This document shows positions 1 to 64,000 of a stretch of 64,000 nucleotides of DNA, piece after piece. The translations under genes were made by a program, and so were the position numbers. Each line of letters starts with the position of its first letter. The first letter of the stretch is position 1. Below the pieces are notes generated by a model, which worked only from the letters and a program-made list of their open reading frames with translations, searched no databases and was not told the origin of the DNA. Source of the DNA: an uncultured Acetobacteraceae bacterium (GTDB lineage Bacteria; Pseudomonadota; Alphaproteobacteria; Acetobacterales; Acetobacteraceae); assembly GCA_964242325.1 (NCBI GenBank), contig CAXTCI010000003.1, positions 216-64,215 of the forward strand, written 5' to 3'.

Positions 1-145
1 ACCAGCGCCAGGACAGGCCCGGCGGCGGGAATTGCAGGAACGGCGCCGCGCTGAACGACACGATCACCACCACCGCCAGCGGCGCCAGCAGCAGCGCCGC
101 CGCCAGCAAACACATGCCGCCGCGCAGCACCCGCCAGGGCGCCAT
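1..145 (-). CDS. ABC transporter permease, N-terminal fragment running off the window (PotC-like partner)
   Basis: Minus-strand ATG at 145 lies 14 nt after the stop of the upstream permease. My translation is MAPWRVLRGGMCLLAAALLLAPLAVVVIVSFSAAPFLQFPPPGLSWRW, a typical first TM segment of a polyamine-type permease. It is not in the ORF track because it is truncated. Confidence 0.6.
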   Translation of the reverse strand, partial: MAPWRVLRGGMCLLAAALLLAPLAVVVIVSFSAAPFLQFPPPGLSWRW

Positions 146-159
146 GCCGTCGCCGGCGC

Positions 160-978
160 TCACCGTGCGACCGCCCGCAGCCCCACCGTCGCGTGCACGG
201 CCCAAAGCAGCAGCCCGGTAGACGCCAGCAGGACAAGGGACAGCGCCCCGGCGACGCCCCAGTTGCCGTGGCCGATCTGGTCCTGGATCATCTGGGCGAC
301 CATGAACTCGCGCGGTCCGCCCAGCATGGCCGGCAGCACGTAGTAGCCCAGTGCGCTGATATAGACGAGCGTGGCCCCAGCCATCAGCCCCGGCAGCGTA
401 AGCGGTAGATACACCCGCAGGAAGGCGCGGGCCGGGTGCGCGCCCATCGTCATCGCCGCCTGCATCAGCGAGGGCTCGATCCGCGCCATGGCCGCGTGCA
501 GTGGAAACACCGCAAAGGGCAGCAGCGTCTGCAGCGCGCCCAGCATCAGCCCGGTCATGTTGTAAAGCAGCGGCACCGGCGCATCCGTGATCCCCAGCGC
601 GAGCAGCGCCGCGTTCACCGGGCCGTTGCGCTGCAGCAGGATCACAGTGGCGAAGGCGCGCACCAGCAGGCTGGTCCAGAACGGCACCAGCACCACCGCC
701 ATCAGCACGCGCCGCAGCCGCGGCCCGCCATGCGCCATTGCGTGCGCGACGGGGAAGCCGAGCAGGAGGCAGGCCGGGGTCAGCGCCGCGCTGATCAGCG
801 CAGTGTTCCAAACCACGCGCAGGTAAACCGGCCGCTCCCACAGCAGCGCAAAGTTCTGCAAACCTAACCGCGGCTCGGTGAACGCCCGCAGCAGCAGCCA
901 GCCCACCGGCCAAACGAAGGCCGCCAGCAGCAGCAGCACCGACGGCGCCAGCAGCCAGGCGTGCCGGCCCACCCGCAC
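160..978 (-). CDS. ABC transporter permease (polyamine/PotB-like)
   Basis: 272-aa multi-TM ORF with an EAA-type loop (IEPSLMQAAMTMGAHPARAFLRVYLPLTLPG). GTG start. Lies in an operon with a solute-binding protein. Confidence 0.85.
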   Translation of the reverse strand: MRVGRHAWLLAPSVLLLLAAFVWPVGWLLLRAFTEPRLGLQNFALLWERPVYLRVVWNTALISAALTPACLLLGFPVAHAMAHGGPRLRRVLMAVVLVPFWTSLLVRAFATVILLQRNGPVNAALLALGITDAPVPLLYNMTGLMLGALQTLLPFAVFPLHAAMARIEPSLMQAAMTMGAHPARAFLRVYLPLTLPGLMAGATLVYISALGYYVLPAMLGGPREFMVAQMIQDQIGHGNWGVAGALSLVLLASTGLLLWAVHATVGLRAVAR

Positions 979-996
979 CCGTTCAGCGCCCGCGGT

Positions 997-2055
997 CTAG
1001 GACAGCTTCCAGGCGTCCCACCGTTCCGTCAGCGCCTTCTGGTTGTCCCGCCAGTAGGCGGCGTTGATGACGAACCCTTTCTCGACGTTGGCCGGCGCCG
1101 TGGACAGCCAGGGTTCGACCGCCTTGTCGATGGACCCGAACGCCGCCGGGTTGGTAGGGGCGTAGGCGATGAGGTTGGCAAGCTTCGCCTGGTTCTCCGC
1201 CAGGGTCATCGTGTCGATCAACTGCATCGCCGCCACCCGGTTGCGGCTGCCGTGCGGGACGACCAGGTAGTCAACCGACTGGATGTTCTGCTCCCACGAC
1301 ACCGCGATGGGCGCGCCCTTCTTCGCCGCGTCGAAGGCCCGGCCATTGAGGATCACCCCAAGCCCGACCTCCCCGTCAATGAAAAGCTGCTGCGACTGCG
1401 AGTTGGTGGCCCAGAACACCGTCTCGCCACGGATGGTATCGAGCTTGCGGAAGGCTCGATCCACATCGAGCGGATACAGCTTATCGGGCGCCACCCCATC
1501 GGCCAGCAGCGCGACCTCAAGCGTCGCCACGACGTTGTCCGCCAGGGTGCGCTTGCCGGGAAAGCGCTGCAGGTCGAATAGGTCGGCCCACGTATGCGGC
1601 TCCTTGCCGGCTGGATACGTCTTGGTGTTGTAGCCGAGGTTGTAAGACCAGACGATGCAGCCGACCCCGTTCGGATGCACGAAGCGCGGCGAGATGCGGC
1701 CGGTGCCCACCAAGTCGGAGTCTATAGGCTCGAACAGGTTGTCGGCGCTGCCGGCATACAGGAAATCTATGGTGACGTCGGTCACGTCCCAGTCGGGTGC
1801 GCCGCCCTCGGCCATCGCGCGGAACTTGGCGATGTCCATCGGGCCGTCCTGCACCACGCGGGCGCCGGTCGCGGCGGCGAACGGGTCGCAGTAGCAGACG
1901 CGCTCGGCATCCTGGTAGGCGCCGCCCCAGCTTGCGAACACGACAGTCTTGCCCTTGAGGTCCGCCGCCGCATGGGCGCTGGCGGCCCACAGGCCGGAAC
2001 AGGCGGAGGCGCCGAGTAGGACGGCGCGGCGGGTGGCAGTTGGGCGCATGGCCAT
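997..2055 (-). CDS. ABC transporter periplasmic substrate-binding protein (family 1, PotD/PotF-like)
   Basis: Start trimmed to ATG 2055 (MAMRPTATRRAVLLGASACSGLWAASAHA, a signal peptide). The longer track ORF 997..2589 overlaps the next gene and is Arg/Gly-rich junk. Confidence 0.85.
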   Translation of the reverse strand: MAMRPTATRRAVLLGASACSGLWAASAHAAADLKGKTVVFASWGGAYQDAERVCYCDPFAAATGARVVQDGPMDIAKFRAMAEGGAPDWDVTDVTIDFLYAGSADNLFEPIDSDLVGTGRISPRFVHPNGVGCIVWSYNLGYNTKTYPAGKEPHTWADLFDLQRFPGKRTLADNVVATLEVALLADGVAPDKLYPLDVDRAFRKLDTIRGETVFWATNSQSQQLFIDGEVGLGVILNGRAFDAAKKGAPIAVSWEQNIQSVDYLVVPHGSRNRVAAMQLIDTMTLAENQAKLANLIAYAPTNPAAFGSIDKAVEPWLSTAPANVEKGFVINAAYWRDNQKALTERWDAWKLS

Positions 2056-2102
2056 GCGGTCGGTCCTCCGGGGTTGGTCCTTGGGGGGGGGCATCTGGCA
2101 GA

Positions 2103-3410
2103 TCAGTCTTGCAGGTTTTCCCGCAAGGTGCGGCCGGCATACTCGGTGCGGAACAGGCCGCGGCGTTGCAACTCGGGTACCACGCCGCGGCAGAACTGCT
2201 CGAACATGCCGGGGAACGTCGTGGGCGTCACCACGAAACCGTCGCACACCCCGGCCTCGAACAGCTCCTGCAGCCGGTCGGCGATCATGATGGGGGTGCC
2301 GACCAGCTCCCGCCCTTCGGCCCGCTTCACCGCGGCCTGCTTGAAGCCGATGCCCTCGGCCTGCATGACCTGGTCCAGCAGGTCCTTGGTGCCCTGCATC
2401 CCCTGGTTGCCCTGCAACTGCTCCAGCGTGGTCCCCGGCGCGAGCCGGGTCAGGTCGGCGCCGACGCTGCTGGAGGTGGCGGCCAGGCTCAGCTCCGGGT
2501 CTATGAGGCTGTTCAGGTAGTCCGCCCGCTCCCGCGCGATGGATTCGGTCTCGCCAAGCACCATCGTCACCGCGGGCAGGATGGCGCACTCGTGCGGCGC
2601 GCGGCCGTGCGCGGCCAGCCGGCCCTTCAGGTCGCCGTAGAAGGCACGCATCTCGCCCTCGCCGCGCTGGATGGTGAACACGGCCTCCGCCCAGCGCGCC
2701 GCGAACTCCCGTCCGCGGTCGGAGCTGCCGGCCTGCATGATGACCGGGCGGCCCTGCGGGCTGCGCGGGATCGACAGCGGCCCGCGCGACTTGACCCAGC
2801 GTCCCACGTAGTTGGCGTAATGGACCTTCGCCGGGTCCGCGAGCACGCCGGCCTGCTTGTCGAGCACGAAGGCGTCGGCGTCCCAGCTATTCCAAAGGGC
2901 GAAACAGGCCTCCAGCACCTCGTCCGCGCGGTCATACCGCTCGTCCTTGGGGGGCAGCTCGTCCAACCCGGCGTTCTGCGCCTCAAGGTCGGTCGCGGAC
3001 GTGACCACGTTCCAGGCGACCCGGCCCTTGCTCATGACGTCCAGCGAGCCGAGCCAGCGCGCCAGGTGGTAGGCGCTGTGGAAGCTGGTCGAGAGCGTCG
3101 CGCCCAGGCCGAGGTGCCGGGTGGCCGCCGCCATGACCGGCAGCACGACGGTCGGATCGAGGAAGCTGATCTGGCCGCCGCGGCGCACGTAGGCGTCGTA
3201 GCTGCCGCCATGCAGGTCATACAGCCCAAACAGGTCGGCGAAGAAGCAGCCATCGAACCGCGCGGCCTCAAGCAGCCGGGCGATGCCCTCGTAGCGGCTC
3301 GGTTCCAGGATGTCGTCGAGCGTTGATTCCGGGTGGCGCCAGCCGCCGACGTGCAGCGCGGTCGGGCCGGTCTTGAGATAGGCGACGAGGTGCATCCGGC
3401 GCGGTGGCAT
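2103..3410 (-). CDS. NtaA/SnaA/DszA-family FMN-dependent (luciferase-like) monooxygenase
   Basis: 435 aa with an N-terminus typical of the family (MHLVAYLKTGPT..HVGGWRHP). Full-length similarity pattern to nitrilotriacetate-monooxygenase-like enzymes. Confidence 0.9.
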   Translation of the reverse strand: MPPRRMHLVAYLKTGPTALHVGGWRHPESTLDDILEPSRYEGIARLLEAARFDGCFFADLFGLYDLHGGSYDAYVRRGGQISFLDPTVVLPVMAAATRHLGLGATLSTSFHSAYHLARWLGSLDVMSKGRVAWNVVTSATDLEAQNAGLDELPPKDERYDRADEVLEACFALWNSWDADAFVLDKQAGVLADPAKVHYANYVGRWVKSRGPLSIPRSPQGRPVIMQAGSSDRGREFAARWAEAVFTIQRGEGEMRAFYGDLKGRLAAHGRAPHECAILPAVTMVLGETESIARERADYLNSLIDPELSLAATSSSVGADLTRLAPGTTLEQLQGNQGMQGTKDLLDQVMQAEGIGFKQAAVKRAEGRELVGTPIMIADRLQELFEAGVCDGFVVTPTTFPGMFEQFCRGVVPELQRRGLFRTEYAGRTLRENLQD

Positions 3411-3733
3411 CTGCTTCCCTACCGCGCCTGCCGGGGCGGCGGCAATCGCAGCCGAAGCGGCATTGGTGCAGGGATCGAGCTGACGCTAGGCTGGCCCGTC
3501 CCGGGCGCTGACCAGGCGATCCGGATGAACGTGGGCTTTGCGATGGGATCATCGTGTTCGATGCTGCGACGGAGATGGCAACTACGGGAGCGACGCCCGC
3601 CGCCCCAAGTGCCGCATAGCTGGCACAATGTTTGCTTCGTAGCTACCGGTGGGCCCAGGTCAGCGGTTGTGCCGGTGCCTCGTGCAGTCCGGAGCCGGGT
3701 GCATGGGCAGGCGGCCGAAAGGAGGCAGCGGTG

Positions 3734-4717
3734 ATGTTGGATGTCTTGCCCCTCCGCAGTCGAAGCGGGACCGATGCCGACTGCTTCGACACGGAGGCGG
3801 TCGCGTCCAAGGACCGGTTCAGCTACTGGAATGAGACGATATGCGCGTTTCTGAGCCCGGTTGACAGCATCCAGCTCGCAAAGGACCGCCCGTTCTCGGC
3901 CAAGCTGCATCGGATGGACGCAGGCGCGCTGCAAGTGAGCGACATCCGGTTTTCCCCGATGCGCAACGACCGGACGCGGGACCTCCTGCGCAGCAGGCCG
4001 AACGAGAACTTCTTCGTCGCCCTGATGGTCGCCGGGCACGGCCGGCTCGTGCAGGACCAGCGATGCGCCACACCCGGCCCAGGGGACGTCGTCATCTATG
4101 ACTCCGGACGCCCGTTCACCTGGGCATTCGATGGCGACAGCAGGATGCTGATCGGGCAACTGCCCCGGCGGTTGCTGTCGTCGCGTATCCCGGCGCCAGA
4201 TCAGATCGCGGCCCGGACGCTGCGCTGCGGCGATCCCTGCGTGTCCCTCGTCGCCAGCGTGCTGAACGAGACGATCAGGCTGGACGCCGCACCGGACGAA
4301 CCCGCGTTGCAGCGCCTGGGCACCACGCTGGCAGACACGCTGGCGGCGGCGCTCGAATTCGGCCTGACCCAGGGCAAGCACAGTCTCGGCCACCAGGACC
4401 TGCTCGGTCGCGCCAAGGCCACCCTGCTGCGCCACGTCGAGGACCCCGACTTCGACTTCTCACGGCTGGTCAACGAACTCGGCGTGTCCGGGCGCACGCT
4501 CTGCCGGGTTTTCGCCGCTGACGGCACGACGGCCATACGGTGGTTGTGGCGGCAGCGGCTTGAACACGCCCACCGGCTGCTGGACGAGCGGCGGGTCAGC
4601 ACCGTCAGCCAAGCCGCGATGCGGTCCGGCTTCAACGACCTGTCGCATTTCGCGCGAGCCTTCAAGACCCGGTACGGGGAAATGCCGAGATCGGTCTTGC
4701 GCGAGCGCGCTCAATAG
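3734..4717 (+). CDS. AraC-family transcriptional regulator
   Basis: C-terminal AraC HTH (RTLCRVFAADGTT..WLWRQRLEHAHRLL..SGFNDLSHFARAFKTRYGEMP). ATG 3734 is preceded by GGAGG at 3720-3724. Divergent from the monooxygenase. Confidence 0.85.
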   Translation: MLDVLPLRSRSGTDADCFDTEAVASKDRFSYWNETICAFLSPVDSIQLAKDRPFSAKLHRMDAGALQVSDIRFSPMRNDRTRDLLRSRPNENFFVALMVAGHGRLVQDQRCATPGPGDVVIYDSGRPFTWAFDGDSRMLIGQLPRRLLSSRIPAPDQIAARTLRCGDPCVSLVASVLNETIRLDAAPDEPALQRLGTTLADTLAAALEFGLTQGKHSLGHQDLLGRAKATLLRHVEDPDFDFSRLVNELGVSGRTLCRVFAADGTTAIRWLWRQRLEHAHRLLDERRVSTVSQAAMRSGFNDLSHFARAFKTRYGEMPRSVLRERAQ

Positions 4718-4859
4718 CGGGCGCATCCGGTCCATCAGACCGCTCCGGGCCGGTCTGGCACGCACGGTCAAGTATTTTGGCGAGGGGAGCCGAGACACAA
4801 GCGAGAGCCGAACCTACCAACGCCAAGCCATACGAATTCAGCTCCTGGGAAACCGCCAC

Positions 4860-6239
4860 GTGCACTACGAATCCATCGCCAGCCTTTCCGCTGGGATCAA
4901 GAACAAGTCGGTCTCTCCGGTCGAGGTGACACGATACATGTTGGCCCGGATCGCGGCCCGCGACGGGACGAGCGGAGCCTTTGCGACGCTGACGGCCGAC
5001 CGTGCGACGGCGCGGGCTGCGGCAGCCGAGCAGGAAATCGAGCGGGGCCTGTGGCGCGGCCCTTTGCACGGAATTCCAATCGGCCTGAAGGACATCATCT
5101 ACACCGACTTCGCCGAGACCGCAGCAGGCACGGCAATCCATCACGGCTTCAAGCCGCCGTTCAGCGCCACGGTCACCGAACGCCTAGAGGCGGCCGGCGC
5201 GATCACCTTGGGCAAGCTGAAGACGACCGAGCAGGCGTTCGCCGACCACCATCCGTCGATCCCGGCGCCGATCAATCCATGGGGGGCGGATTATTGGACC
5301 GGTTCGTCATCGTCCGGCTCGGGGGTGGCGACGGCAGCCGGGCTGGCGTTCGGCACGCTCGGGTCGGATACCGGCGGCTCGATCCGCCTGCCGTCGGCGG
5401 CGAACGGGATCACCGGCCTGAAGCCGACCTGGGGCAGGGTCAGCCGGTATGGCGTGTTCCCGTTGGCCGACACGCTCGACCATGTGGGCCCGATGACCCG
5501 CTCGGCCGTGGATGCGGCGATCATGCTGGAGGCGATCGCCGGGGCGGACCCGAACGATCCGACCGCGCTGCGCGACCCGGTACCAGCGTATGCGTCCCTT
5601 TGCGAAGCGGGCATACGCGGCCTCAAGATTGGCATGCCGCGCGACTTCGTCATGTCCGGGATCGACGATCAGGTGGCGGCTGCATGGGAGGCGACGTCCC
5701 GGTCGCTCGAGCGGCTCGGGGCCGTGCTGCATCCGATGGAATTCCCGGAATGGCGCGAAGCGGTGGGTCATTGGGGCCTGCTTTGCGCTGCCGAGACCGC
5801 CTGGGCGCACCGCGACACGCATCCGTCGCGCAAGGCGGAGTATGGGGCGGTGCTCTCGAACTTCATCGAGATGGGGCAGTCGGCGACCGCGCCGCAGCTT
5901 GCCGAGGCCAACATCGCCCGCGTGACGTTCCAGTCGCGCATGGCGGCGGCGTTCGGCGGCTTGGACCTTATCCTGATGCCGACGCTGCCGTCCCGGGTGC
6001 CGACCACGGCGGAGTGGCTGGGTCGGGCAGGGGGCGACTTCTCCGAATACCTGCGCTTCACCATTCCGGCCGACCTGACCGGCGGCCCGACGATCACCTT
6101 CCCCGCGTCTTTCGACACCGGCGGCATGCCGATCACGATGCAGCTCTATGGCCCTCACCTTTCGGAGCCATTGCTCTGCCAAGCGGGAGCGGCGTTCCAG
6201 CGCGCGACCGACTGGCACCTCCGCCACCCGCAGGATTGA
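4860..6239 (+). CDS. Amidase (amidase-signature family)
   Basis: Amidase-signature motifs GSSSSGSGVATAAG and GSDTGGSIRLPSAANG. The start is uncertain; in-frame GTG 4860 gives about 459 aa. The upstream part of track ORF 4560.. overlaps the AraC gene. Confidence 0.85.
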   Translation: MHYESIASLSAGIKNKSVSPVEVTRYMLARIAARDGTSGAFATLTADRATARAAAAEQEIERGLWRGPLHGIPIGLKDIIYTDFAETAAGTAIHHGFKPPFSATVTERLEAAGAITLGKLKTTEQAFADHHPSIPAPINPWGADYWTGSSSSGSGVATAAGLAFGTLGSDTGGSIRLPSAANGITGLKPTWGRVSRYGVFPLADTLDHVGPMTRSAVDAAIMLEAIAGADPNDPTALRDPVPAYASLCEAGIRGLKIGMPRDFVMSGIDDQVAAAWEATSRSLERLGAVLHPMEFPEWREAVGHWGLLCAAETAWAHRDTHPSRKAEYGAVLSNFIEMGQSATAPQLAEANIARVTFQSRMAAAFGGLDLILMPTLPSRVPTTAEWLGRAGGDFSEYLRFTIPADLTGGPTITFPASFDTGGMPITMQLYGPHLSEPLLCQAGAAFQRATDWHLRHPQD

Positions 6240-6279
6240 ACGCGCACCGTCTTCCCCCTTGTTCCGAGGCGCCTCTGAC

Positions 6280-7272
6280 ATGACCGTTCCCGACTGGCTC
6301 AATACCTCCATCATGGCAAAGCGCGGCGTGGCGGCCGGCAAGAAAGGCCGCGAGCATCGGATCACCGACGCCGAACAGGGCGAGCACCACTTTGTTTATG
6401 GCCCCTACGCCAAGCCGATCCTGACCATCGAACCCGGTGACACGCTGGTCGTGGACACCGAGGACGCCTTCAGCGGCAAGATCACCTCCGAGCAGGACAA
6501 GCCGAGCGAAAAGCTCAACCATCCCTTCCTCAACCCGCAGAGCGGGCCGTTCGGCGTGCGCGGCGCCGAGAAGGGCGACTGCCTTGCGGTGCACATCCAG
6601 TCGGTCGAAACGCGCGGCGAATACGGCACGACGGCCCTGATCCCCGAGTTCGGCGGCCTGGTCGGAACGGCTGCCACGGCCATGCTCAACCCGCCGCTGC
6701 CCGAAAAGGTGAAGCGGATGCGCATTGATGCCGCCGGGGTGCATTTCAGCGACAAGATCGTGTTGCCCTATGAGCCGTTCATCGGCACCATCGGGGTATC
6801 GCCGCAGATCGAGGCGATCTCCTCCCTGGTGCCGGACTATTACGGCGGGAACATGGACTTGCCGGACGTGGCGCCGGGAGCCGTGATCTACCTGCCGGTC
6901 AACATTCCCGGCGGGTCCCTGTTCGTCGGCGACTGCCACGCGACCCAGGGGGACGGCGAACTCACCGGGGTCGCGGTCGAACAGCGGGCGACCGTCCGCC
7001 TGACGGTAGACGTGATCAAGGGATGGAGCTTCGCCTGGCCGCGGCTGGAAACGGCCGACGTCATCATGACGATCGGCAGTGCGCGCCCGTTGGAAGACGC
7101 GGCGCGCATCGCCTACCGCGAGCTGTGCCGCTGGATGGCGTCCGAATACGGCTTCGACGAGCTCGACGCATACATGCTGCTGAGCCAAGCCGGCCGTATC
7201 CGCCTCGGCAATATGGTCGATCCCAAGTACACGATGGGCGCTTCCATCCTGAAAAAGTATCTCGCTGCCTGA
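6280..7272 (+). CDS. Acetamidase/formamidase-family protein
   Basis: Family motifs YYGGNMDLPD and GDCHATQGDGE. ATG 6280 (MTVPDWLN). Confidence 0.9.
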   Translation: MTVPDWLNTSIMAKRGVAAGKKGREHRITDAEQGEHHFVYGPYAKPILTIEPGDTLVVDTEDAFSGKITSEQDKPSEKLNHPFLNPQSGPFGVRGAEKGDCLAVHIQSVETRGEYGTTALIPEFGGLVGTAATAMLNPPLPEKVKRMRIDAAGVHFSDKIVLPYEPFIGTIGVSPQIEAISSLVPDYYGGNMDLPDVAPGAVIYLPVNIPGGSLFVGDCHATQGDGELTGVAVEQRATVRLTVDVIKGWSFAWPRLETADVIMTIGSARPLEDAARIAYRELCRWMASEYGFDELDAYMLLSQAGRIRLGNMVDPKYTMGASILKKYLAA

Positions 7273-7331
7273 GTCTGGAGCTGCATGTGCCCGGGCGCGG
7301 TGTTGGACGTGTAAGCCGTAAGGAGGATCGG

Positions 7332-8567
7332 ATGAATTTGAAATCGATATTGCTGGGCGGCGCGGCGGCGCTGATGTTGGGCATGCAAGGCACCCCAGCG
7401 AAAGCCGCCGACCCGATCAAGGTCGGCCTCGTCGAGGACATTTCGGGCGACTTCGCAGCGATCGGCTTGCCCAAGCTGCACGGCTCGATGCTGGCGATGG
7501 AAGAGATCAATAAGGCCGGCGGGATCATGGGCCGCCCAATAGAGATCACCCATCTCGATCCCCAGGGCGACAACGCCCGCTACCAGGAGTTCGCACGCCG
7601 CTTGCTGGAGCGGGACCATGTTGACGTGCTGATCGGTGGCATCACCTCGGCGTCGCGCGAGGCGATCCGCCCGATCGTGGACAAGGGGAGCACACCTTAC
7701 TTCTACACCAACCAATATGAAGGCGGCGTGTGCGACGCCAACGAGTTCTCGACCGGCGCCATCCCCGAGCAGCAGTTCTCGACCCTCATCCCCTACATGG
7801 TCAAAACGTTCGGCCCGAAGGCCTACGTGATAGCGGCCGACTACAATTTCGGCCAGCTTTCCGCCGAATGGAACCGCGCGATCCTCAAGCAGTCCGACGT
7901 CAACGGCTCCGTGGTCGGCGAGGAGTTCATCCCGCTCGGCGTCAGCCAGTTCGCCCAGACCATCCAGAACATCCAGAAAGCCAAGCCCGATTGGCTGCTG
8001 ACCATCAACGTCGGCGACGCGCAGGACAGTTTCTTCGAGCAAGCCTCGGCCGCGAAGCTCAACCTTCCCATGGGGTCTTCCATCAAGATCATGCTCGGCT
8101 TTGAGCACAAGCGGTTCAAGCCGCCGGCGCTCAACAACATGCACGCGGCGGCGAACTGGTTCGAGGAGCTGAACACGCCGGCTGCCGAAGATTTCAAGAA
8201 GCGCTGGCACGCCAAGTATCCGGACGAGCCGTATATCAATGACATGGGCTACAACGCCTACGTCACCATGTATCTGTACAAGTCGATGGTGGAGAAGGCG
8301 AAGTCAACCAAGCTTGAGGACCTCCGTCACGCGGTGGCGGACGGCAATCTCTGCGTGGACGCTCCCGAGGGCCGCATCTGCGTGGACCCAAAAAGCCAGC
8401 ATATGAGCCATCACATGTATCTGCTGTCGGTGGACGCCAAGCACGACGTGCACATTGACAAGGATTTCGGTGTCATCCAGCCATATTGGCTTTCTCAAGT
8501 CGGCTGCGACCTGACCAAGGACAATCCGCAGGAGCAATACAGCCCAGACAACCTGCCGCAGAAGTAA
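7332..8567 (+). CDS. Amide/urea-type ABC substrate-binding protein (AmiC/FmdD-like, LivK fold)
   Basis: AGGAGG at 7321-7326 precedes ATG 7332. Signal peptide MNLKSILLGGAAALMLGMQGTPAKA. AmiC-like core (GGIMGRPIE, YFYTNQYEGG). Confidence 0.85.
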   Translation: MNLKSILLGGAAALMLGMQGTPAKAADPIKVGLVEDISGDFAAIGLPKLHGSMLAMEEINKAGGIMGRPIEITHLDPQGDNARYQEFARRLLERDHVDVLIGGITSASREAIRPIVDKGSTPYFYTNQYEGGVCDANEFSTGAIPEQQFSTLIPYMVKTFGPKAYVIAADYNFGQLSAEWNRAILKQSDVNGSVVGEEFIPLGVSQFAQTIQNIQKAKPDWLLTINVGDAQDSFFEQASAAKLNLPMGSSIKIMLGFEHKRFKPPALNNMHAAANWFEELNTPAAEDFKKRWHAKYPDEPYINDMGYNAYVTMYLYKSMVEKAKSTKLEDLRHAVADGNLCVDAPEGRICVDPKSQHMSHHMYLLSVDAKHDVHIDKDFGVIQPYWLSQVGCDLTKDNPQEQYSPDNLPQK

Positions 8568-8595
8568 CGGCTTCGACCAGGCGAGGACATCGGCA

Positions 8596-9462
8596 ATGCT
8601 GGGCGACCTTTTCTCCTACCTCTACCAGTTTGCCGACGTCTTCGCCTTCTTGATCCTGTCGTCGGCTGGGCTTGCCATCGTGTTCGGCATGATGGGCGTC
8701 ATCAACATGGCCCACGGCGAGTTCATCATGTGCGGGGCGTATGTCACCGTGGGCATGAGCCGGCTTGGGCTGCCCTTGGTGCTGTCCCAGCTTTGCGGCG
8801 CGCTGGTCGCCGGGCTGCTCGGCGTGGTGGCCGAGGTCGTCATCGTCCGGCGCTTCTACCAGCGCCCGGCCGCTACCTCGCTGGCTACCTGGGGACTAAG
8901 CCTGGTCGTCACGCAGGGGACGGTCCTGCTGCTCGGCTCCAGCCTGGCCGGGATCGGCACGCCGGTGGGCAGCTTCACCGTCGGCGAGTATTCCTTCTCG
9001 ACGTATCGGATGGAGCTGTTCGGCGCATCGCTGGCAGTGCTGGCCTTCGTCTACATCGTCTTCATGCGCACCCAGTTCGGTGTTCTGGCCCGGGCCACGA
9101 TGCAGCACGCGTCCATGGCGCGGGCGCTCGGGGTGCGGATCAACTGGGTGTATGCGCTCAGCTTCGGCCTGGGCACCGGGCTCGCCGGCCTGTGCGGCGG
9201 GCTTTACGCGCCCACGATGAGCCTGATCCCGACCATGGGGTCCTCCTTCGTGGTCGAGAGCTTCGTCACGGTGGTGATCGGCGGCGCCAACCTTCTGCTC
9301 GGCACCGCGCCCGCCGGCGTCCTGCTCGCCATCATCCGCACCGGCCTGAATGCCTGGCATGGCCAGATCGTCGGTCAGATCGGGATGCTGCTCGCCGTCA
9401 TCCTGGTCATCCGCGTCCTGCCCGATGGGATCACCGGCTGGGTCAACCGGCGTCTGCGCTGA
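8596..9462 (+). CDS. Branched-chain/urea-type ABC permease (LivH/UrtB-like)
   Basis: 288-aa polytopic protein with the typical LivH N-terminus and INMAHGE motif. Confidence 0.9.
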   Translation: MLGDLFSYLYQFADVFAFLILSSAGLAIVFGMMGVINMAHGEFIMCGAYVTVGMSRLGLPLVLSQLCGALVAGLLGVVAEVVIVRRFYQRPAATSLATWGLSLVVTQGTVLLLGSSLAGIGTPVGSFTVGEYSFSTYRMELFGASLAVLAFVYIVFMRTQFGVLARATMQHASMARALGVRINWVYALSFGLGTGLAGLCGGLYAPTMSLIPTMGSSFVVESFVTVVIGGANLLLGTAPAGVLLAIIRTGLNAWHGQIVGQIGMLLAVILVIRVLPDGITGWVNRRLR

Positions 9463-9476
9463 ACGAGAGAACCCGC

Positions 9477-10538
9477 ATGCTCCATCTCCTCAATGGTCCA
9501 CAGACGCTAGGGACGGGACCGCGTTTCTGGGGCGGTTTCGCCGTCGTCCTCGCGCTGGCGCTTGCCTATCCGCTCGTGGCCGATCCCTACGATGTCGGCA
9601 ACTTCGCCTACTTCCTAATTTGGATTTTCATGGCGCTCGGCCTGTGCCTCATGTGGGGCTATGGCGGCGTGATGTCGTTCGGGCAGACCTTCTTCTTCGG
9701 CATCTCCGGCTACTCCTATGGCGTCATCGCCATCAATCTCGGCGGGCGGGGCTTCTCGACGTTCGAAGCGCTCGCGCTCGCGGTGCTGCTGGCCGCCGCC
9801 GTGGCCGCCGTGCTCGGCTATTTCATGATCTGGGGCCGTGTCGGCGGCGTCTTCTTCGGAATCGTCACCTTGGCCTCGGCGCTCGTCCTGGCCTTCTTCC
9901 TCGGTCAAACGGCAGGGCCGGAATGGCGGATCGGCCGCGCCCGCCTGAACGGCTTCAACGGCATGAAGGGGATGAGGGCGCTCAACATGCCATGGGGCGA
10001 CCACACGCTCGTCTTCGACGGGGTCGCCCTCTACTTCCTGATGATCGGCATGCTGCTCGTCGTCTACCTCGGCCTGCGCATGCTGGTGAACTCCCGCTTC
10101 GGCAACGTGGTCGTCGCGATCCGCGAGGACGAGCAGCGCGCCGAGCTGCTCGGCTACGACGTCCGCAAGTATCGGCTGGCGACCTTCTGCATCGGCAGCG
10201 CGCTGGCCGGGCTGAGCGGCGCGCTTTATACCGCCTGGGGCCAGTTCATCACGCCGTCCAGCATCGGCCTGCCGTTCGCCGCAATGCCGATCGTCTGGGT
10301 GTCATTCTCCGGGCGCCAGGACCTGACGGCGACGCTCGTCGGCACCTTCGTCTTCCTGTTCGCGTATCAGCTGCTCACCGTCTACAGCCAGCAGGCCGCA
10401 CTCGTGCTGACCGGGCTCCTGCTCCTGCTGACGGTGATGTATGTTCCGGAAGGCTTCGTGGTCGGCCTGGTCAAGCTGGTGAGCTGGCCGGCCCGGCGGC
10501 GGCACGCTTCGGTGCTCGCCACGCCGGCCGGGGAGTGA
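9477..10538 (+). CDS. Branched-chain/urea-type ABC permease (LivM/UrtC-like)
   Basis: Start trimmed to ATG 9477 (MLHLLNGPQ). Contains [12 protein letters not shown]. The N-terminal part of the track ORF overlaps the previous gene out of frame. Confidence 0.9.
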
Positions 10539-10541
10539 AAG

Positions 10542-11264
10542 GTGAAGCCGCTCCTGTCCGCCGATGGCGCGTCCAAGTCCTTCGGGGGCCTCGCCGCCGT
10601 GTCCGACGTGTCGCTCGATGTCGCGCAGGGTGACATCCACTGCCTGATCGGTCCGAACGGCGCCGGCAAGAGTACGCTGTTCCGCCTGATTGTCGGGACC
10701 TATCCGCCCACCGCCGGCCGTATCCGCTTCGACGGCGCCGACGTCACGGCCGAGCGGCCCTATCAGCGCGTCAAGCGCGGGATGAGCATCAAGATGCAGA
10801 CGCCGTCGGTGTTCAAGGAGCTGCCGGTCCGGCAGAACGTGCACATCGCGCTGCAGCACCACGTCGCCCGGCATCAACTGCGGGCCGAGGAGGACCGGCT
10901 GCTCGCCCTGCTGAACCTCGGCGCCGACGCCGGCAAGCTCGCGGGACAGCTCGCCCACGGGCAGCAGCAATGGCTTGAGATCGGCATGGCGCTGGCGTTG
11001 AAACCGAAGCTGCTGCTGCTCGACGAGCCGACCGCCGGCATGTCGCCGGAGGAGACGTTCCAGACTGGCGAACTCATCCTGCGCCTTAACGGCGAGGGCA
11101 TGACGATGCTGGTGGTGGAACACGACATGGCGTTCGTGCGCCAAATCGCCAAGATGGTCACGGTGCTGCATTACGGGCGGGTGTTCGCGCGCGGCCCGAT
11201 CGAGACGATCATCGCCGACCCGAACGTCGCCGAAATCTACCTAGGCCGCACCAATGAGCGCTGA
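10542..11264 (+). CDS. ABC transporter ATP-binding protein (LivG/UrtD-like)
   Basis: Walker [10 protein letters not shown], signature [11 protein letters not shown], Walker B LLLLDEP. GTG start. Confidence 0.9.
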
Positions 11265-11964
11265 ACCGGTCCTCGACGTCACTGGCCTGTGGGCGCGCTA
11301 CGGCGAGACGCCGATCCTGCAGGGGGTGGACCTTCGTGTCGCCAAGGGTGAGATCGTAAGCCTGATCGGCCGGAATGGGGTCGGCAAGACCACGACGATG
11401 CGCTGCCTGATCGGGTTGCTCAAGACGGCAGCCGGCTCGGTCCGGCTGCTCGGCCAGGATGTCACCGCGCTCCCGGCCGAGCGCCGCGCGCGGCTCGGCA
11501 TGGGCTACATCCCGCAGGGCCGCCACGTCTTCCCGCGCATGACGGTGGATGAGAACCTGGCGGTCGGGCGCCTGATCGGCGGACGGCATGGGACGAAGCT
11601 GCCCGACCTGGTATTCGAGTCCTTTCCCCGCCTGAAGGAGCGGCGGCACCAGATCGCCGGCACCATGTCGGGCGGCGAGCAGCAGCAACTCGCGATCGGG
11701 CGGGCGCTGATCGGCAATCCATCGCTCATGCTGCTCGACGAGCCTTCGGAGGGCATCCAGCCCTCGATCGTCCAGTTGATCTGCGAGGCGCTGCGTTCGT
11801 TCTGCCGTGATCTCGGCACGACCATCCTGTTCGTCGAGCAGAACCTCGACACGATCCTATCCCTCAGCGACCGGTCCTATGTCATGGAGAAGGGGCGTGT
11901 CGTCGCGACCATCCCGCCGGGGCAGGTGACGGCCGAGGAAGTCCGCCGGCATCTGATGCTGTGA
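11254..11964 (+). CDS. ABC transporter ATP-binding protein (LivF/UrtE-like)
   Basis: Walker A GRNGVGKTT, signature MSGGEQQQLAI, Walker B LMLLDEP. Overlaps the previous gene by 11 nt. Confidence 0.9.
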   Translation: MSAEPVLDVTGLWARYGETPILQGVDLRVAKGEIVSLIGRNGVGKTTTMRCLIGLLKTAAGSVRLLGQDVTALPAERRARLGMGYIPQGRHVFPRMTVDENLAVGRLIGGRHGTKLPDLVFESFPRLKERRHQIAGTMSGGEQQQLAIGRALIGNPSLMLLDEPSEGIQPSIVQLICEALRSFCRDLGTTILFVEQNLDTILSLSDRSYVMEKGRVVATIPPGQVTAEEVRRHLML

Positions 11965-12329
11965 TGGCGGAGGCCCGTCCGGCAGCATGCTGCACGGACC
12001 TGGCCGGTAATGCTGTTGAGTTGGCTGGCATGGTAATCATGCCCCTGACCTGATTCTCAAAGCCTGCCTTTGTACAGGTCGAGCCACGACAGGCCAAACT
12101 GTGTCCCGCAGCAGAACCATCGGGTTGCCGACATCTTTAAGTTGGCTGCCAGCCGGCTTAGGAGGCGGGGCTGAGTTCGGTCAACGGGCGAGATGACGAC
12201 TCCATCGCCGTGCTATCAGGCGTCGCAGCCATGCTCAACCTGATGCCGGCCCGCGCCGAGTCAGAATGGACCGCCCGCACAGGCTAATTGCAAACATGAA
12301 CCCGGCCGCAGTTCTCACAAGGAATTTCA

Positions 12330-14501
12330 TTGGCTTACGAAATCACTGTCGGCCCTCCCCAATTGACCATCAACGCGGGCGAGTGCGTGCTTGTCACCGA
12401 AACCGATGGCCAGGTGCGCCAGCCAAGCGACCGCGGGCTGTTCTACCGCGACACGCGCCTGATCAGCGGCTGGATCATCGAGGTCAACGGCCGGCCCTGG
12501 GAGCTTCTCAGCTCGGCGGCGACGAGCCACTTCGCAGTCCAGATCGTGCTGACGAACCCGGCGCTGCCGTCCGATGGGGACGAGCTGCCGCCGCGCAGCC
12601 TCAGCCTCACCGTATCGCGCATCCTGGGCCTTGGCGGCTTGCGCGAAACCTTGGTGCTGCGCAACCACAACCGGGCCGCGGTGCGCTTGGCGCTCACCGT
12701 CCAGCTCCGTTGCGACTTTGCCGACATCTTCGACGTGAAGTCGGGGCGGATCGTATCGCGCGGCGACACCGTCAGCCGCTGGTGCGCCGACGAAGGCCGG
12801 CTGGAAACGGTCCACACCAACGGCCGCTTCCGCCGGGGCGCTTCGGTCTGCCCGGCGGATGGTTCGCCCCGGCCGGACCTCCGCGATGGTGCACTGAGCT
12901 TCGTTGCAGAACTGGCTCCCCAGGGCACCTGGTCGGCGGAGTTGTTGTATCAGGCCATTGACGGCGAGGAGCGGCTGAGAGCCCCGCGCGCGTCCTTCGC
13001 CGGGCAGGATGACTCCGAGCAGGCCCGCGCCCTGGAACGCTGGCGCTCGCAGGCCATCCGGTTGCGCACCCCGTATGCTCCGCTGCAAAGCCTATACGAC
13101 CGCTCAGTGGACGACCTGGCGGCCCTTCGCCTGCCGTTAGAGGGCACGGACGCCACGCGTTTCGTGCCGGCTGCCGGCATTCCCTGGTTTGCCGCCCTGT
13201 TCGGGCGGGACAGCCTGATTACCGCCCTGCAGACCGTGGCCGTCTACCCCGCCTTCGCACAAGGCGCGCTGGAAATCCTGGCGCTGCACCAGGCGGACGG
13301 CACGGACGAGTCGCGCGACATGCAGCCTGGCAAGATGCCGCATGAGCTGAGACGGGGTGAGCTGTCCGAACTTGGCCTTGGACTCTACCGGCCGTATTAC
13401 GGCACCGCCGACGCGACCTTGCTGTATCCCGTACTGCTGCATGACGCTTGGCGCTTTACCGGGGACAAGGGGCTGCTCGAAAAGCACCTCGCAACGGCCG
13501 AGCGCTGCCTGGAGTGGATGGACCGTTACGGCGACCTGGACGGAGACGGCTTCCAGGAATACCAGCGCAAGGCGCATGGGGGCGCCGAAAACCAAAGCTG
13601 GAAAGACGCGGGCAACGGCGTCCTGGATGCCGACGGCGAGGATGTCCCGGCGCCGAAGGCCATGTGCGAGCTGCAGGGCTACGCTTATAACGCACTGCTC
13701 GGCATGGCCGAAATCTTCGAGGCGCTTGGCCGGCCGGAGCGGGCAGCCGACCTCCGCGGCAAGGCGGGCACCCTTTACGACCGCTTCAACGCCGCGTTCT
13801 GGGATGAGGAGCAGCAGTTCTACGCCCTGTGCCTGGACCCGGCGAAGCGCCGGGTCATGAGCGTGGCCTCCAACCCCGGCCACCTTCTATGGTCGGGCAT
13901 CGTCCCGCCGGAACGGGCGCGGCTGGTCGTCCAGCGCCTGCTGGCGCCGGACATGTGGAGCGGCTGGGGCATACGCACGCTCTCGTCCGCCCACCCGGCA
14001 TACAATCCGCTCGACTACCAGCTCGGCGCGGTGTGGCCGCACGACAACGGGCTGATCGCACTGGGCTTCAAGCGTTACGGCTTCCATGACGAGGCGGCAC
14101 AGGTCGCCAAGGGACTGATCGACGCGGGATGCCGCTTTCTGCTGAGCCGCCTGCCTGAGGTATTTGCCGGCATCAGCCGGGAGGACTCGCCTTTTCCGGT
14201 TCAATACCTCGGGGCGAACGTGCCGCAGGCGTGGGCGGCCGGGTCGGTGTTCTGCTTCGTCCGCGCGTTGATCGGCGCGAACGTCGATGTTGACGACGGT
14301 ATCCTATACATCGACCCGTTCCTGCCGGAGTGGCTTCCCGAGCTGCGGCTCGATGGCATCCTTTTTGGGACGCAGAGCATCGGTGTAAGGGTCTGGCGCG
14401 AGCATGGAAGAACCGAGGCCGAACTCACCAGTGGCAGCGACATCCAACTAATGCGCCGACCCTTCAGGAAGGCGTTCGGCCAGTCCGGGCGGCAGCCATA
14501 A
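12330..14501 (+). CDS. Amylo-alpha-1,6-glucosidase / glycogen-debranching-enzyme-family protein (N-terminal GDE domain plus (alpha/alpha)6 barrel)
   Basis: 723 aa with motifs AAGIPWFAALFGRDSLI, GKMPHELR and GAVWPHDNG. TTG start 12330, with AAGGA about 6 nt upstream. Confidence 0.8.
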   Translation: MAYEITVGPPQLTINAGECVLVTETDGQVRQPSDRGLFYRDTRLISGWIIEVNGRPWELLSSAATSHFAVQIVLTNPALPSDGDELPPRSLSLTVSRILGLGGLRETLVLRNHNRAAVRLALTVQLRCDFADIFDVKSGRIVSRGDTVSRWCADEGRLETVHTNGRFRRGASVCPADGSPRPDLRDGALSFVAELAPQGTWSAELLYQAIDGEERLRAPRASFAGQDDSEQARALERWRSQAIRLRTPYAPLQSLYDRSVDDLAALRLPLEGTDATRFVPAAGIPWFAALFGRDSLITALQTVAVYPAFAQGALEILALHQADGTDESRDMQPGKMPHELRRGELSELGLGLYRPYYGTADATLLYPVLLHDAWRFTGDKGLLEKHLATAERCLEWMDRYGDLDGDGFQEYQRKAHGGAENQSWKDAGNGVLDADGEDVPAPKAMCELQGYAYNALLGMAEIFEALGRPERAADLRGKAGTLYDRFNAAFWDEEQQFYALCLDPAKRRVMSVASNPGHLLWSGIVPPERARLVVQRLLAPDMWSGWGIRTLSSAHPAYNPLDYQLGAVWPHDNGLIALGFKRYGFHDEAAQVAKGLIDAGCRFLLSRLPEVFAGISREDSPFPVQYLGANVPQAWAAGSVFCFVRALIGANVDVDDGILYIDPFLPEWLPELRLDGILFGTQSIGVRVWREHGRTEAELTSGSDIQLMRRPFRKAFGQSGRQP

Positions 14502-14552
14502 CTCGGTTTGTCATGCGACGTGACGAAGCAGGGAAGGGCGCTTGGGGTGCGC

Positions 14553-15854
14553 TCAGGTCATCGCCGCCGCGGCCTCCACAACCGGAGCCGTCCGGCGCGA
14601 GGCGATCACCGCAGCTAGGCTGACTGCGGCCGCGAACGACAGCCATAGCGCCGGCGAAGCCCGGTCCCCGGTCCAGCCGATCAGCGCCGTGGACACCAGC
14701 GGCGTGAAGCCGCCGAACACCGCCGTCGCCAGGCTGAATGCCAGCGAGAACCCGGCCGTGCGGACCTGCGGCGGCATGATCTCCGCCAGCAGCGGGATCA
14801 TCGCCCCATTATACAGGCCGAAGAACGAGGAGAACAGCAGCACCACCGCCAGCAGCTTGCCGAAGCTCGGTGCGGCCACCAGCCAGACCAGGCAGGGATA
14901 GGACACCAGAAGGGTCACGACCGGCACCAAGAACAACAGCGGGTAACGGCCGATCCGGTCGCTGATCGCCCCGCCGACCGGCAGCCAGATGAAGTTGCTG
15001 AACCCGACCAGCAAGGTCACGACCAGCACTCCGAACGAATCCATGTGCAGCGCCTCACGCCCATAGGTCGGGGTGTAGGCGGTGATGAGATAAAATGTCG
15101 TCGTCGTCAGCACCGACAGGCCCATGCCGGTCAGCACCAGCCCCCAGTTCGCTCCCAGCATCCGGAACACATCGCCGACCGAGTGTGCCTTGTGCTGCAT
15201 CCGCCGGAACGCCTCCGTCTCGTCCAGGGAGCGGCGCAGCCACAGGATCAGCGGGATGATGGCGCAGCCGATCAGCAGCGGTATGCGCCAGCCGAAGCTG
15301 CTCATCTGCTCCAGCGTCAGCGACCCGGTCAGCGCCACGCCGATTAGTGCGGCGATGATGACCGCGACCTGCTGGCTCGCCGACTGCCAGGAGCAGTAAA
15401 AGCCGCGGTGCCCCGGCGTCGCAATCTCCGCCAGGTAGATCGACACGCCGCCCAGCTCCGCACCGGCGGAGAAGCCCTGCAGCAGCCGCCCCGCCACGAT
15501 GACGAGCGGCGCCGCAATGCCGATGGTGGCATAGCCCGGCGTGACCGCGATGGTCAGCGTGCCCACCGCCATCATGGCAAGTGTCACAATAAGGCCCTTC
15601 CGCCGGCCCACCCGGTCAATGTAGGCCCCCAGGAAGATCGCCCCCAACGGACGCATCAGGAACCCGACGCCGAAGGTCGCCAGGGACAGCATCAGCGACG
15701 CGAGCGGGTCGCCCGACGGAAAGAACACCCGGCCGATGTAGGCGGCATAGTAGCCGTAAACGAAGAAGTCGTACTGCTCCAGGAAATTGCCGCTGGCGAC
15801 GCGGATCACGTCGCCGATGCGCTTCTGCCGTTCGGCTGGAGTCAAGTCGGACAT
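14553..15854 (-). CDS. tcuC: MFS tricarballylate/citrate-type proton symporter
   Basis: 433-aa 12-TM metabolite:H+ symporter with the signature [18 protein letters not shown] lies before ATG 15854. Sits immediately downstream of tcuAB. Confidence 0.8.
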
Positions 15855-15896
15855 GATTCCTCCTGGTCCCCGCCCCTTTGCGGGGTCGGAGCAGTG

Positions 15897-17090
15897 TTAG
15901 CGGGCCGGCGTAGCTGCGGCGACGACATGCGGCTTGGGATCGCTTGCGCCGGGCCGCTCGATGGCATGGCGGATCAGCGCGCCAGTGCGGTAGATCCCAT
16001 GCACGAACTTGCTGTATGGCATCGTTACGAAAAACGCCAGCACGAAGCCGAGGTGGACCGCGAGCACCGTCCCCATCGCCCCGGTGGCCCGGACGGCCAG
16101 CAGCAGCTCCCCGGTCACGCCGATCAGCAGCAGCAGCAGCAGCAGCCCGGCGTCCGCCCCCAGCAGGTTGCGCGCCTGTGGCTCCTGGTCGCCGGCCAGC
16201 TTCATCCAGAACAGCCCGGCGGTCCCCGCAATCAGCCCGGCGCCCCCCACGGTGCCCAGCAGCACCGGCAGGCTCCAGAACCGGTAGGGCGCCGCCCAGC
16301 CCAGCAGGTGGTCATACACCGTCGCCGTGGAGGTCGAGGCGAAGCACAGCAGGAAGCCATAGGCCATCAGGTGATGGAACCAGCGCCGCTGCGTGGAGAA
16401 GCTGGCGTCGGTGTCGTTGCAGCCGTGCCCGCCACCGCCGAGATAACGCAGCGTCGCCGCATCACGCAGCGCCTGCAGCAGCGGGCGGCCCTGCGCCAGC
16501 TCCGCCGCCCGGCCGCCGGTATCGCGCCAGAACCGCGCGAAGCCGATCCCGAGCGCCAGGATGGAGAACAGGAACGTCACGGACGCCACGCCGACCATCA
16601 CGCCATACGGCACCACGTTGTAGAAGCCGGCACCGGGAACCACCGGCTGCGGCCCGAACAGCACGGCGCGGCGCTGCAGCAGCATGGCCAGCAGCAGCAC
16701 GCCGCCAACCCCCGCCGCCATCGCCAGTGACATCACCAGCCCATTGCGCCGATACAGCGCCGCCAAGGGACCGGGCCAGGCGTATTGCGCGTAGCTTTCG
16801 CTGCGCACCTCGGCCAGCACGCGCGGCACGTTGATGCCGAACTCATGCGGCGGCGCATACTGGCAGGCGTAGTAGCAGCCACGGCAGGAGTGGCAGAGGT
16901 TGGCGAGGTAGTTCAGGTCGCCGCCAGTGAACTCGCGCCGCAGCTCCATCGCCGGGAACACGGCGCAGTAGCCCTCGCAGTAGCGGCAGGCGTTGCAGAC
17001 CTCCATCGCACGTCGGGCTTCCAGCACCGCCGGCGTTTCTTCCGGGATCGCCTCTCCGGCGGCCAGCCTGGTCAGGTCAATTGCTTGCAT
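15897..17090 (-). CDS. tcuB: Tricarballylate utilisation 4Fe-4S membrane protein
   Basis: Cys clusters CNACRYCEGYC and CHSCRGCYYAC are followed by multiple TM helices. Overlaps tcuA by 14 nt. Confidence 0.9.
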   Translation of the reverse strand: MQAIDLTRLAAGEAIPEETPAVLEARRAMEVCNACRYCEGYCAVFPAMELRREFTGGDLNYLANLCHSCRGCYYACQYAPPHEFGINVPRVLAEVRSESYAQYAWPGPLAALYRRNGLVMSLAMAAGVGGVLLLAMLLQRRAVLFGPQPVVPGAGFYNVVPYGVMVGVASVTFLFSILALGIGFARFWRDTGGRAAELAQGRPLLQALRDAATLRYLGGGGHGCNDTDASFSTQRRWFHHLMAYGFLLCFASTSTATVYDHLLGWAAPYRFWSLPVLLGTVGGAGLIAGTAGLFWMKLAGDQEPQARNLLGADAGLLLLLLLIGVTGELLLAVRATGAMGTVLAVHLGFVLAFFVTMPYSKFVHGIYRTGALIRHAIERPGASDPKPHVVAAATPAR

Positions 17091-18474
17091 ATTGCGCCGC
17101 CTCCTGTCCGGCGATGCGTCCGAACACCGTGCCGATAGCCATGCCGAACCCCGCCAGGTAACCCCGCCCGAGGATGCTGCCGGCCATGATCTCGCCCGAG
17201 GCGAACAGGTTGGCCGCCGGCCGGCCGTCCTCCATGATCACCTGCGCCCGCTCGTTCACCCGCACGCCCAGGTAGGTGAAGGTAATGCCGGGCCGCAGTG
17301 GATAGCCAATGAACGGCGGCTCCGCGATCGGCCGCGCCCAGTTGGTCTTGGGCGGGTCCAGCCCCTCGGTATGGACGCCGTCCAGCCGGCTGCTGTCGAA
17401 GATGCCGGGCTGGCAGGCGGCGTTGAAGGCCTCGACGGTCGCCGTGACCGCGGCGGGATCGAGGCCGAGCTTGGCCGCCAGCTCCCCGATGGTGGCCGCC
17501 TTGATGGCGGGGAAGACGGAGGGCATGAAAAGCCGCTCGCTCCGGCTGTCGATGATGCTGTAGGCGACCTGGTCCGGCTGCTGCGCCACCAGGCGGCCCC
17601 AGATGGCGTAGCGCTTGGGCCAGACGTCCTGGCCCTCGTCGTAGAAGCGCTGGCCGTGCCGGTTCACCACGACCGAGAACGGCACGCAGTCCAGCCGCGT
17701 GACGATGCCGCCGTCGAACTTGGGGGAGCGGCCGTCAATGGCGACGGCATGGCACTGCTTGGGATCGCCGACGGAAGCCACCCCCTGTTGCAGCAGGTTC
17801 CGCAGCACGCGGCCGGTGGCGTAGGGCGTGCCGCGTATCAGAAAGTTCTCCGCGGCGTCGCCCCAGGCTTCCTTCAACCACTCGATGTTGGCCTGGAAGC
17901 CGCCGGAGGACACCACGACGACCTTGCCGCGCACCTCCAGGGGAAAGCCATGGCTGGTGACGGTGATATGGCGGACGAAGCCGTCATCGAGGTTGATCGC
18001 CTGCACCTCGGTGTCATACAGCACCTTCACGCCCAGGCGCTCGGCGGTGGCATAGTAGGCGTTCACCAGCGCCTTGCCGCCGCCCAGGAAGAAGGCGTTG
18101 GTGCGGGACAGGTTCAGCGTGCCGGTCAGCGACGGCTGGAAGCGGACGCCGCAGCGGGCCATGAAGGGCAGGGCGTCCTGGGTGGCGCGTATGGTCAGCC
18201 GGGCCAGGTGCTCGTCGGTTTCGCCGCCGGTGACCCGCAGCAGGTCATCCCAGTATTCGTCCTCAAGGTAGCTGTCGGTCAGCACCTCCGTCGGCGCGGC
18301 GTGCATGGCGCGCAGGTTGCGGGTGTGCCGGCTGTTGCCGCCGCGCATGGCCTTCGGCGCGTGCTCCAGCACCAGGACGGAGGCGCCGGCCTCCCGCGCG
18401 GTGACTGCCGCAGTCAGGGCGGCATTGCCGCCGCCGACGATCACAACGTCATAGGTCAGCGCCGCATCCGTCAT
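17077..18474 (-). CDS. tcuA: FAD-dependent tricarballylate dehydrogenase
   Basis: Start trimmed to ATG 18474 (MTDAALTYDVVIVGGGNAAL, dinucleotide-binding fold). Fumarate-reductase-like flavoprotein body. Confidence 0.9.
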   Translation of the reverse strand: MTDAALTYDVVIVGGGNAALTAAVTAREAGASVLVLEHAPKAMRGGNSRHTRNLRAMHAAPTEVLTDSYLEDEYWDDLLRVTGGETDEHLARLTIRATQDALPFMARCGVRFQPSLTGTLNLSRTNAFFLGGGKALVNAYYATAERLGVKVLYDTEVQAINLDDGFVRHITVTSHGFPLEVRGKVVVVSSGGFQANIEWLKEAWGDAAENFLIRGTPYATGRVLRNLLQQGVASVGDPKQCHAVAIDGRSPKFDGGIVTRLDCVPFSVVVNRHGQRFYDEGQDVWPKRYAIWGRLVAQQPDQVAYSIIDSRSERLFMPSVFPAIKAATIGELAAKLGLDPAAVTATVEAFNAACQPGIFDSSRLDGVHTEGLDPPKTNWARPIAEPPFIGYPLRPGITFTYLGVRVNERAQVIMEDGRPAANLFASGEIMAGSILGRGYLAGFGMAIGTVFGRIAGQEAAQYASN

Positions 18475-18490
18475 GCCCCTGTTGTCCCCA

Positions 18491-18525
18491 ATTGTCTGCC
18501 CCGATTGTATACGGTGGGATACCGT
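18491..18525. promoter_or_regulatory. Candidate GntR/FadR-type operator region upstream of tcuA
   Basis: ATTGTCTGCC / GATTGTATAC contains a GTATAC core (GT-N-AC type). An adjacent inverted repeat reads ACGGTgggatACCGT. Lies 17-50 nt upstream of the tcuA ATG. Motif only, unverified. Confidence 0.25.
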
Positions 18526-18554
18526 CTCTGCGCTGGGCGTCACGGAGTCAAGCG

Positions 18555-19196
18555 CTACGTGCGGCCCTGCAGCTCAATCCTGGTGCGGAAGGCGTTTTGT
18601 ATGTGGGCGCGCGCAGCCGCCTCCGCGGCGTCGGGATCACGACCGGCGATCCCGGCGACGATGGCTGCGTGTTCCTCGACGGACCGGGCAGCCCGGCCCG
18701 GCGCCCCAAGCGTCGTGCCGGCCAGCAGGGCCAGCGACAGCCGCAACGTTTCCAGCGCAGTGTTCAAGTAGCGGTTGCGCGCCATGTCCCTGACCTGGTG
18801 GTGGAACTGCCGGTTGGTTTGCGCCAGGCGCGCCGGGTCGGCTGTCAGGCCCTGGTCGCCCTCCACCATGCGCTGCAGCACGCCGATCTCGACGGTCGTG
18901 GCGTGCTGGGCCGCCAGCCGTGCCGCAGTGCCCTCCAGCACCTCCCGCAGCAGATACATCTCGGCAACCTCGCCGTAGCTCAGTGCCGCGACGACGGCGC
19001 CGTGGTGCGGCTCATGCTGGACCAGGCCCTGCAGCTCCAGCCGCTTGAGCGCCTCGCGCACCGGCGTCCGGCTGATGTCGAAACGCTGCGCCAGCTCCGC
19101 TTCCCGCAGGCGCGTGCCCGGCGGCAGGCGGCCGTTCTCGATCTCGGTCAGAAGCAGGTCGTAAGCTCCGGAGGCGCTGGAGCGGCTGGCAGTCAT
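18555..19196 (-). CDS. GntR-family (FadR/FCD subfamily) transcriptional regulator
   Basis: wHTH RLREAELAQRFDISRTPVREALKRLELQGLV plus a helical FCD-like C-terminus. Start trimmed to ATG 19196. Confidence 0.85.
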   Translation of the reverse strand: MTASRSSASGAYDLLLTEIENGRLPPGTRLREAELAQRFDISRTPVREALKRLELQGLVQHEPHHGAVVAALSYGEVAEMYLLREVLEGTAARLAAQHATTVEIGVLQRMVEGDQGLTADPARLAQTNRQFHHQVRDMARNRYLNTALETLRLSLALLAGTTLGAPGRAARSVEEHAAIVAGIAGRDPDAAEAAARAHIQNAFRTRIELQGRT

Positions 19197-19315
19197 ACGG
19201 CGGTGTTCCGTGTTGCGATCGTGGTGGTGTCCCCCGGCGCAGCCAGCAAAACAATGCCGCGGCATGAGGCTTGCAAAGATTTTCCCAAGCTGAAGCCGCT
19301 CACCGGAGAACCGCC

Positions 19316-20893
19316 ATGCGACGTCGAACCCTCTTGGGCGCCGGAATGGCAGGCGCCGCCGCGCTCGCGCGCCCGTCCATCGTGCGGGCGCAATCCGCGA
19401 CCACGCTGCGCTTCGTCCCCTATGCCGACCTCGCCTTGCTCGACCCGGCCGTCAGTGCCTTCGTGACGCGCAACCACGTGCTCATGGTGTTCGACACCCT
19501 GTTCGGCGTGGACGAGGCCGGAACGGCGCAGCCGCAGATGCTGGCGGGCTACACCACCGAGCCGGACGGCCTGACCTGGACCCTGACGCTGCGCGACGGG
19601 CTGCGTTTCCATGACGGCAGCCCGGTGCTGGCGCGCGACGCCGTGGCCAGCATCCGGCGCTGGTGGGTGTCCGATGCCTTTGGCCAGGCATTGGCCGCCG
19701 CGACGGACGACCTGTCCGCCCCTGATGACCGCACGATCCGCTTCCGCCTGCGCCGCCGCTTCCACCTGTTGCCCGATGCCCTGGCGCATCCCACCAACAC
19801 CATGTGCGCCATCATGCCGGAGCGCCTGGCCGCCACCCCGGCCAGCAGCCGGCTGAACGAGATGGTCGGCAGCGGCCCGTTCCGCTACCTGCCGGCGGAG
19901 CGCGTGCCCGGCGCCCGCAACGTTTATGCCCGCTTCGATAACTACGTGCCGCGGGGGGGCACGCCGTCGTTCACCGCCGGGCCGCGCACCGTGCACTTCG
20001 ACCGCGTGGAGTGGCTCACCACCCCCGATCCCGCCACCCAGGTCGCGGCGCTGCAAGCGGGCGAGGTGGATTGGGTGGAGCAGCCCCTGATGGACCTGGT
20101 GCCCTCGCTGCAGGCCAACCGGGCGCTGCGGGTGGAGGTGGTGGAGACCAAGGGCCTGATCGGCTTCCTGCGCTTCAACCAGCTATTCCCACCTTTCGAC
20201 AACCCGGCGATCCGCCGCGCGGTGCTGCGGGCGGTGAACCAGCGCGAGTTCATGGAGGCCGTGGTAGGCGACAATGCCCCGTTCGACACCCATTGCGGCC
20301 TGTTCACCACCGGCACGCCGCTGGCGAACGACGCGGGGATGGAGGCGCTGAGCGGCGCCCACGCCATCGACGGGCTGCGGCGCGAGCTGGAAGCGGCGGG
20401 CTACAAGGGTGAGCGCATCATCTATCTTGAGCCGACGGACGTGCCGCGCATCAACGCCATTGCCGAGGTCGGCGCCAGTATGCTCCGGAAGCTCGGCATG
20501 AACGTTGATGTCGTCGCCACCGACTGGGGCACCACCGTCCAGCGCTCGGTCAGCCGCAAGCCGCCGGACGGGGGCGGCTGGCACATGTTCGCCGCGTTCT
20601 CCGGCGGCTGGGATATGATCAACCCCGGCGGCCACCAACTGATGCGCGGCAACGGCGATAACGCCTACAACGGCTGGCCCACGCTGCCAAAGCTGGAAGC
20701 GCTGCGCGACGAGTGGCTGCAGGCGGAGGACCAAGCGGCGCAGCTCGCCCTGGCGCGCAGGATGCAGGAGCAGGCGCTGCAAGATGTGCCCTACCTGCCG
20801 GTGGGATCGTACTACCAGCCCGTCGCCTACAAGGCAGACCTGACCGGAGTTCCAAAAGGGTTGGTGCAGTTCACAGGCGTCAAGCGGGGCTGA
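19316..20893 (+). CDS. ABC substrate-binding protein, family 5 (peptide/nickel/opine type), Tat-type signal
   Basis: MRRRTLLGAGMAGAAALARPSIVRAQS followed by a typical family-5 body (LRFHDGSPV). No adjacent permease or ATPase genes. Confidence 0.85.
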   Translation: MRRRTLLGAGMAGAAALARPSIVRAQSATTLRFVPYADLALLDPAVSAFVTRNHVLMVFDTLFGVDEAGTAQPQMLAGYTTEPDGLTWTLTLRDGLRFHDGSPVLARDAVASIRRWWVSDAFGQALAAATDDLSAPDDRTIRFRLRRRFHLLPDALAHPTNTMCAIMPERLAATPASSRLNEMVGSGPFRYLPAERVPGARNVYARFDNYVPRGGTPSFTAGPRTVHFDRVEWLTTPDPATQVAALQAGEVDWVEQPLMDLVPSLQANRALRVEVVETKGLIGFLRFNQLFPPFDNPAIRRAVLRAVNQREFMEAVVGDNAPFDTHCGLFTTGTPLANDAGMEALSGAHAIDGLRRELEAAGYKGERIIYLEPTDVPRINAIAEVGASMLRKLGMNVDVVATDWGTTVQRSVSRKPPDGGGWHMFAAFSGGWDMINPGGHQLMRGNGDNAYNGWPTLPKLEALRDEWLQAEDQAAQLALARRMQEQALQDVPYLPVGSYYQPVAYKADLTGVPKGLVQFTGVKRG

Positions 20894-21192
20894 CGGGTCT
20901 GGGATAACTTGGAACCGCGCCGTTCAGAACGTTTGAACCCCGATCGCGAGAGCCTCGCGCAGTAGCCGCGCGCCATGCCGGTGTTGGACCTCACCGTCCC
21001 GGTTGCAACGCCGCGGACGGCCATATGGCACCGCGGATGCCGCGTCACGGGACCACGGAGCCCAGGACTCCAACGCAAGCTGCGGGGCGGCAGCTCAACT
21101 CAGGGGTCCGATCCCCTTGGCGTCCTTGGAACAGGTGCCGCGAGTTCTGATATCCTATTCCCCGGGAACATCGAGACACGGAGGTAGCGGCG

Positions 21193-21456
21193 ATGGCGAG
21201 CGGTTGGGCCCCGGACGGGGCGGTCCAGGACCAGATTGACGATACCGTCAGGGACGGCGTGCTGCGGGCGCGTGCACGCATGCAGGCGGGCGAGGGCGCA
21301 ACCCATTGCGTTGAATGCGGAGAGGAGATCCCCGAGGCGCGCCGCCGTGCATTGCCCGGCGTCCGGACCTGCATCGCGTGCCAGTCGGCCCATGACAGCC
21401 GTCCCGCGAACATCGGCTTCAACCGCCGGGGCAGCAAAGACAGCCAGCTCAAATAA
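21193..21456 (+). CDS. TraR/DksA-family C4 zinc-finger protein
   Basis: 87 aa with CVECGEEIPEARRRALPGVRTCIAC (CxxC-N17-CxxC). GGAGG lies 8 nt upstream of the ATG. Confidence 0.8.
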   Translation: MASGWAPDGAVQDQIDDTVRDGVLRARARMQAGEGATHCVECGEEIPEARRRALPGVRTCIACQSAHDSRPANIGFNRRGSKDSQLK

Positions 21457-21490
21457 AGCCCTGCCTCAAGGCCCAATGGGACGGTTCACC

Positions 21491-22432
21491 TCACCCCGGT
21501 TCCGCACAGGCGCATCCGTCCATGATCCCGCTGATTTCCGCGGCGGAAAGGACACCGATCTCGGCGATGAACACGATGCGCGCCCGAGGTGCCCCGGGCG
21601 GCGTCGGCCCAGCCGGGGCTAGGGTCGCGCGCCCACCGGCGAGTTGGAACAGCATCTGGCGGCCAGGCTGCTCGACCGTCTCAAAGAAGCCCTTGGCCCT
21701 GGCGAGCCTAGGCGCAAGCTGACCGATGGCGCGTTGCAGGCGGGCCAGCGACACCGGTTGCTGAGAGACCCAACTAAGGGTCTCGAACCGCTCCATTGCC
21801 GGATGCCGCCGGCCCGGGTCGCGCGGCGCCGGTGCACGGTCGGGGTCTCCAGGAAACAGCAGCGCCGGGGGCACCTGGCCATGCCAGGCATCCACCAGGA
21901 CCGCTGCTGGCTTGATCGCCGTCACGGCCCGGCGGATCAACTCCCGCCCGCCAGCGTCCGCCAGGTCCACCTTGCTCAGCGCCACGATGTCCGCGGACCT
22001 GATCTGTGAACCAAGCAAAGCATCATCCAGCGCCTCAGCCGGCGCCGTCGCGTCCACCACGCACAGCACCGTCTCCAATGGCGCCTCCCGCCAGATCACG
22101 GGGTCCATGAGGTTGCGGACGATATCCGCGGGGTCGGCGACGCCGCTGGTCTCGATCACGATGGCCTCCGGGCGTGGGCTGCGCCGCAGGATCGCCGCAA
22201 GCGTGCGCAGCAGGTCGCCCTCCAGCGAGCAGCAGATGCAGCCGTTGGCCAGGCTGACAACCCCATCGCTGGCGCCGGCGATCAGCTCGGCGTCGATGTT
22301 GATGGCGCCGAAGTCGTTGACCACGGCAGCGATCCGCCGCCCCTCGGCATGGGCCAGCATGTGATTGACCACCGTGGTCTTGCCCGCACCCAGGAAGCCG
22401 GTGACAAGCAGGATCGGGACCGGCAAGCCCAT
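21491..22432 (-). CDS. COG0523 (CobW/HypB/UreG-class) GTPase metallochaperone
   Basis: Start trimmed to ATG 22432 (MGLPVPILLVTGFLGAGKTT, P-loop). CxCC motif GCICCS. Its ATG overlaps the TGA of the upstream amidohydrolase (ATGA). Confidence 0.85.
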   Translation of the reverse strand: MGLPVPILLVTGFLGAGKTTVVNHMLAHAEGRRIAAVVNDFGAINIDAELIAGASDGVVSLANGCICCSLEGDLLRTLAAILRRSPRPEAIVIETSGVADPADIVRNLMDPVIWREAPLETVLCVVDATAPAEALDDALLGSQIRSADIVALSKVDLADAGGRELIRRAVTAIKPAAVLVDAWHGQVPPALLFPGDPDRAPAPRDPGRRHPAMERFETLSWVSQQPVSLARLQRAIGQLAPRLARAKGFFETVEQPGRQMLFQLAGGRATLAPAGPTPPGAPRARIVFIAEIGVLSAAEISGIMDGCACAEPG

Positions 22433-23922
22433 CAGCCGGCGGCGACGGGCCGGCGCACTGGCTGGCCCGGCCGCGCCGCCACGTCCATCACCCCGTCGGT
22501 GATCACCGGCTGCCCACGGACCAGGAGGTGCCTGACGCCCTCCGCCGGGCGGTTCATCGCCGAGAACTCGGCCCGGTCGGTCAGCGTATCCAAGTCGAAC
22601 ACCACCACGTCGGCATCCGCGCCCGGCTGCAGCCGCCCCTTGGCGTGCATGGCGGGCGTGCTGGCCTCCAGGATCTCGGCTGGAATTGACGTGCACTTGC
22701 GTATCCCGTCCAGCAGCGAGACCGCCTGGCGCTCACGCACCCAATGGCGCAGGAAGCGGGTGAACGTGCCGGCGGACCGCGGATGCGACGTGGCGTCATC
22801 CGGCAGCGGCCAGGCGTCGCCGGTATAGGTCGTGCCATCCGCCAGGGACCACGGCATCGCATCCGACGCGATGGCCCCGCCGGGATACAGCACCGACATG
22901 TCCAGCATCGCGCGGTGACGCTCGTTGTTCTCGGTATCCAGGATGTGCCACAGCACCAGGGTCGAGGGTTCCTCCGCCTGCGCCGCCAGCAGCTCCTCCC
23001 GGTTGCGGAACCGCCGCCCGTCGGTCACCCGCTGCACCGAGTCGTAGCCGGTGCCGTTCCTCGCCTCGAACTCGGGATCGCTGAAGAAAGCGGCGGCCAG
23101 CACGGTGGAGCCGGTGCCATAGGGATAAGCCTCCAGCGTGATCGGTAGGCCCTGCTGCTGCGCCTTCGCCACCAGTTCGGCGCAACGCTCCACGTCCGTC
23201 TTGCTGGAGCTGTTGAAGTGGCAGATGTGCATGTGCGCCCCTGTGGCGCCGGCATAGCCAATCAGGCGGACATACGCCTCGACGGCGCTTTCCGGATCGA
23301 CGCGCGACATGTAGGCGATGTGGGTGAAGGTCGGCACGCCATGCCCCGCCGCCAACTGGCACACCGCCGTAAGCTCCTGCACCCCGGCGCCGGGCGCATA
23401 GGCGTTCAGGATGCCGATGCCGATGCCGCCCTCGTCCAGGCCACGCCCGAGGCGCCCGAGTATCCCCGCCACCTCCGCTTCGCTGGCGACGTTCTCCACC
23501 CAGCGGCGGTCCCGCATGGCCCGGCCGAACGCTTCCAGCGAGGCTTCCTCGTTGGACCCGGTCATCGCGCCGATGCGGGCGAACGCCCAATTGGCCGAGG
23601 CGCCGTAGTTCAGTATCCGTCCCTGGGTGGCCTGGCGGCGATACCAGGCTGCGACCGGCATCACTCCCGCCTCCAGGTCGAGGGTCGTCGTCACCCCGTC
23701 GAAGGCCTGCATGCGGTCTGCGGGGATGGACTGGCCATGCGCGTGCAGGTCTATGAAGCCGGGGGCCACCACCAGCCCGGCGGCGTCAATGACCCGCTCG
23801 GCGCCGCCCAGCCCCGTCCCCACGGCGGCGATGCGGCCATCCAGCAGGGCCACGTCGCCCACGGCGTCCATCCCGCTCGCCGGGTCCACCACCCGGCCGC
23901 CTTTGATCACCAAGCCACTCAT
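22432..23922 (-). CDS. Amidohydrolase-superfamily D-aminoacylase / N-acyl-D-amino-acid deacylase-like enzyme
   Basis: MSGLVIKGGRVVDP..APGFIDLHAHG (HxH metal motif). C-terminal GADADVVVFD..LLVRGQPV. GAGGTG lies before ATG 23922. Confidence 0.85.
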   Translation of the reverse strand: MSGLVIKGGRVVDPASGMDAVGDVALLDGRIAAVGTGLGGAERVIDAAGLVVAPGFIDLHAHGQSIPADRMQAFDGVTTTLDLEAGVMPVAAWYRRQATQGRILNYGASANWAFARIGAMTGSNEEASLEAFGRAMRDRRWVENVASEAEVAGILGRLGRGLDEGGIGIGILNAYAPGAGVQELTAVCQLAAGHGVPTFTHIAYMSRVDPESAVEAYVRLIGYAGATGAHMHICHFNSSSKTDVERCAELVAKAQQQGLPITLEAYPYGTGSTVLAAAFFSDPEFEARNGTGYDSVQRVTDGRRFRNREELLAAQAEEPSTLVLWHILDTENNERHRAMLDMSVLYPGGAIASDAMPWSLADGTTYTGDAWPLPDDATSHPRSAGTFTRFLRHWVRERQAVSLLDGIRKCTSIPAEILEASTPAMHAKGRLQPGADADVVVFDLDTLTDRAEFSAMNRPAEGVRHLLVRGQPVITDGVMDVAARPGQPVRRPVAAG

Positions 23923-24101
23923 GTCGTCACCTCGCACGCCAAGAACCCGCACTCCCGCAGCCCGTCGCACGCACCGGGCTTACCTTCCCGCTGCGGTCAC
24001 GCTGAACTCGCCGCAATCGTCTATCTTTGTCTCGGGCGGCTGCTCGTCAAAACAGCCCGAGGCCGGCCACGAGCAGCCCGAATAAGGACCGGGTAGAGGG
24101 T

Positions 24102-25280
24102 TCAAAGCCCCGCCCGTCCCAGGTTCATGATCGCACGGGCGCAGGACTGTGCACGGGGCACCAGGCTGTCCACCTCCAGGAACTCGTCCGCGGTGTGCGC
24201 CTTGCCGCCCACGGGACCCACGGCGCAGATCGTGGGCGCGCCCACCCCGGCGGTGAAGCCGCTATCGGCGCAGCCGCCGGTGAACTCGCCCTCGACGTGC
24301 AGGCCGCTCGCTGCCGCGCTGTCAACATACAGGTCGAACAGGCGCTTGGCGTCGGCGGACTGCACCAGGGGCGCAAACTCGCCCTTGATGACCAGTTCGG
24401 ACTTGGTGCCGGGCACATAGGCGCGCTCGATGATGGCGCCGATACGGGCCATCACGTCTTCGCGGTCGGCAGGCTCGACGTAGCGCAGGTCAATCTGGCC
24501 CTCTGCCCAGGGAGCGACCGTGTTGACGCTCTGCCCGCCGCTGATGAGCCCGACATTGAGGGTGATGCCGCGCCCGAGATCGGTCAGCGCATGGATCGCG
24601 GTGATCTTTTGCGCCAGTTCACCGATCGCGCTGATCCCGTCCTGGAAGCTGCCGCCGGAATGGGCGGCCTTGCCGGTTACGCGCATCACCATGAACACGC
24701 CACCCTTGCGGCCGGTGACGACGTTGCCGGTGGCGCGGCCCGGCTCGCTGTTGAAGACGGCGCGGGCGTGCCGGGCTTCCGCCTCGATGACGGGGCGGCC
24801 TTCCGGGCTGCCGATCTCCTCGTCGCCGGTAAACAGGCCGACGAGCGGGGCCGGGCTGCCGCCGAACCGGGCGAATGCGGCGAGCACGAAGCAGTTCATC
24901 ACCAGCCCGGCCTTCATGTCGGCGACGCCAGGCCCGTAGGCACGGCCGTCCCGGATGGTGAAGGGTCGGCGGCCCACCTCGCCGCCGGGGAACACGGTGT
25001 CGCGGTGACCCATCAGGACGATGTTGCCGCCGGCGTTGGACGGCTCGGGGACCGGGACGGTGGCGCGCAGGCAGTCGCCGTACCGGGACTGCGGCAGATG
25101 CTCGACCGGGATGCCGTGTTCGGACAGGAACCGTTCCGCCACGGCGCCCACGGCGTCAATGCCGGGCTTGTCGTAGCTGCCGCTGTCGATATCGACCATC
25201 TCGCGCAGCAGGCCGATCATGGCGTCGTGCTGGGCGGCGAGCCAGCCGGTGATGGCGGCCTCGGGGGATTGGGCGTCCAT
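24102..25280 (-). CDS. M20-family metallopeptidase (glutamate carboxypeptidase/CPG2-like)
   Basis: Motifs GHRDTV, GVADMKAG and GDEEIGS. Start trimmed to ATG 25280 (MDAQSPEAA). Confidence 0.85.
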   Translation of the reverse strand: MDAQSPEAAITGWLAAQHDAMIGLLREMVDIDSGSYDKPGIDAVGAVAERFLSEHGIPVEHLPQSRYGDCLRATVPVPEPSNAGGNIVLMGHRDTVFPGGEVGRRPFTIRDGRAYGPGVADMKAGLVMNCFVLAAFARFGGSPAPLVGLFTGDEEIGSPEGRPVIEAEARHARAVFNSEPGRATGNVVTGRKGGVFMVMRVTGKAAHSGGSFQDGISAIGELAQKITAIHALTDLGRGITLNVGLISGGQSVNTVAPWAEGQIDLRYVEPADREDVMARIGAIIERAYVPGTKSELVIKGEFAPLVQSADAKRLFDLYVDSAAASGLHVEGEFTGGCADSGFTAGVGAPTICAVGPVGGKAHTADEFLEVDSLVPRAQSCARAIMNLGRAGL

Positions 25281-25869
25281 GTTCGCGTCCTTGCTGGGTG
25301 GCTCTGGGGAGTGTGGCTGGACAAATCCTTGCGCGGAAGCGGGGCGGCGTCGAGACCCGTCGCACGGCCGCTTGGCGGCATGCCGTCGTGCTGCGCCTGG
25401 CGCAGACCGGACGCTGCCCCTGGCTGGAGGGCTCGTCGCAATATATGCCGGGATGGTGCGGCCCCTGCTGGTACCGGCCTTGCTGGCAGCCGCATCACGG
25501 CCCGCCAAACCGCCTGCGTCGGCAAGACTGGAATGCGCGGAACGCCCGCACCACTCTCCTCTGCTCAACACCGCGATAGCCTCGATGCGATGTGGACGCG
25601 GCAACGGACCGGCGCGAACGTCTCTACAGCTTGGTGCTCACCAAGAACTCGGCGAGCTACGAGCGGCAGGTGCGTCAGCGGCAGAAGGATTCGAAGGACT
25701 TGGACCTGCTGGAACGCCAGCGGGTCATCGCAGGGCCGCGAATGGGGGACCGCAGCGACGGGCCACGCCGCCCTGAACACCCCCCGCCCGGGGGTTGCGT
25801 CACCGCCGTACCCAGCCGACGTTTAAAAGATCGCGGCCTTCCCGGCCGCGTGGGATCCCGAGGGGCGCA

Positions 25870-26571
25870 ATGCGGCTGGCTGAGATGAACTGGATGCAGG
25901 TCGAGCGCTACCTGCAGGACGATGACCGGTGCGTGGTGCCGCTCGGCAGCACGGAGCAGCATGCGCAGCTCAGCCTCCTGGTTGACACCATCCTGAGCGA
26001 GCGCGTCGCGACGGAGGCCGCGCAGCCCTTGGGAGTCCCGGTGTTCCCGGTGCTCGCCTACGGCATCACGCCCTACTTCCAGGCTTATCCCGGCACCGTC
26101 AGCCTGCGCATGGACACCTACCTGCGCGTCGTCCGCGACATCCTGGATGGGCTGGCCCGGACCGGGTTCCGCCGCATCCTGCTGTGCAACGGTCACGGCG
26201 GCAATGCGCCGGTGGCGAGCCTGGCACCCGAGTGGATGGCGGACCATCCCGGCCACCGCGTGCAGGTGCACAACTGGTGGAACGCTCCCCAGACCCTAAA
26301 GAAGGTGCAGGAAACCGACGCGGTGGCCTCCCATGCCTCATGGATGGAGAACTTCCCCTGGACGCGCCTGCCGAACCTGCGCGGGCCGGAGGAGGCCAAG
26401 CCCATGGCCGACCTCGACCGCCTGCGGCTGCTGTCCCCGGACGAGGTACGCCGCACGCTGGGCGACGGGAACTATGGCGGGGCCTACCAGCGCAGCGACG
26501 AGGAGATGCTGGCCATCTGGCAGGTCGCAGTCGAGGAAACCCGGTCCCTGATCGAAGGGCCTTGGGCCTGA
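25870..26571 (+). CDS. Creatininase-family amidohydrolase
   Basis: Motifs PLGSTEQH and CNGHGGN. ATG 25870 is preceded by GAGGGG. Confidence 0.85.
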   Translation: MRLAEMNWMQVERYLQDDDRCVVPLGSTEQHAQLSLLVDTILSERVATEAAQPLGVPVFPVLAYGITPYFQAYPGTVSLRMDTYLRVVRDILDGLARTGFRRILLCNGHGGNAPVASLAPEWMADHPGHRVQVHNWWNAPQTLKKVQETDAVASHASWMENFPWTRLPNLRGPEEAKPMADLDRLRLLSPDEVRRTLGDGNYGGAYQRSDEEMLAIWQVAVEETRSLIEGPWA

Positions 26572-26966
26572 GCGGCCCGGGGAAGGTCAGCGCGGCGCTG
26601 CTTGCTGCCATCGTGCGCAGCGCCAGCCCAAGGCTGATGCAGCGGGACATCATCGCGGGCGGCCGGTCGCCGGCGCGGGCAAGGTTTGCTGCCGGCATAA
26701 CAGCGATGTGTTGAACCGCCGGAACCGCTGGTTCGCCATCAAGCCTCCTCCCGGCCAATCGCCTCGATCGGCCCGGCAAACAGCATTTCCCGCTGCATCC
26801 AGGCTGTCCAACTCCACCCGATACCGCCGGCGGCAGGTCTCATGACCCACTGCGCCCATCCCATTGGGCGTCGGCACGCCCAGCGCCGCCGGTGATCAAC
26901 TCCTGTCGTCAACACCTGGACGGATGCACAACGCCCGGCTTTGATGCCGCCCCGACGCAGTACGGG

Positions 26967-28286
26967 ATGGTGGCCTTGGACGACTGGACAGCAGCGAAAG
27001 TCCTAGACCTCGCCCCGGATGCCGCAAGCCGCAAGGCCGGGCAGGGCCTTGGCCGGGCGCCCGCCTGGCTGCGGACGGGCCGGGACGGCCGCCTGGCCTG
27101 GGGCGAGATCAAGGGCAGCGGCGCCGCCCCATACATCACGGTACTTTCGTTGGATGGGCCAGTTTTCAAGTGTTCGTGCCCCAGCCACAAGTTCCCCTGC
27201 AAGCATGGCTTGGGATTGCTCCTCGTGCTGACCGCGGGCGCCATTCCCGCCGCGGAGCCGCCGGACTGGGTGGCGCAATGGCACGCCAAGCGCACGGCCG
27301 CCGCCGCCACTCGGCCTGCCGCCGACAAGCCGGTGGACGCCAAGGCGCAGGAGCGCCGCCGGCAGCAGCGCGAGGCCAAGGTGGACGCGGGCGTCGGCGA
27401 GCTGGAGTTGTGGATGCGCGACCTGGTCCGCCGCGGCCTGGCCAGCGCGCGGAGCGAGCCATATGCCTTCTGGGACCGCATGGGCGCCCGACTGGTGGAC
27501 GCGCAGGCTCCCGGCCTGGCCCGGCGGGTCCGCGACCTGCCCGGCCTGCTCGCCCGCGGCGGAGAGGACGCTGCGGTGCTGGCCCTGGGCCGGCTGACCC
27601 TGCTGCTGCAAGGCTGGCGGCGGCAGGACGCTCTGCCCGACGCGCTGCGGGCGGAGTTGCGGTCAGCGGTCGGCTTCCCGGTCACCGCGGAGGACCTCGC
27701 GGCGCTGCCGGGGGTTGCAGACGTGTGGACGGTGATGGCGCAGGTCACCGAGGCTGCGGAAGCGTTGCAGGTCCGCTCGACCTGGCTTGCCGGAACCAGC
27801 GGACGGATTGCCCTGCTGCTGGACTTTGCCGCTGGCGAGCGGCCCCTGCCGGCGGCGTCCCGCCCGGGCCAGGCGTTCCGGGGGGAGGTGGTGTTCCACC
27901 CGGGCGCGTCCGGGCTGCGCGGCGTGATCCGGACACAGGCGCCTGCGGTGGCACAGCCTTTGCTGGGCGTGGGCATCACCGCGGCGCTTGACGGGGTCGG
28001 AGAGGCGCTGTCCCGGGTGCCTTGGCTAGAGGAATGGCCGATGACCCTGCGCGGAGTGCGGTTCGCCCGGGTCGGGGGCAAGTGGGCGGTTGCAGATGAC
28101 GGGATGCTGCTTCCGGTTGCCGATGCCCCGTCCATGGTCCCATTCGTCGCCATAGCCGGCGGCATGGCGGCGGACATATTCGGCCTTTGGGATGGGCAGG
28201 CGCTGCGCCTGCTGGCGCTCGGGCAGGCGGGCCGGCTGCATCATCCCGTCATGGCCGATCCCACCCTGGTGCGGCAGGTGGCATGA
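26967..28286 (+). CDS. SWIM zinc-finger protein (YehQ-like), gene 1 of the 5-gene operon
   Basis: SWIM CxCxnCxH motif in FKCSCPSHKFPCKHGLGLLL. The N-terminus MVALDDWTAAKVLDLAPDAASRKAG resembles homologues I recall. An alternative GTG start at 26892 is possible. Confidence 0.8.
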   Translation: MVALDDWTAAKVLDLAPDAASRKAGQGLGRAPAWLRTGRDGRLAWGEIKGSGAAPYITVLSLDGPVFKCSCPSHKFPCKHGLGLLLVLTAGAIPAAEPPDWVAQWHAKRTAAAATRPAADKPVDAKAQERRRQQREAKVDAGVGELELWMRDLVRRGLASARSEPYAFWDRMGARLVDAQAPGLARRVRDLPGLLARGGEDAAVLALGRLTLLLQGWRRQDALPDALRAELRSAVGFPVTAEDLAALPGVADVWTVMAQVTEAAEALQVRSTWLAGTSGRIALLLDFAAGERPLPAASRPGQAFRGEVVFHPGASGLRGVIRTQAPAVAQPLLGVGITAALDGVGEALSRVPWLEEWPMTLRGVRFARVGGKWAVADDGMLLPVADAPSMVPFVAIAGGMAADIFGLWDGQALRLLALGQAGRLHHPVMADPTLVRQVA

Positions 28287-29797
28287 GTGGCTCCGCTGCA
28301 GCAGCGCAGGCCTGGGGCGACACGCTCGCGGCCTGCGCGTTAGGCGTAGAGCGGGCCGGGGTTCCCTCCCTACCCGGCGAGCTGAACGGCCTGGCCGCCT
28401 CCAATGGTCCAGAAGGGTTGTTGCTGGCCGCCGCAGCGCTCGGGCCCTGGCGCATGGCTGGCCGGGTGCCCGACCCTGGCGGCGCCGTCCTGGTTGAGCC
28501 GATGCAGGAAACCCTGCCGGAATGCAGCGACGCCGCAGCATCCCGGTTGGAGATGGTCCTGTCCGGGCGGGGGCCGCAGAAGCAGGTCTGCCGGGAGTGG
28601 TGCCGCCTAGCTGCCGCGGCCGGCGTACGCGTCCCTGCCGGGTTGGCGGCGCGCCTGTATGCCCACACCAAGGGCCTCGACTGGGCCGGGGAGGCCGGCA
28701 CGGTGCTGGCCGGCCGGCTGCCATGGCTGCGCGGGCTGGACGGTGTAGTCATCCCGGAGCCATCCGCGTCCAATTGGTCCGGCCCGGATCTGCCGGGTCG
28801 CGTTGCCGCCCTCCGTTTGATGCGCGCCGACCCTGGCGGGGCCCGTGCGGCGCTTGCTGCCGTCTGGGCATCGGAGCCGGCGGACGCCCGCACCCGCTTG
28901 CTGGCGGCACTTGGCACCGGGCTATGCGCGGAGGATGAGCCGTTCCTGGAGGAGCGCCTGGACGACCGCTCCGTCCAGGTTCGGGCGGAAGCATTGCGCC
29001 TGCTGTCGGACCTGCCCGGCAGCCGCTGGTGCCTGCGGATGCAAACGAGGGCGCGTGCTGCCGTGCAGTTCCGGCCTGGCGGCCTCCTGTCCCGCGACGC
29101 CATGACGGTCGTGCTGCCAGAGCCGGACGACACGGCCCGGCACGACGGGCTGGACGCCAAGGGCGCGGCCGGGCCAGGCGGGGTGCTGCTCGGGCAGCTT
29201 GCCGCCGCGGCTCCGCTGGCGTCATGGGCTGGCCCGGGGGACGGTCCGGCGCCAGAGCGGTGGATCAAGCTGGCCCTCGCCGGGGACTGGGCGGAGACCC
29301 TGGTCCAGGGCTGGTCGGCTGCGGCGGCGCGTGAGCGCGACCCGGCCTGGCTGGCGGCGCTGCTCAGCGCCCTGACGGCCGTCCCAAAGCCGAAACCCTG
29401 GATTGCCCAGGCCTTGCAGACCATCGCGCCGGCAATGCCCACCAAGGACCTGGAACAGGCTGTCTTGACCGCTCTCCACGACAGCCCGCAGCAGCTTGGC
29501 AGCTTGTTGCCAGCCTGCATCCATGCCTGGTCGCCGGCGTTTACCCGGGCGGCCCTGGACTGGCTTGCCGCCAAGCCGGCCGTCAGCGACGCCAGCGCCG
29601 TCGTGTCCCAGCACTACGCCATGAAGTCCGTCCTGGATCTGCTGGCCGTTCACGGCGACCCGGAGCTGGCTGGCCTGCTGTCGGCGCTGCAGGCCGCGCT
29701 GCCTGAAAAGGCCGTTCCCATGCTCCGCCGCGCCTTCGACGACGCGGCCGCAACCCTCACGTTCCGCCGCGCCATGCACCAGGAGTTCGCCCGATGA
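28283..29797 (+). CDS. Uncharacterised helical-repeat protein (DUF5691-like), gene 2
   Basis: Its ATG overlaps the SWIM gene stop (ATGA at 28283-28286). 504 aa, Ala/Leu-rich helical, with a HEAT-like unit DDRSVQVRAEALRLLSDLPGS. The family name is from memory. Confidence 0.7.
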   Translation: MSGSAAAAQAWGDTLAACALGVERAGVPSLPGELNGLAASNGPEGLLLAAAALGPWRMAGRVPDPGGAVLVEPMQETLPECSDAAASRLEMVLSGRGPQKQVCREWCRLAAAAGVRVPAGLAARLYAHTKGLDWAGEAGTVLAGRLPWLRGLDGVVIPEPSASNWSGPDLPGRVAALRLMRADPGGARAALAAVWASEPADARTRLLAALGTGLCAEDEPFLEERLDDRSVQVRAEALRLLSDLPGSRWCLRMQTRARAAVQFRPGGLLSRDAMTVVLPEPDDTARHDGLDAKGAAGPGGVLLGQLAAAAPLASWAGPGDGPAPERWIKLALAGDWAETLVQGWSAAAARERDPAWLAALLSALTAVPKPKPWIAQALQTIAPAMPTKDLEQAVLTALHDSPQQLGSLLPACIHAWSPAFTRAALDWLAAKPAVSDASAVVSQHYAMKSVLDLLAVHGDPELAGLLSALQAALPEKAVPMLRRAFDDAAATLTFRRAMHQEFAR

Positions 29798-30882
29798 CCA
29801 CCACCGCCACCGCCCTGCGCCGAGCCGCCGAGGACGAGTTCGCCGGGGAGCTGGAGGCGCTCGCCAAGTCCGACACCCGGCCGCGCCCGCCCAACTGGCG
29901 CCTGTCGCCCGGCGCCGTCTGCACCTACCTGCTGGGCGGCACGCTGCCGGACGGCTTCAAGGTGTCGGCCAAGTATATCGGCGACCGGCGGATCATTGAG
30001 GTCGCGGTGGCGACGCTTGCCACCGACCGCGCCCTGTTGCTGCTCGGCGTGCCCGGCACCGCCAAGAGCTGGGTCAGCGAGCACCTAGCCGCCGCCATCT
30101 GCGGCACCTCCCGCCTGATCGTCCAGGGCACCGCCGGCACGTCGGAGGAGAGCATCCGCTACGGCTGGAACTACGCCCTGCTGCTGGCCAAGGGGCCGAG
30201 CCGCGAGGCCGTGGTGCCCAGCCCCGTCATGCGCGCCATGCAGGAGGGCGTGATCGCCCGGGTGGAGGAGCTGACCCGCATCCCCTCGGAAACCCAGGAC
30301 AGTTTTATCACCGTCCTGTCCGAGAAGGTGCTGCCGATCCCGGAGCTTGGCGAGGAAGTGTCCGCCGCCCGCGGCTTCAACCTGATCGCGACCGCCAACA
30401 ACCGGGACCGCGGAGTGAACGACCTGTCCAGCGCCCTCAAGCGCCGCTTCAACACCGTCATCCTGCCGCCGCCGGCGACGGCCGAAGAAGAGGTCCGGAT
30501 CGTCGAAACCCGCGTCGCCAGCATCGGCCGTAGCTTCAGCATCCCCGGCGAGCCGCCGGGCGCCGACCAGATCCGCCGCGTGGTCGCGGTATTCCGCGAG
30601 CTGCGGGAGGGCGTCACGGAGGACGGCAAGGCCAAGGTCAAGCAGTCCTCCGGCTCCATGTCCACCGCCGAGGCGATCTCGGTCGTCGTTCAGGGCCTGG
30701 CGCTGGCGGCGCATTTCGGCGACGGCACCCTGCAGATGCGCGACCTGGCAGCGGGTCTGCAAGGCGCGGTGGTGAAGGACCCGGTGCAAGACGCCATCGT
30801 ATGGCGCGAATACCTGGAAACCGTGGTGAAGGAGCGCCCGGCCTGGCAGGACCTGTATCGCGCCGCCCGGGAAACGGCGTAG
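29794..30882 (+). CDS. MoxR-class AAA+ ATPase (YehL-like), gene 3
   Basis: ATGA overlap with gene 2. Walker A GVPGTAKS, Walker-B-position IARVEEL, sensor-1 LIATAN, Arg motif SALKRRF. Confidence 0.9.
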   Translation: MTTTATALRRAAEDEFAGELEALAKSDTRPRPPNWRLSPGAVCTYLLGGTLPDGFKVSAKYIGDRRIIEVAVATLATDRALLLLGVPGTAKSWVSEHLAAAICGTSRLIVQGTAGTSEESIRYGWNYALLLAKGPSREAVVPSPVMRAMQEGVIARVEELTRIPSETQDSFITVLSEKVLPIPELGEEVSAARGFNLIATANNRDRGVNDLSSALKRRFNTVILPPPATAEEEVRIVETRVASIGRSFSIPGEPPGADQIRRVVAVFRELREGVTEDGKAKVKQSSGSMSTAEAISVVVQGLALAAHFGDGTLQMRDLAAGLQGAVVKDPVQDAIVWREYLETVVKERPAWQDLYRAARETA

Positions 30883-30888
30883 GCGCCC

Positions 30889-33420
30889 ATGGCCGTCCAC
30901 CTGTTCGGCATCCGCCATCACGGCCCCGGTTCCGCCCGGTCCCTGCTGGCGGCACTGGAGGCATTGACGCCGGACTGCGTGCTGATCGAGGGCCCGCCGG
31001 ATGCCGACGCGCTGATCCCGCTCGCGGCGGATGACGACATGGCGCCGCCGGTGGCGCTGCTGGTGTATCAGGCGGACGAGCCGCGGCGGGCGTCGTTCTA
31101 CCCGCTGGCCGCGTTCTCGCCGGAGTGGGTGGCGATGCGGCATGCCCTGGCGGCGGGCGTGCCGGTGCGCTTCATGGACCTGCCGCAGACGATCCAGCTC
31201 GCTCCGGAAACGCCGGAGTCAGCCGCGGATGCGCTAGCCAGGGTGCTGCCGGCCTCCGCAGAGCCGCCGACCGCCGCGCTGGCTGGGGGCATGCCCGTCG
31301 CGTCGCCCGGGGGAGCGCCGTCCGGGGCCACGCCCGCCGCAGACGACCAGCCGTCCGCCGCGCGGCCCGTGGAGGACTCACCTGCCGCCCTTCCGCCTTC
31401 GGATGCCTCGCCTGGCGCTACGCCACCTGCGGATGACCCGCCTGCCGCCGCGCCGCAAAATGGGACCGCGGGTGAGGATGCTCCCTCGGCGGAGCCTGCG
31501 CCTGCCGAGCCCTACCTGCGCCAAGACCCCTTGGGCGAGCTGGCCCGGGTCGCCGGGTTCACCGATGGCGAACGGTGGTGGGACGAGCTGGTGGAAAGCC
31601 GCGCCAGCCGGGGCGACGACGTGTTCCATGCCGTCGCGGAGGCGATGACCGCACTGCGCGAGGCGATACCGGACGCCGGCCCCGAGGCGGGACCTCATGC
31701 CGCCAGGGAGTTCAAGCGCGAAGCCCGCCGCGAGGCCCACATGCGGACCACCATCCGCGCCGCAGCCAAAGAGGGCCACACCCGCATCGCTGTCGTCTGC
31801 GGCGCCTGGCACGTGCCTGCCCTCCTGCTGCACGACGCCCGCGGCCAGGCCAAGCTGGACGCCGCAACCCTCAAGGGCCTGCCGCGTGTCAAGACGGCGG
31901 TAACCTGGGCACCCTGGTCGTATGAACGTCTGGCTGCCAGCAGCGGCTACCGCGCCGGGGTGCTGTCCCCCGAATGGTATCACCTGGTCTGGCACAGCGG
32001 CGACCCAGGTGAAGGCGGAAGCATCGCCGCCCAATGGCTGACCCGCACCGCCCGGCTGCTGCGCGACGAGGACCTGGACGCATCGCCTGCCTCGGTGATC
32101 GAGGCCGTGCGCCTGGCCGACATGCTGGCCGGGATGCGCGGGCGCTCCCGCCCGGGGCTGGACGACTTGCAGGAAGCCTGCCTCGGCACGCTGCTGTTCG
32201 CCAATCCCGCGCCGATGGCGCTGATCCACCGCAAGCTCATCATCGGCGAGCGTCTGGGCACAGTACCGGAGGGCGCACCGCAAACTCCGGTGCAGGCGGA
32301 CCTGGCCGCGCAGACCCGGCGCCTGCGCCTGCCCCTGCAAGCCGGCTCCCGCCCGCTTGAACTGGACCTGCGCAACGAGAACGACCTGGCCCGGAGCCGC
32401 CTGCTGCACCGCTTGCTGCTGCTGGACGTGCCCTGGGGCACCCGGCAGCGCAGCCGCGGCGGGCGCGGCACCTTCCGCGAGGAATGGGTGCTGAACTGGC
32501 AGCCGGACCATGCCGTCGCCGTGGTCGCGGCGTCCCGCATGGGCGCCACGGTCGAGGACGCGGCGGCGGCGCAGGTCGCGCAGCGCGCCGCGGCGGGCGG
32601 CAGCGTCGCGGCCCTATCCGCGCTGGTCGGCACGGTGCTGGACGCGCATTTGCCCGCGGCGGCCGACTCGGTGCTGCGCGCCCTGGCGGACGGGGCGGCG
32701 CTGGCGACGGACGTGTTCGACCTGATGGACGCATTGCCGCCGTTGGCGGAACTGGCGCGCTACGGCTCGGTCCGCCAGGGTGGGGCAGGCACCGCCGGGG
32801 CCGGAACGGTACTGGGGATCGTGGGCGGCATCCTGACGCGGCTCGCCGCCGGACTGGTAGCGGGCTGCCTGTCCCTGGACGACGAGGCAGCAGCCAAGGC
32901 GCAGGCCCGCCTAGGCGCAGTGCAGCAGGCGGTGGCGCTGCTGGAGCAGCCGGAACTGCAGCAAGAATGGACCGCGGCACTGGCCCGGCTGGCAGACCAG
33001 GACACGGTGAATGGCCGCGTCGTCGGGCGCGCCACCCGGCTGTTGCTGGACCTGCATCACTTCACTGCGGAGCAGGCCGGCCGGCGCCTTGGCCTCGCCT
33101 TGTCCCATGCCGCCGCGCCCGCCGAGGCCGCGGCGTGGATCGAGGGCTTCCTGGCCGGTAGCGGCGCCGTGCTGCTGCACGACGCGGCGTTGCTGCCCAT
33201 CTTGGACGAGTGGCTGACCGGGCTGACCGAGGAGCGGTTCGTGGAAGTCCTGCCCTTGGTCCGCCGCACCTTGGCCACCTTCGCCGCGCCGGAGCGCCGC
33301 ATGATCGGCGAGCGCCTGCGAAGCGGCTCGGCCCGAGTTGCCGAACCGGACGGCTTCGACGAGGCGCGCGCCGCCCGCGTCCTGCCGGTGCTGCGCTTGT
33401 TGCTGGGGACGCCGGCATGA
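30889..33420 (+). CDS. Large uncharacterised protein (DUF5682/YehM-like) with a TraB/TIKI-like N-terminal region, gene 4
   Basis: Starts 6 nt after the gene 3 stop. 843 aa. N-terminus VHLFGIRHHGPGSARSL..PDCVLIEGPPD, and later REAHMRTTI..RIAVVCGAWHVPALL. Contains an internal Pro/Ala-rich insert. Confidence 0.75.
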   Translation: MAVHLFGIRHHGPGSARSLLAALEALTPDCVLIEGPPDADALIPLAADDDMAPPVALLVYQADEPRRASFYPLAAFSPEWVAMRHALAAGVPVRFMDLPQTIQLAPETPESAADALARVLPASAEPPTAALAGGMPVASPGGAPSGATPAADDQPSAARPVEDSPAALPPSDASPGATPPADDPPAAAPQNGTAGEDAPSAEPAPAEPYLRQDPLGELARVAGFTDGERWWDELVESRASRGDDVFHAVAEAMTALREAIPDAGPEAGPHAAREFKREARREAHMRTTIRAAAKEGHTRIAVVCGAWHVPALLLHDARGQAKLDAATLKGLPRVKTAVTWAPWSYERLAASSGYRAGVLSPEWYHLVWHSGDPGEGGSIAAQWLTRTARLLRDEDLDASPASVIEAVRLADMLAGMRGRSRPGLDDLQEACLGTLLFANPAPMALIHRKLIIGERLGTVPEGAPQTPVQADLAAQTRRLRLPLQAGSRPLELDLRNENDLARSRLLHRLLLLDVPWGTRQRSRGGRGTFREEWVLNWQPDHAVAVVAASRMGATVEDAAAAQVAQRAAAGGSVAALSALVGTVLDAHLPAAADSVLRALADGAALATDVFDLMDALPPLAELARYGSVRQGGAGTAGAGTVLGIVGGILTRLAAGLVAGCLSLDDEAAAKAQARLGAVQQAVALLEQPELQQEWTAALARLADQDTVNGRVVGRATRLLLDLHHFTAEQAGRRLGLALSHAAAPAEAAAWIEGFLAGSGAVLLHDAALLPILDEWLTGLTEERFVEVLPLVRRTLATFAAPERRMIGERLRSGSARVAEPDGFDEARAARVLPVLRLLLGTPA

Positions 33421-33473
33421 CCAGGGATGCCGGATTGACCAGGGACGCCCGCATACCAGGAACGCCGACATGA
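33417..33473 (+). other. 18-codon bridging mini-ORF (MTRDAGLTRDARIPGTPT) between genes 4 and 5
   Basis: Its ATG (33417-33419) overlaps the TGA of gene 4 (33418-33420). Its TGA (33471-33473) overlaps the ATG of gene 5 (33470-33472). It is built from three roughly 18-bp tandem units, TGACCAGGGAYGCC-N4. Confidence 0.4.
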
Positions 33474-34612
33474 ACGAGGACGAACGGCTCCGCCGGTGGC
33501 GCCTTGCGCTGGGCGCCGGCGCGGCGGACGGGACGGGCTTTGCGCTGAAGGGCACAGACCTCGGCATAGACCGGGCGCTCGACGCGCTTTACGACAGCAA
33601 GCGCTCGGCCGGCCTAGGCCCCTCGGCGCCGTCCGTGCCGCGGTGGCTCGGCGACATACGCAGCTATTTCCCAAGCTCCGTCGTGCAGGTCCTACAGCGG
33701 GACGCCTTCGAGCGGTTGGACCTCCATCAACTCCTGCTGCAGCCGGAGATGATGGAGGCGGTGCAGCCCGACATCCACCTGGTGTCGCAACTGATCGCCA
33801 TGCGCGGGCTGCTGGGCGGCACGGTGAAGGAAACGGCGCGCCTGGTGGTGCGGCGCGTGGTGGAAGATCTGCTCCGCAAGTTGGAGGCTCCACTGCGTCA
33901 GGCGGTCGGCGGCGCCCTGAGACGAGGAGTCCGCAACCGCCGCCCGCGCCACAGCGAGATCGATTGGAACCGGACCATCCGCGCCAACCTGCGCCACTAC
34001 CAGAGGGACCTAGGCACCATCATCCCCGAAACCCGCATCGGCCACGGGCGGGCGGCCCGGCCGAACCTGCGGGATGTCGTGCTGTGCATCGACCAAAGCG
34101 GCAGCATGGCGAACTCGGTGGTTTACAGCAGCATCTGCGGCGCGGTGCTGGCGTCGCTGCCGGCGGTGCGAACGCGGCTGGTGGTGTTCGACACGTCCGT
34201 GGTGGACCTGACGGACCAGTTGACGGACCCGGTAGACGTGCTGTTCAGCGTGCAACTGGGTGGAGGCACCGACATCAACCGGGCCATCGGCTACTGCGAG
34301 GGCCTAATCGAGCGTCCGGACGACACGATCCTGGTGTTGGTCAGCGACTTGTATGAGGGTGGGGTGGCCGCCGGGCTGCTGGCACGGGCGCACCGGCTGG
34401 TGTCCGCAGGGGTGCAGTTCATCACGCTCCTAGCCCTGAGCGACGAGGGCGCGCCGTCATACGACCGGCACCTTGCCGGGCAGTTGGCGGCGTTGGGCGT
34501 GCCGAGCTTCGCGTGCACGCCCGACCTGTTCCCGGACATGATGGCGGCGGCGATCCGCAAGGAGGACGTGGGTCAATGGGCGTCCACGGCTGGGATCGCG
34601 CGGGCAGGGTAG
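33470..34612 (+). CDS. von Willebrand factor A (VWA, CoxE/YehP-like) protein, gene 5
   Basis: MIDAS DQSGSM..GGGTD..VSDLYEGG. The N-terminus MNEDERLRRWRLALG is typical of MoxR-partner VWA proteins. Confidence 0.85.
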   Translation: MNEDERLRRWRLALGAGAADGTGFALKGTDLGIDRALDALYDSKRSAGLGPSAPSVPRWLGDIRSYFPSSVVQVLQRDAFERLDLHQLLLQPEMMEAVQPDIHLVSQLIAMRGLLGGTVKETARLVVRRVVEDLLRKLEAPLRQAVGGALRRGVRNRRPRHSEIDWNRTIRANLRHYQRDLGTIIPETRIGHGRAARPNLRDVVLCIDQSGSMANSVVYSSICGAVLASLPAVRTRLVVFDTSVVDLTDQLTDPVDVLFSVQLGGGTDINRAIGYCEGLIERPDDTILVLVSDLYEGGVAAGLLARAHRLVSAGVQFITLLALSDEGAPSYDRHLAGQLAALGVPSFACTPDLFPDMMAAAIRKEDVGQWASTAGIARAG

Positions 34613-34841
34613 GGGCTGTGCCGGCTGGTGCGCGACGGCGCCGGCGCTCCGGCCGCAAATGGCCGATGTATGGAATGTCCCAAGCGGTATCACGTCGTTT
34701 GCGCGTTCTGGCTGTCACGGTACCGCAGCACGCCGGGTCGGCAGTCAGTCACGCCTGAACCCAGTGACGGCGCTGTCTCTCCGCGCATATCGCCCGACGC
34801 CATCGTGGCGTGGGGTTCGGCAAAGCGTCATGCTACCCGGC

Positions 34842-35723
34842 ATGACCCTTGAGCAGCTCCGCGTTTTCGTCGCCGTCGCCGAGCGCCAGCACGTCACCCG
34901 TGCGGCCGAGGCGCTCAACATCGCGCAGTCGGCCGCGAGCGCCTCCATCGCGGCGCTTGAGGGCCGCCACGGCACCAAGCTGTTCCACCGCGTCGGCCGC
35001 GGCATCGAGTTGACCGAGGCCGGCACCCTGTTCCTGACCGAAGCAAGGGCCGTCCTGGCCCGGGCGGAGGCTGCCGAGATGGTCCTGTCGGAGCTGGGCG
35101 GCCTGAAGCGCGGCACCCTGGTCGTGCAGGCCAGCCAGACCATCGCAAGCTACTGGCTGCCGCGGCACCTGGTGGCGTTCCGGCGCGCGCATCCCGGCGT
35201 GGATATCCGCCTGGCCGTCGGCAACACCATGCAGGTCGCGGCGGCGATCCACGCCGGCTCGGCCGAGCTTGGCTTCGTCGAGGGCGCCGTGGACGATCCC
35301 GCGCTTGAAAGCCGGGTGGTGGCGCGTGACCAGCTCGTCGTCGTCGTGGGACTGGAACACCCTTGGGCCAAGTGCGGCGCGGTCACGCCGGACCGGCTGA
35401 CCGAGAGCGACTGGGTGCTGCGGGAGGCCGGGTCCGGCACGCGGTCGGTGTTCGAGGCGGCGCTGGAGGGCTTCGGGGTACCGCCGTCAAAACTGCGCGT
35501 GGTGCTCGAACTGCCGTCGAACGAGTCCGTCCGCGCCGCGGTCGAGGCCGGCATAGGCGCCACCGCGATCTCCGCCTCCGCCGCCGCGCCCAGCATCGAG
35601 GCCGGGCTGCTGCACCAGGTCGGGCTGGCGCTGCCGGAACGGGACTTCCACGTGCTGCGGCACACGGAGCGCCACCGGAGCCGCGCGGCCGCCGCGCTGC
35701 TGGAGATCATCGCCTCGGCCTGA
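34842..35723 (+). CDS. LysR-family transcriptional regulator
   Basis: MTLEQLRVFVAVAERQHVTRAAEALNIAQSAASASIAALE (HTH) plus a substrate-binding domain. An alternative ATG at 34830 is possible. Confidence 0.85.
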   Translation: MTLEQLRVFVAVAERQHVTRAAEALNIAQSAASASIAALEGRHGTKLFHRVGRGIELTEAGTLFLTEARAVLARAEAAEMVLSELGGLKRGTLVVQASQTIASYWLPRHLVAFRRAHPGVDIRLAVGNTMQVAAAIHAGSAELGFVEGAVDDPALESRVVARDQLVVVVGLEHPWAKCGAVTPDRLTESDWVLREAGSGTRSVFEAALEGFGVPPSKLRVVLELPSNESVRAAVEAGIGATAISASAAAPSIEAGLLHQVGLALPERDFHVLRHTERHRSRAAAALLEIIASA

Positions 35724-35726
35724 CCG

Positions 35727-35741
35727 ATCAGGTTTCCCGAT
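35727..35741. promoter_or_regulatory. Candidate LysR box (T-N11-A) upstream of sorA
   Basis: ATCaggtttcccGAT is a dyad lying between the LysR stop and the sorA start. Motif only. Confidence 0.25.
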
Positions 35742-35826
35742 TGCTTTCACCTCCTGCCGCTGTTGGACAGGTCGGCCCACCGAGCGCCTAGTGCCGACTC
35801 GTAACGATGAAGCAGGGGAGCGCAGC

Positions 35827-37074
35827 ATGGCCGGAACGAGGCAGTTGAGCAGCACCGTCAACCGGCGCGGGCTGCTGCGGGGTCTGGGCGCCCTGGGCAC
35901 CGCCGCCCTGGCGGTCCCGGCCTGGGCGCAGGGCACGGTGCATCTCGGCCTGAACGGCGGCCCGGACGAGCGGGCGCTGACCGCGGCCTTTCCGCAGAAA
36001 GCCTCGATGATCCTGCAGCGGACCCGGCCGCCGCTGCTGGAAACGCCGTTCGAGGTGTTCGACCCGGTGTCCAACGGGGGCGTCTTCACCCCCAACGACC
36101 GTTTCTTCGTGCGCTGGCACTGGGCCGTGATCCCCGAGCAGGTGGACCTGGCCAGCTTCCGCGTGGCGGTCCGCGGCCACGTGAACCAGGCGCAGTCGCT
36201 GACGATGGCCGACATCCTGGCGCTGCCCCGCGTCGAGCTGGCTGCCGTCAACCAGTGCTCCGGCAACTCCCGCGGGCTGTTCCAGCCGCGCATCGCCGGC
36301 GGCCAGTGGCAGAATGGCGCGATGGGCAATGCGAAGTGGACCGGCGTCCGGCTGCGCGACGTGCTGGACCGCGCCGGCGTGAAGCCCGGCGCCGTCGCGG
36401 TCCGCTTCAACGGCCTCGACCAGCCGGTGGTGGACGGCGCGCCGGACTTCATGAAGTCGCTCGCATTGGACCATGCCAGGGACGGCGAGGTCATGCTGGC
36501 CTACCAGATGAACGGCGAGCAGTTGCCGCTGCTGAACGGCTTCCCGCTGCGCCTGGTCGTGCCCGGCTGGTATTCGACCTACTGGGTCAAGATGGTGAGC
36601 GACATCGAGGTCCTGGACGCGCCGGACAACAGCTTCTGGATGAAGAGCGCCTACCTGATCCCCGCCACGCCGCATGCCGACGTGAAGCCCGGGCAGACCG
36701 GCTTCCCGACCGAGCCGATCAACCGGATGGTGCCGCGCTCCTTCTTCACCAATGTGACCCCGGCCAGCACGGTCAAGGCCGGTGCGCCGGTGCCGCTGCG
36801 CGGGATCGCGTTCGGGGGGGATTGCGGGGTGGCGGCGGTGGACACCTCCGTGGACGGTGGCCAAACCTGGCAGCCGGCGGCGCTGGGCCGCAACGAGGGC
36901 GCCTACAGCTTCCGGCAATGGACGGCGCAGGTGAACGCCCCCGCATCCGGCACGCTGACGGCGATGGTCCGCTGCACCAACACGCGGCGGGTGCCGCAGC
37001 CGATGGAGGCCAACTGGAACGGCGGCGGCTTCATGCGGAACGTCATCGAGACCGTCCACCTGGCCGTCGCCTGA
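35827..37074 (+). CDS. sorA: Sulfite dehydrogenase molybdopterin subunit (sulfite-oxidase family), Tat signal
   Basis: RRGLLRGLGALGTAALAVPAWA twin-arginine leader. Mo-ligand Cys context NQCSGNSRG. Also NGFPLRLVVPGWY. Confidence 0.85.
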   Translation: MAGTRQLSSTVNRRGLLRGLGALGTAALAVPAWAQGTVHLGLNGGPDERALTAAFPQKASMILQRTRPPLLETPFEVFDPVSNGGVFTPNDRFFVRWHWAVIPEQVDLASFRVAVRGHVNQAQSLTMADILALPRVELAAVNQCSGNSRGLFQPRIAGGQWQNGAMGNAKWTGVRLRDVLDRAGVKPGAVAVRFNGLDQPVVDGAPDFMKSLALDHARDGEVMLAYQMNGEQLPLLNGFPLRLVVPGWYSTYWVKMVSDIEVLDAPDNSFWMKSAYLIPATPHADVKPGQTGFPTEPINRMVPRSFFTNVTPASTVKAGAPVPLRGIAFGGDCGVAAVDTSVDGGQTWQPAALGRNEGAYSFRQWTAQVNAPASGTLTAMVRCTNTRRVPQPMEANWNGGGFMRNVIETVHLAVA

Positions 37075-37095
37075 ACCGGACCGAGGAGCACCGCC

Positions 37096-37575
37096 ATGGC
37101 CATCACCCTGAACACCGTCGCCTACGGTACCGTCGTCGTTGGCGGATTGGTCCTGTTTGCCATCGGCACTCCGGTGGAGCGGTCAGCCGCCCTGCAGGCG
37201 CGCCTGGCCGCCGACACGCCGGTCACGCCGGCCTACTCGGTGGCAGTCAACAAGCAGGTCGCCGCCTATGCCGCAGCCGTCGGTCCACGGGCGGCTCCGG
37301 CCGTGGCGGAGGCAGGCGGGATCAAGCTCCGCTCGGTCGGGTTCGACCTGCCCGCCAGCAGCCGGGCCTTCCCGGACGGACCCGGCGCCGAGCTGGTCAC
37401 GAATAACTGCCAGTCCTGCCACTCGCCGGGCATGATCCTGAACCAGCCGGCGCTGACCCGGGCCGAGTGGACGGGCGAGGTCAACAAGATGCTCCACACC
37501 TACAAGGCGCCGTTGGCCGAGGAGGACGTGGGCGCGATCGTCACCTACCTGGCCAGCCTGAAGGTGGCGCCGTAG
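37096..37575 (+). CDS. sorB: Cytochrome c subunit of sulfite dehydrogenase
   Basis: Haem motif CQSCH. GAGGAG lies before the ATG. Starts 21 nt after sorA. Confidence 0.8.
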   Translation: MAITLNTVAYGTVVVGGLVLFAIGTPVERSAALQARLAADTPVTPAYSVAVNKQVAAYAAAVGPRAAPAVAEAGGIKLRSVGFDLPASSRAFPDGPGAELVTNNCQSCHSPGMILNQPALTRAEWTGEVNKMLHTYKAPLAEEDVGAIVTYLASLKVAP

Positions 37576-37596
37576 CCCTGACGGCACGTTGATGCA

Positions 37597-37648
37597 CTGG
37601 ATCGGTTTGCTTCCAGGCTGGATGTAAACCGATCCAGTCTTTTGTTTG
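37597..37648 (+). terminator. Rho-independent terminator after sorB
   Basis: 12-bp perfect stem CTGGATCGGTTT / AAACCGATCCAG with a 17-nt loop, followed by TCTTTTGTTTG. Confidence 0.6.
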
Positions 37649-37697
37649 CGAACAGGAACTTGCAGGTTCAGATGCGGTCGCTGCGCGTCCAGGCCTG

Positions 37698-37790
37698 ATA
37701 CCAACGGCCTTCCGTTTCGACCGTTCTTGCTGGCACGTTCCAAGGTTCTGTGTGAGCGCAGATACGGTCAAAGCAGAGGGCCGTTGGTAT
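37698..37790. repeat. 93-bp long imperfect inverted repeat (33-nt arms, 27-nt loop)
   Basis: Outer 12 bp are perfect (ATACCAACGGCC / GGCCGTTGGTAT). The inner 21 nt pair at 14/21 positions. Lies in the convergent sorB/yeiH-like intergenic region. Confidence 0.5.
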
Positions 37791-37853
37791 GACCGCAGTC
37801 TGCTCTATTCCCGGCCCTGGTCCAGCGTTGAGACCAGGGACACAGGGTCGGTG

Positions 37854-38972
37854 TCACGCGATGCCCAGCAGACGGATCAGCCCCACGCTGATCGCGCCCA
37901 GCGCCAGCAGGCTGAGCGTGACCGCGGCGATCACCCGCACCCCGGCCCGGGCCACCACCCGCAGGTCGGTGCCGAGACCGAGCGCGGCCATTGACACCAC
38001 CGTCAGCAGGTTGGCCGCCGCCGCCATGGGGCCGAGCGCCACGTGCGGCACCACATCCGCCGACCGCAACCCGGCCAGCACCAGGAAGCCGACGATGAAC
38101 CACGGCACCAGCTTATGCAGCGGCAGCTTGCCCGGCGCCGGGCGGTCGCCCGCGGTGACGTGCGGCGCGGCCTCGTCCGCCTCGTCGCGCAGGCGCCGGG
38201 TCAGCAGCGACAGGCCGAGCACGACGGGGCCGAGCATCAGCACCCGAACCAGCTTGACCAGCGTCCCCATATGGACCGCGACCGTGCCGATGGGCGCCGT
38301 CGCGGCCAGCACCTGCGGCACCGCATAGACCGTCAGCCCCGCCAGCACACCGTATTGCAGGTGGGTCAGGTGCATCAGCGCCGGCAGCAGCGGCAGGCCA
38401 AGCACCACCAGCACGCCCAGCACCGCCGTGAAAGCGATGGAGGCGGCCACGTCCTCGCCGTCGGCGCCGATGATGGGCGCCACCGCCGCGATGGCCGAGT
38501 TGCCGCAGATGGAGTTGCCGCAGGCGACCAGCGTCGCCATCCGGTGCGGCAGCCCGAGCAGCCGGCCGATGCCGTAGCTGCCAACGATGGCGAGCACCAC
38601 GACCGCCGCAATCCCTGCGATCAGCAGCGGCCCAGCCGCCACGATCATCCCGGCGCTGATCGAGGCGCCGAGCAGCAGTACCGCGACTTCCAGCAGCATT
38701 TTGGCGCTGAAATCAATGCCTGCGAACCATCGCCGCCCCGGCGTCCAGGCCGTGCGTACGGCGGTGCCGACCAGGATCGCCAGCACCAGCGCCTCCAGCC
38801 AGGTGGCGCCGAACAACGCTGCCTCCGCATGCTCCAATCCCACCGCGGCGCCCGTCACGGCCAGGCATAGTCCCAGGCCGGGCAGCAGGCGGCCAAGCCT
38901 GCCGACTGCACCCTGGACGGACGGCACCGGGCGGAACAGGGCAGGGGATGGCGCAGCGACAGGAACGGACAT
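37854..38972 (-). CDS. YeiH/UPF0324-family membrane protein (putative sulfate exporter family)
   Basis: 372-aa polytopic protein with the motif LVACGNSICGNSAIAA, typical of the family. Confidence 0.85.
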   Translation of the reverse strand: MSVPVAAPSPALFRPVPSVQGAVGRLGRLLPGLGLCLAVTGAAVGLEHAEAALFGATWLEALVLAILVGTAVRTAWTPGRRWFAGIDFSAKMLLEVAVLLLGASISAGMIVAAGPLLIAGIAAVVVLAIVGSYGIGRLLGLPHRMATLVACGNSICGNSAIAAVAPIIGADGEDVAASIAFTAVLGVLVVLGLPLLPALMHLTHLQYGVLAGLTVYAVPQVLAATAPIGTVAVHMGTLVKLVRVLMLGPVVLGLSLLTRRLRDEADEAAPHVTAGDRPAPGKLPLHKLVPWFIVGFLVLAGLRSADVVPHVALGPMAAAANLLTVVSMAALGLGTDLRVVARAGVRVIAAVTLSLLALGAISVGLIRLLGIA

Positions 38973-39252
38973 GGAAGCCTCGTCTCATGAGGTCCTTCAG
39001 GTGCGCCGTCCCGTTCCGCTAGTCCAACAATAACGTCAGATGCAAATCATCAGTAGGGGCGATGGATGCCCATGTTAGCTGCCGCTGGCAGGCCGGCGGC
39101 ACTGCCGATGGGCGGAGCGAAGCCATTCATGACCGCGGACCAGGCCGGGTATATGCAGCCGCCACCCGCAGACTGGGATTCGGCAACCAATTGTCCAAAT
39201 GCCGACATTAAAGCAGCCGAACTCCTTCAGACCCCGTCAGCCTGCTCCAGCC

Positions 39253-39531
39253 TCACCCTGCGTCGCTCGCTCCCTGGCCGCTAGCTTCCGCAAGGGACGT
39301 CGCCCGGACAACTGGGCTTTCTACCGCAGGCCACGTCCGCATCGCCTCCGCCACGAGCGGGTCGAGACCGTGACCTCCCGCCCTGGCGTGCTCCCGAAAC
39401 GCCGAGCGCATGCCCGGCGTCCAGAACGCCACCAGATGGTCCCTGATGCCGGCATAGGCTTCCTCTTCCGGATAAGGCCGGAAGAAACTTGCAATCTCGT
39501 TGGCCATGCGGGCCATCGTTTCAACCTTCAT
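39253..39531 (-). CDS. fdsD: Formate dehydrogenase delta subunit
   Basis: 92 aa with MANEIASFFRPYPEEEA..FWTPGMR. GGAGG lies before the ATG. Directly follows fdsA. Confidence 0.85.
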   Translation of the reverse strand: MKVETMARMANEIASFFRPYPEEEAYAGIRDHLVAFWTPGMRSAFREHARAGGHGLDPLVAEAMRTWPAVESPVVRATSLAEASGQGASDAG

Positions 39532-39555
39532 GGCGCCCTGCCTCCTTCCGCACCG

Positions 39556-42399
39556 CTAATCCGCATCGCCGAGCACCGGGGCAATCCGGGTCAACGACAC
39601 ATCCTCCTCGAAGAACCGCGCCTGCCAATCGGAAGGCCGGTTGGTCCGGCGCACCTGCACGGCCGTCACCTTGTATTCCGGGCAGTTGGTCGCCCAATCA
39701 GAGAACTCGGTCGTGATGACGTTGGCGCCGGTCTTGGCATGGTGGAAGGTCGTGTAAACCACGCCAGGCTGCATCCGCTCGCTGATGCGGGCGCGCAACG
39801 CGATGTCGCCAGACCGGCTCTCCAGCCCAACCAGGTCCCCGTCGTTGATCCCGCGGTTCTCGGCGTCGAAGGGGTGGATCTCCAGCACATCCTCCTCATG
39901 CCAACGGCTGTTTTCGGTGCGGCGGGTCTGCGCCCCGACGTTGTATTGGCTCAGAATGCGCCCGGTGGTCAGGATCAGCGGGAACAGGGCGCCGGTGCGC
40001 TCCTGCGTCGGCACGAACTCGGTCAGCATGAACCGGCCCTTGCCGCGGACGAAGCGATCCACGTGCATCATCGGCGTGCCCAGCGGCGCCGCCTCGTTGC
40101 ACGGCCACTGCAGCGACCCCATCGCGTCCAGCTTGGCATACGACACCCCGGCGAAGCTCGGGGTCAGCCGCGCGATCTCGTCCATGATCTCGCCGGGATG
40201 GCCGTAGCTCATCGGGAAGCCCAGCGCGTTGGACAGCGCCATCGTCGCCTCCCAATCCGCCAGCCCGCCCAAGGGGGACATCACCTTGCGCACCCGGTTG
40301 ATCCGCCGCTCGGCGTTGGTGAAGGTTCCGTCCTTCTCCAGGAACGACGATCCCGGCAGGAAGACGTGGGCATACTTGGCCGTCTCGTTCAGGAAGATGT
40401 CCTGCACGACGACGCACTCCATCGCCCGCAGCCCGGCGGTCACATGCTGGGTATCAGGGTCGGACTGCGCGATATCCTCGCCCTGGATATACAGCGCCTT
40501 GAAGCTGCCCTCCACCGCATCGTCCAGCATGTTCGGGATGCGCCGGCCCGGGTCGGCGGACAGCGCCACGCCCCAGGTCGCCTCGAACATCTCCCGCGTC
40601 GCATCGTCGGAAACGTGCCGGTAGCCGGTCAGCTCGTGCGGAAAGCTGCCCATGTCGCAGGCGCCCTGCACATTATTCTGGCCGCGCAGCGGGTTCACCC
40701 CGGCGCCCAGCTTGCCGATATTGCCGGTCGCCATCGCCAGGTTTGCCATCGCCATCACGGCCGTGGTGCCTTGGCTGTGCTCGGTGACGCCCAGGCCGTA
40801 GTAGATGGCCGCCGCTCCCCCGGTGGCGAACAGCCGCGCCGCGGCACGCACCTCGGCGGCAGGCACGCCGGTCAGGCTCTCGCTGGCCTCAGGCGAGTTA
40901 TGCTCCTGCGCGATAAAGCGCGCCCAGCTTTCGAACTCCTGCAAGTCGCACCGCTCCCGCACGTAGTCCTCGGCAATCAAGCCCTCGGTAACGACGACAT
41001 GGGCCAGCGCGTTGAGCAGGGCGACGTTGGTGCCCGGCAGCAGCGGCAAGTGGTGCTGCGCCTCGATGTGCGGGGAGCGCACGAGATCAATGCGCCGAGG
41101 GTCGGCAACGATCAGCTTGGCACCGTCGCGCAGCCGCTTCTTCATGCGCGACGCGAACACCGGGTGCCCATCGGTCGGGTTGGCACCGATTACCAGAATC
41201 ACGTCGGAATGCTCGACAGAGGCAAAGTCCTGCGTCCCCGCCGAGGTCCCCAGCGTGGTGCTGAGGCCATACCCGGTCGGCGAGTGGCAGACGCGGGCGC
41301 AGGTGTCCACGTTGTTGTTGCCGAACGCGCCGCGGATCAGCTTCTGCACGAGGAACGTCTCCTCGTTGGTGCAGCGGGACGAAGTGATGCCGCCGACGCT
41401 GTCCCGCCCGTGCTTGGCCTGGATGCGCTTGAACTCGCTGGCGGCGTGGGCGATGGCCACCTCCCACGACACTTCCTGCCACGGGTCGGTGATCGCCGCG
41501 CGGATCATCGGCTTGGTCTTGCGGTCCTTGTGGGTGGCATAGCCGAAGGCAAAGCGTCCCTTGACGCAGGAGTGCCCGGCATTCGCCTTGCCATCCTTGT
41601 AGGGGACCATACGCACGACGGTCTCCCCCTTCATCTCCGCCTTGAACGAGCAGCCGACGCCGCAATAGGCGCAGGTCGTGACCACCGAATGCTCCGGGGT
41701 GCCAAGCGCGATGACCGACTTCTCATTCAGCGTCGCCGTCGGGCAGGCCTGCACGCAGGCGCCGCAGGACACGCACTCCGACCCCATGAAGTCGGTACCC
41801 CCAGCCGAGATCTTGGACCCGAAGCCGCGCCCCTCCATCGTCAGCGCGAAGGTGCCCTGGATATCCTCGCACGCCCGCACGCAGCGGGAGCAGGCAATGC
41901 ACTTGCTGGCCTCGAACGTGAAGTACGGGTTGCTGGCGTCGGTCGGCGCGTCCAGGTGGTTCTCGCCCTCGTAGCCATAGCGCACGTCGCGCAGGCCGAC
42001 CTTGCCGGCCATGTCCTGCAGCTCGCAGTCACCATTGGCCGAACAGGTCAGGCAGGTCAGCGGGTGGTCGCTGATATACAGCTCCATCACGCCCCGGCGG
42101 CGCTTGGCGATGGCGCCGTTCTCGGTGTGCACGACCATACCCTCCTCGGCCGGCGTCGTGCAGGACGCCGGGTAGCCGCGCCGTCCCTCGATCTGCACCA
42201 GGCACAGCCGGCATGACCCGAACGGCTCCAGGCTGTCCGTCGCGCACAGCTTCGGCACCTGGGTGCCGATGGCCGCGGCGGCGGCCATCACGCTGGTTCC
42301 CTTGGGCACAGTCACGTCCTGCCCATCAATGGTCAGCGTCACGGTCGCGTCAGCCACCCGGATGGGGGTGCCGGTGTCCAGCTCGCGGATCAGGGCCAT
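39556..42399 (-). CDS. fdsA: NAD-dependent formate dehydrogenase alpha subunit (Mo-bisPGD, Fe-S)
   Basis: Start trimmed to ATG 42399, with AGGAGG upstream. Fe-S motifs CRLC, CIACSRCVRAC, CVSCGACVQACP and CAYCGVGC, plus a molybdopterin oxidoreductase body. No in-frame TGA. Confidence 0.95.
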   Translation of the reverse strand: MALIRELDTGTPIRVADATVTLTIDGQDVTVPKGTSVMAAAAAIGTQVPKLCATDSLEPFGSCRLCLVQIEGRRGYPASCTTPAEEGMVVHTENGAIAKRRRGVMELYISDHPLTCLTCSANGDCELQDMAGKVGLRDVRYGYEGENHLDAPTDASNPYFTFEASKCIACSRCVRACEDIQGTFALTMEGRGFGSKISAGGTDFMGSECVSCGACVQACPTATLNEKSVIALGTPEHSVVTTCAYCGVGCSFKAEMKGETVVRMVPYKDGKANAGHSCVKGRFAFGYATHKDRKTKPMIRAAITDPWQEVSWEVAIAHAASEFKRIQAKHGRDSVGGITSSRCTNEETFLVQKLIRGAFGNNNVDTCARVCHSPTGYGLSTTLGTSAGTQDFASVEHSDVILVIGANPTDGHPVFASRMKKRLRDGAKLIVADPRRIDLVRSPHIEAQHHLPLLPGTNVALLNALAHVVVTEGLIAEDYVRERCDLQEFESWARFIAQEHNSPEASESLTGVPAAEVRAAARLFATGGAAAIYYGLGVTEHSQGTTAVMAMANLAMATGNIGKLGAGVNPLRGQNNVQGACDMGSFPHELTGYRHVSDDATREMFEATWGVALSADPGRRIPNMLDDAVEGSFKALYIQGEDIAQSDPDTQHVTAGLRAMECVVVQDIFLNETAKYAHVFLPGSSFLEKDGTFTNAERRINRVRKVMSPLGGLADWEATMALSNALGFPMSYGHPGEIMDEIARLTPSFAGVSYAKLDAMGSLQWPCNEAAPLGTPMMHVDRFVRGKGRFMLTEFVPTQERTGALFPLILTTGRILSQYNVGAQTRRTENSRWHEEDVLEIHPFDAENRGINDGDLVGLESRSGDIALRARISERMQPGVVYTTFHHAKTGANVITTEFSDWATNCPEYKVTAVQVRRTNRPSDWQARFFEEDVSLTRIAPVLGDAD

Positions 42400-42410
42400 G
42401 GCTGTCCTCC

Positions 42411-43961
42411 TTATTCCGCAGCCACTGGCAGGGCGCGGTGGAAATCCTCGGGAAAATGGGTCAGCGCACTGTTGACCGGCACGGGCGTCAGCCCGCCCAT
42501 GGCGCACAGCGAAGCATCGGTCATCAACTCGCACAGGTCATCCAGCAGGGCGAAGTTCTTGGCCGGCTCGATCCCGGCGATGATGCGGTCTACCACCTCG
42601 ACGCCGCGGACGGCGCCGATGCGGCAGGGGGTACATTTGCCGCAGCTTTCCGCGGCGCAGAAGCTGAAGGCAAAGCGGGCCTGCCGGGCCAAATCCACGG
42701 TGTCGTCGAACACCACGACGCCGCCATGCCCAACCAGGCCGCCCGCCTTGGTGAACGCCTCGTAGTCCATCGGCGTGTCCAGCAGCGCCTCGGGGAAGTA
42801 GGCGCCCAGCGGGCCGCCGACCTGCACCGCGCGGAACGGGCGGCCGCTGCGGGTGCCGCCGCCCCAGTCCTCGATCAGGCTGCGGAGCGTCACGCCGAAC
42901 GGCAATTCGATCAAGCCGCCACGCGCCACGTTACCGGCCAACTGCACCGGCAGGGTCCCGAGCGACCGACCCGTGCCGAGCGCGGCGTAAGCCGGACCGC
43001 CGTTAGCCATGATCCAGGGCACGCTGGCCAGCGACATCACGTTGTTGACCACGGTCGGACGCCCGAACAGCCCCTCGATGGCCGGCAGCGGCGGCTTGGC
43101 GCGGACCATGCCGCGCTTGCCCTCCAAGCTGTCCAGCATGGAGGTCTCCTCGCCGCAGATGTAGGCGCCGGCGCCCATCCGCACCTCGATGTCGAACGCC
43201 TGGCCGGACCCCATGATGTCCGCCCCCAGCAGCCCGGCCCGGCGCGCAGCCAGCACCGCCGCGTTCAGGATACGTATGGCATGGGGATACTCGGACCGCG
43301 TGTAGATGTAGCCCTTGGTGGCGCCGACCGCGACGGCGGCGATCGTCATGCCCTCGATCAACGAGAACGGGTCGCCCTCCATCAGCATCCGGTCGGCGAA
43401 GGTGCCGCTGTCGCCCTCGTCGGCGTTGCAGGCGACGTACTTGCGGTCGGCGGGCGCCAGCCGGACCGTGTTCCACTTGATCCCCGTCGGGAACCCGGCG
43501 CCGCCGCGCCCGCGCAGGCCGGACAGCTTCACCTCGTCCACCGTCGCCTCGGCGCCCATCGCCAGCGCGCGTTCCAGCCCGGCATAACCGCCGTGGGCGC
43601 GGTAGTCCTCGACCGACACGGGATCAACCACGCCGCAGCGGGCGAAGGTCAGCCGGGTCTGCCCGGCGAACCAGGGATGCTCCTCCGGCCGGCCGATCCG
43701 CAGCGGGTGCGCGCCACCCTCCAGCAGGCCGGCGTCCAGCAGGCCCGGCACGTCGGCTGCCTGCACGGGGCCGTAGGCAATGCGGCCCTCCGGCGTCTCC
43801 ACCTCCAGCAGCGGCTCCAGCCAGACCGCGCCGCGTGTGCCGGTCCGCACCACATCCAGGTCGCAGCCACGCGCGGCAGCCTCGGCCCGCAAGGCGCGCA
43901 GCACCGCGTCGGCGCCGAGCGCCAAGGCGGCCATGTCCTGCGGCAGGAAGATGCGGGTCAT
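42411..43961 (-). CDS. fdsB: Formate dehydrogenase beta subunit (NuoF-like, FMN/NAD)
   Basis: GAGAYICGEETSMLDSLEG and a C-terminal 4Fe-4S motif (ESCGKCTPCR). ATGA overlap with fdsG. Confidence 0.95.
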   Translation of the reverse strand: MTRIFLPQDMAALALGADAVLRALRAEAAARGCDLDVVRTGTRGAVWLEPLLEVETPEGRIAYGPVQAADVPGLLDAGLLEGGAHPLRIGRPEEHPWFAGQTRLTFARCGVVDPVSVEDYRAHGGYAGLERALAMGAEATVDEVKLSGLRGRGGAGFPTGIKWNTVRLAPADRKYVACNADEGDSGTFADRMLMEGDPFSLIEGMTIAAVAVGATKGYIYTRSEYPHAIRILNAAVLAARRAGLLGADIMGSGQAFDIEVRMGAGAYICGEETSMLDSLEGKRGMVRAKPPLPAIEGLFGRPTVVNNVMSLASVPWIMANGGPAYAALGTGRSLGTLPVQLAGNVARGGLIELPFGVTLRSLIEDWGGGTRSGRPFRAVQVGGPLGAYFPEALLDTPMDYEAFTKAGGLVGHGGVVVFDDTVDLARQARFAFSFCAAESCGKCTPCRIGAVRGVEVVDRIIAGIEPAKNFALLDDLCELMTDASLCAMGGLTPVPVNSALTHFPEDFHRALPVAAE

Positions 43962-44458
43962 AGGCGGCGTGCCTCCGCGGCCATGGTTTCGAGCTTGGCG
44001 TCATCCAGCCGGGCCACCGGCTCGCCATCGAGCAGCGCCGCCGGGCTGCAGGCGCACAGGCCCAGGCAGTAGACCGCCTCGACCGTCAAGCTGCGGTCCG
44101 CCGTGGTGCCGCCCCAGTCAAGGCCAAGCCGCGCCAGCAGCCGGTCCGCCATATCGACGCCACCGTTGGATTGGCACGACTCCGCCCGGCATAGCTTCAG
44201 CACATGGCGACCTGGCGGAGCCCGACGGAAGTCGTGGTAGAAGGAGATCACGCCATGAACCTCGGCGCGCGACAGGTTCAGCGCATCGGCGATCATCGGC
44301 TCGCTCTGCTTCGGCACGCAGCCGAACTCATCCTGCAACGCATGGAGGATGGGCAGGGCAGCGCCTTCCATGCCGGCATGGGCGGCAATGATATCGGCAG
44401 CCAGGGCGGCATCCCAGCGTTCAACGGTTGATGGTATTTGGCCGACCAACGCAGTCAT
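43958..44458 (-). CDS. fdsG: Formate dehydrogenase gamma subunit (NuoE-like 2Fe-2S)
   Basis: CRAESCQS and CLGLCACSP cysteine pattern. 166 aa. Confidence 0.9.
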   Translation of the reverse strand: MTALVGQIPSTVERWDAALAADIIAAHAGMEGAALPILHALQDEFGCVPKQSEPMIADALNLSRAEVHGVISFYHDFRRAPPGRHVLKLCRAESCQSNGGVDMADRLLARLGLDWGGTTADRSLTVEAVYCLGLCACSPAALLDGEPVARLDDAKLETMAAEARRL

Positions 44459-44550
44459 GATGCCTCGCCGCCCCCGTCCCGCATTTCCTTCATGGCCCAG
44501 CTATATCTGAATGTACTCCGTCGCCATCAAGCCTCCGTTTGAGTGTCGCG

Positions 44551-44565
44551 ATAGCGAAAACCTAT
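44551..44565. promoter_or_regulatory. Candidate LysR box upstream of fdsG
   Basis: ATAGcgaaaacCTAT (T-N11-A dyad) lies about 95 nt upstream of the fdsG ATG and abuts the LysR gene stop. Motif only. Confidence 0.3.
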
Positions 44566-45482
44566 CAGATTTTCCGGCTCAGCAGGCGTGCCTCCATCAT
44601 CAGCGCGGCGGCAAGCAATGGCAGCGGCTCCCGGTGCGGCAGGATCAGGCCGACCTCATGGGTTGCATCCGGCTCGGTAATCGGGATGCGGCGCAGCCGG
44701 GGCGTCAGCGCCAGCGTGTCCGCGACCCGCTCGGGCAGGATCGTGGCCCACTGTCCCGTCAGCACATGCGCCAGCAGGGTGACCTGCGAGTTGCTTTCCA
44801 GCGTCGCACGCGGCTCCACCCCGGCACTGCGCATCAGTTGATCCATGATGCGCCGGTTCTGCATGTCCGGCGTCAGCAGGCACAGGCGCACCCGGCTGAG
44901 TTCGGCCCATGTCACGCTGTCACGGCCGCCCAGTGCGCTATTCGCCGAGGTCACGAAGCGGTAGCGCTCGGTGTAGAGCGGGATGGCCTGCACCCGGCCC
45001 AAGCCTTCATTGTCGAGGTAGGTGATGCCGGCGTCCACCTCCAGGTCGTCCAGCATGCGCAGCACGGCGTCGGACGTGCAGGACAGGATGGTGAACTGCA
45101 ACGCCGGATGCCGGGCCAGGCACGGGCCCGTCAGGTGCGGGACCATCGCCAGCGCCGTGGGGATCACCGCGATCCGCAGGTGCCCGGACAGGCCGGTTCG
45201 CATGGCCTGCAGCTCCTGCCGCATGGCGGCGGCGTCGCCGACCAGGCGCCTGGCCCAGTCCAGCACCCGCTCGCCTTCCGGCGTCAGCCCGTGATAGCGG
45301 GAACTGCGGCGGACCAGCATGACGCCCAGCTCGTCTTCTAATTGCTTGATGCCGGCGGACAGCGTCGGTTGCGCCACGCCGCACGCCTCGGCCGCCCGCC
45401 GGAAGCTGCGGTCGCGCGCCACCGCGATGAGGTAGGCGAGCTTGTCGATCACTGCCTGGGGTAAAGCAGCCCGGAGCGGCAT
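44565..45482 (-). CDS. LysR-family transcriptional regulator (fds-linked)
   Basis: DKLAYLIAVARDRSFRRAAEACGVAQPTLSAGIKQLE HTH. Start trimmed to ATG 45482. Confidence 0.85.
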   Translation of the reverse strand: MPLRAALPQAVIDKLAYLIAVARDRSFRRAAEACGVAQPTLSAGIKQLEDELGVMLVRRSSRYHGLTPEGERVLDWARRLVGDAAAMRQELQAMRTGLSGHLRIAVIPTALAMVPHLTGPCLARHPALQFTILSCTSDAVLRMLDDLEVDAGITYLDNEGLGRVQAIPLYTERYRFVTSANSALGGRDSVTWAELSRVRLCLLTPDMQNRRIMDQLMRSAGVEPRATLESNSQVTLLAHVLTGQWATILPERVADTLALTPRLRRIPITEPDATHEVGLILPHREPLPLLAAALMMEARLLSRKI

Positions 45483-45589
45483 CCTGCAAGCCCGCACCTA
45501 CTGAGCAGGCTCGCGCGGCCCTGCCGCTTGTTGCCGTTGAGGCCCAACGCCGATAGGTGTCGTCGGATATAACGGCTTCGAGGTCCGCA

Positions 45590-45898
45590 ATGCGCCGCCG
45601 CTTCCTGCTGTTTGCCTGGGCCTTCGCCGGGTCGCCGTTCGTGGCCCGTGCGCAGGAGGTAACGGCGATGGCCGCCTCCAGCCTGACGGACAGCATGTGG
45701 GAACCGGGGGCCATCCACAGCCACGCGGCGCCGCGTTTCGCCTTCGCCGCGTCGTCCGTCCTCGCCTGGCAGGTCGAACACGTGGTTCCCACCGGCATCG
45801 TCGCCTCCGCCAACGAGCCGCGGGCGCTGCTCGCCTTCCTGACCCGGCCGGAGGCGCCGCCGGCCCGCTGCAAGCTGGGATGCTCCATCCGCCGATGA
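45590..45898 (+). pseudogene. modA: Molybdate-binding protein remnant with a large in-frame internal deletion
   Basis: 102-aa ORF. It retains the signal peptide, EVTAMAASSLTDSM (cf. ModA ITVFAAASLTNAM), FAFAASSVLAWQVE..VASAN (cf. SFASSGTLARQIE..ISAD) and a C-terminal RALLAFLTRPEA. The roughly 140 central residues of a normal ModA are missing. Confidence 0.6.
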
Positions 45899-45905
45899 CG
45901 CGGGA

Positions 45906-46610
45906 TTGTTGACCCTCCTCGATTGGCTGACGCCTGACGAGTGGCAGGCCGTCCGGCTTAGCCTCGTGGTGGCCGGGCGCAGCGTGCTGTTCGGGCTGCC
46001 GCTTGCGATACTGGCGGCGCTCGCCATCGCGCGGGGACGGTTCCCGGGCCGGGCACTGCTGGACGCCGTGGTCCACCTGCCGCTGGTGCTGCCGCCGGTC
46101 GTCGTCGGCTGGGGGCTGCTGCTGCTGTTCGGCGTGCGCGGGCCGGTGGGCGCCTGGCTGCAGCACTGGTTCGGCGTGCGCCTGGTGTTCACCACCGCCG
46201 GCGCGGCGTTGGCGACAGGGGTGATGGCGTTCCCGCTCATGGTGCGCGCGATCCGCCTGTCGCTGGAGGGCGTTGACCCTGGACTGGAGGCGGCGGCGCG
46301 GACCTTGGGTGCAGGGCCGGTGGACCGGTTCGTGACCGTGACCCTGCCGCTGATGGCGCCGGGCATCCTGGCGGGCGCGGTGGTCGCGTTTGCCGCCGGC
46401 TTGGGCGAGTTCGGCGCCGTCATCACCTTCGCCAGCAGCATCCCCGGGCAGACCCAAACCCTGCCGCTGGCGATCTACGCCGCGACGCAGGCGCCCGGCG
46501 GCGAGGCGACAGCGGCCAAGCTGTCCCTGGTCTCGTTCACCCTGGCCATCGCCGGGCTGCTGCTGTCCGAGGTGATCGCACGCCGGATGCGTCGGCTGCT
46601 GGGCATGTAG
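45906..46610 (+). CDS. modB: Molybdate ABC transporter permease
   Basis: 234 aa with the EAA loop LEGVDPGLEAAARTLGAGPVDRFVTVTLPL. TTG start. Confidence 0.9.
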   Translation: MLTLLDWLTPDEWQAVRLSLVVAGRSVLFGLPLAILAALAIARGRFPGRALLDAVVHLPLVLPPVVVGWGLLLLFGVRGPVGAWLQHWFGVRLVFTTAGAALATGVMAFPLMVRAIRLSLEGVDPGLEAAARTLGAGPVDRFVTVTLPLMAPGILAGAVVAFAAGLGEFGAVITFASSIPGQTQTLPLAIYAATQAPGGEATAAKLSLVSFTLAIAGLLLSEVIARRMRRLLGM

Positions 46611-46643
46611 CGTTACAGATTACGGCCCGGCCCGGCTGCCCGG

Positions 46644-47362
46644 CTAGCCCGTCTGGTGCGCCAAGAACGCCGCCCGGTCGGATGGGCGTTCGATGTACTG
46701 GGCAAGCTGGGTCCAAAACTCGCTGGGCAAGGCCGACCGTGCCAGCGCGCGCATCGCCAGCACACGGGCGATCGGGCCGATGTGCCGGGTCAACTCGGTC
46801 TGGGCGTGCAGGATCACGTCGGGCGGGACGACCGACGGCTGCGGCCCGGCGTGCCGTCAAGGACCCGCCCAGCCCGGCAGTAGCCAGTCCGGCAGTAGCC
46901 AGCCCGGTACGGCGCCCCGCCTGCCCGCAGTCCCGCAGCGCCGCCGTCCGGAACTCCTCCCGCTCCGCCGCCGAGGCGATGTTGCGAGCCAGGGTGTCGC
47001 ACAGCGCGTCCATCGTCACCGCCGTCCTTGCGGCGCTGCTGACCAGGCGGAAGGCAATCGGCCCCATGTGATGCGCCAGCCGGCGCTGCAGGGTGGACAG
47101 CACCTCCGGGTCCAGCGCCAGGTCTGCTGACGACAATTCGGACGGCGGCCCTCACCAGCACCACCGTCCCGTCTCCGGCGGCGTCACTGTCTTGGAGTCG
47201 GCGCAGCGCCTCCATCATCGCCGCAGCCGAGGCGAACCTTTCGGCAGGACACTTCGCCACCTTGCGCGGAAGGATCGGGTCCCAGCCTTCATAGACCGTG
47301 CCAATGGCGCCACGCCCGATGGTCGAGCGTATCTCATACTTGCCGAGGGTGGCGCCTTCCAT
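46644..47362 (-). pseudogene. Ser/Thr protein kinase remnant (catalytic core deleted, frameshifted C-terminal repeats)
   Basis: GGAGGAG plus ATG 47362. MEGATLGKYEIRSTIGRGAIGTVYEGWDPILPRKVA (Gly-rich loop) is fused directly to KCPAERFASAAAMMEALRRL (kinase-domain end). Two copies of a (L/V)..L...L..HIGPIA..L domain follow in different frames. TAG at 46644. Confidence 0.6.
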
Positions 47363-47517
47363 GCTGCTCCTCCGTAGCCGGCCGTCGCGGGTGCGGGAGC
47401 AAGGCGTGCGGCAAAGGCCCTGCAGGCCTTGCAATAGTTACGTTATCTTATCGCTCCCTCGAAGTGAAGCAGGTCAAACTTTCGACCACGCAACGGTTGC
47501 CGCGGAATCATTCATCG

Positions 47518-47545
47518 TTGATATGCGGTGCAGCTTTGCTACACT
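47518..47545 (+). promoter_or_regulatory. Sigma70-like promoter for the DUF4399 genes
   Basis: TTGATA, 16 nt, then TACACT, about 30 nt upstream of ATG 47576, in a locally lower-GC stretch. Sequence match only. Confidence 0.4.
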
Positions 47546-47575
47546 CTCGAAACATCAAGCCCAGGGGATGTTGCG

Positions 47576-48007
47576 ATGGCACTTCGAACGCTGGTCTGGG
47601 CTGCATGCGGGCTGGTATTGCTGACCGGTCTTGCCGTTGCCGAGCCCAAGCCGATGCCTGCAGACGCCAGGGCATACTTCATATGGCCCGGCGACGGCCA
47701 GGTCATCAGCGGCGGCAAGTTCTGGGTCCGCATGGGTTTGAGCGGTGCCGGCGTGGCGCCTGCTGGCGTGGAGATAGCGAACACCGGCCACCACCACCTG
47801 CTGGTGGACACGCCCCTGCCTGACGATATGACAACGCCGATCCCGAACGACCGCAACCACCTGCATTTCGGAACGGGGCAGACCGAGGTGCAGTTGGACC
47901 TGCCGCCGGGCAAGCACACCTTGCAGATGCTGGTCGGGGACGCCCAGCACATGCCCAATAATCCGCCGCTCTTCTCCAAGAAGATCACGATCACAGTCGT
48001 ACAGTAG
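47576..48007 (+). CDS. DUF4399-domain secreted protein
   Basis: Signal peptide MALRTLVWAACGLVLLTGLAVA. Motifs NTGHHHLLVD, NHLHFG and PPGKHTLQ. Confidence 0.8.
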   Translation: MALRTLVWAACGLVLLTGLAVAEPKPMPADARAYFIWPGDGQVISGGKFWVRMGLSGAGVAPAGVEIANTGHHHLLVDTPLPDDMTTPIPNDRNHLHFGTGQTEVQLDLPPGKHTLQMLVGDAQHMPNNPPLFSKKITITVVQ

Positions 48008-48026
48008 CAAGCGGAGCACCCACGCC

Positions 48027-48638
48027 ATGACCTTGACCAAGAAGCGGCTGTTGCGGGCGGCAGTCCCGCTTGCCTGCCTGGTGGCTGGTCCGGCGCTCGC
48101 GCAGGCCCCCGCTCAAACAACGCCCGCTCAAACAACCCCGGCTCAAACGACGCCCGCTCAAACAATGCCCGCTCAAGCAACACCTGAGCAGACGGCTCCC
48201 ACCGCTGCCGATGCGCATGACATGGGCATGGCGGCTGCCGCGATCCGGACGCCCGCGCCTGCAGGCGCCTACAATTACATTGGGTGGCCGCAGGACGGGA
48301 CCGTGGTGCACTCGACACGCTTCAAGGTGTGGTTCGGCGCCCGCAACATCGGCGTGGCGCCTGCGGGCGTGAAGGTCGCGAACACCGGCCACCATCACCT
48401 CTTGATTGATGTGCCCCTGCCGGAGGACATGACGGTGCCGATCCCGAACGACCGCAACCACCTGCATTTCGGCGCCGGCCAGACTGAGACCATGCTGGAG
48501 CTGCCGCCGGGCAAGCACACCCTGCAGCTCCTGATGGGCGATGCGGCCCATGTGCCGCATGATCCACCGATTTATTCTCCCAAGATCACCATCCTGGTCA
48601 GGCCTGGCCCGGCGGCGCGGACGGCGGCGGCCCAGTGA
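48027..48638 (+). CDS. DUF4399-domain secreted protein, paralogue with a PAQTT-repeat linker
   Basis: Signal peptide, then an (A/P)AQTTP repeat, then the same NTGHHHLLID / NHLHFG / PPGKHTLQ core as the upstream gene. Confidence 0.8.
   Translation: MTLTKKRLLRAAVPLACLVAGPALAQAPAQTTPAQTTPAQTTPAQTMPAQATPEQTAPTAADAHDMGMAAAAIRTPAPAGAYNYIGWPQDGTVVHSTRFKVWFGARNIGVAPAGVKVANTGHHHLLIDVPLPEDMTVPIPNDRNHLHFGAGQTETMLELPPGKHTLQLLMGDAAHVPHDPPIYSPKITILVRPGPAARTAAAQ
48111..48185 (+). repeat. 15-bp coding tandem repeat, 5 units (GCTCAAACAACGCCC-like)
   Basis: Units start at 48111, 48126, 48141, 48156 and 48171 with 1-4 mismatches. They encode AQTTP x5. Confidence 0.9.
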
Positions 48639-48702
48639 TGCAGCGGCTGCCGCAAGATCGCGCTGGGTTCGGGCGCAAGGCGAGGCGAGGGGAAGCAGCC
48701 TG

Positions 48703-49971
48703 ATGCCTGGCTTTGTCATTGCGGTGCTGCTCTGCACCGGAGCAAGTTGCGACATGGTCCCCGTGGAGGCCGGCGTGTCGTATGCCAGCGAAAACGACTG
48801 CGCCGCCGCGCTGGCCGCACGCGGCAAGCCGCTGGGCGACGCGGCCGCAGCCCGCCGCCAAGGTGCCCATGCCGTCGAGACCGTATGCATGCAGCAGGCT
48901 CAACCGATCACCAAGGTCGAGGACCGCTATTATGTCCTGGAAACGGTGATCGTCCATACTGGCCCGAGCGCAGAATCGGGATATGTCGGCGTCGTCGAGG
49001 GCGGGCAGCGCACGCTGGTCACCGGCCTGGTCGATGGCACGAACTGGGTCCGCGTACTCCTTGCCGACGGAAACACCGGCTTCGTGTATGGCGACCACCT
49101 GCGCCAGATCGGGAGCCGCGCGCCGGCCCCGCAGGTATCCCCTCCGGCCACCCAGGCTGCTGCGAACGCTCCGGCTCCCACAGCGCCGCCGCCGTCAGCC
49201 CCCGTCCCGCCAGCCCCGGCCCCGCCAGCCCCCGTCCCACCGGCTGCCGCTGCACGGGTTCCAGCCCCAGCCATCCCCATCATGGTGCCGATCCCGGGTG
49301 GCAGCTTCGCGATGGGGTCGAACTTGGATGCGAGCGAGCGTCCGATACGCCGTGTTGCGATGCCTGCCTTCGCCCTTGGAAAGTTCGTCGTGACGGCCGC
49401 GGAATGGGGCGCGTGCGCAGCCGCCGGAGGATGCGCCTACAAGCCGGCGCAGGCAGAAACGGACCCGGAGCACAGGCCGATGACCAACCTGAGCTGGGAC
49501 GATGCCGCCCAATACGTTCAATGGCTGCGCCAGACTACCGGCAAGCCTTACCGGCTGCCGAGCGAAGCGGAATGGGAATACGCTGCGCGCGCCGGTTCCA
49601 CCACGCGCTATAGCTGGGGAGATCAGGTCGGAACTGGGCAGGCCGACTGCGAGGGCTGCGGTGGTCCGCACAACCCGCGCGCCCCGGCCAATGTGTCGGC
49701 GTTTTCTGCAAACGCCTGGGGCCTGTTTGGCATGCAAGGCGGCGTCGCGCAGTGGGTGGATGACTGCTGGCACTCCACTTACCAGGGCGCCCCGTCAGAC
49801 GGGTCTGCATGGCGGACGCCAAACTGCCCGCGGCACGTGCTGCGCGGGGGATCATGGAAGAACCCGCCTCCCGACGTTACTGTGTCAGGACGCAACTTCT
49901 ACGACTCCGGGGTACGCTACCTGGCGAATGGGATGCGCGTCGCGCTCACGACTCAGGACGGAAGACCGTAG
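48703..49971 (+). CDS. SH3b-domain / Pro-rich linker / formylglycine-generating-enzyme (FGE-sulfatase) domain protein
   Basis: Start trimmed to ATG 48703. SH3b-like YYVLETVIVHTGP..WVRVLLADGNTGFVYGDHL, then a PAPxPP linker. FGE-domain motifs RLPSEAEWEYAARAG, NAWGLFGMQGGVAQWVDD and LRGGSW. Confidence 0.8.
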   Translation: MPGFVIAVLLCTGASCDMVPVEAGVSYASENDCAAALAARGKPLGDAAAARRQGAHAVETVCMQQAQPITKVEDRYYVLETVIVHTGPSAESGYVGVVEGGQRTLVTGLVDGTNWVRVLLADGNTGFVYGDHLRQIGSRAPAPQVSPPATQAAANAPAPTAPPPSAPVPPAPAPPAPVPPAAAARVPAPAIPIMVPIPGGSFAMGSNLDASERPIRRVAMPAFALGKFVVTAAEWGACAAAGGCAYKPAQAETDPEHRPMTNLSWDDAAQYVQWLRQTTGKPYRLPSEAEWEYAARAGSTTRYSWGDQVGTGQADCEGCGGPHNPRAPANVSAFSANAWGLFGMQGGVAQWVDDCWHSTYQGAPSDGSAWRTPNCPRHVLRGGSWKNPPPDVTVSGRNFYDSGVRYLANGMRVALTTQDGRP

Positions 49972-50244
49972 AAAGGCCTTTCTGCGAACCAGGATGCTGG
50001 CCTGATATCGTGGATCGGGGCCGGCTATCGAGCCGTGGCATAGATAGGGGATGCCGCAGGTGGCATCGCTGGCTCCATTGTCGTCACGTTGCGAGGGCGG
50101 TTCGCCAGGACGGTTTCCTGCACCCGGCAGAACCTCCGGCAGCCGCCTGCTGGAACTCGCCGGGGTCGACGAAGCCCTGTGCGATCTGCTCGGCCGACGC
50201 GCCGGACCTGAGCGCCCGCTGCCGCCCGTTGATCCACGCCGCGG

Positions 50245-50322
50245 CTCAACCGTGCAAGACGCGGAAGTAGAGCCAGACGGCGGGGCTGATGACCTCAGCC
50301 GGAGAACGATAGCATCCCGGTA
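50245..50322 (-). mobile_element. IS6-family transposase N-terminal scrap (degraded)
   Basis: Minus-strand translation PGCYRSPAEVISPAVWLYFRVLHG* resembles the RGYRFPAEII..AIWLYLRF N-terminus of alphaproteobacterial IS6 transposases. The downstream sequence to about 49990 shows only faint multi-frame traces. No terminal repeats identified. Confidence 0.3.
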
Positions 50323-50706
50323 ACGACAGCCGGCGTAGCTGGGCAGCCAGGCTTTGTCATCCCGTCCGCCTTATCAGCTCGCCCCCATCGCGCAAGCCGG
50401 CCAGCGGCCAGGCTTACGGCGTCCTGAACCGCATGCCTGTGCTTGGCCGCCCAAGCTGCCCCCGCGTCGCAGAACCTCGGACAGTAGAGGCGGCGTGCCC
50501 GCGCCCTTGATCTCCGCACCACGCCGGCTCACGGCCCAAATGGATCAGATCCGACGCCGCGCTTTGGGGGGTTAACGAAAAATATACCTGCCTGCGCAAT
50601 AAAATATAACGGCTCTGAACGCGGCATCAACGGTTCGGTACGGCATAACCAGCAGCTTGAATAGGCCGCTGGCGGAACGCATCCGTCAGAATAGGAATTT
50701 CCTGCA

Positions 50707-52356
50707 ATGAGCTTGTCGTCATCGCCTTGCCGCGAGACGCCGTGGCCACTCCGCCGACCGATCCAGTTCGGCGGCACGCTCGGCTTGGTCGTATGCATCT
50801 GCCTGGTGTTGCTGGCTACCGCGGCGCGCGACCTGTGGCGCGTCTACGAGAACAACATCGAGCAGAGCCAGGTCACCACCGCAACGGCCACCCGCCTGGT
50901 CGCCGAGCAGGCGGACACGACCATGCAGACCGCCGACACGATCGTCGCAAGCCTGGTCGAGCGTGTCGAGGCCGAAGGGGTCGGCCCGGACGCACGCAAT
51001 CGGCTATACCGTTTGATGACATCGCTTGCGGCCGCCCTGCCGGCGATCCACGAAATGGGCATTACCGACCGGAACGGAATCGCGATCGTCAAGTCGCTCG
51101 TGCCCAATCCAATCGGGCTGGACTACAGTGAGCGCGGCTACTTCAAGTTCCACGCCAGTCATCCCGATCGCGGGCCATTCATTGGCGCGCGCATCAAGAG
51201 CAAGATCGACGGTTCCTACAATGTGACCGTCACGCGACGCTTGAACGAACCTGACGGCAGCTTTGCCGGCGTTGTCGTCACGAGCGTCTCGATGCAGGCG
51301 TTCCAGCGCCTGTTCGACCAGATGCAGGCTCGATCCGGAGGGGTGATCGCGTTGCTGTCCGAGGACGGGACCATCCTGGCCCGCAGCCCGCCCCTACCCG
51401 GCGACGGGGCGTCGCCGGCCGGAGCGGATCTGCAACAGCTCTTGACCAGGCAACCCGGCCCCTCGCCATTTGCCAACGTATCCGGAATCGACGGCGTGCG
51501 GCGGCTGGGCTCCTATCAGCATCTGGATCGCTTTCCGCTGACCGTGCTGGTGTCACAATCCGGATGGGACGTGCAGCGCAGCTGGCGTCAGGAACTGCTC
51601 TCACAACTGTCCATCCTGATGTGCATGACGGCTGTCCTGATCGTGTTTGGGCGCCGCGAGCTGAAATCCAAGCGGATGCTGAGCGCGCAGGCGATGCAGG
51701 ACGGCCTCACCGGTCTCGCCAATCGCCGGCGTTTCGATGAGCAGATCGAGCGCGAGTTCAAGCGTGCGGCGCGGAGCGGGCAGCCGGTGTCGCTGGTCGT
51801 CATCGATCTCGACCACTTCAAGGCCTATAACGACCATTTTGGCCACCTGGGCGGCGACGAGTGTTTGCGGACCACGGCTCGGGCCATCCACGCCTTCACG
51901 CGCCGCGCCGGCGACCTGGCCGCCCGGATCGGCGGGGAGGAGTTCGCGATCCTGCTGCCCGGCTCGGACGCCGCCACCGCGAAAGCGATTGCCGAAGGGG
52001 TCCGGATGGCTGTGCACGGGCTTGCGCTGCCGCACGCCCCCACCGTCGGCGGCATGGTTACCTTGAGCGCCGGTGTAGCTACCGCAATGCCGTCCCGCGA
52101 TGCGCAGAGCACCCACGCCCTGATCGCGCTCGCCGATGCGGCGCTTTACGCGGGCAAGGTGCAGGGCCGCAACGCCGTGGTGGTCGCCGGCGCGGGGCGG
52201 GAGCATGAGAACGCCGTGGGTTACCCGCGACGGGGCAGGCCCGGTGACAGCATGCTGGCCGGGACGCACCTGCAGCATGTCGCCACCCGTGCCGCGCTGC
52301 CAACATGCCAACCTGATTGCCATGTTGAACAAGAGCGTGTAGTAGGTTGTTCTTAA
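50707..52356 (+). CDS. Diguanylate cyclase (GGDEF) with an N-terminal TM-flanked Cache-like sensor region
   Basis: GGEEF active site (RIGGEEFAILLPG), DGLTGLANRR, and a periplasmic segment with YSERGYFKF between two hydrophobic helices. Confidence 0.85.
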   Translation: MSLSSSPCRETPWPLRRPIQFGGTLGLVVCICLVLLATAARDLWRVYENNIEQSQVTTATATRLVAEQADTTMQTADTIVASLVERVEAEGVGPDARNRLYRLMTSLAAALPAIHEMGITDRNGIAIVKSLVPNPIGLDYSERGYFKFHASHPDRGPFIGARIKSKIDGSYNVTVTRRLNEPDGSFAGVVVTSVSMQAFQRLFDQMQARSGGVIALLSEDGTILARSPPLPGDGASPAGADLQQLLTRQPGPSPFANVSGIDGVRRLGSYQHLDRFPLTVLVSQSGWDVQRSWRQELLSQLSILMCMTAVLIVFGRRELKSKRMLSAQAMQDGLTGLANRRRFDEQIEREFKRAARSGQPVSLVVIDLDHFKAYNDHFGHLGGDECLRTTARAIHAFTRRAGDLAARIGGEEFAILLPGSDAATAKAIAEGVRMAVHGLALPHAPTVGGMVTLSAGVATAMPSRDAQSTHALIALADAALYAGKVQGRNAVVVAGAGREHENAVGYPRRGRPGDSMLAGTHLQHVATRAALPTCQPDCHVEQERVVGCS

Positions 52357-52432
52357 ATCTAATAAGCTTCAGATCGGCTTGGACTTCGCTCACACGAGAG
52401 GGCTGTTTGCGCGCTTCGCGTGCAGCCTTGAA

Positions 52433-52700
52433 TTATGCCTCCGCATATATCTTGGCATAGGGGGCCAAGTCGCGTTCGTCCTCCCAAAGGTTGCGCCAAA
52501 TGCCGAGCATGCCTTCGAGCGGCTGGCCCACAACCTGCGACGAGAAGACCCGAAGGTAATCGGCCCGTTATAGCCGGCCTTGACGAGCACGCGGAACACG
52601 CCCGCAAGGTCAATCGAACCGGCGTCCGACCGCCGTGCTCGCGAACGGTCCCCTCATGCTGCAGCCGGGCTTTACCTAGGGGACTTGGGTCCGCTGTTGC
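52433..52700 (-). pseudogene. Xylose-isomerase-like TIM-barrel (sugar phosphate isomerase/epimerase) C-terminal remnant, frameshifted
   Basis: Minus-strand fragments in different frames: GSIDLAGVFRVLVKAGYNGPITF and, downstream, WRNLWEDERDLAPYAKIYAEA*. No intact N-terminal part. Confidence 0.35.
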
Positions 52701-52994
52701 CAATGGGCGCGTTTAACGCGCTGTTCCCAGCAAAGCGGCGCCGGCGAGCCTGCCGGCGGCGGCCCCGTTGGGAACGACACCGACGACCTCGCTGCGTCCC
52801 CGCATCTTACCGTCAGGCCGAGGCTGCACATCCATGCCGTGCCGCTTGGTTCTGTGAATGCTCAAAATCAGTTCGAACGGGGGCTTGCGCGGCCAGCAAG
52901 GCTTGGCGCACGCTCAAGATGGCAGCGGCACGCCCCGGCATCGTCCGGCGCGCCGCTCGAACCAGGCCGGAACGGCCGGACAAGGGAGGAAGGG

Positions 52995-54083
52995 ATGCAG
53001 GCGTTCGACCACCGGTTCACACGGCGCGGGCTCGGAGCCGTGGCTGCCACCGCGGCCGTTGCCGCACTGGGCCGCCCCAGCCGGGCACAGGGCAAGCGGT
53101 TCAAGGTTGCCCTGTCCAACTCCTTCATCGGCAACAAGTGGCGCCTGGAGATGGAGAACGTCTTCAAGGCCGCCCTGGGAATGGAGCCGTTCAAGTCCGA
53201 GATCGAGGGCAGCGTCTTCAACGCCGACAACGACGTCAGCAAGCAGTCGCAGCAGCTTTCCAACCTCATCGCCCAAAAGCCCGACGCCATCATCATCGAC
53301 GCCGCATCGCCGACGGGGCTGAACGGCATCATCAATCAGGGCGCAGCGCGCGGCATCCTGATGATCGCCTTCGACAACACCGTGACGACGCAGCGTTGCC
53401 TGAAGGTGAACACCAGCCAGTATGAAATGGGCCGGGCCTGGGCGGAGTTCCTGGTGGGCAAGCTGAACGGCCAGGGCAACGTCATCATGGTGACGGGCGT
53501 GGCCGGCACGGAGGTGGACCAGGAGCGCAACCGCGGCGCCGACGAGGTGTTCGCCAAGGCGCCGGGCATCCATGTGGTGAACCGCTTCACCGGCATGTGG
53601 GACTCCTCCACCGCCGAGCGCAACGCGGCCGCCATCCTGCCCTCCCTGCCGCAGGTGGACGGCGTTTGGTGCCAGGGCGGCACGGACGGCATCATCAAGG
53701 CGTTCATCAAGGCCGGCCGCAAGCTGCCCCCCGTGGCCGGCGAGGGCGAGAACGGGTTCCGCCGCTTCATGGTGGGCTATGACGGGCAGAAGGTGGACGG
53801 GCTTTCCATCGGTCAGCCGCCATACCTGTCGGTCATCTCACTGGAACTGGCCCGGCGCATCCTGCAAGGAGCCTATCCCAAGCAGGACCTGGTCGTGCCG
53901 CTGGCGCGGCTGACCAGCGACCAGGTGAAGCTGGGCGAGACCGCCTTCGCCGACCAGCCCGACTCCTTCTTCGCCGACTTCACCGACGGCGGGGAGACTC
54001 CAATCCTGAAGCTGTGCGTTGAGGCCGCGTTGAACGGCACATCCTGCTCCGGACGGCTGGACGTCAACCTGCCGTCGGCATGA
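52995..54083 (+). CDS. Sugar ABC transporter substrate-binding protein (RbsB-like), Tat-type signal
   Basis: GGGAGGAAGGG precedes ATG 52995. MQAFDHRFTRRGLGAVAATAAVAALGRPSRAQG, then a periplasmic-binding-protein type I body. Confidence 0.85.
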   Translation: MQAFDHRFTRRGLGAVAATAAVAALGRPSRAQGKRFKVALSNSFIGNKWRLEMENVFKAALGMEPFKSEIEGSVFNADNDVSKQSQQLSNLIAQKPDAIIIDAASPTGLNGIINQGAARGILMIAFDNTVTTQRCLKVNTSQYEMGRAWAEFLVGKLNGQGNVIMVTGVAGTEVDQERNRGADEVFAKAPGIHVVNRFTGMWDSSTAERNAAAILPSLPQVDGVWCQGGTDGIIKAFIKAGRKLPPVAGEGENGFRRFMVGYDGQKVDGLSIGQPPYLSVISLELARRILQGAYPKQDLVVPLARLTSDQVKLGETAFADQPDSFFADFTDGGETPILKLCVEAALNGTSCSGRLDVNLPSA

Positions 54084-54120
54084 CGCCACGCCTCAAGAGT
54101 CCGCGCCTCATGACGCACCC

Positions 54121-55629
54121 ATGACCGCATCAGTGACGGTGCCGGCGGTCGAGGCGGAGGGCCTGACCAAGACCTTCGGCGGGGTGCGGGCGCTGCAAGG
54201 CGCCTCGCTCGCCGCCCGGCCTGGCGAGGTCCACGCCCTGGTGGGGGAGAACGGTGCGGGCAAGAGCACGCTGATCAAGGCGCTCGGCGGCCGGGTGCGC
54301 CCCGATGCCGGCGCCATCCGCATCGGCGGCCGGCCCGTGCGCCTGCGCGGCCCGCCGGACGCGCACGCGCTGGGCGCCTGGACCGTATTCCAGGAGTTGA
54401 CCCTGCTCGGCGGCATGACGGTGGCCGAGAACCTGCTGCTGTCCCGCGAGCCGCGGGGCCGTTCGGGGCTCATCAGCCGGCGCCGCCTCGCGGCACGGGC
54501 CGAGGAGGTGCTGGCCGGGCTGGGCGTGCATCACATTGACCCCTGGGCGCTGGTGGAGGACATCCCGCTGGCGGAGCGCCAGGTCATCGAAATTGCCCGG
54601 GCCATCAGCCACGCGCCGCGCATCCTGTTCCTCGACGAGCCGACCTCGGCGTTGGCCGAGCGTGAGGTGGCCTGGCTGTTCGGCCAGGTCGCCCGGCTGC
54701 GGCAGGCGGGCGCCTGCATCGTGTTCACCTCCCACCGCTGGAACGAGGTCCGCTCCATCGCGGACCGCATCACCGTATTCCGCGGCGGGCGGCATGTCGG
54801 CACCTTCACCGAGTTGTCGGAAGACGAGGCGGTGACCCTGATGACGGGCCAGCGCGTGGACACGCTGTATCCGCCGCTGCCCGCCGTGCCGCAGAATGAC
54901 GTCCCGGCCCTGGAAGCGCGGGCGCTGGCCGGGCCACGGCTCGCACCGACCAGCCTCGGCGTGGCACATGGCGAGGTACTGGGCGTCGGCGGCCTGGCCG
55001 GGCACGGGCATCGGGAGCTGTTCTTCACCCTATTCGGCGCCCAGCGCGCGACGGCGGGGGAGGTGCGCCTGCAGGGCCGCCCGCTCCGCCTGCGCAGCCC
55101 GCGCGACGCCGTGGCCCGGGGCGGCATCGCCCTGGTGCCGGAGGACCGCAAGACCGAGGGCCTGCTGCTGCCAATGAGCGTGCGCGACAACCTATCTCTG
55201 GCCGTGCTGCGCCGCTTGAGTCGGGCCGGCCTGATGCGCCGCGCCCTGGAACGGCGGCTGGCCGGGACGGAGGTGGACCGCCTGCATGTCCGCACCGCCG
55301 GCCTGGCCACCCCGGTCGGCGCGCTGAGCGGCGGCAACCAGCAGAAGGTGCTGCTCGGGCGCTGGCTGCTGACGGAGCCGCAAGTGCTGCTGTTGTATGA
55401 CGTGACCCGGGGCGTGGACGTGGCGACCAAGCATGAGATCTACGAGCTGATGATGCGCCTGGCGTCCGAGGGCCGCGCGGTCCTGTTCTACTCCAGCGAC
55501 GCCGAGGAGCTGGCGCACCTGTGCCACCGCGTGCTGGTGATGCGGGAGGGAAGGGTAGTGGCGGAACTGCACACCCCCGGCATCACCGCCGAGCAGGTCG
55601 TCTCGGCCGCCGTGCGCGATGCCGCCTGA
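54121..55629 (+). CDS. Sugar ABC transporter ATP-binding protein (duplicated ABC domains, RbsA-like)
   Basis: Walker A GENGAGKST, Walker B ILFLDEPT, and a second signature LSGGNQQKVLL. Confidence 0.9.
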   Translation: MTASVTVPAVEAEGLTKTFGGVRALQGASLAARPGEVHALVGENGAGKSTLIKALGGRVRPDAGAIRIGGRPVRLRGPPDAHALGAWTVFQELTLLGGMTVAENLLLSREPRGRSGLISRRRLAARAEEVLAGLGVHHIDPWALVEDIPLAERQVIEIARAISHAPRILFLDEPTSALAEREVAWLFGQVARLRQAGACIVFTSHRWNEVRSIADRITVFRGGRHVGTFTELSEDEAVTLMTGQRVDTLYPPLPAVPQNDVPALEARALAGPRLAPTSLGVAHGEVLGVGGLAGHGHRELFFTLFGAQRATAGEVRLQGRPLRLRSPRDAVARGGIALVPEDRKTEGLLLPMSVRDNLSLAVLRRLSRAGLMRRALERRLAGTEVDRLHVRTAGLATPVGALSGGNQQKVLLGRWLLTEPQVLLLYDVTRGVDVATKHEIYELMMRLASEGRAVLFYSSDAEELAHLCHRVLVMREGRVVAELHTPGITAEQVVSAAVRDAA

Positions 55630-56635
55630 CGCGCTGCCGCGGTCGGGCGCGCCCTTGGCCGCCCCCGTCCGGCGCCGCCCGCGTTGGGCGCACGGCCTGG
55701 GGCAGAACGTCGGCCTGCTGCTGGCCGTCACCATGCTGTGCGCAAGCATCGCCGCCTATTGCGCGGTTTACTACGCCGGCCAGGGCGCCTTTCCCGGTGG
55801 CTTCGAACTAACGACGACAGTTAACAACACCATGCCGCTGGCCCTGGCGGCGGTGGCGCAAACGCTGGTGGTGCTGACCCGCGGCATTGACCTGTCGGTG
55901 GGCGGGATCATCGACCTCGCCAACGCCGTCGCCGCCATCGGCCTTGGGAGCACGCCGGGGCAGATGCTGGGATGCTCGCTGCTGGTGCTGGCGGTCGGCG
56001 CCGCATGCGGGCTGTTGAACGGGGCGCTGGTGGCCTATGGGCGGCTGCAGCCGATCCTGGTCACCCTGGCCACCCTTTCGATCTACCAGGGGCTGGCAAT
56101 CCGCGTGCTGCCGCAGCCCGGCGGCGAGGTGCCGGAAAGCTACACCGCCGTGCTCGCGAACCCGGACGCGCCGCTGTCCCTGTTGTATGTCGTGCTGCTG
56201 TCGCTGCTATGGTGGGCGCTGCGGCGCACGCGCCTGGGGGTCGGCATCCACGCCATCGGCAACGACGAGGCCGCGGCGGCGGCGAACGGCATCGCCCCAA
56301 TACGCACCAAGCTGCTGGCCTATGTCCTGTCCGGGATCTGCTCCGCCGCCGCCGGACTGTTCCTGGCCGCGAACGCGACGGCCGGGGACGCGACCACCGG
56401 CAACCGCTACACCCTGACCTCCATCGTCGCCGTCGTGCTGGGCGGCGTGAGCCTGCTCGGCGGCCGAGGCAGCGCGGTGGGCGCCATGATGGGCGCCTTC
56501 GTCACCACCATGATCGTCAACGTCCTGTTCTTCGCCCACATTGATCCGCTGTATCAGTCCTTCTACGAGGGGCTGTTCCTTCTTCTGGCGGTGCTGCTGG
56601 CGGGCGGGGCCGGCCGGCTGCTGCGGCGGGTGTGA
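55619..56635 (+). CDS. Sugar ABC transporter permease (RbsC-like)
   Basis: Polytopic protein with TRGIDLSVGG. Overlaps the ATPase gene by 11 nt. Confidence 0.85.
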   Translation: MPPDALPRSGAPLAAPVRRRPRWAHGLGQNVGLLLAVTMLCASIAAYCAVYYAGQGAFPGGFELTTTVNNTMPLALAAVAQTLVVLTRGIDLSVGGIIDLANAVAAIGLGSTPGQMLGCSLLVLAVGAACGLLNGALVAYGRLQPILVTLATLSIYQGLAIRVLPQPGGEVPESYTAVLANPDAPLSLLYVVLLSLLWWALRRTRLGVGIHAIGNDEAAAAANGIAPIRTKLLAYVLSGICSAAAGLFLAANATAGDATTGNRYTLTSIVAVVLGGVSLLGGRGSAVGAMMGAFVTTMIVNVLFFAHIDPLYQSFYEGLFLLLAVLLAGGAGRLLRRV

Positions 56636-57606
56636 TGGCGCGGCCGGCCCTTGCCGCCCTGGCCACGCCGGACCGGCGGCGCATCCTGTTCGCGGCACTT
56701 GCGGCGGTGCTGCTGTTCGCGCTTGGCGCCCTGGTCCGCCCGGGTTTCGCGCGGCCGGACAGCATCGCGGCGGTCCTCGTCGTCGCCTCCTTCGTCGGGA
56801 TGGTCGCCGCCGGGCAGATGTTCGTGGTCCTGATCGGCGGCATTGACCTGTCGGTGCCGTGGGTGCTGAACGCGGCGGCGATCCTGCTGGCCACGTCCTC
56901 GTTGGGGGAGGACGGACGGGCCGTCTATGCGCTGCTGCTCACGCTCGGCATGGGGCTGGGCGTCGGCGCGCTGAGCGGCGCCGGGATCGCCCTGCTCGGC
57001 GTGCCGCCGGTGGTGATGACGCTGGCGATGAACGGCATCATGCAGGGCCTGACGCTCGGCCTCAGCGGCGGCATGACCTGCGCGGCCTGCGCCTCCTACG
57101 CGCCGCCGGTGGTGCGGGCAGCCGTGGGTGGCACGCTGCTCGGCGTACCGGCGGCGCTCTGGCTGTGGCTCGCAGTGGCGCTTGCCGTTTCGGTGGCGCT
57201 CAGCCTAACGGCGTTCGGCCGGCGCACCTACGCCATCGGCACCAACGCGCGGGCAAGCTTCCTCGCCGGCATCAACGTCCGCGCCGTCACGGTCGCGCTT
57301 TATGCGCTCAGCGGCCTGTTTTCGGCCGTGGCAGGCATCATGCTGGTGGGCTTCGGCGGCCAGGCCGCGCTGGGCATGGGCGAGCCCTACCTGTTCCAAT
57401 CCATCGCAGCGGTCGTGATCGGCGGCGTCGCCGTCATGGGCGGCCGCGGCCACTACGTCGGCGTCGCCGCAGGCACGATCAGCCTCGTCACGCTGGTCAG
57501 CGTGCTGATGGCGCTGAACATGCCGGAATACGGCCGCAGCATCATCTACGGCGTCATCATCCTGGCCCTGTTGCTGCTGTATGGGCGGGAGCCGGGAGAC
57601 GTGTGA
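56635..57606 (+). CDS. Sugar ABC transporter permease (second RbsC-like)
   Basis: IGGIDLSVPW motif. Its ATG overlaps the preceding TGA by 1 nt. GTG 56632 is an alternative start. Confidence 0.85.
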   Translation: MARPALAALATPDRRRILFAALAAVLLFALGALVRPGFARPDSIAAVLVVASFVGMVAAGQMFVVLIGGIDLSVPWVLNAAAILLATSSLGEDGRAVYALLLTLGMGLGVGALSGAGIALLGVPPVVMTLAMNGIMQGLTLGLSGGMTCAACASYAPPVVRAAVGGTLLGVPAALWLWLAVALAVSVALSLTAFGRRTYAIGTNARASFLAGINVRAVTVALYALSGLFSAVAGIMLVGFGGQAALGMGEPYLFQSIAAVVIGGVAVMGGRGHYVGVAAGTISLVTLVSVLMALNMPEYGRSIIYGVIILALLLLYGREPGDV

Positions 57607-57777
57607 CCATACCAACCGCAATCTGCTGTGACCGCATTCCCGGCGAGCCTTGTAGGGCGTATAAGCGAAGCGCCATACGCCGCCCCACAGCATTGCGCCA
57701 CGGCTGAAGGCGCCGAAGGTTGTCCGCCCCGCAACGGCCGCCGCTGCCAAAATGGCCACAGCAAATAGCGGTTAATA

Positions 57778-58692
57778 TCAAACCGTCCGCGCCCCGTTGA
57801 CGAACAGGAACACCTGATACAGCGACGTCGTGCCGCAAATATACAGCCGGTTGCGCTTCGGCCCGCCGAAGCAGACGTTCGCCACGGTTTCCGGCACGTG
57901 CACCTTGCCGATCAGCGTGCCGTCCGGGTCGTAGCAGTGCACGCCGTCCGCGGCGCTGGTCCAGATACGGCCGGCTTCGTCCAGCCGGAACCCGTCGAAC
58001 AACCCGGCGGTACTATCGGCGAACACGCGCCCGCCCGAGAGCTTGCCGTCCGCCTGCACGTCAAAGACCCGCATGTGCGCCGGATGGTGCGCGCCATGCG
58101 TGCGCCCGGTGTCCACGATGTAAAGCTGCCGTTCATCCAATGAGAAGGCCAACCCGTTCGGCTTGATGAAATCGTCGGCGGCAACCGTGATGGCGCCGGT
58201 CTGCCCGTCAATGCGGTAAACGTAGGAGGCGCCGATCTCGCTCTCGGCCTTGTCGCCCTCGTAGTCGCTATCAATGCCGTAGGTGGGGTCGGTGAACCAG
58301 ATGCTCCCGTCGGTCTTGATCACGACGTCATTGGGACTGTTCAGCCGCTTGCCCTCGTAGCGGTCGGCGAGCGTGATGATTTCGCCGCCATGCTCGGTCC
58401 GGCTGACCCGGCGGTTGCCGTGCTCGCACGACACTAGGCGGCCCTGCCGGTCCACCGTGTTGCCGTTGGAGTGGCCGGCGGGCTGGCGGAAGGTGGACAC
58501 ATGCCCGTCCGCCTCGTCGAAGCACAGCATCCGGTTGGCCGGGATGTCCGACCAGACAAGGCTGCGGTGCGCTGGGAAGTAGGCCGGTCCCTCTGCCCAA
58601 TGGCACCCCGTATAGAGCTTCGTGACATGTGCGGTCGGGTTGAAAAGACGTGCGAACCGAGGGTCGAGCACTTCGTAATCTGCTACCGCCAT
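57778..58692 (-). CDS. SMP-30/gluconolactonase/LRE-family lactonase
   Basis: Start trimmed to ATG 58692, with AGGAGG upstream. Motifs AEGPAY, NSPNDVV, WFTDP and PNGLAFS. Confidence 0.85.
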   Translation of the reverse strand: MAVADYEVLDPRFARLFNPTAHVTKLYTGCHWAEGPAYFPAHRSLVWSDIPANRMLCFDEADGHVSTFRQPAGHSNGNTVDRQGRLVSCEHGNRRVSRTEHGGEIITLADRYEGKRLNSPNDVVIKTDGSIWFTDPTYGIDSDYEGDKAESEIGASYVYRIDGQTGAITVAADDFIKPNGLAFSLDERQLYIVDTGRTHGAHHPAHMRVFDVQADGKLSGGRVFADSTAGLFDGFRLDEAGRIWTSAADGVHCYDPDGTLIGKVHVPETVANVCFGGPKRNRLYICGTTSLYQVFLFVNGARTV

Positions 58693-58917
58693 GCCTGTCC
58701 TCCTGCAGTGCCGCCGGTGGTTACGGTCCACCGATGCGGGTTGGCGCGCGGCAGGTTGGCCCCGTTGGCGGCGATTGTCAGCAGAAACCTGGCGTTCCCA
58801 TGCGACCGGTGGGGCGTGCGACTTTGGTCTGCCCAACCATCACTGCAAACCGCACTCGCGGCCGCGCTGGCGGCGGCCAACCGGCGGCGGGTCATCCAGC
58901 GCGGCAGCCCGCAGTTT

Positions 58918-59667
58918 TCAAATCGTTCGCCCGCCATCCACCGGGAAATCCACCCCGGTGATGAACTCGGCCTCGTCCGATGCCAGGAACAGCGCCGCGT
59001 TGGCAATGTCCAAAGGGCGCGACAAGCGGCCGAGCGGTATGGTGGCGATGAACCTCGCCCGGTTCTCCGGCGTGTCCGGCACCCCCATGAAGTCTTCGAG
59101 CAGCCCGGTCTCGCCCATGACCGGCGAGATGCAGTTGACCCGGATCTTCCACGGCGCCAGCTCGACGCCAAGCGACTTCGATACCAGGTTCACCGCCCCC
59201 TTGGTGGCGTTGTACCACGTAAGGCCGGGCCGCGGCCGGATGCCGGCAGTCGAGCCGACGTTCAAGATCACCCCGCCGCCATTCTCCCGCATGGCCGGCG
59301 CGATCTCCCGCACGAACAGGTAGATCGACTTCACGTTCACCCGGAACATGCGGTCGAACTCGTCCTCGTCCACCTCCAGCAGCGGCTTGTTCTTGTGCGT
59401 GGTGCCGGCATTGTTCACCAGGATGCCAGGCGTGCCCAGCCGTGCCGTGGTCTCTCGGACGACCCGCGCCACGTCCTCGGACGCGCCCACGTCGGCTTGC
59501 AAGGCGACTGCCTCCTTGCCCAACCCTTGCGCGACCTGCTCCGCCGCCGCCCCGCGCAGGTCAACTACGGCGACCCTGGCGCCTTCCTCGATGAAGCGTT
59601 TGGCAATGCCTTCCCCGAAGCCGCCACCCGCACCCGTCACGATCGCGACCTTGCCCGCGAGCCTCAT
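58918..59667 (-). CDS. Short-chain dehydrogenase/reductase (SDR)
   Basis: TGAGGGFGEG cofactor motif and the YNATK catalytic motif. Confidence 0.9.
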   Translation of the reverse strand: MRLAGKVAIVTGAGGGFGEGIAKRFIEEGARVAVVDLRGAAAEQVAQGLGKEAVALQADVGASEDVARVVRETTARLGTPGILVNNAGTTHKNKPLLEVDEDEFDRMFRVNVKSIYLFVREIAPAMRENGGGVILNVGSTAGIRPRPGLTWYNATKGAVNLVSKSLGVELAPWKIRVNCISPVMGETGLLEDFMGVPDTPENRARFIATIPLGRLSRPLDIANAALFLASDEAEFITGVDFPVDGGRTI

Positions 59668-60180
59668 TCCTTCTCTCCCATCATCTCCCGCCCCGCATTA
59701 AGGCGGGAGCACTTGCGTTTCGACCAGGTCGGTCCGCAGCGTAAAGCTGGGTAGGCCGGCAACCAGCGCCCTGCCTTTCAGGCTCGCGAAGGCTGCGTCG
59801 GACCGTTCTCAGTGTCGAACCACTGCTTGGAAGAACCATCGTAGCCGAGGCGCTCGCGGTCCACCAGGCTGACGGAATGGCCGCTCTTGCGGAGTCTTTC
59901 CCGCCGGAAATCCATTGCAGCGGGTGAACGGTCGGTCGCCCAGAAAGCCGTTTGCACGTTGGCGCTGACCTCAGGGCCAACGTGCGCCCGGGCAGCAGAA
60001 CGTGGCCGTTATGCAACGTTGTTCCCGGTATCGTGTTGCTTGCCCCCGTCGCAGATGTCGCTGACCTTGACTACCTTATGTTGCACTGCACAATAGAAGG
60101 GGACCAAGCGGCGTTGCCGTGGTCTCCGCACATAGCGGGCTATCAGGGAGGGACTCCGATCAACATGACAGGAGTTTCAC

Positions 60181-60414
60181 ATGAGGATTTCATCAAGTTT
60201 CGGCTCTGCCACCGCCCAAGTCCGCGGTCGCGCTTCCGTCGGGACAATGCTGCAGCAGCTCGGCATGCGTTGGCAGCGCGCCAGGGCACAGGATCGGGAA
60301 ATCGCCCGGATCACACGGGAGCTGCAAGGCTACACTGACCGCCAGCTCGTCGACCTCGGCATGAGCCGCGCCGACATTCCCGACGTGGCACGCGGCACGT
60401 TCCGCGCCGGCTGA
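60181..60414 (+). CDS. DUF1127-domain small protein
   Basis: The C-terminus ELQGYTDRQLVDLGMSRADIPDVAR is typical of DUF1127. AGGAG lies 7 nt before ATG 60181. An internal ATG at 60247 is possible. Confidence 0.75.
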   Translation: MRISSSFGSATAQVRGRASVGTMLQQLGMRWQRARAQDREIARITRELQGYTDRQLVDLGMSRADIPDVARGTFRAG

Positions 60415-60751
60415 CGCACCGCCAACTTGGCTGCTGGCCGGCTCATGAGATTGGAGCCGAGCCAGGCAGCCTGCGTTCCGCAATGATGCTGGTGTCTGAT
60501 CGCCACAGGACCCACTCAACGTCTGGACGAGCCGTCAAAAACTGCGGCAATCCCGGTGGCTGGGGACGAGCGGTGGCAGTCCGAACCGACACAGCACGCT
60601 GCATCTAGATGCCCCTGTCTACGACACGGCAAGCTGGACATCAGCCGCATCGTTAAGATGGGTGGAACCGTGCAATGGCGGTAGCCAACGCCGACGTCAG
60701 GGCAACAGGCCCCAACCCGTGCATCAACGCCGTTGCCCGGCTGATGACGGA

Positions 60752-61831
60752 CTACTGCGGCTTCAGCTCCAGCTTCTGCACGCGCCAGTTCAGCAATTCC
60801 GCCACAAACAGCGTGTTCTCGGAGGGGCAGGCAAGCTGGTGTATCCAGCCGAACTCCCCCGGCATCTTGCCCGACTTGCCAAGGTAGCCCAGCACCTTCC
60901 CATCCAGGCTCAGCTTGTAGATGCGCCCAGGGTAGCCATCGGACACATACAGCACCTGGTTCGGCGCCGGGGTGATGCACACCGTCCAGGGTGCGCCCGC
61001 CACGAACGTCTTCGGCGTGCCGACAGGCGGACTCTGGTCTGGCCGGTTCCCGAGCGCCGGCTTCGCGGCCGGGTCGAACGGCACATCAATCGTGATCTGC
61101 CGCAATACGTTGCCATCCGTGTCGAAGACCTGCACCCGCCGGTTGCCGCGGTCGGCAACGTAGATGCGGTCCTGCGCATCGCTGGCGATGCTGTGCGGCG
61201 TGTTGAACTGGCCCGGCCCATCGCCAGGCGTGCCGAACGACCCAAGCCACTCGCCGGTCGGCGACACCTTGGCGACCCGGCTGTTGATGTAGCCGTCGCT
61301 GATGTAGCCGTTGCCCTTGCTGTCCCAGGTTATGTCGGTCACCTGCCGGAAATACCCGTCAATCGGCGGCTTCGGCGGCTTCGGATGCTCCAGCGGCTTC
61401 GTGTCCTCGTCCGCGGCTTCCTGCTTGCGTCCGAACACCATGGTCACCCGTCCCGCCGGGTTGAACCGGATGACCTGATCCGATCCCTTGTCGGCAGCCC
61501 AGATATTGCCATCCCGGTCAACCTTGACGTCGTGCGCGAAGGACCAGGCATACAGGTTCGGACCGATCTCGCGGATGAACGCCCCGTCCGGACCAAACTC
61601 CAGCAGTTGCGCCGCGGCGGCGGCATAGGCCGGGCCGTGCGTGTTGCCGCGGTTGAACACGAACACGTGGCCCCCTGCGTTCACGGCGATGCCCGACACC
61701 TCGCCTAGGAACATGGTGTCAGGCAGCTTCAGGAAATCGGCATCCGCGGTGTATGGGATCTGCGGCGGGGTGGTCTGCGCATGGGCCACGCTGCCGAGCA
61801 GCAGCAGGACGGAAAAGGCGGCGCGTATCAT
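60752..61831 (-). CDS. Secreted NHL-repeat beta-propeller protein
   Basis: Start trimmed to ATG 61831 (MIRAAFSVLLLLGSVAHA). Repeated units such as FNTPHSIASDAQDRIYVADRGNRRVQVF. Confidence 0.8.
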   Translation of the reverse strand: MIRAAFSVLLLLGSVAHAQTTPPQIPYTADADFLKLPDTMFLGEVSGIAVNAGGHVFVFNRGNTHGPAYAAAAAQLLEFGPDGAFIREIGPNLYAWSFAHDVKVDRDGNIWAADKGSDQVIRFNPAGRVTMVFGRKQEAADEDTKPLEHPKPPKPPIDGYFRQVTDITWDSKGNGYISDGYINSRVAKVSPTGEWLGSFGTPGDGPGQFNTPHSIASDAQDRIYVADRGNRRVQVFDTDGNVLRQITIDVPFDPAAKPALGNRPDQSPPVGTPKTFVAGAPWTVCITPAPNQVLYVSDGYPGRIYKLSLDGKVLGYLGKSGKMPGEFGWIHQLACPSENTLFVAELLNWRVQKLELKPQ

Positions 61832-61883
61832 GGACGGACTCCCCACGTTTTCGCCTATGCTCGTCCAATCGTCGCGTGTGTCA

Positions 61884-62303
61884 ATGGAGATGCGGATGCG
61901 TGTGCTGATCGGGATGCTGGCTCTGCTTGCTGCCGCGCCGGCCCTGGCGGCGGGACCGGACCAGGCGGCACTGGATGACGCCGTGCAGCTCGGCACGGTG
62001 GCGACGCTGGCGCCCTTGTGCGGGATACGGGACGAACCGTGGGCGTTCGACCTGCGCCGGGCTGCCATCCTGCGCTCGACCGGGACCCACCAGCCGGACG
62101 ACGGCGCCTTGCGGACGGCGCCCGGCAGCACCCTGGTCCAGGGCGCGCTGGGCTACGCCGACACCGAGGCAACGGAAAACTTCGCGGAGAAGGCTCCCGA
62201 AGCGACCTGCGGCCCCTTGGCAGGCAGCACGGAACTGCGGGATGCCGACGCGATCGTGCAGATGTTCCGCGCGCTGAAGGCTTTAAGCCCGCCCAGCAGT
62301 TGA
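61884..62303 (+). CDS. Hypothetical small secreted protein
   Basis: MEMRMRVLIGMLALLAAAPALAAG signal-like N-terminus. No recognisable domain. Start ambiguous (ATG 61884, 61890 or 61896). Confidence 0.45.
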   Translation: MEMRMRVLIGMLALLAAAPALAAGPDQAALDDAVQLGTVATLAPLCGIRDEPWAFDLRRAAILRSTGTHQPDDGALRTAPGSTLVQGALGYADTEATENFAEKAPEATCGPLAGSTELRDADAIVQMFRALKALSPPSS

Positions 62304-62484
62304 CCGTCGTCCCCAGCGGTTCCGGCCAACGGCTTTCAGAATGGAGGGCTGACGTGCCGGCCTGACCCTGTGGCGCCCGGGACGGGCCAGCCCAGCTTTG
62401 CCCCAACCTCCGCAACAACGCGCTTCGCCGCCCCGGCGCCATCGTGCCATGCTGCCCGTCTGCACCTTGTGGGACGCCGACGCC

Positions 62485-63576
62485 ATGCACCGACGCAACC
62501 TCGCCTCCACCGCAGCACTCGGCCTGGGCTGGGCAGCCATCCCCGTCAGCAGCCCGGTGCAGGCGCAGGGTGCCCCGGCATCCCGGCCCACGACCCTGGG
62601 CGGCGCCATCACCGATGTGCCCGGCGTGGAGGTCGGCCACTTCACCGACGGCCGGCGGCCCACCGGCTGCACCGTGATCCTGACCAGGGACGGCGCCGTG
62701 GGCGGCGTGGACGTGCGCGGCGCCGCGCCGGGCACTCGGGAAACCGACCTGCTCGATCCCAGCAACCTGGTCGAGCAGGTCAATGCCATCCTGCTCTCCG
62801 GCGGCAGCGCCTTCGGCCTGGATGCCGCCGGCGGCGTGATGCGCTGGCTGGAGGAGCACGGCATCGGCTACCCCGCCGGTCCCGTCCGCGTGCCCATCGT
62901 ACCCGCAGCCATCCTGTTCGACCTCGGCGTAGGCGACCCAAAGATCCGGCCCGACGCCGCAGCAGGCTACGCGGCGTGCGAGGCCGCCCGCGCGGACGCC
63001 CCGGCGGAGGGCTCGGTCGGCGCCGGGGCCGGCGCCACGGTCGGCAAGCTGTTCGGCATGGGACGCGCGATGAAGGGCGGCATCGGCACTGCCTCGGCCA
63101 GGATCGGCCGCGTCACGGTCGGCGCCATCGTGGCGGTGAACGCCGTGGGCGACGTGATTGACCCGGCATCGGGCCGGGTCGTCGCCGGCACCCGGACCGA
63201 GGACGGACGGCGCGGGCCGGGGGCTGTCGAGGCGATCCTTGGCGGCGACGTGCCGCCCGCGCTGCAGGCGGGCATGGCGACCACCATCGGCGTGGTGGCG
63301 ACCGACGCCCAGCTCACCAAGGCGCAGGCGCGCAAGCTGGCTGGCATGGCCCATGACGGCCTGGCGCGTACCATCGAACCGTCGCACACGCTATGGGACG
63401 GCGACACTCTGTTCGCGCTGGCGACGGGCCGCAGCGGATTGCCCGGCAACATGGTGGCACTCGGCGTGATGGCCGCCAGGGTCATGGCCTCGGCCGTGCT
63501 GCGCGCCGTGCTGGCGGCCAAGGGCATCAGCGGACCCGGCCTGCCAACCGTGCCGGGGGCGTCCGAGCTGGGGTAG
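62485..63576 (+). CDS. P1/DmpA-family (S58) aminopeptidase-like protein with a Tat-like leader
   Basis: MHRRNLASTAALGLGWAA leader. Motifs TDVPGVEVGH, TGCTVIL, LLSGGSAFGL and GGIGTAS. Confidence 0.85.
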   Translation: MHRRNLASTAALGLGWAAIPVSSPVQAQGAPASRPTTLGGAITDVPGVEVGHFTDGRRPTGCTVILTRDGAVGGVDVRGAAPGTRETDLLDPSNLVEQVNAILLSGGSAFGLDAAGGVMRWLEEHGIGYPAGPVRVPIVPAAILFDLGVGDPKIRPDAAAGYAACEAARADAPAEGSVGAGAGATVGKLFGMGRAMKGGIGTASARIGRVTVGAIVAVNAVGDVIDPASGRVVAGTRTEDGRRGPGAVEAILGGDVPPALQAGMATTIGVVATDAQLTKAQARKLAGMAHDGLARTIEPSHTLWDGDTLFALATGRSGLPGNMVALGVMAARVMASAVLRAVLAAKGISGPGLPTVPGASELG

Positions 63577-63684
63577 CAGCCTCGCCGCCACGTCGTCGGC
63601 CAAGCCGCACGTGCAGCCACCGGCACTCCTCCACGTTGCATGAACGGCGCCCGCTTCCAGGTGGGCTGGCTGAGGTGGAGACGC

Positions 63685-64000
63685 ATGGACCTTCTCAATG
63701 AAACCAAAACCGGACCCGCAATGCCGCACACGCTGACCCCGGACCTCGGCGCACGCTTTGCGGGCATCGCGCTCGGGCATGTGCGGCGCGAGTATCCGAA
63801 CAAGCCGGACCATACCCTGGCCGGGCCGCAGGATGCCCGCACGCCGTCCTCGCTGCACCCGGTCTTCTATGGCAGCTACGACTGGCATTCCTGCGTGCAC
63901 GGCTATTGGCTGCTGGCGCGTCTGCTGCGGCTGTTCCCGGAGATGGCACCGGCCCCGCGCATCCGCACGCTGTTCGACGAGCAACTGGTGCCGGAGAAGG
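63685..64000 (+). CDS. DUF2891-family protein, N-terminal part (runs off window)
   Basis: Not in the ORF track because no stop falls in the window. GGTGGAG lies before ATG 63685. My translation is MDLLNETKTGPAMPHTLTPDLGARFAGIALGHVRREYPNKPDH..LHPVFYGSYDWHSCVHGYWLLARL. Confidence 0.7.
   Translation, partial: MDLLNETKTGPAMPHTLTPDLGARFAGIALGHVRREYPNKPDHTLAGPQDARTPSSLHPVFYGSYDWHSCVHGYWLLARLLRLFPEMAPAPRIRTLFDEQLVPEK

Follow-up and report, generated by a model that had tools for sequence, protein, structure and literature searches.

A five-gene MoxR-VWA cassette orthologous to Deinococcus ddrTUVWX, a candidate AAA+/MIDAS machine of the DNA-damage response

Introduction

What does a compact operon do that joins a MoxR-class AAA+ ATPase and a VWA protein to a SWIM zinc-finger protein and two large proteins of uncharacterized families? 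Such an operon lies within the window, the 64,000-nt stretch of DNA analyzed here. The initial annotation regarded it as an autonomous and undescribed system, related it to the E. coli yehLMPQ genes, and raised the possibility that it belongs to the NTP-dependent conflict systems.

Results

The five-gene cassette is real. Five plus-strand ORFs carry the motifs first described for them where they had been placed, and profile searches against Pfam confirm all five domain calls (SWIM, DUF5691, AAA_5/MoxR, DUF5682 and VWA_CoxE). The features are as follows, with coordinates here and throughout being positions in the window.

26572..26966, + strand: upstream intergenic region, 395 nt, presumed promoter region
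26967..28286, + strand: gene 1, DdrT-like SWIM protein, 439 aa (Pfam SWIM)
28283..29797, + strand: gene 2, DdrU-like DUF5691 helical protein, 504 aa (Pfam DUF5691)
29794..30882, + strand: gene 3, DdrV-like MoxR-class AAA+ ATPase of the YehL subfamily, 362 aa (AAA_5)
30889..33420, + strand: gene 4, DdrW-like DUF5682 protein, 843 aa (Pfam DUF5682)
33417..33473, + strand: bridging mini-ORF, 18 codons, MTRDAGLTRDARIPGTPT, with an ATGA overlap at both ends
33470..34612, + strand: gene 5, DdrX-like VWA_CoxE protein, 380 aa (VWA_CoxE)

The proposed translational chaining can be read directly from the sequence. Genes 1 and 2 are joined by an ATGA at 28283-28286 and genes 2 and 3 by another at 29794-29797, genes 3 and 4 are separated by a 6-nt gap at 30883-30888 (TAG, gcgccc, ATG), and the ATGA-bounded mini-ORF connects genes 4 and 5. 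No conserved counterpart of this mini-ORF was found among the other cassette loci. The flanks are likewise as first annotated: a creatininase gene precedes the cassette, and genes for a LysR protein, a SorA-like molybdoenzyme and a cytochrome c follow it. The intergenic region ahead of gene 1 contains the element GTTGAACCGCCGGAACCGCTGGTTC at 26712-26736, and searches of 26572..26966 found neither a sigma-70-like site nor an Rfam match; no riboswitch and no metal-regulator site were detected.

Of 80 loci retrieved, about 50 have this five-gene order, and they span 12 or more phyla, a recurrence far beyond chance. No neighboring gene is conserved with it: the 132 flanking ORFs from 36 loci match 160 Pfam families, each in at most three loci, which bears out the view of the cassette as an autonomous unit with no client beside it. 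Nor are the flanks enriched for defence genes, matches among these ORFs being sporadic. The cassette is maintained across whole genera (Methylobacterium, Streptomyces, Chitinophaga) and occupies unrelated or different genomic sites in close relatives. It occurs in 15 of 72,556 plasmid records, none of the 15 being mobilizable. None of its proteins matches any of 5027 PADLOC models, and classical repair domains, nuclease and helicase domains included, are absent from all five. Some copies have an Mrr, Uma2 or PIN toxin gene as a neighbor, and in the Chitinophagaceae a DUF4132 gene directly follows the cassette.

The system thought to be undescribed had already been named. The Deinococcus operon ddrTUVWX (Deide_18730-Deide_18690) received its name in 2017 as a part of the IrrE/DdrO regulon that responds to radiation (Blanchard et al. 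2017, PMC5552922). In D. deserti it ranks with the transcription units that radiation induces most strongly, its induction is IrrE/DdrO-dependent and it has an RDRM upstream (PMC5552922). The D. taeanensis locus, with the order SWIM-DUF5691-AAA-78aa-DUF5682-VWA, exactly matches the ddrTUVWX layout described in PMC9510100 and has an RDRM-like site 36 nt upstream of ddrT. Gene content and gene order in the window are those of ddrTUVWX (SWIM, DUF5691, AAA_5 MoxR, DUF5682, VWA_CoxE), the D. taeanensis operon differing in an additional 78-aa ORF between ddrV and ddrW, and the window proteins are 39-66% identical to their D. taeanensis orthologues (39% for gene 1 and DdrT, 66% for gene 3 and DdrV, 51% for gene 5 and DdrX). 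Checked through this copy, the orthology of the window cassette to ddrTUVWX is confirmed. The initial annotation remains correct that no biochemical function is assigned to it, and no deletion phenotype of ddrTUVWX or yehLMPQ was found in the searchable literature. In D. radiodurans, WGR and DUF4132 genes are also DdrO-regulated.

Regulatory evidence from three phyla points to a DNA-damage response, with induction established experimentally in Deinococcus and the actinobacterial and cyanobacterial evidence being motif-based. The published PafBC motif, tGTCgg(N10)tA(N3)T (PMC8635444), is found exactly once per locus in 14 of 16 actinobacterial loci, among which those of Streptomyces are mutually related and so are not independent observations; the 1.34 Mb of the other loci contain it a single time. 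In these actinobacterial loci the motif immediately precedes the SWIM gene, or in L045 the MoxR gene, and in Streptomyces a second, -26-like element lies ahead of a divergent MoxR gene. The consensus AGTACWNWTGTACT has been published for cyanobacterial LexA (PMC3091678). Allowing at most one mismatch, it has six matches in 1.6 Mb, four of them located 40-140 nt upstream of gene 1 in loci that are cyanobacterial or Chloroflexota. In some cyanobacteria DNA repair is not under LexA control. Unlike ddrTUVWX, with its RDRM operator and its IrrE/DdrO-controlled radiation induction, the cassette in the window has no RDRM or other recognized damage operator, and a canonical LexA, RDRM or PafBC motif is missing upstream both here and in the close relative L087, so that damage induction of the window copy is something we infer.

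The ATPase and the VWA protein evolve more slowly than the SWIM and DUF5691 proteins. Gene 3 matches AAA_5 (Pfam, E 2e-38) and has its Walker A motif, GVPGTAKS, at 30046-30069. This motif, the hEE Walker B, the ATAN sensor-1 and the RRF arginine finger are near-invariant across 73 loci, and identity across phyla is 65-82%. The closest PDB relatives by sequence are the midasin AAA modules and NorQ. Gene 5 matches VWA_CoxE (Pfam, E 7e-52) and its MIDAS is intact (DQSGS at 34091-34105, then GGGTD and SDLYEG), with the MIDAS residues kept in at least 66 of 68 loci.

Gene 1 scores 20.5 bits against Pfam SWIM, narrowly over the 19.6 cut-off, and its CxCx8CxH finger, CSCPSHKFPCKH, lies at 27171-27206; the motif is kept in 64 of 64 loci. 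In the AF2 model (pLDDT 93) the finger is followed by long helices and then by two C-terminal beta-barrels. Foldseek gives weak matches of this model to the tandem OB folds of POT1, LEF-3 and Teb1 (E 0.007-0.05) and also to ZSWIM8, weakly suggesting that the two barrels are OB-like. Gene 2 matches DUF5691 (E 5e-84), and its product contains a HEAT-like unit, seen in the alignment as DEPFLE..DRS..VR..A..LL..LP. Two lineages that are not related to each other (loci L033 and L045) have the SWIM and DUF5691 genes as a single fused gene.

Gene 4 matches DUF5682 (Pfam, E 2e-247). Its N-terminal alpha/beta domain holds GIRHHGPGSA (30907-30936) and VVCGAWHVPAL (31792-31824). The protein also has a disordered Pro/Ala insert at 31201-31518, an alpha/beta domain in its middle part and helical repeats at its C terminus. 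The AF2 model has a pLDDT of 82.5 and a pTM of 0.79, and Foldseek returns only weak ARM/HEAT-like matches to it. The His/Glu motifs are near-invariant across loci, and the conserved elements of the N-terminal domain follow the same order as in the TraB/GumN/Tiki (EreA/ChaN-like) superfamily: G-x-x-H behind a strand, an acidic residue behind the strand that comes next, R-(N/E)-x-x-(W/M), and again G-x-x-H behind a strand. Pfam TraB has no match in the protein. Aligned with hhalign, the DUF5682 and TraB/GumN profiles score 26.2 vs 13.95 +/- 1.97 for 40 column shuffles (z ~6), at an hhalign probability of only 5%. Unlike the TraB/GumN/Tiki hydrolases, DUF5682 has the long disordered insert and ~470 further residues. 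The N-terminal domain is probably a TraB/GumN/Tiki-like hydrolase domain, although the assignment is weak.

Discussion

We favor, with moderate confidence, the view that this ddrTUVWX orthologue is a self-contained, co-translated AAA+/MIDAS machine of the DNA-damage response, and its best reading is as a remodeling or processing complex. DdrT, with its SWIM finger and two OB-like barrels, and DdrU, the HEAT-like DUF5691 protein, would form a recognition or adaptor module that locates a substrate linked to damage, either on DNA or close to it. The MIDAS site of DdrX would couple this substrate to the hexameric MoxR ATPase DdrV, and ATP hydrolysis would then remodel or extract it on the large DdrW (DUF5682) scaffold, where the TraB/GumN/Tiki-like His/Glu site of the N-terminal domain may subsequently hydrolyze it.

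It is unlikely, in our assessment, that the cassette is a classical MoxR-VWA maturation chaperone, which would insert or repair a metal center or cofactor in a client encoded elsewhere and use DUF5682 as a large substrate-holding subunit. The VWA protein is indeed of the CoxE type, the closest relatives of the ATPase with a solved structure include NorQ, the window has molybdoenzyme genes downstream of the cassette, and the invariant His/Glu motifs of DUF5682 could bind metal. By analogy, the combination also resembles CobS-CobT-CobN, a trio of AAA_5, VWA and large subunits. Maturation is moreover the mode of every characterized MoxR-VWA pair (PMC3893208, PMC7159879), but a client or cofactor gene is conserved beside the cassette in 0 of 36 diverse loci, close relatives have the cassette at unrelated sites, riboswitch and metal-regulator sites were not detected, and nothing in known maturation systems corresponds to the SWIM/OB-like and HEAT-like proteins. 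Such a role is also hard to square with control by three unrelated DNA-damage regulators. General stress proteostasis, in which a disaggregase or unfoldase would act on proteins damaged by oxidation or radiation with no specific link to DNA, appears very unlikely. Chaperone-like MoxR ATPases have been described (PMC3893208), radiation and desiccation harm proteins as well as DNA, and none of the five proteins has a canonical DNA-repair domain; however, the PafBC and LexA triggers are ssDNA and DNA damage rather than protein damage, the finger and OB-like barrels suggest recognition of nucleic acid or of a specific partner, and an association with WGR/DUF4132 genes is seen repeatedly, in E. coli, Chitinophagaceae and Deinococcus.

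Predicted ternary conflict systems have a vWA-MoxR pair as their engine (Kaur, Burroughs, Iyer, Aravind 2020, PMC7159879), and the cassette shares with these its core, its faster-evolving extra components (here SWIM and DUF5691) and a distribution mainly in large-genome, often multicellular bacteria. An anti-phage or anti-plasmid system, with SWIM/DUF5691 as invader sensor and DUF5682 as effector, could also account for the faint bpMoxR match, the Mrr, Uma2 or PIN toxin beside some copies and the different sites in close relatives, and DNA-damage induction could suit a response to prophage induction. We nevertheless judge it improbable. The bpMoxR score of 24.5 is under the 27-bit cut-off, a third component of the VMAP, iSTAND or beta-propeller kind is missing, the vWA protein carries no fused effector, and the similarity of the ATPase across phyla is unlike that of arms-race components. 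Maintenance across whole genera and rarity on plasmids also count against it, and with no PADLOC match, no defence enrichment and no effector domain the idea of a new immune system gains no support. Since the cassette corresponds to the radiation-switched ddrTUVWX of Deinococcus, it is most likely a damage-response machine rather than such a system.

Among known systems, yehLMPQ is likewise one operon with the MoxR, DUF5682 and VWA_CoxE core trio and a SWIM protein. Its equation with the cassette, less the DUF5691 gene that E. coli lacks, holds for the trio, the MoxR protein belonging to the YehL subfamily (YehL is 41% identical to gene 3, YehP 37% to gene 5 and YehM 27-35% to gene 4), but is otherwise loose: YehQ carries two SWIM fingers and has only the finger in common with gene 1, similarity being otherwise undetectable, and in the order L-M-P-Q the SWIM gene stands last rather than first. 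The WGR/DUF4132 genes yehF, molR and yehI lie upstream, with molR/yehF adjoining yehLMPQ behind a LexA box. On these comparisons yehLMPQ is no more than a distant variant of the cassette. Among PDB sequences the gene 3 ATPase is matched best by the AAA_5 modules of Rea1/midasin (E 1e-7), which offer an analogy rather than an orthologue: this single giant eukaryotic polypeptide pairs AAA_5 with a MIDAS domain and acts on pre-60S ribosomes, pulling a protein off a nucleoprotein particle. The pairs CoxD-CoxE, NorQ-NorD, CbbQ-CbbO and RavA-ViaA likewise set a MoxR/AAA_5 ATPase gene beside a MIDAS-bearing VWA gene, and the chelatases CobS-CobT-CobN and BchI-BchD-BchH add a large third subunit. For these characterized systems the client enzyme or cofactor is known, and they lie next to it or serve it as dedicated partners, whereas the cassette has no linked client, and its SWIM, DUF5691 and DUF5682 partners and its DNA-damage circuits set it apart from both groups.

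Gene content and relationship to ddrTUVWX

The cassette comprises five genes on the + strand, and Pfam assigns SWIM, DUF5691, AAA_5, DUF5682 and VWA_CoxE to genes 1 to 5, in agreement with the five domain types given in the initial annotation.

Genes of the cassette (window coordinates)
26967-28286, +, gene 1, Pfam SWIM (20.5 bits, cut-off 19.6)
28283-29797, +, gene 2, Pfam DUF5691 (E 5e-84)
29794-30882, +, gene 3, Pfam AAA_5 (E 2e-38)
30889-33420, +, gene 4, Pfam DUF5682 (E 2e-247)
33470-34612, +, gene 5, Pfam VWA_CoxE (E 7e-52)

The close coupling described earlier is present in the sequence. ATGA overlaps occur at 28283-28286 and 29794-29797, the six nucleotides gcgccc separate the TAG of gene 3 from the ATG of gene 4, and an 18-codon mini-ORF (33417-33473) has its ATG on the gene 4 stop and its TGA on the gene 5 start. 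This mini-ORF encodes MTRDAGLTRDARIPGTPT and so links the DUF5682 stop to the VWA start by ATGA at both ends. It is not conserved, the DUF5682-VWA junction elsewhere being a gap of 14-300 nt or a direct ATGA overlap, and so may simply relay translational coupling in this genome. The flanks are functionally unrelated, as had been stated, with metabolism genes on both sides: upstream are genes for a peptide-binding protein, an amidohydrolase, an M20 peptidase and a creatininase, and downstream are LysR and a group of genes at window 35791-44000 that code for a cytochrome c and a SorA-like molybdoenzyme, for a membrane protein resembling YeiH, and for subunits like NuoF and formate dehydrogenase alpha. 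In other loci nothing ties this group to the cassette. The window has a GC content of ~70%, and the nearest named relatives of the source organism are Methylobacterium and Pararoseomonas.

The cassette had been put forward as an undescribed system, a view that has to be given up, for it is already named as Deinococcus ddrTUVWX (PMC5552922). In D. deserti this operon ranks with the transcription units that radiation induces most strongly, and its induction is IrrE/DdrO-dependent, with the DdrO operator motif RDRM upstream (PMC5552922); its function is stated to be unknown (PMC5552922; review PMC6300522). In D. taeanensis TS293 ddrTUVWX has been reported with an extra 78-aa ORF between ddrV and ddrW (PMC9510100). 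The 430-kb plasmid of D. taeanensis carries, in order, SWIM, DUF5691, AAA ATPase, the 78-aa ORF (8360-8596 of the fetched locus L086, between the MoxR and DUF5682 genes), DUF5682 and VWA, and the window has the same five co-directional gene types in the same order. Full-length BLASTP identities between the window and D. taeanensis proteins are 39% for T, 66% for V, 39% for W and 51% for X, while the U proteins share only a 66-residue local match (41%, BLASTP) and both match Pfam DUF5691. D. taeanensis has an RDRM-like palindrome, TTACGCCAGAAACATAA, 36 nt upstream of ddrT and downstream of a TTGACA-17-TACAAT promoter; unlike ddrTUVWX, the window cassette is accompanied by no RDRM-like 17-mer anywhere in the 64 kb. 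Outside Deinococcus, to which the RDRM is confined, no such motif would be expected. The literature searched includes no functional study of yehL/M/P/Q, DUF5682, DUF5691, DUF4132 or ddrT-X, and no mention of DUF5682, DUF5691 or yehLMPQ.

Conservation of the cassette

The DUF5682 family is very large, with at least 8000 clusters matched (90% identity clustering). A one-genome-per-species scan for DUF5682 loci yielded at least 589 confirmed loci, of which we fetched 80, including representatives of Chloroflexota, Cyanobacteria, Deinococcota, Alpha-, Beta- and Gammaproteobacteria, Desulfovibrionaceae, Planctomycetota, Bacteroidota, Actinomycetota, Myxococcota, Armatimonadota, Acidobacteriota and Clostridia. 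Searching these with the five window proteins (tblastn) revealed the same gene order and strand in ~50 of the 80 loci, and the five-gene order recurs across phyla; contig ends account for most of the incomplete loci. Other arrangements include a SWIM-DUF5691 pair divergent from the remaining three genes in Streptomyces and a DUF5682 gene that stands alone in some Nostocales. In several other loci the MoxR-DUF5682 junction holds 1-6 kb of unrelated genes, a miscellany of esterase, cyclase, cellulase, Mrr, Uma2 and SUKH immunity protein genes.

Identity to the window proteins across phyla is 65-82% for the MoxR ATPase, 55-76% for VWA, 37-62% for DUF5682, 30-49% for SWIM and 25-36% for DUF5691. 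Walker A, the hEE Walker B, sensor-1, the Arg finger and the MIDAS residues hardly vary, and the same holds for the SWIM ligands and the His/Glu motifs of DUF5682. The SWIM and DUF5691 proteins are encoded by a single ORF in a planctomycete (L033 5634-8618, 994 aa) and in Actinoplanes (L045 6025-8865, 946 aa). These independent fusions point to a physical SWIM-DUF5691 partnership, from which we argue that the two proteins act together.

Anatomy of the cassette proteins

Gene 3 encodes a single AAA_5 module whose GVPGTAKS, ARVEELTR, ATAN and ALKRRF motifs are kept in 73 loci. Pairwise sequence comparison assigns it to the YehL subfamily of MoxR AAA+ ATPases, its closest characterised-genome relative being E. 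coli YehL (41% identity over 351 residues), and a VWA gene accompanies gene 3 in its operon. YehL is one of seven MoxR subfamilies and is listed without function (PMC3893208). The correspondence with E. coli yehLMPQ suggested in the initial annotation is loose: the E. coli group is only a distant variant, and the SWIM finger alone is common to YehQ and the window SWIM protein. A comparison of DUF5691 with E. coli YehI (DUF4132) showed no similarity. Among solved structures, gene 3 comes closest in sequence to the AAA modules of midasin and to NorQ; PDB sequence searches returned no solved relative of the SWIM, DUF5691, DUF5682 or VWA proteins. The MIDAS of gene 5 is intact, as previously noted, with DQSGS, GGGTD and SDLYEG all present, and the site is kept in at least 66 of 68 loci.

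The finger of gene 1, CSCPSHKFPCKH, has the CxCxnCxH ligand pattern. The model of this protein (pLDDT 93) comprises a SWIM unit (strands 34-69, then a helix at 79-89), a stretch of ~140 residues folded as long helices, and a pair of beta-barrels. Its best Foldseek matches, all weak (E 0.007-0.45), are the tandem OB-fold DNA binders POT1, LEF-3, Teb1, HIN and RPA, together with ZSWIM8 (probability 0.82); for the OB-fold matches of the C-terminal half the E-values are 0.007-0.3 and the TM-scores only 0.14-0.39. The DUF5691 protein is helical, with one clear HEAT-like unit.

The DUF5682 model (pLDDT 82.5, pTM 0.79) is built from an N-terminal alpha/beta domain (residues 1-375), a middle alpha/beta domain and a C-terminal helical repeat, and the whole chain gives only weak ARM/HEAT-like (helical-repeat) Foldseek matches. 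The N-terminal domain is interrupted by a 106-residue disordered insert rich in Pro, Ala and Ser (window 31201-31518, pLDDT <50), a position at which homologues have variable, mostly shorter linkers. Along this domain lie, in order, a strand with GIRHHG, LIEGPPD, FSPEW...DLP, REAxMR, and a strand with VVCGAWH; by inspection, TraB/GumN proteins present a collinear succession of LIGSIH, VEAD, GID...LE, RNxxW and VVVGALH. An hhalign comparison with a TraB/GumN profile of 77 diverse representatives aligned precisely these last two elements (E 0.0075, probability 5%) and gave a second collinear match in the FSPEW region. The score was 26.2, against 13.95 +/- 1.97 (maximum 18.4) for 40 column-shuffled controls. 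The Pfam TraB model did not match the N-terminal domain with the insert removed. Given the collinear motifs, the score above the shuffles and the lack of a Pfam TraB match, we regard this domain as a putative Tiki/TraB-like hydrolase, an assignment that is probable but unproven.

DNA-damage motifs upstream of cassette homologues

PafBC, an actinobacterial DNA-damage activator, recognises tGTCgg(N10)tA(N3)T (PMC8635444). Of the 16 actinobacterial loci (307 kb), drawn from Streptomyces, Nocardiopsis, Sphaerisporangium, Actinoallomurus, Actinoplanes and Catellatospora, 14 have exactly one match each to the search pattern TGTC[AG]G-N10-TA-N3-T, as against a single match in the 1.34 Mb of non-actinobacterial loci. 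Every match has the orientation of the SWIM gene and immediately precedes it; in Actinoplanes, with its fusion of genes 1 and 2, the match precedes the MoxR gene instead. Streptomyces has a second TGTCAGTG element ahead of the divergent MoxR gene, so that in L060, L061, L065, L071, L073, L078, L079 and L040 each of the two divergent units is preceded by a TGTCAGTG PafBC-type -26 element; the -10 on the MoxR side is CAnnnT, not TAnnnT. A published list of PafBC-dependent M. smegmatis proteins with the P1 (RecA-independent) promoter motif includes MSMEG_5511 ('von Willebrand factor, type A'), a possible member of such a cassette (PMC5656591, supplementary Table S1).

The cyanobacterial LexA consensus, AGTACWNWTGTACT (PMC3091678), is matched with at most one mismatch six times in 1.6 Mb, and four of these matches are 40-140 nt upstream of gene 1 in loci from Cyanobacteria and Chloroflexota (L002, L037, L062 and L070). 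In E. coli the genes yehF-molR-yehI (WGR/DUF4132) precede yehLMPQ, and a LexA-type box, CTGGATAAAATTACAG, stands 25 nt before yehF; a D. radiodurans study cites molR as a LexA-regulon member. The WGR and DUF4132 genes of D. radiodurans are DdrO-controlled and mitomycin-induced. A DUF4132 (MolR/YehI-like) gene of ~980 aa also lies directly 3' of the VWA gene in Chitinophaga and Niastella. The cassette is recurrently associated, in Chitinophaga, Niastella and E. coli, with another DNA-damage-induced family (association loci L021 13453-16407, L042 13414-16338, L051 13528-16455; L081 10280-13912).

Upstream of the window cassette and of its close relative L087 there is no canonical LexA (alpha, gamma/beta, Gram-positive or cyanobacterial), RDRM or PafBC pattern. 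Rfam detects no riboswitch in the window upstream region or in six loci. Neither a promoter/terminator scan of the window, at 70% GC, nor a comparison of the upstream region with those of three close relatives by phylogenetic footprinting was informative. The segment GTTGAACCGCCGGAACCGCTGGTTC at window 26712-26736, 245 nt upstream of gene 1, includes the palindrome GAAC-N5-GTTC, of which the 64 kb have only one further copy. It fits no LexA spacing known to us and may be the site of a regulator.

Genomic setting and alternative roles

When all ORFs of the loci were clustered against each other, conservation outside the cassette was limited to lineage-specific synteny. In a sample of 36 diverse loci, the nearest flanking ORFs (132 in all) match 160 Pfam families, none of them in more than three loci, and in three further annotated genomes the neighbours are unremarkable genes of regulation or metabolism. 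Close relatives of the window cassette (75-90% identity) occupy different genomic sites: in L088 and L089 the cassette follows rpmI-rplT and precedes a DUF433-PIN toxin-antitoxin pair, and in L087 a second AAA_5 plus DUF2201_N pair is directly upstream. Mrr-type and Uma2-type endonuclease genes recur beside or inside the cassette in unrelated lineages (L087 32-2886 and 10867-12413; L064 4283-5161; L003 9316-9897).

It had been proposed that the vWA-MoxR core might serve as the engine of an NTP-dependent conflict system, with enrichment near defence or mobile islands as a point to check. This reading fails every test applied. None of the five proteins matches any defence-system model in PADLOC-DB v2, an NCBIfam scan of them gave nothing specific, and PADLOC matches among the 132 flanking ORFs are sporadic only. 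Plasmid carriage of the family is confined to 15 of 72,556 records, all 15 being non-mobilizable megaplasmids or chromids. In contrast to the vWA-MoxR ternary conflict systems, the window MoxR reaches only 24.5 bits with bpMoxR (PF20030), below the 27-bit cut-off and over 48 residues, there is no VMAP, iSTAND or propeller component, and gene 5, whose Pfam matches are VWA_CoxE/VWA_2 only, has no effector domain. Classical maturation of a client enzyme by the cassette is possible, but no client is linked to it. With neither a linked client gene nor a defence-island setting, the cassette is autonomous, as the initial annotation had judged.

Interpretation and comparison with known systems

The best-supported reading is that the cassette encodes an ATP-driven MoxR/MIDAS remodelling complex belonging to the DNA-damage response. 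We have direct evidence for the domain identities, the conservation of the operon, its orthology with ddrTUVWX and the operator motifs, and radiation induction is an experimental result from the literature, established in Deinococcus only. The window copy is an ordinary family member in which nothing points to damage control. As to the division of labour among the five proteins, we infer that the SWIM/OB-like and HEAT-like proteins would form a recognition module, with MoxR as the motor, the VWA-MIDAS protein as a coupler, and DUF5682 as a scaffold and possible hydrolase; all of these mechanistic steps are inferential.

The window cassette is now tied to a named radiation-response operon, and three unrelated damage circuits (DdrO/IrrE, PafBC and LexA, the latter two from motifs) stand upstream of orthologues in three phyla. 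Together these links turn an operon of 'function unknown' into a concrete, testable hypothesis, and make the YehL branch of the MoxR ATPases, which has been without a function since its definition, directly testable. The locus is a member of a described family without a known mechanism; the cross-phylum tie to DNA-damage circuits and the domain-level anatomy appear to be new.

A bolder and, in our estimation, unlikely proposal is that cassettes of the DdrTUVWX/YehLMPQ type are a widespread damage-induced machine clearing protein obstacles (perhaps DNA-protein crosslinks or nucleoprotein complexes that have become trapped) from damaged DNA. The SWIM/OB-like protein and its HEAT-like partner would find the lesion, the MIDAS protein would grip the adduct, the MoxR hexamer would unfold or extract it, and the Tiki/TraB-like site of DUF5682 would cleave it. 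The ways in which bacteria deal with DNA-protein crosslinks and with trapped complexes are, to our knowledge, little understood, and a machine acting on DNA-bound proteins would fill that gap. Such an obstacle-clearing machine would be a functional analogue, made of unrelated parts, of eukaryotic p97-SPRTN/Wss1.
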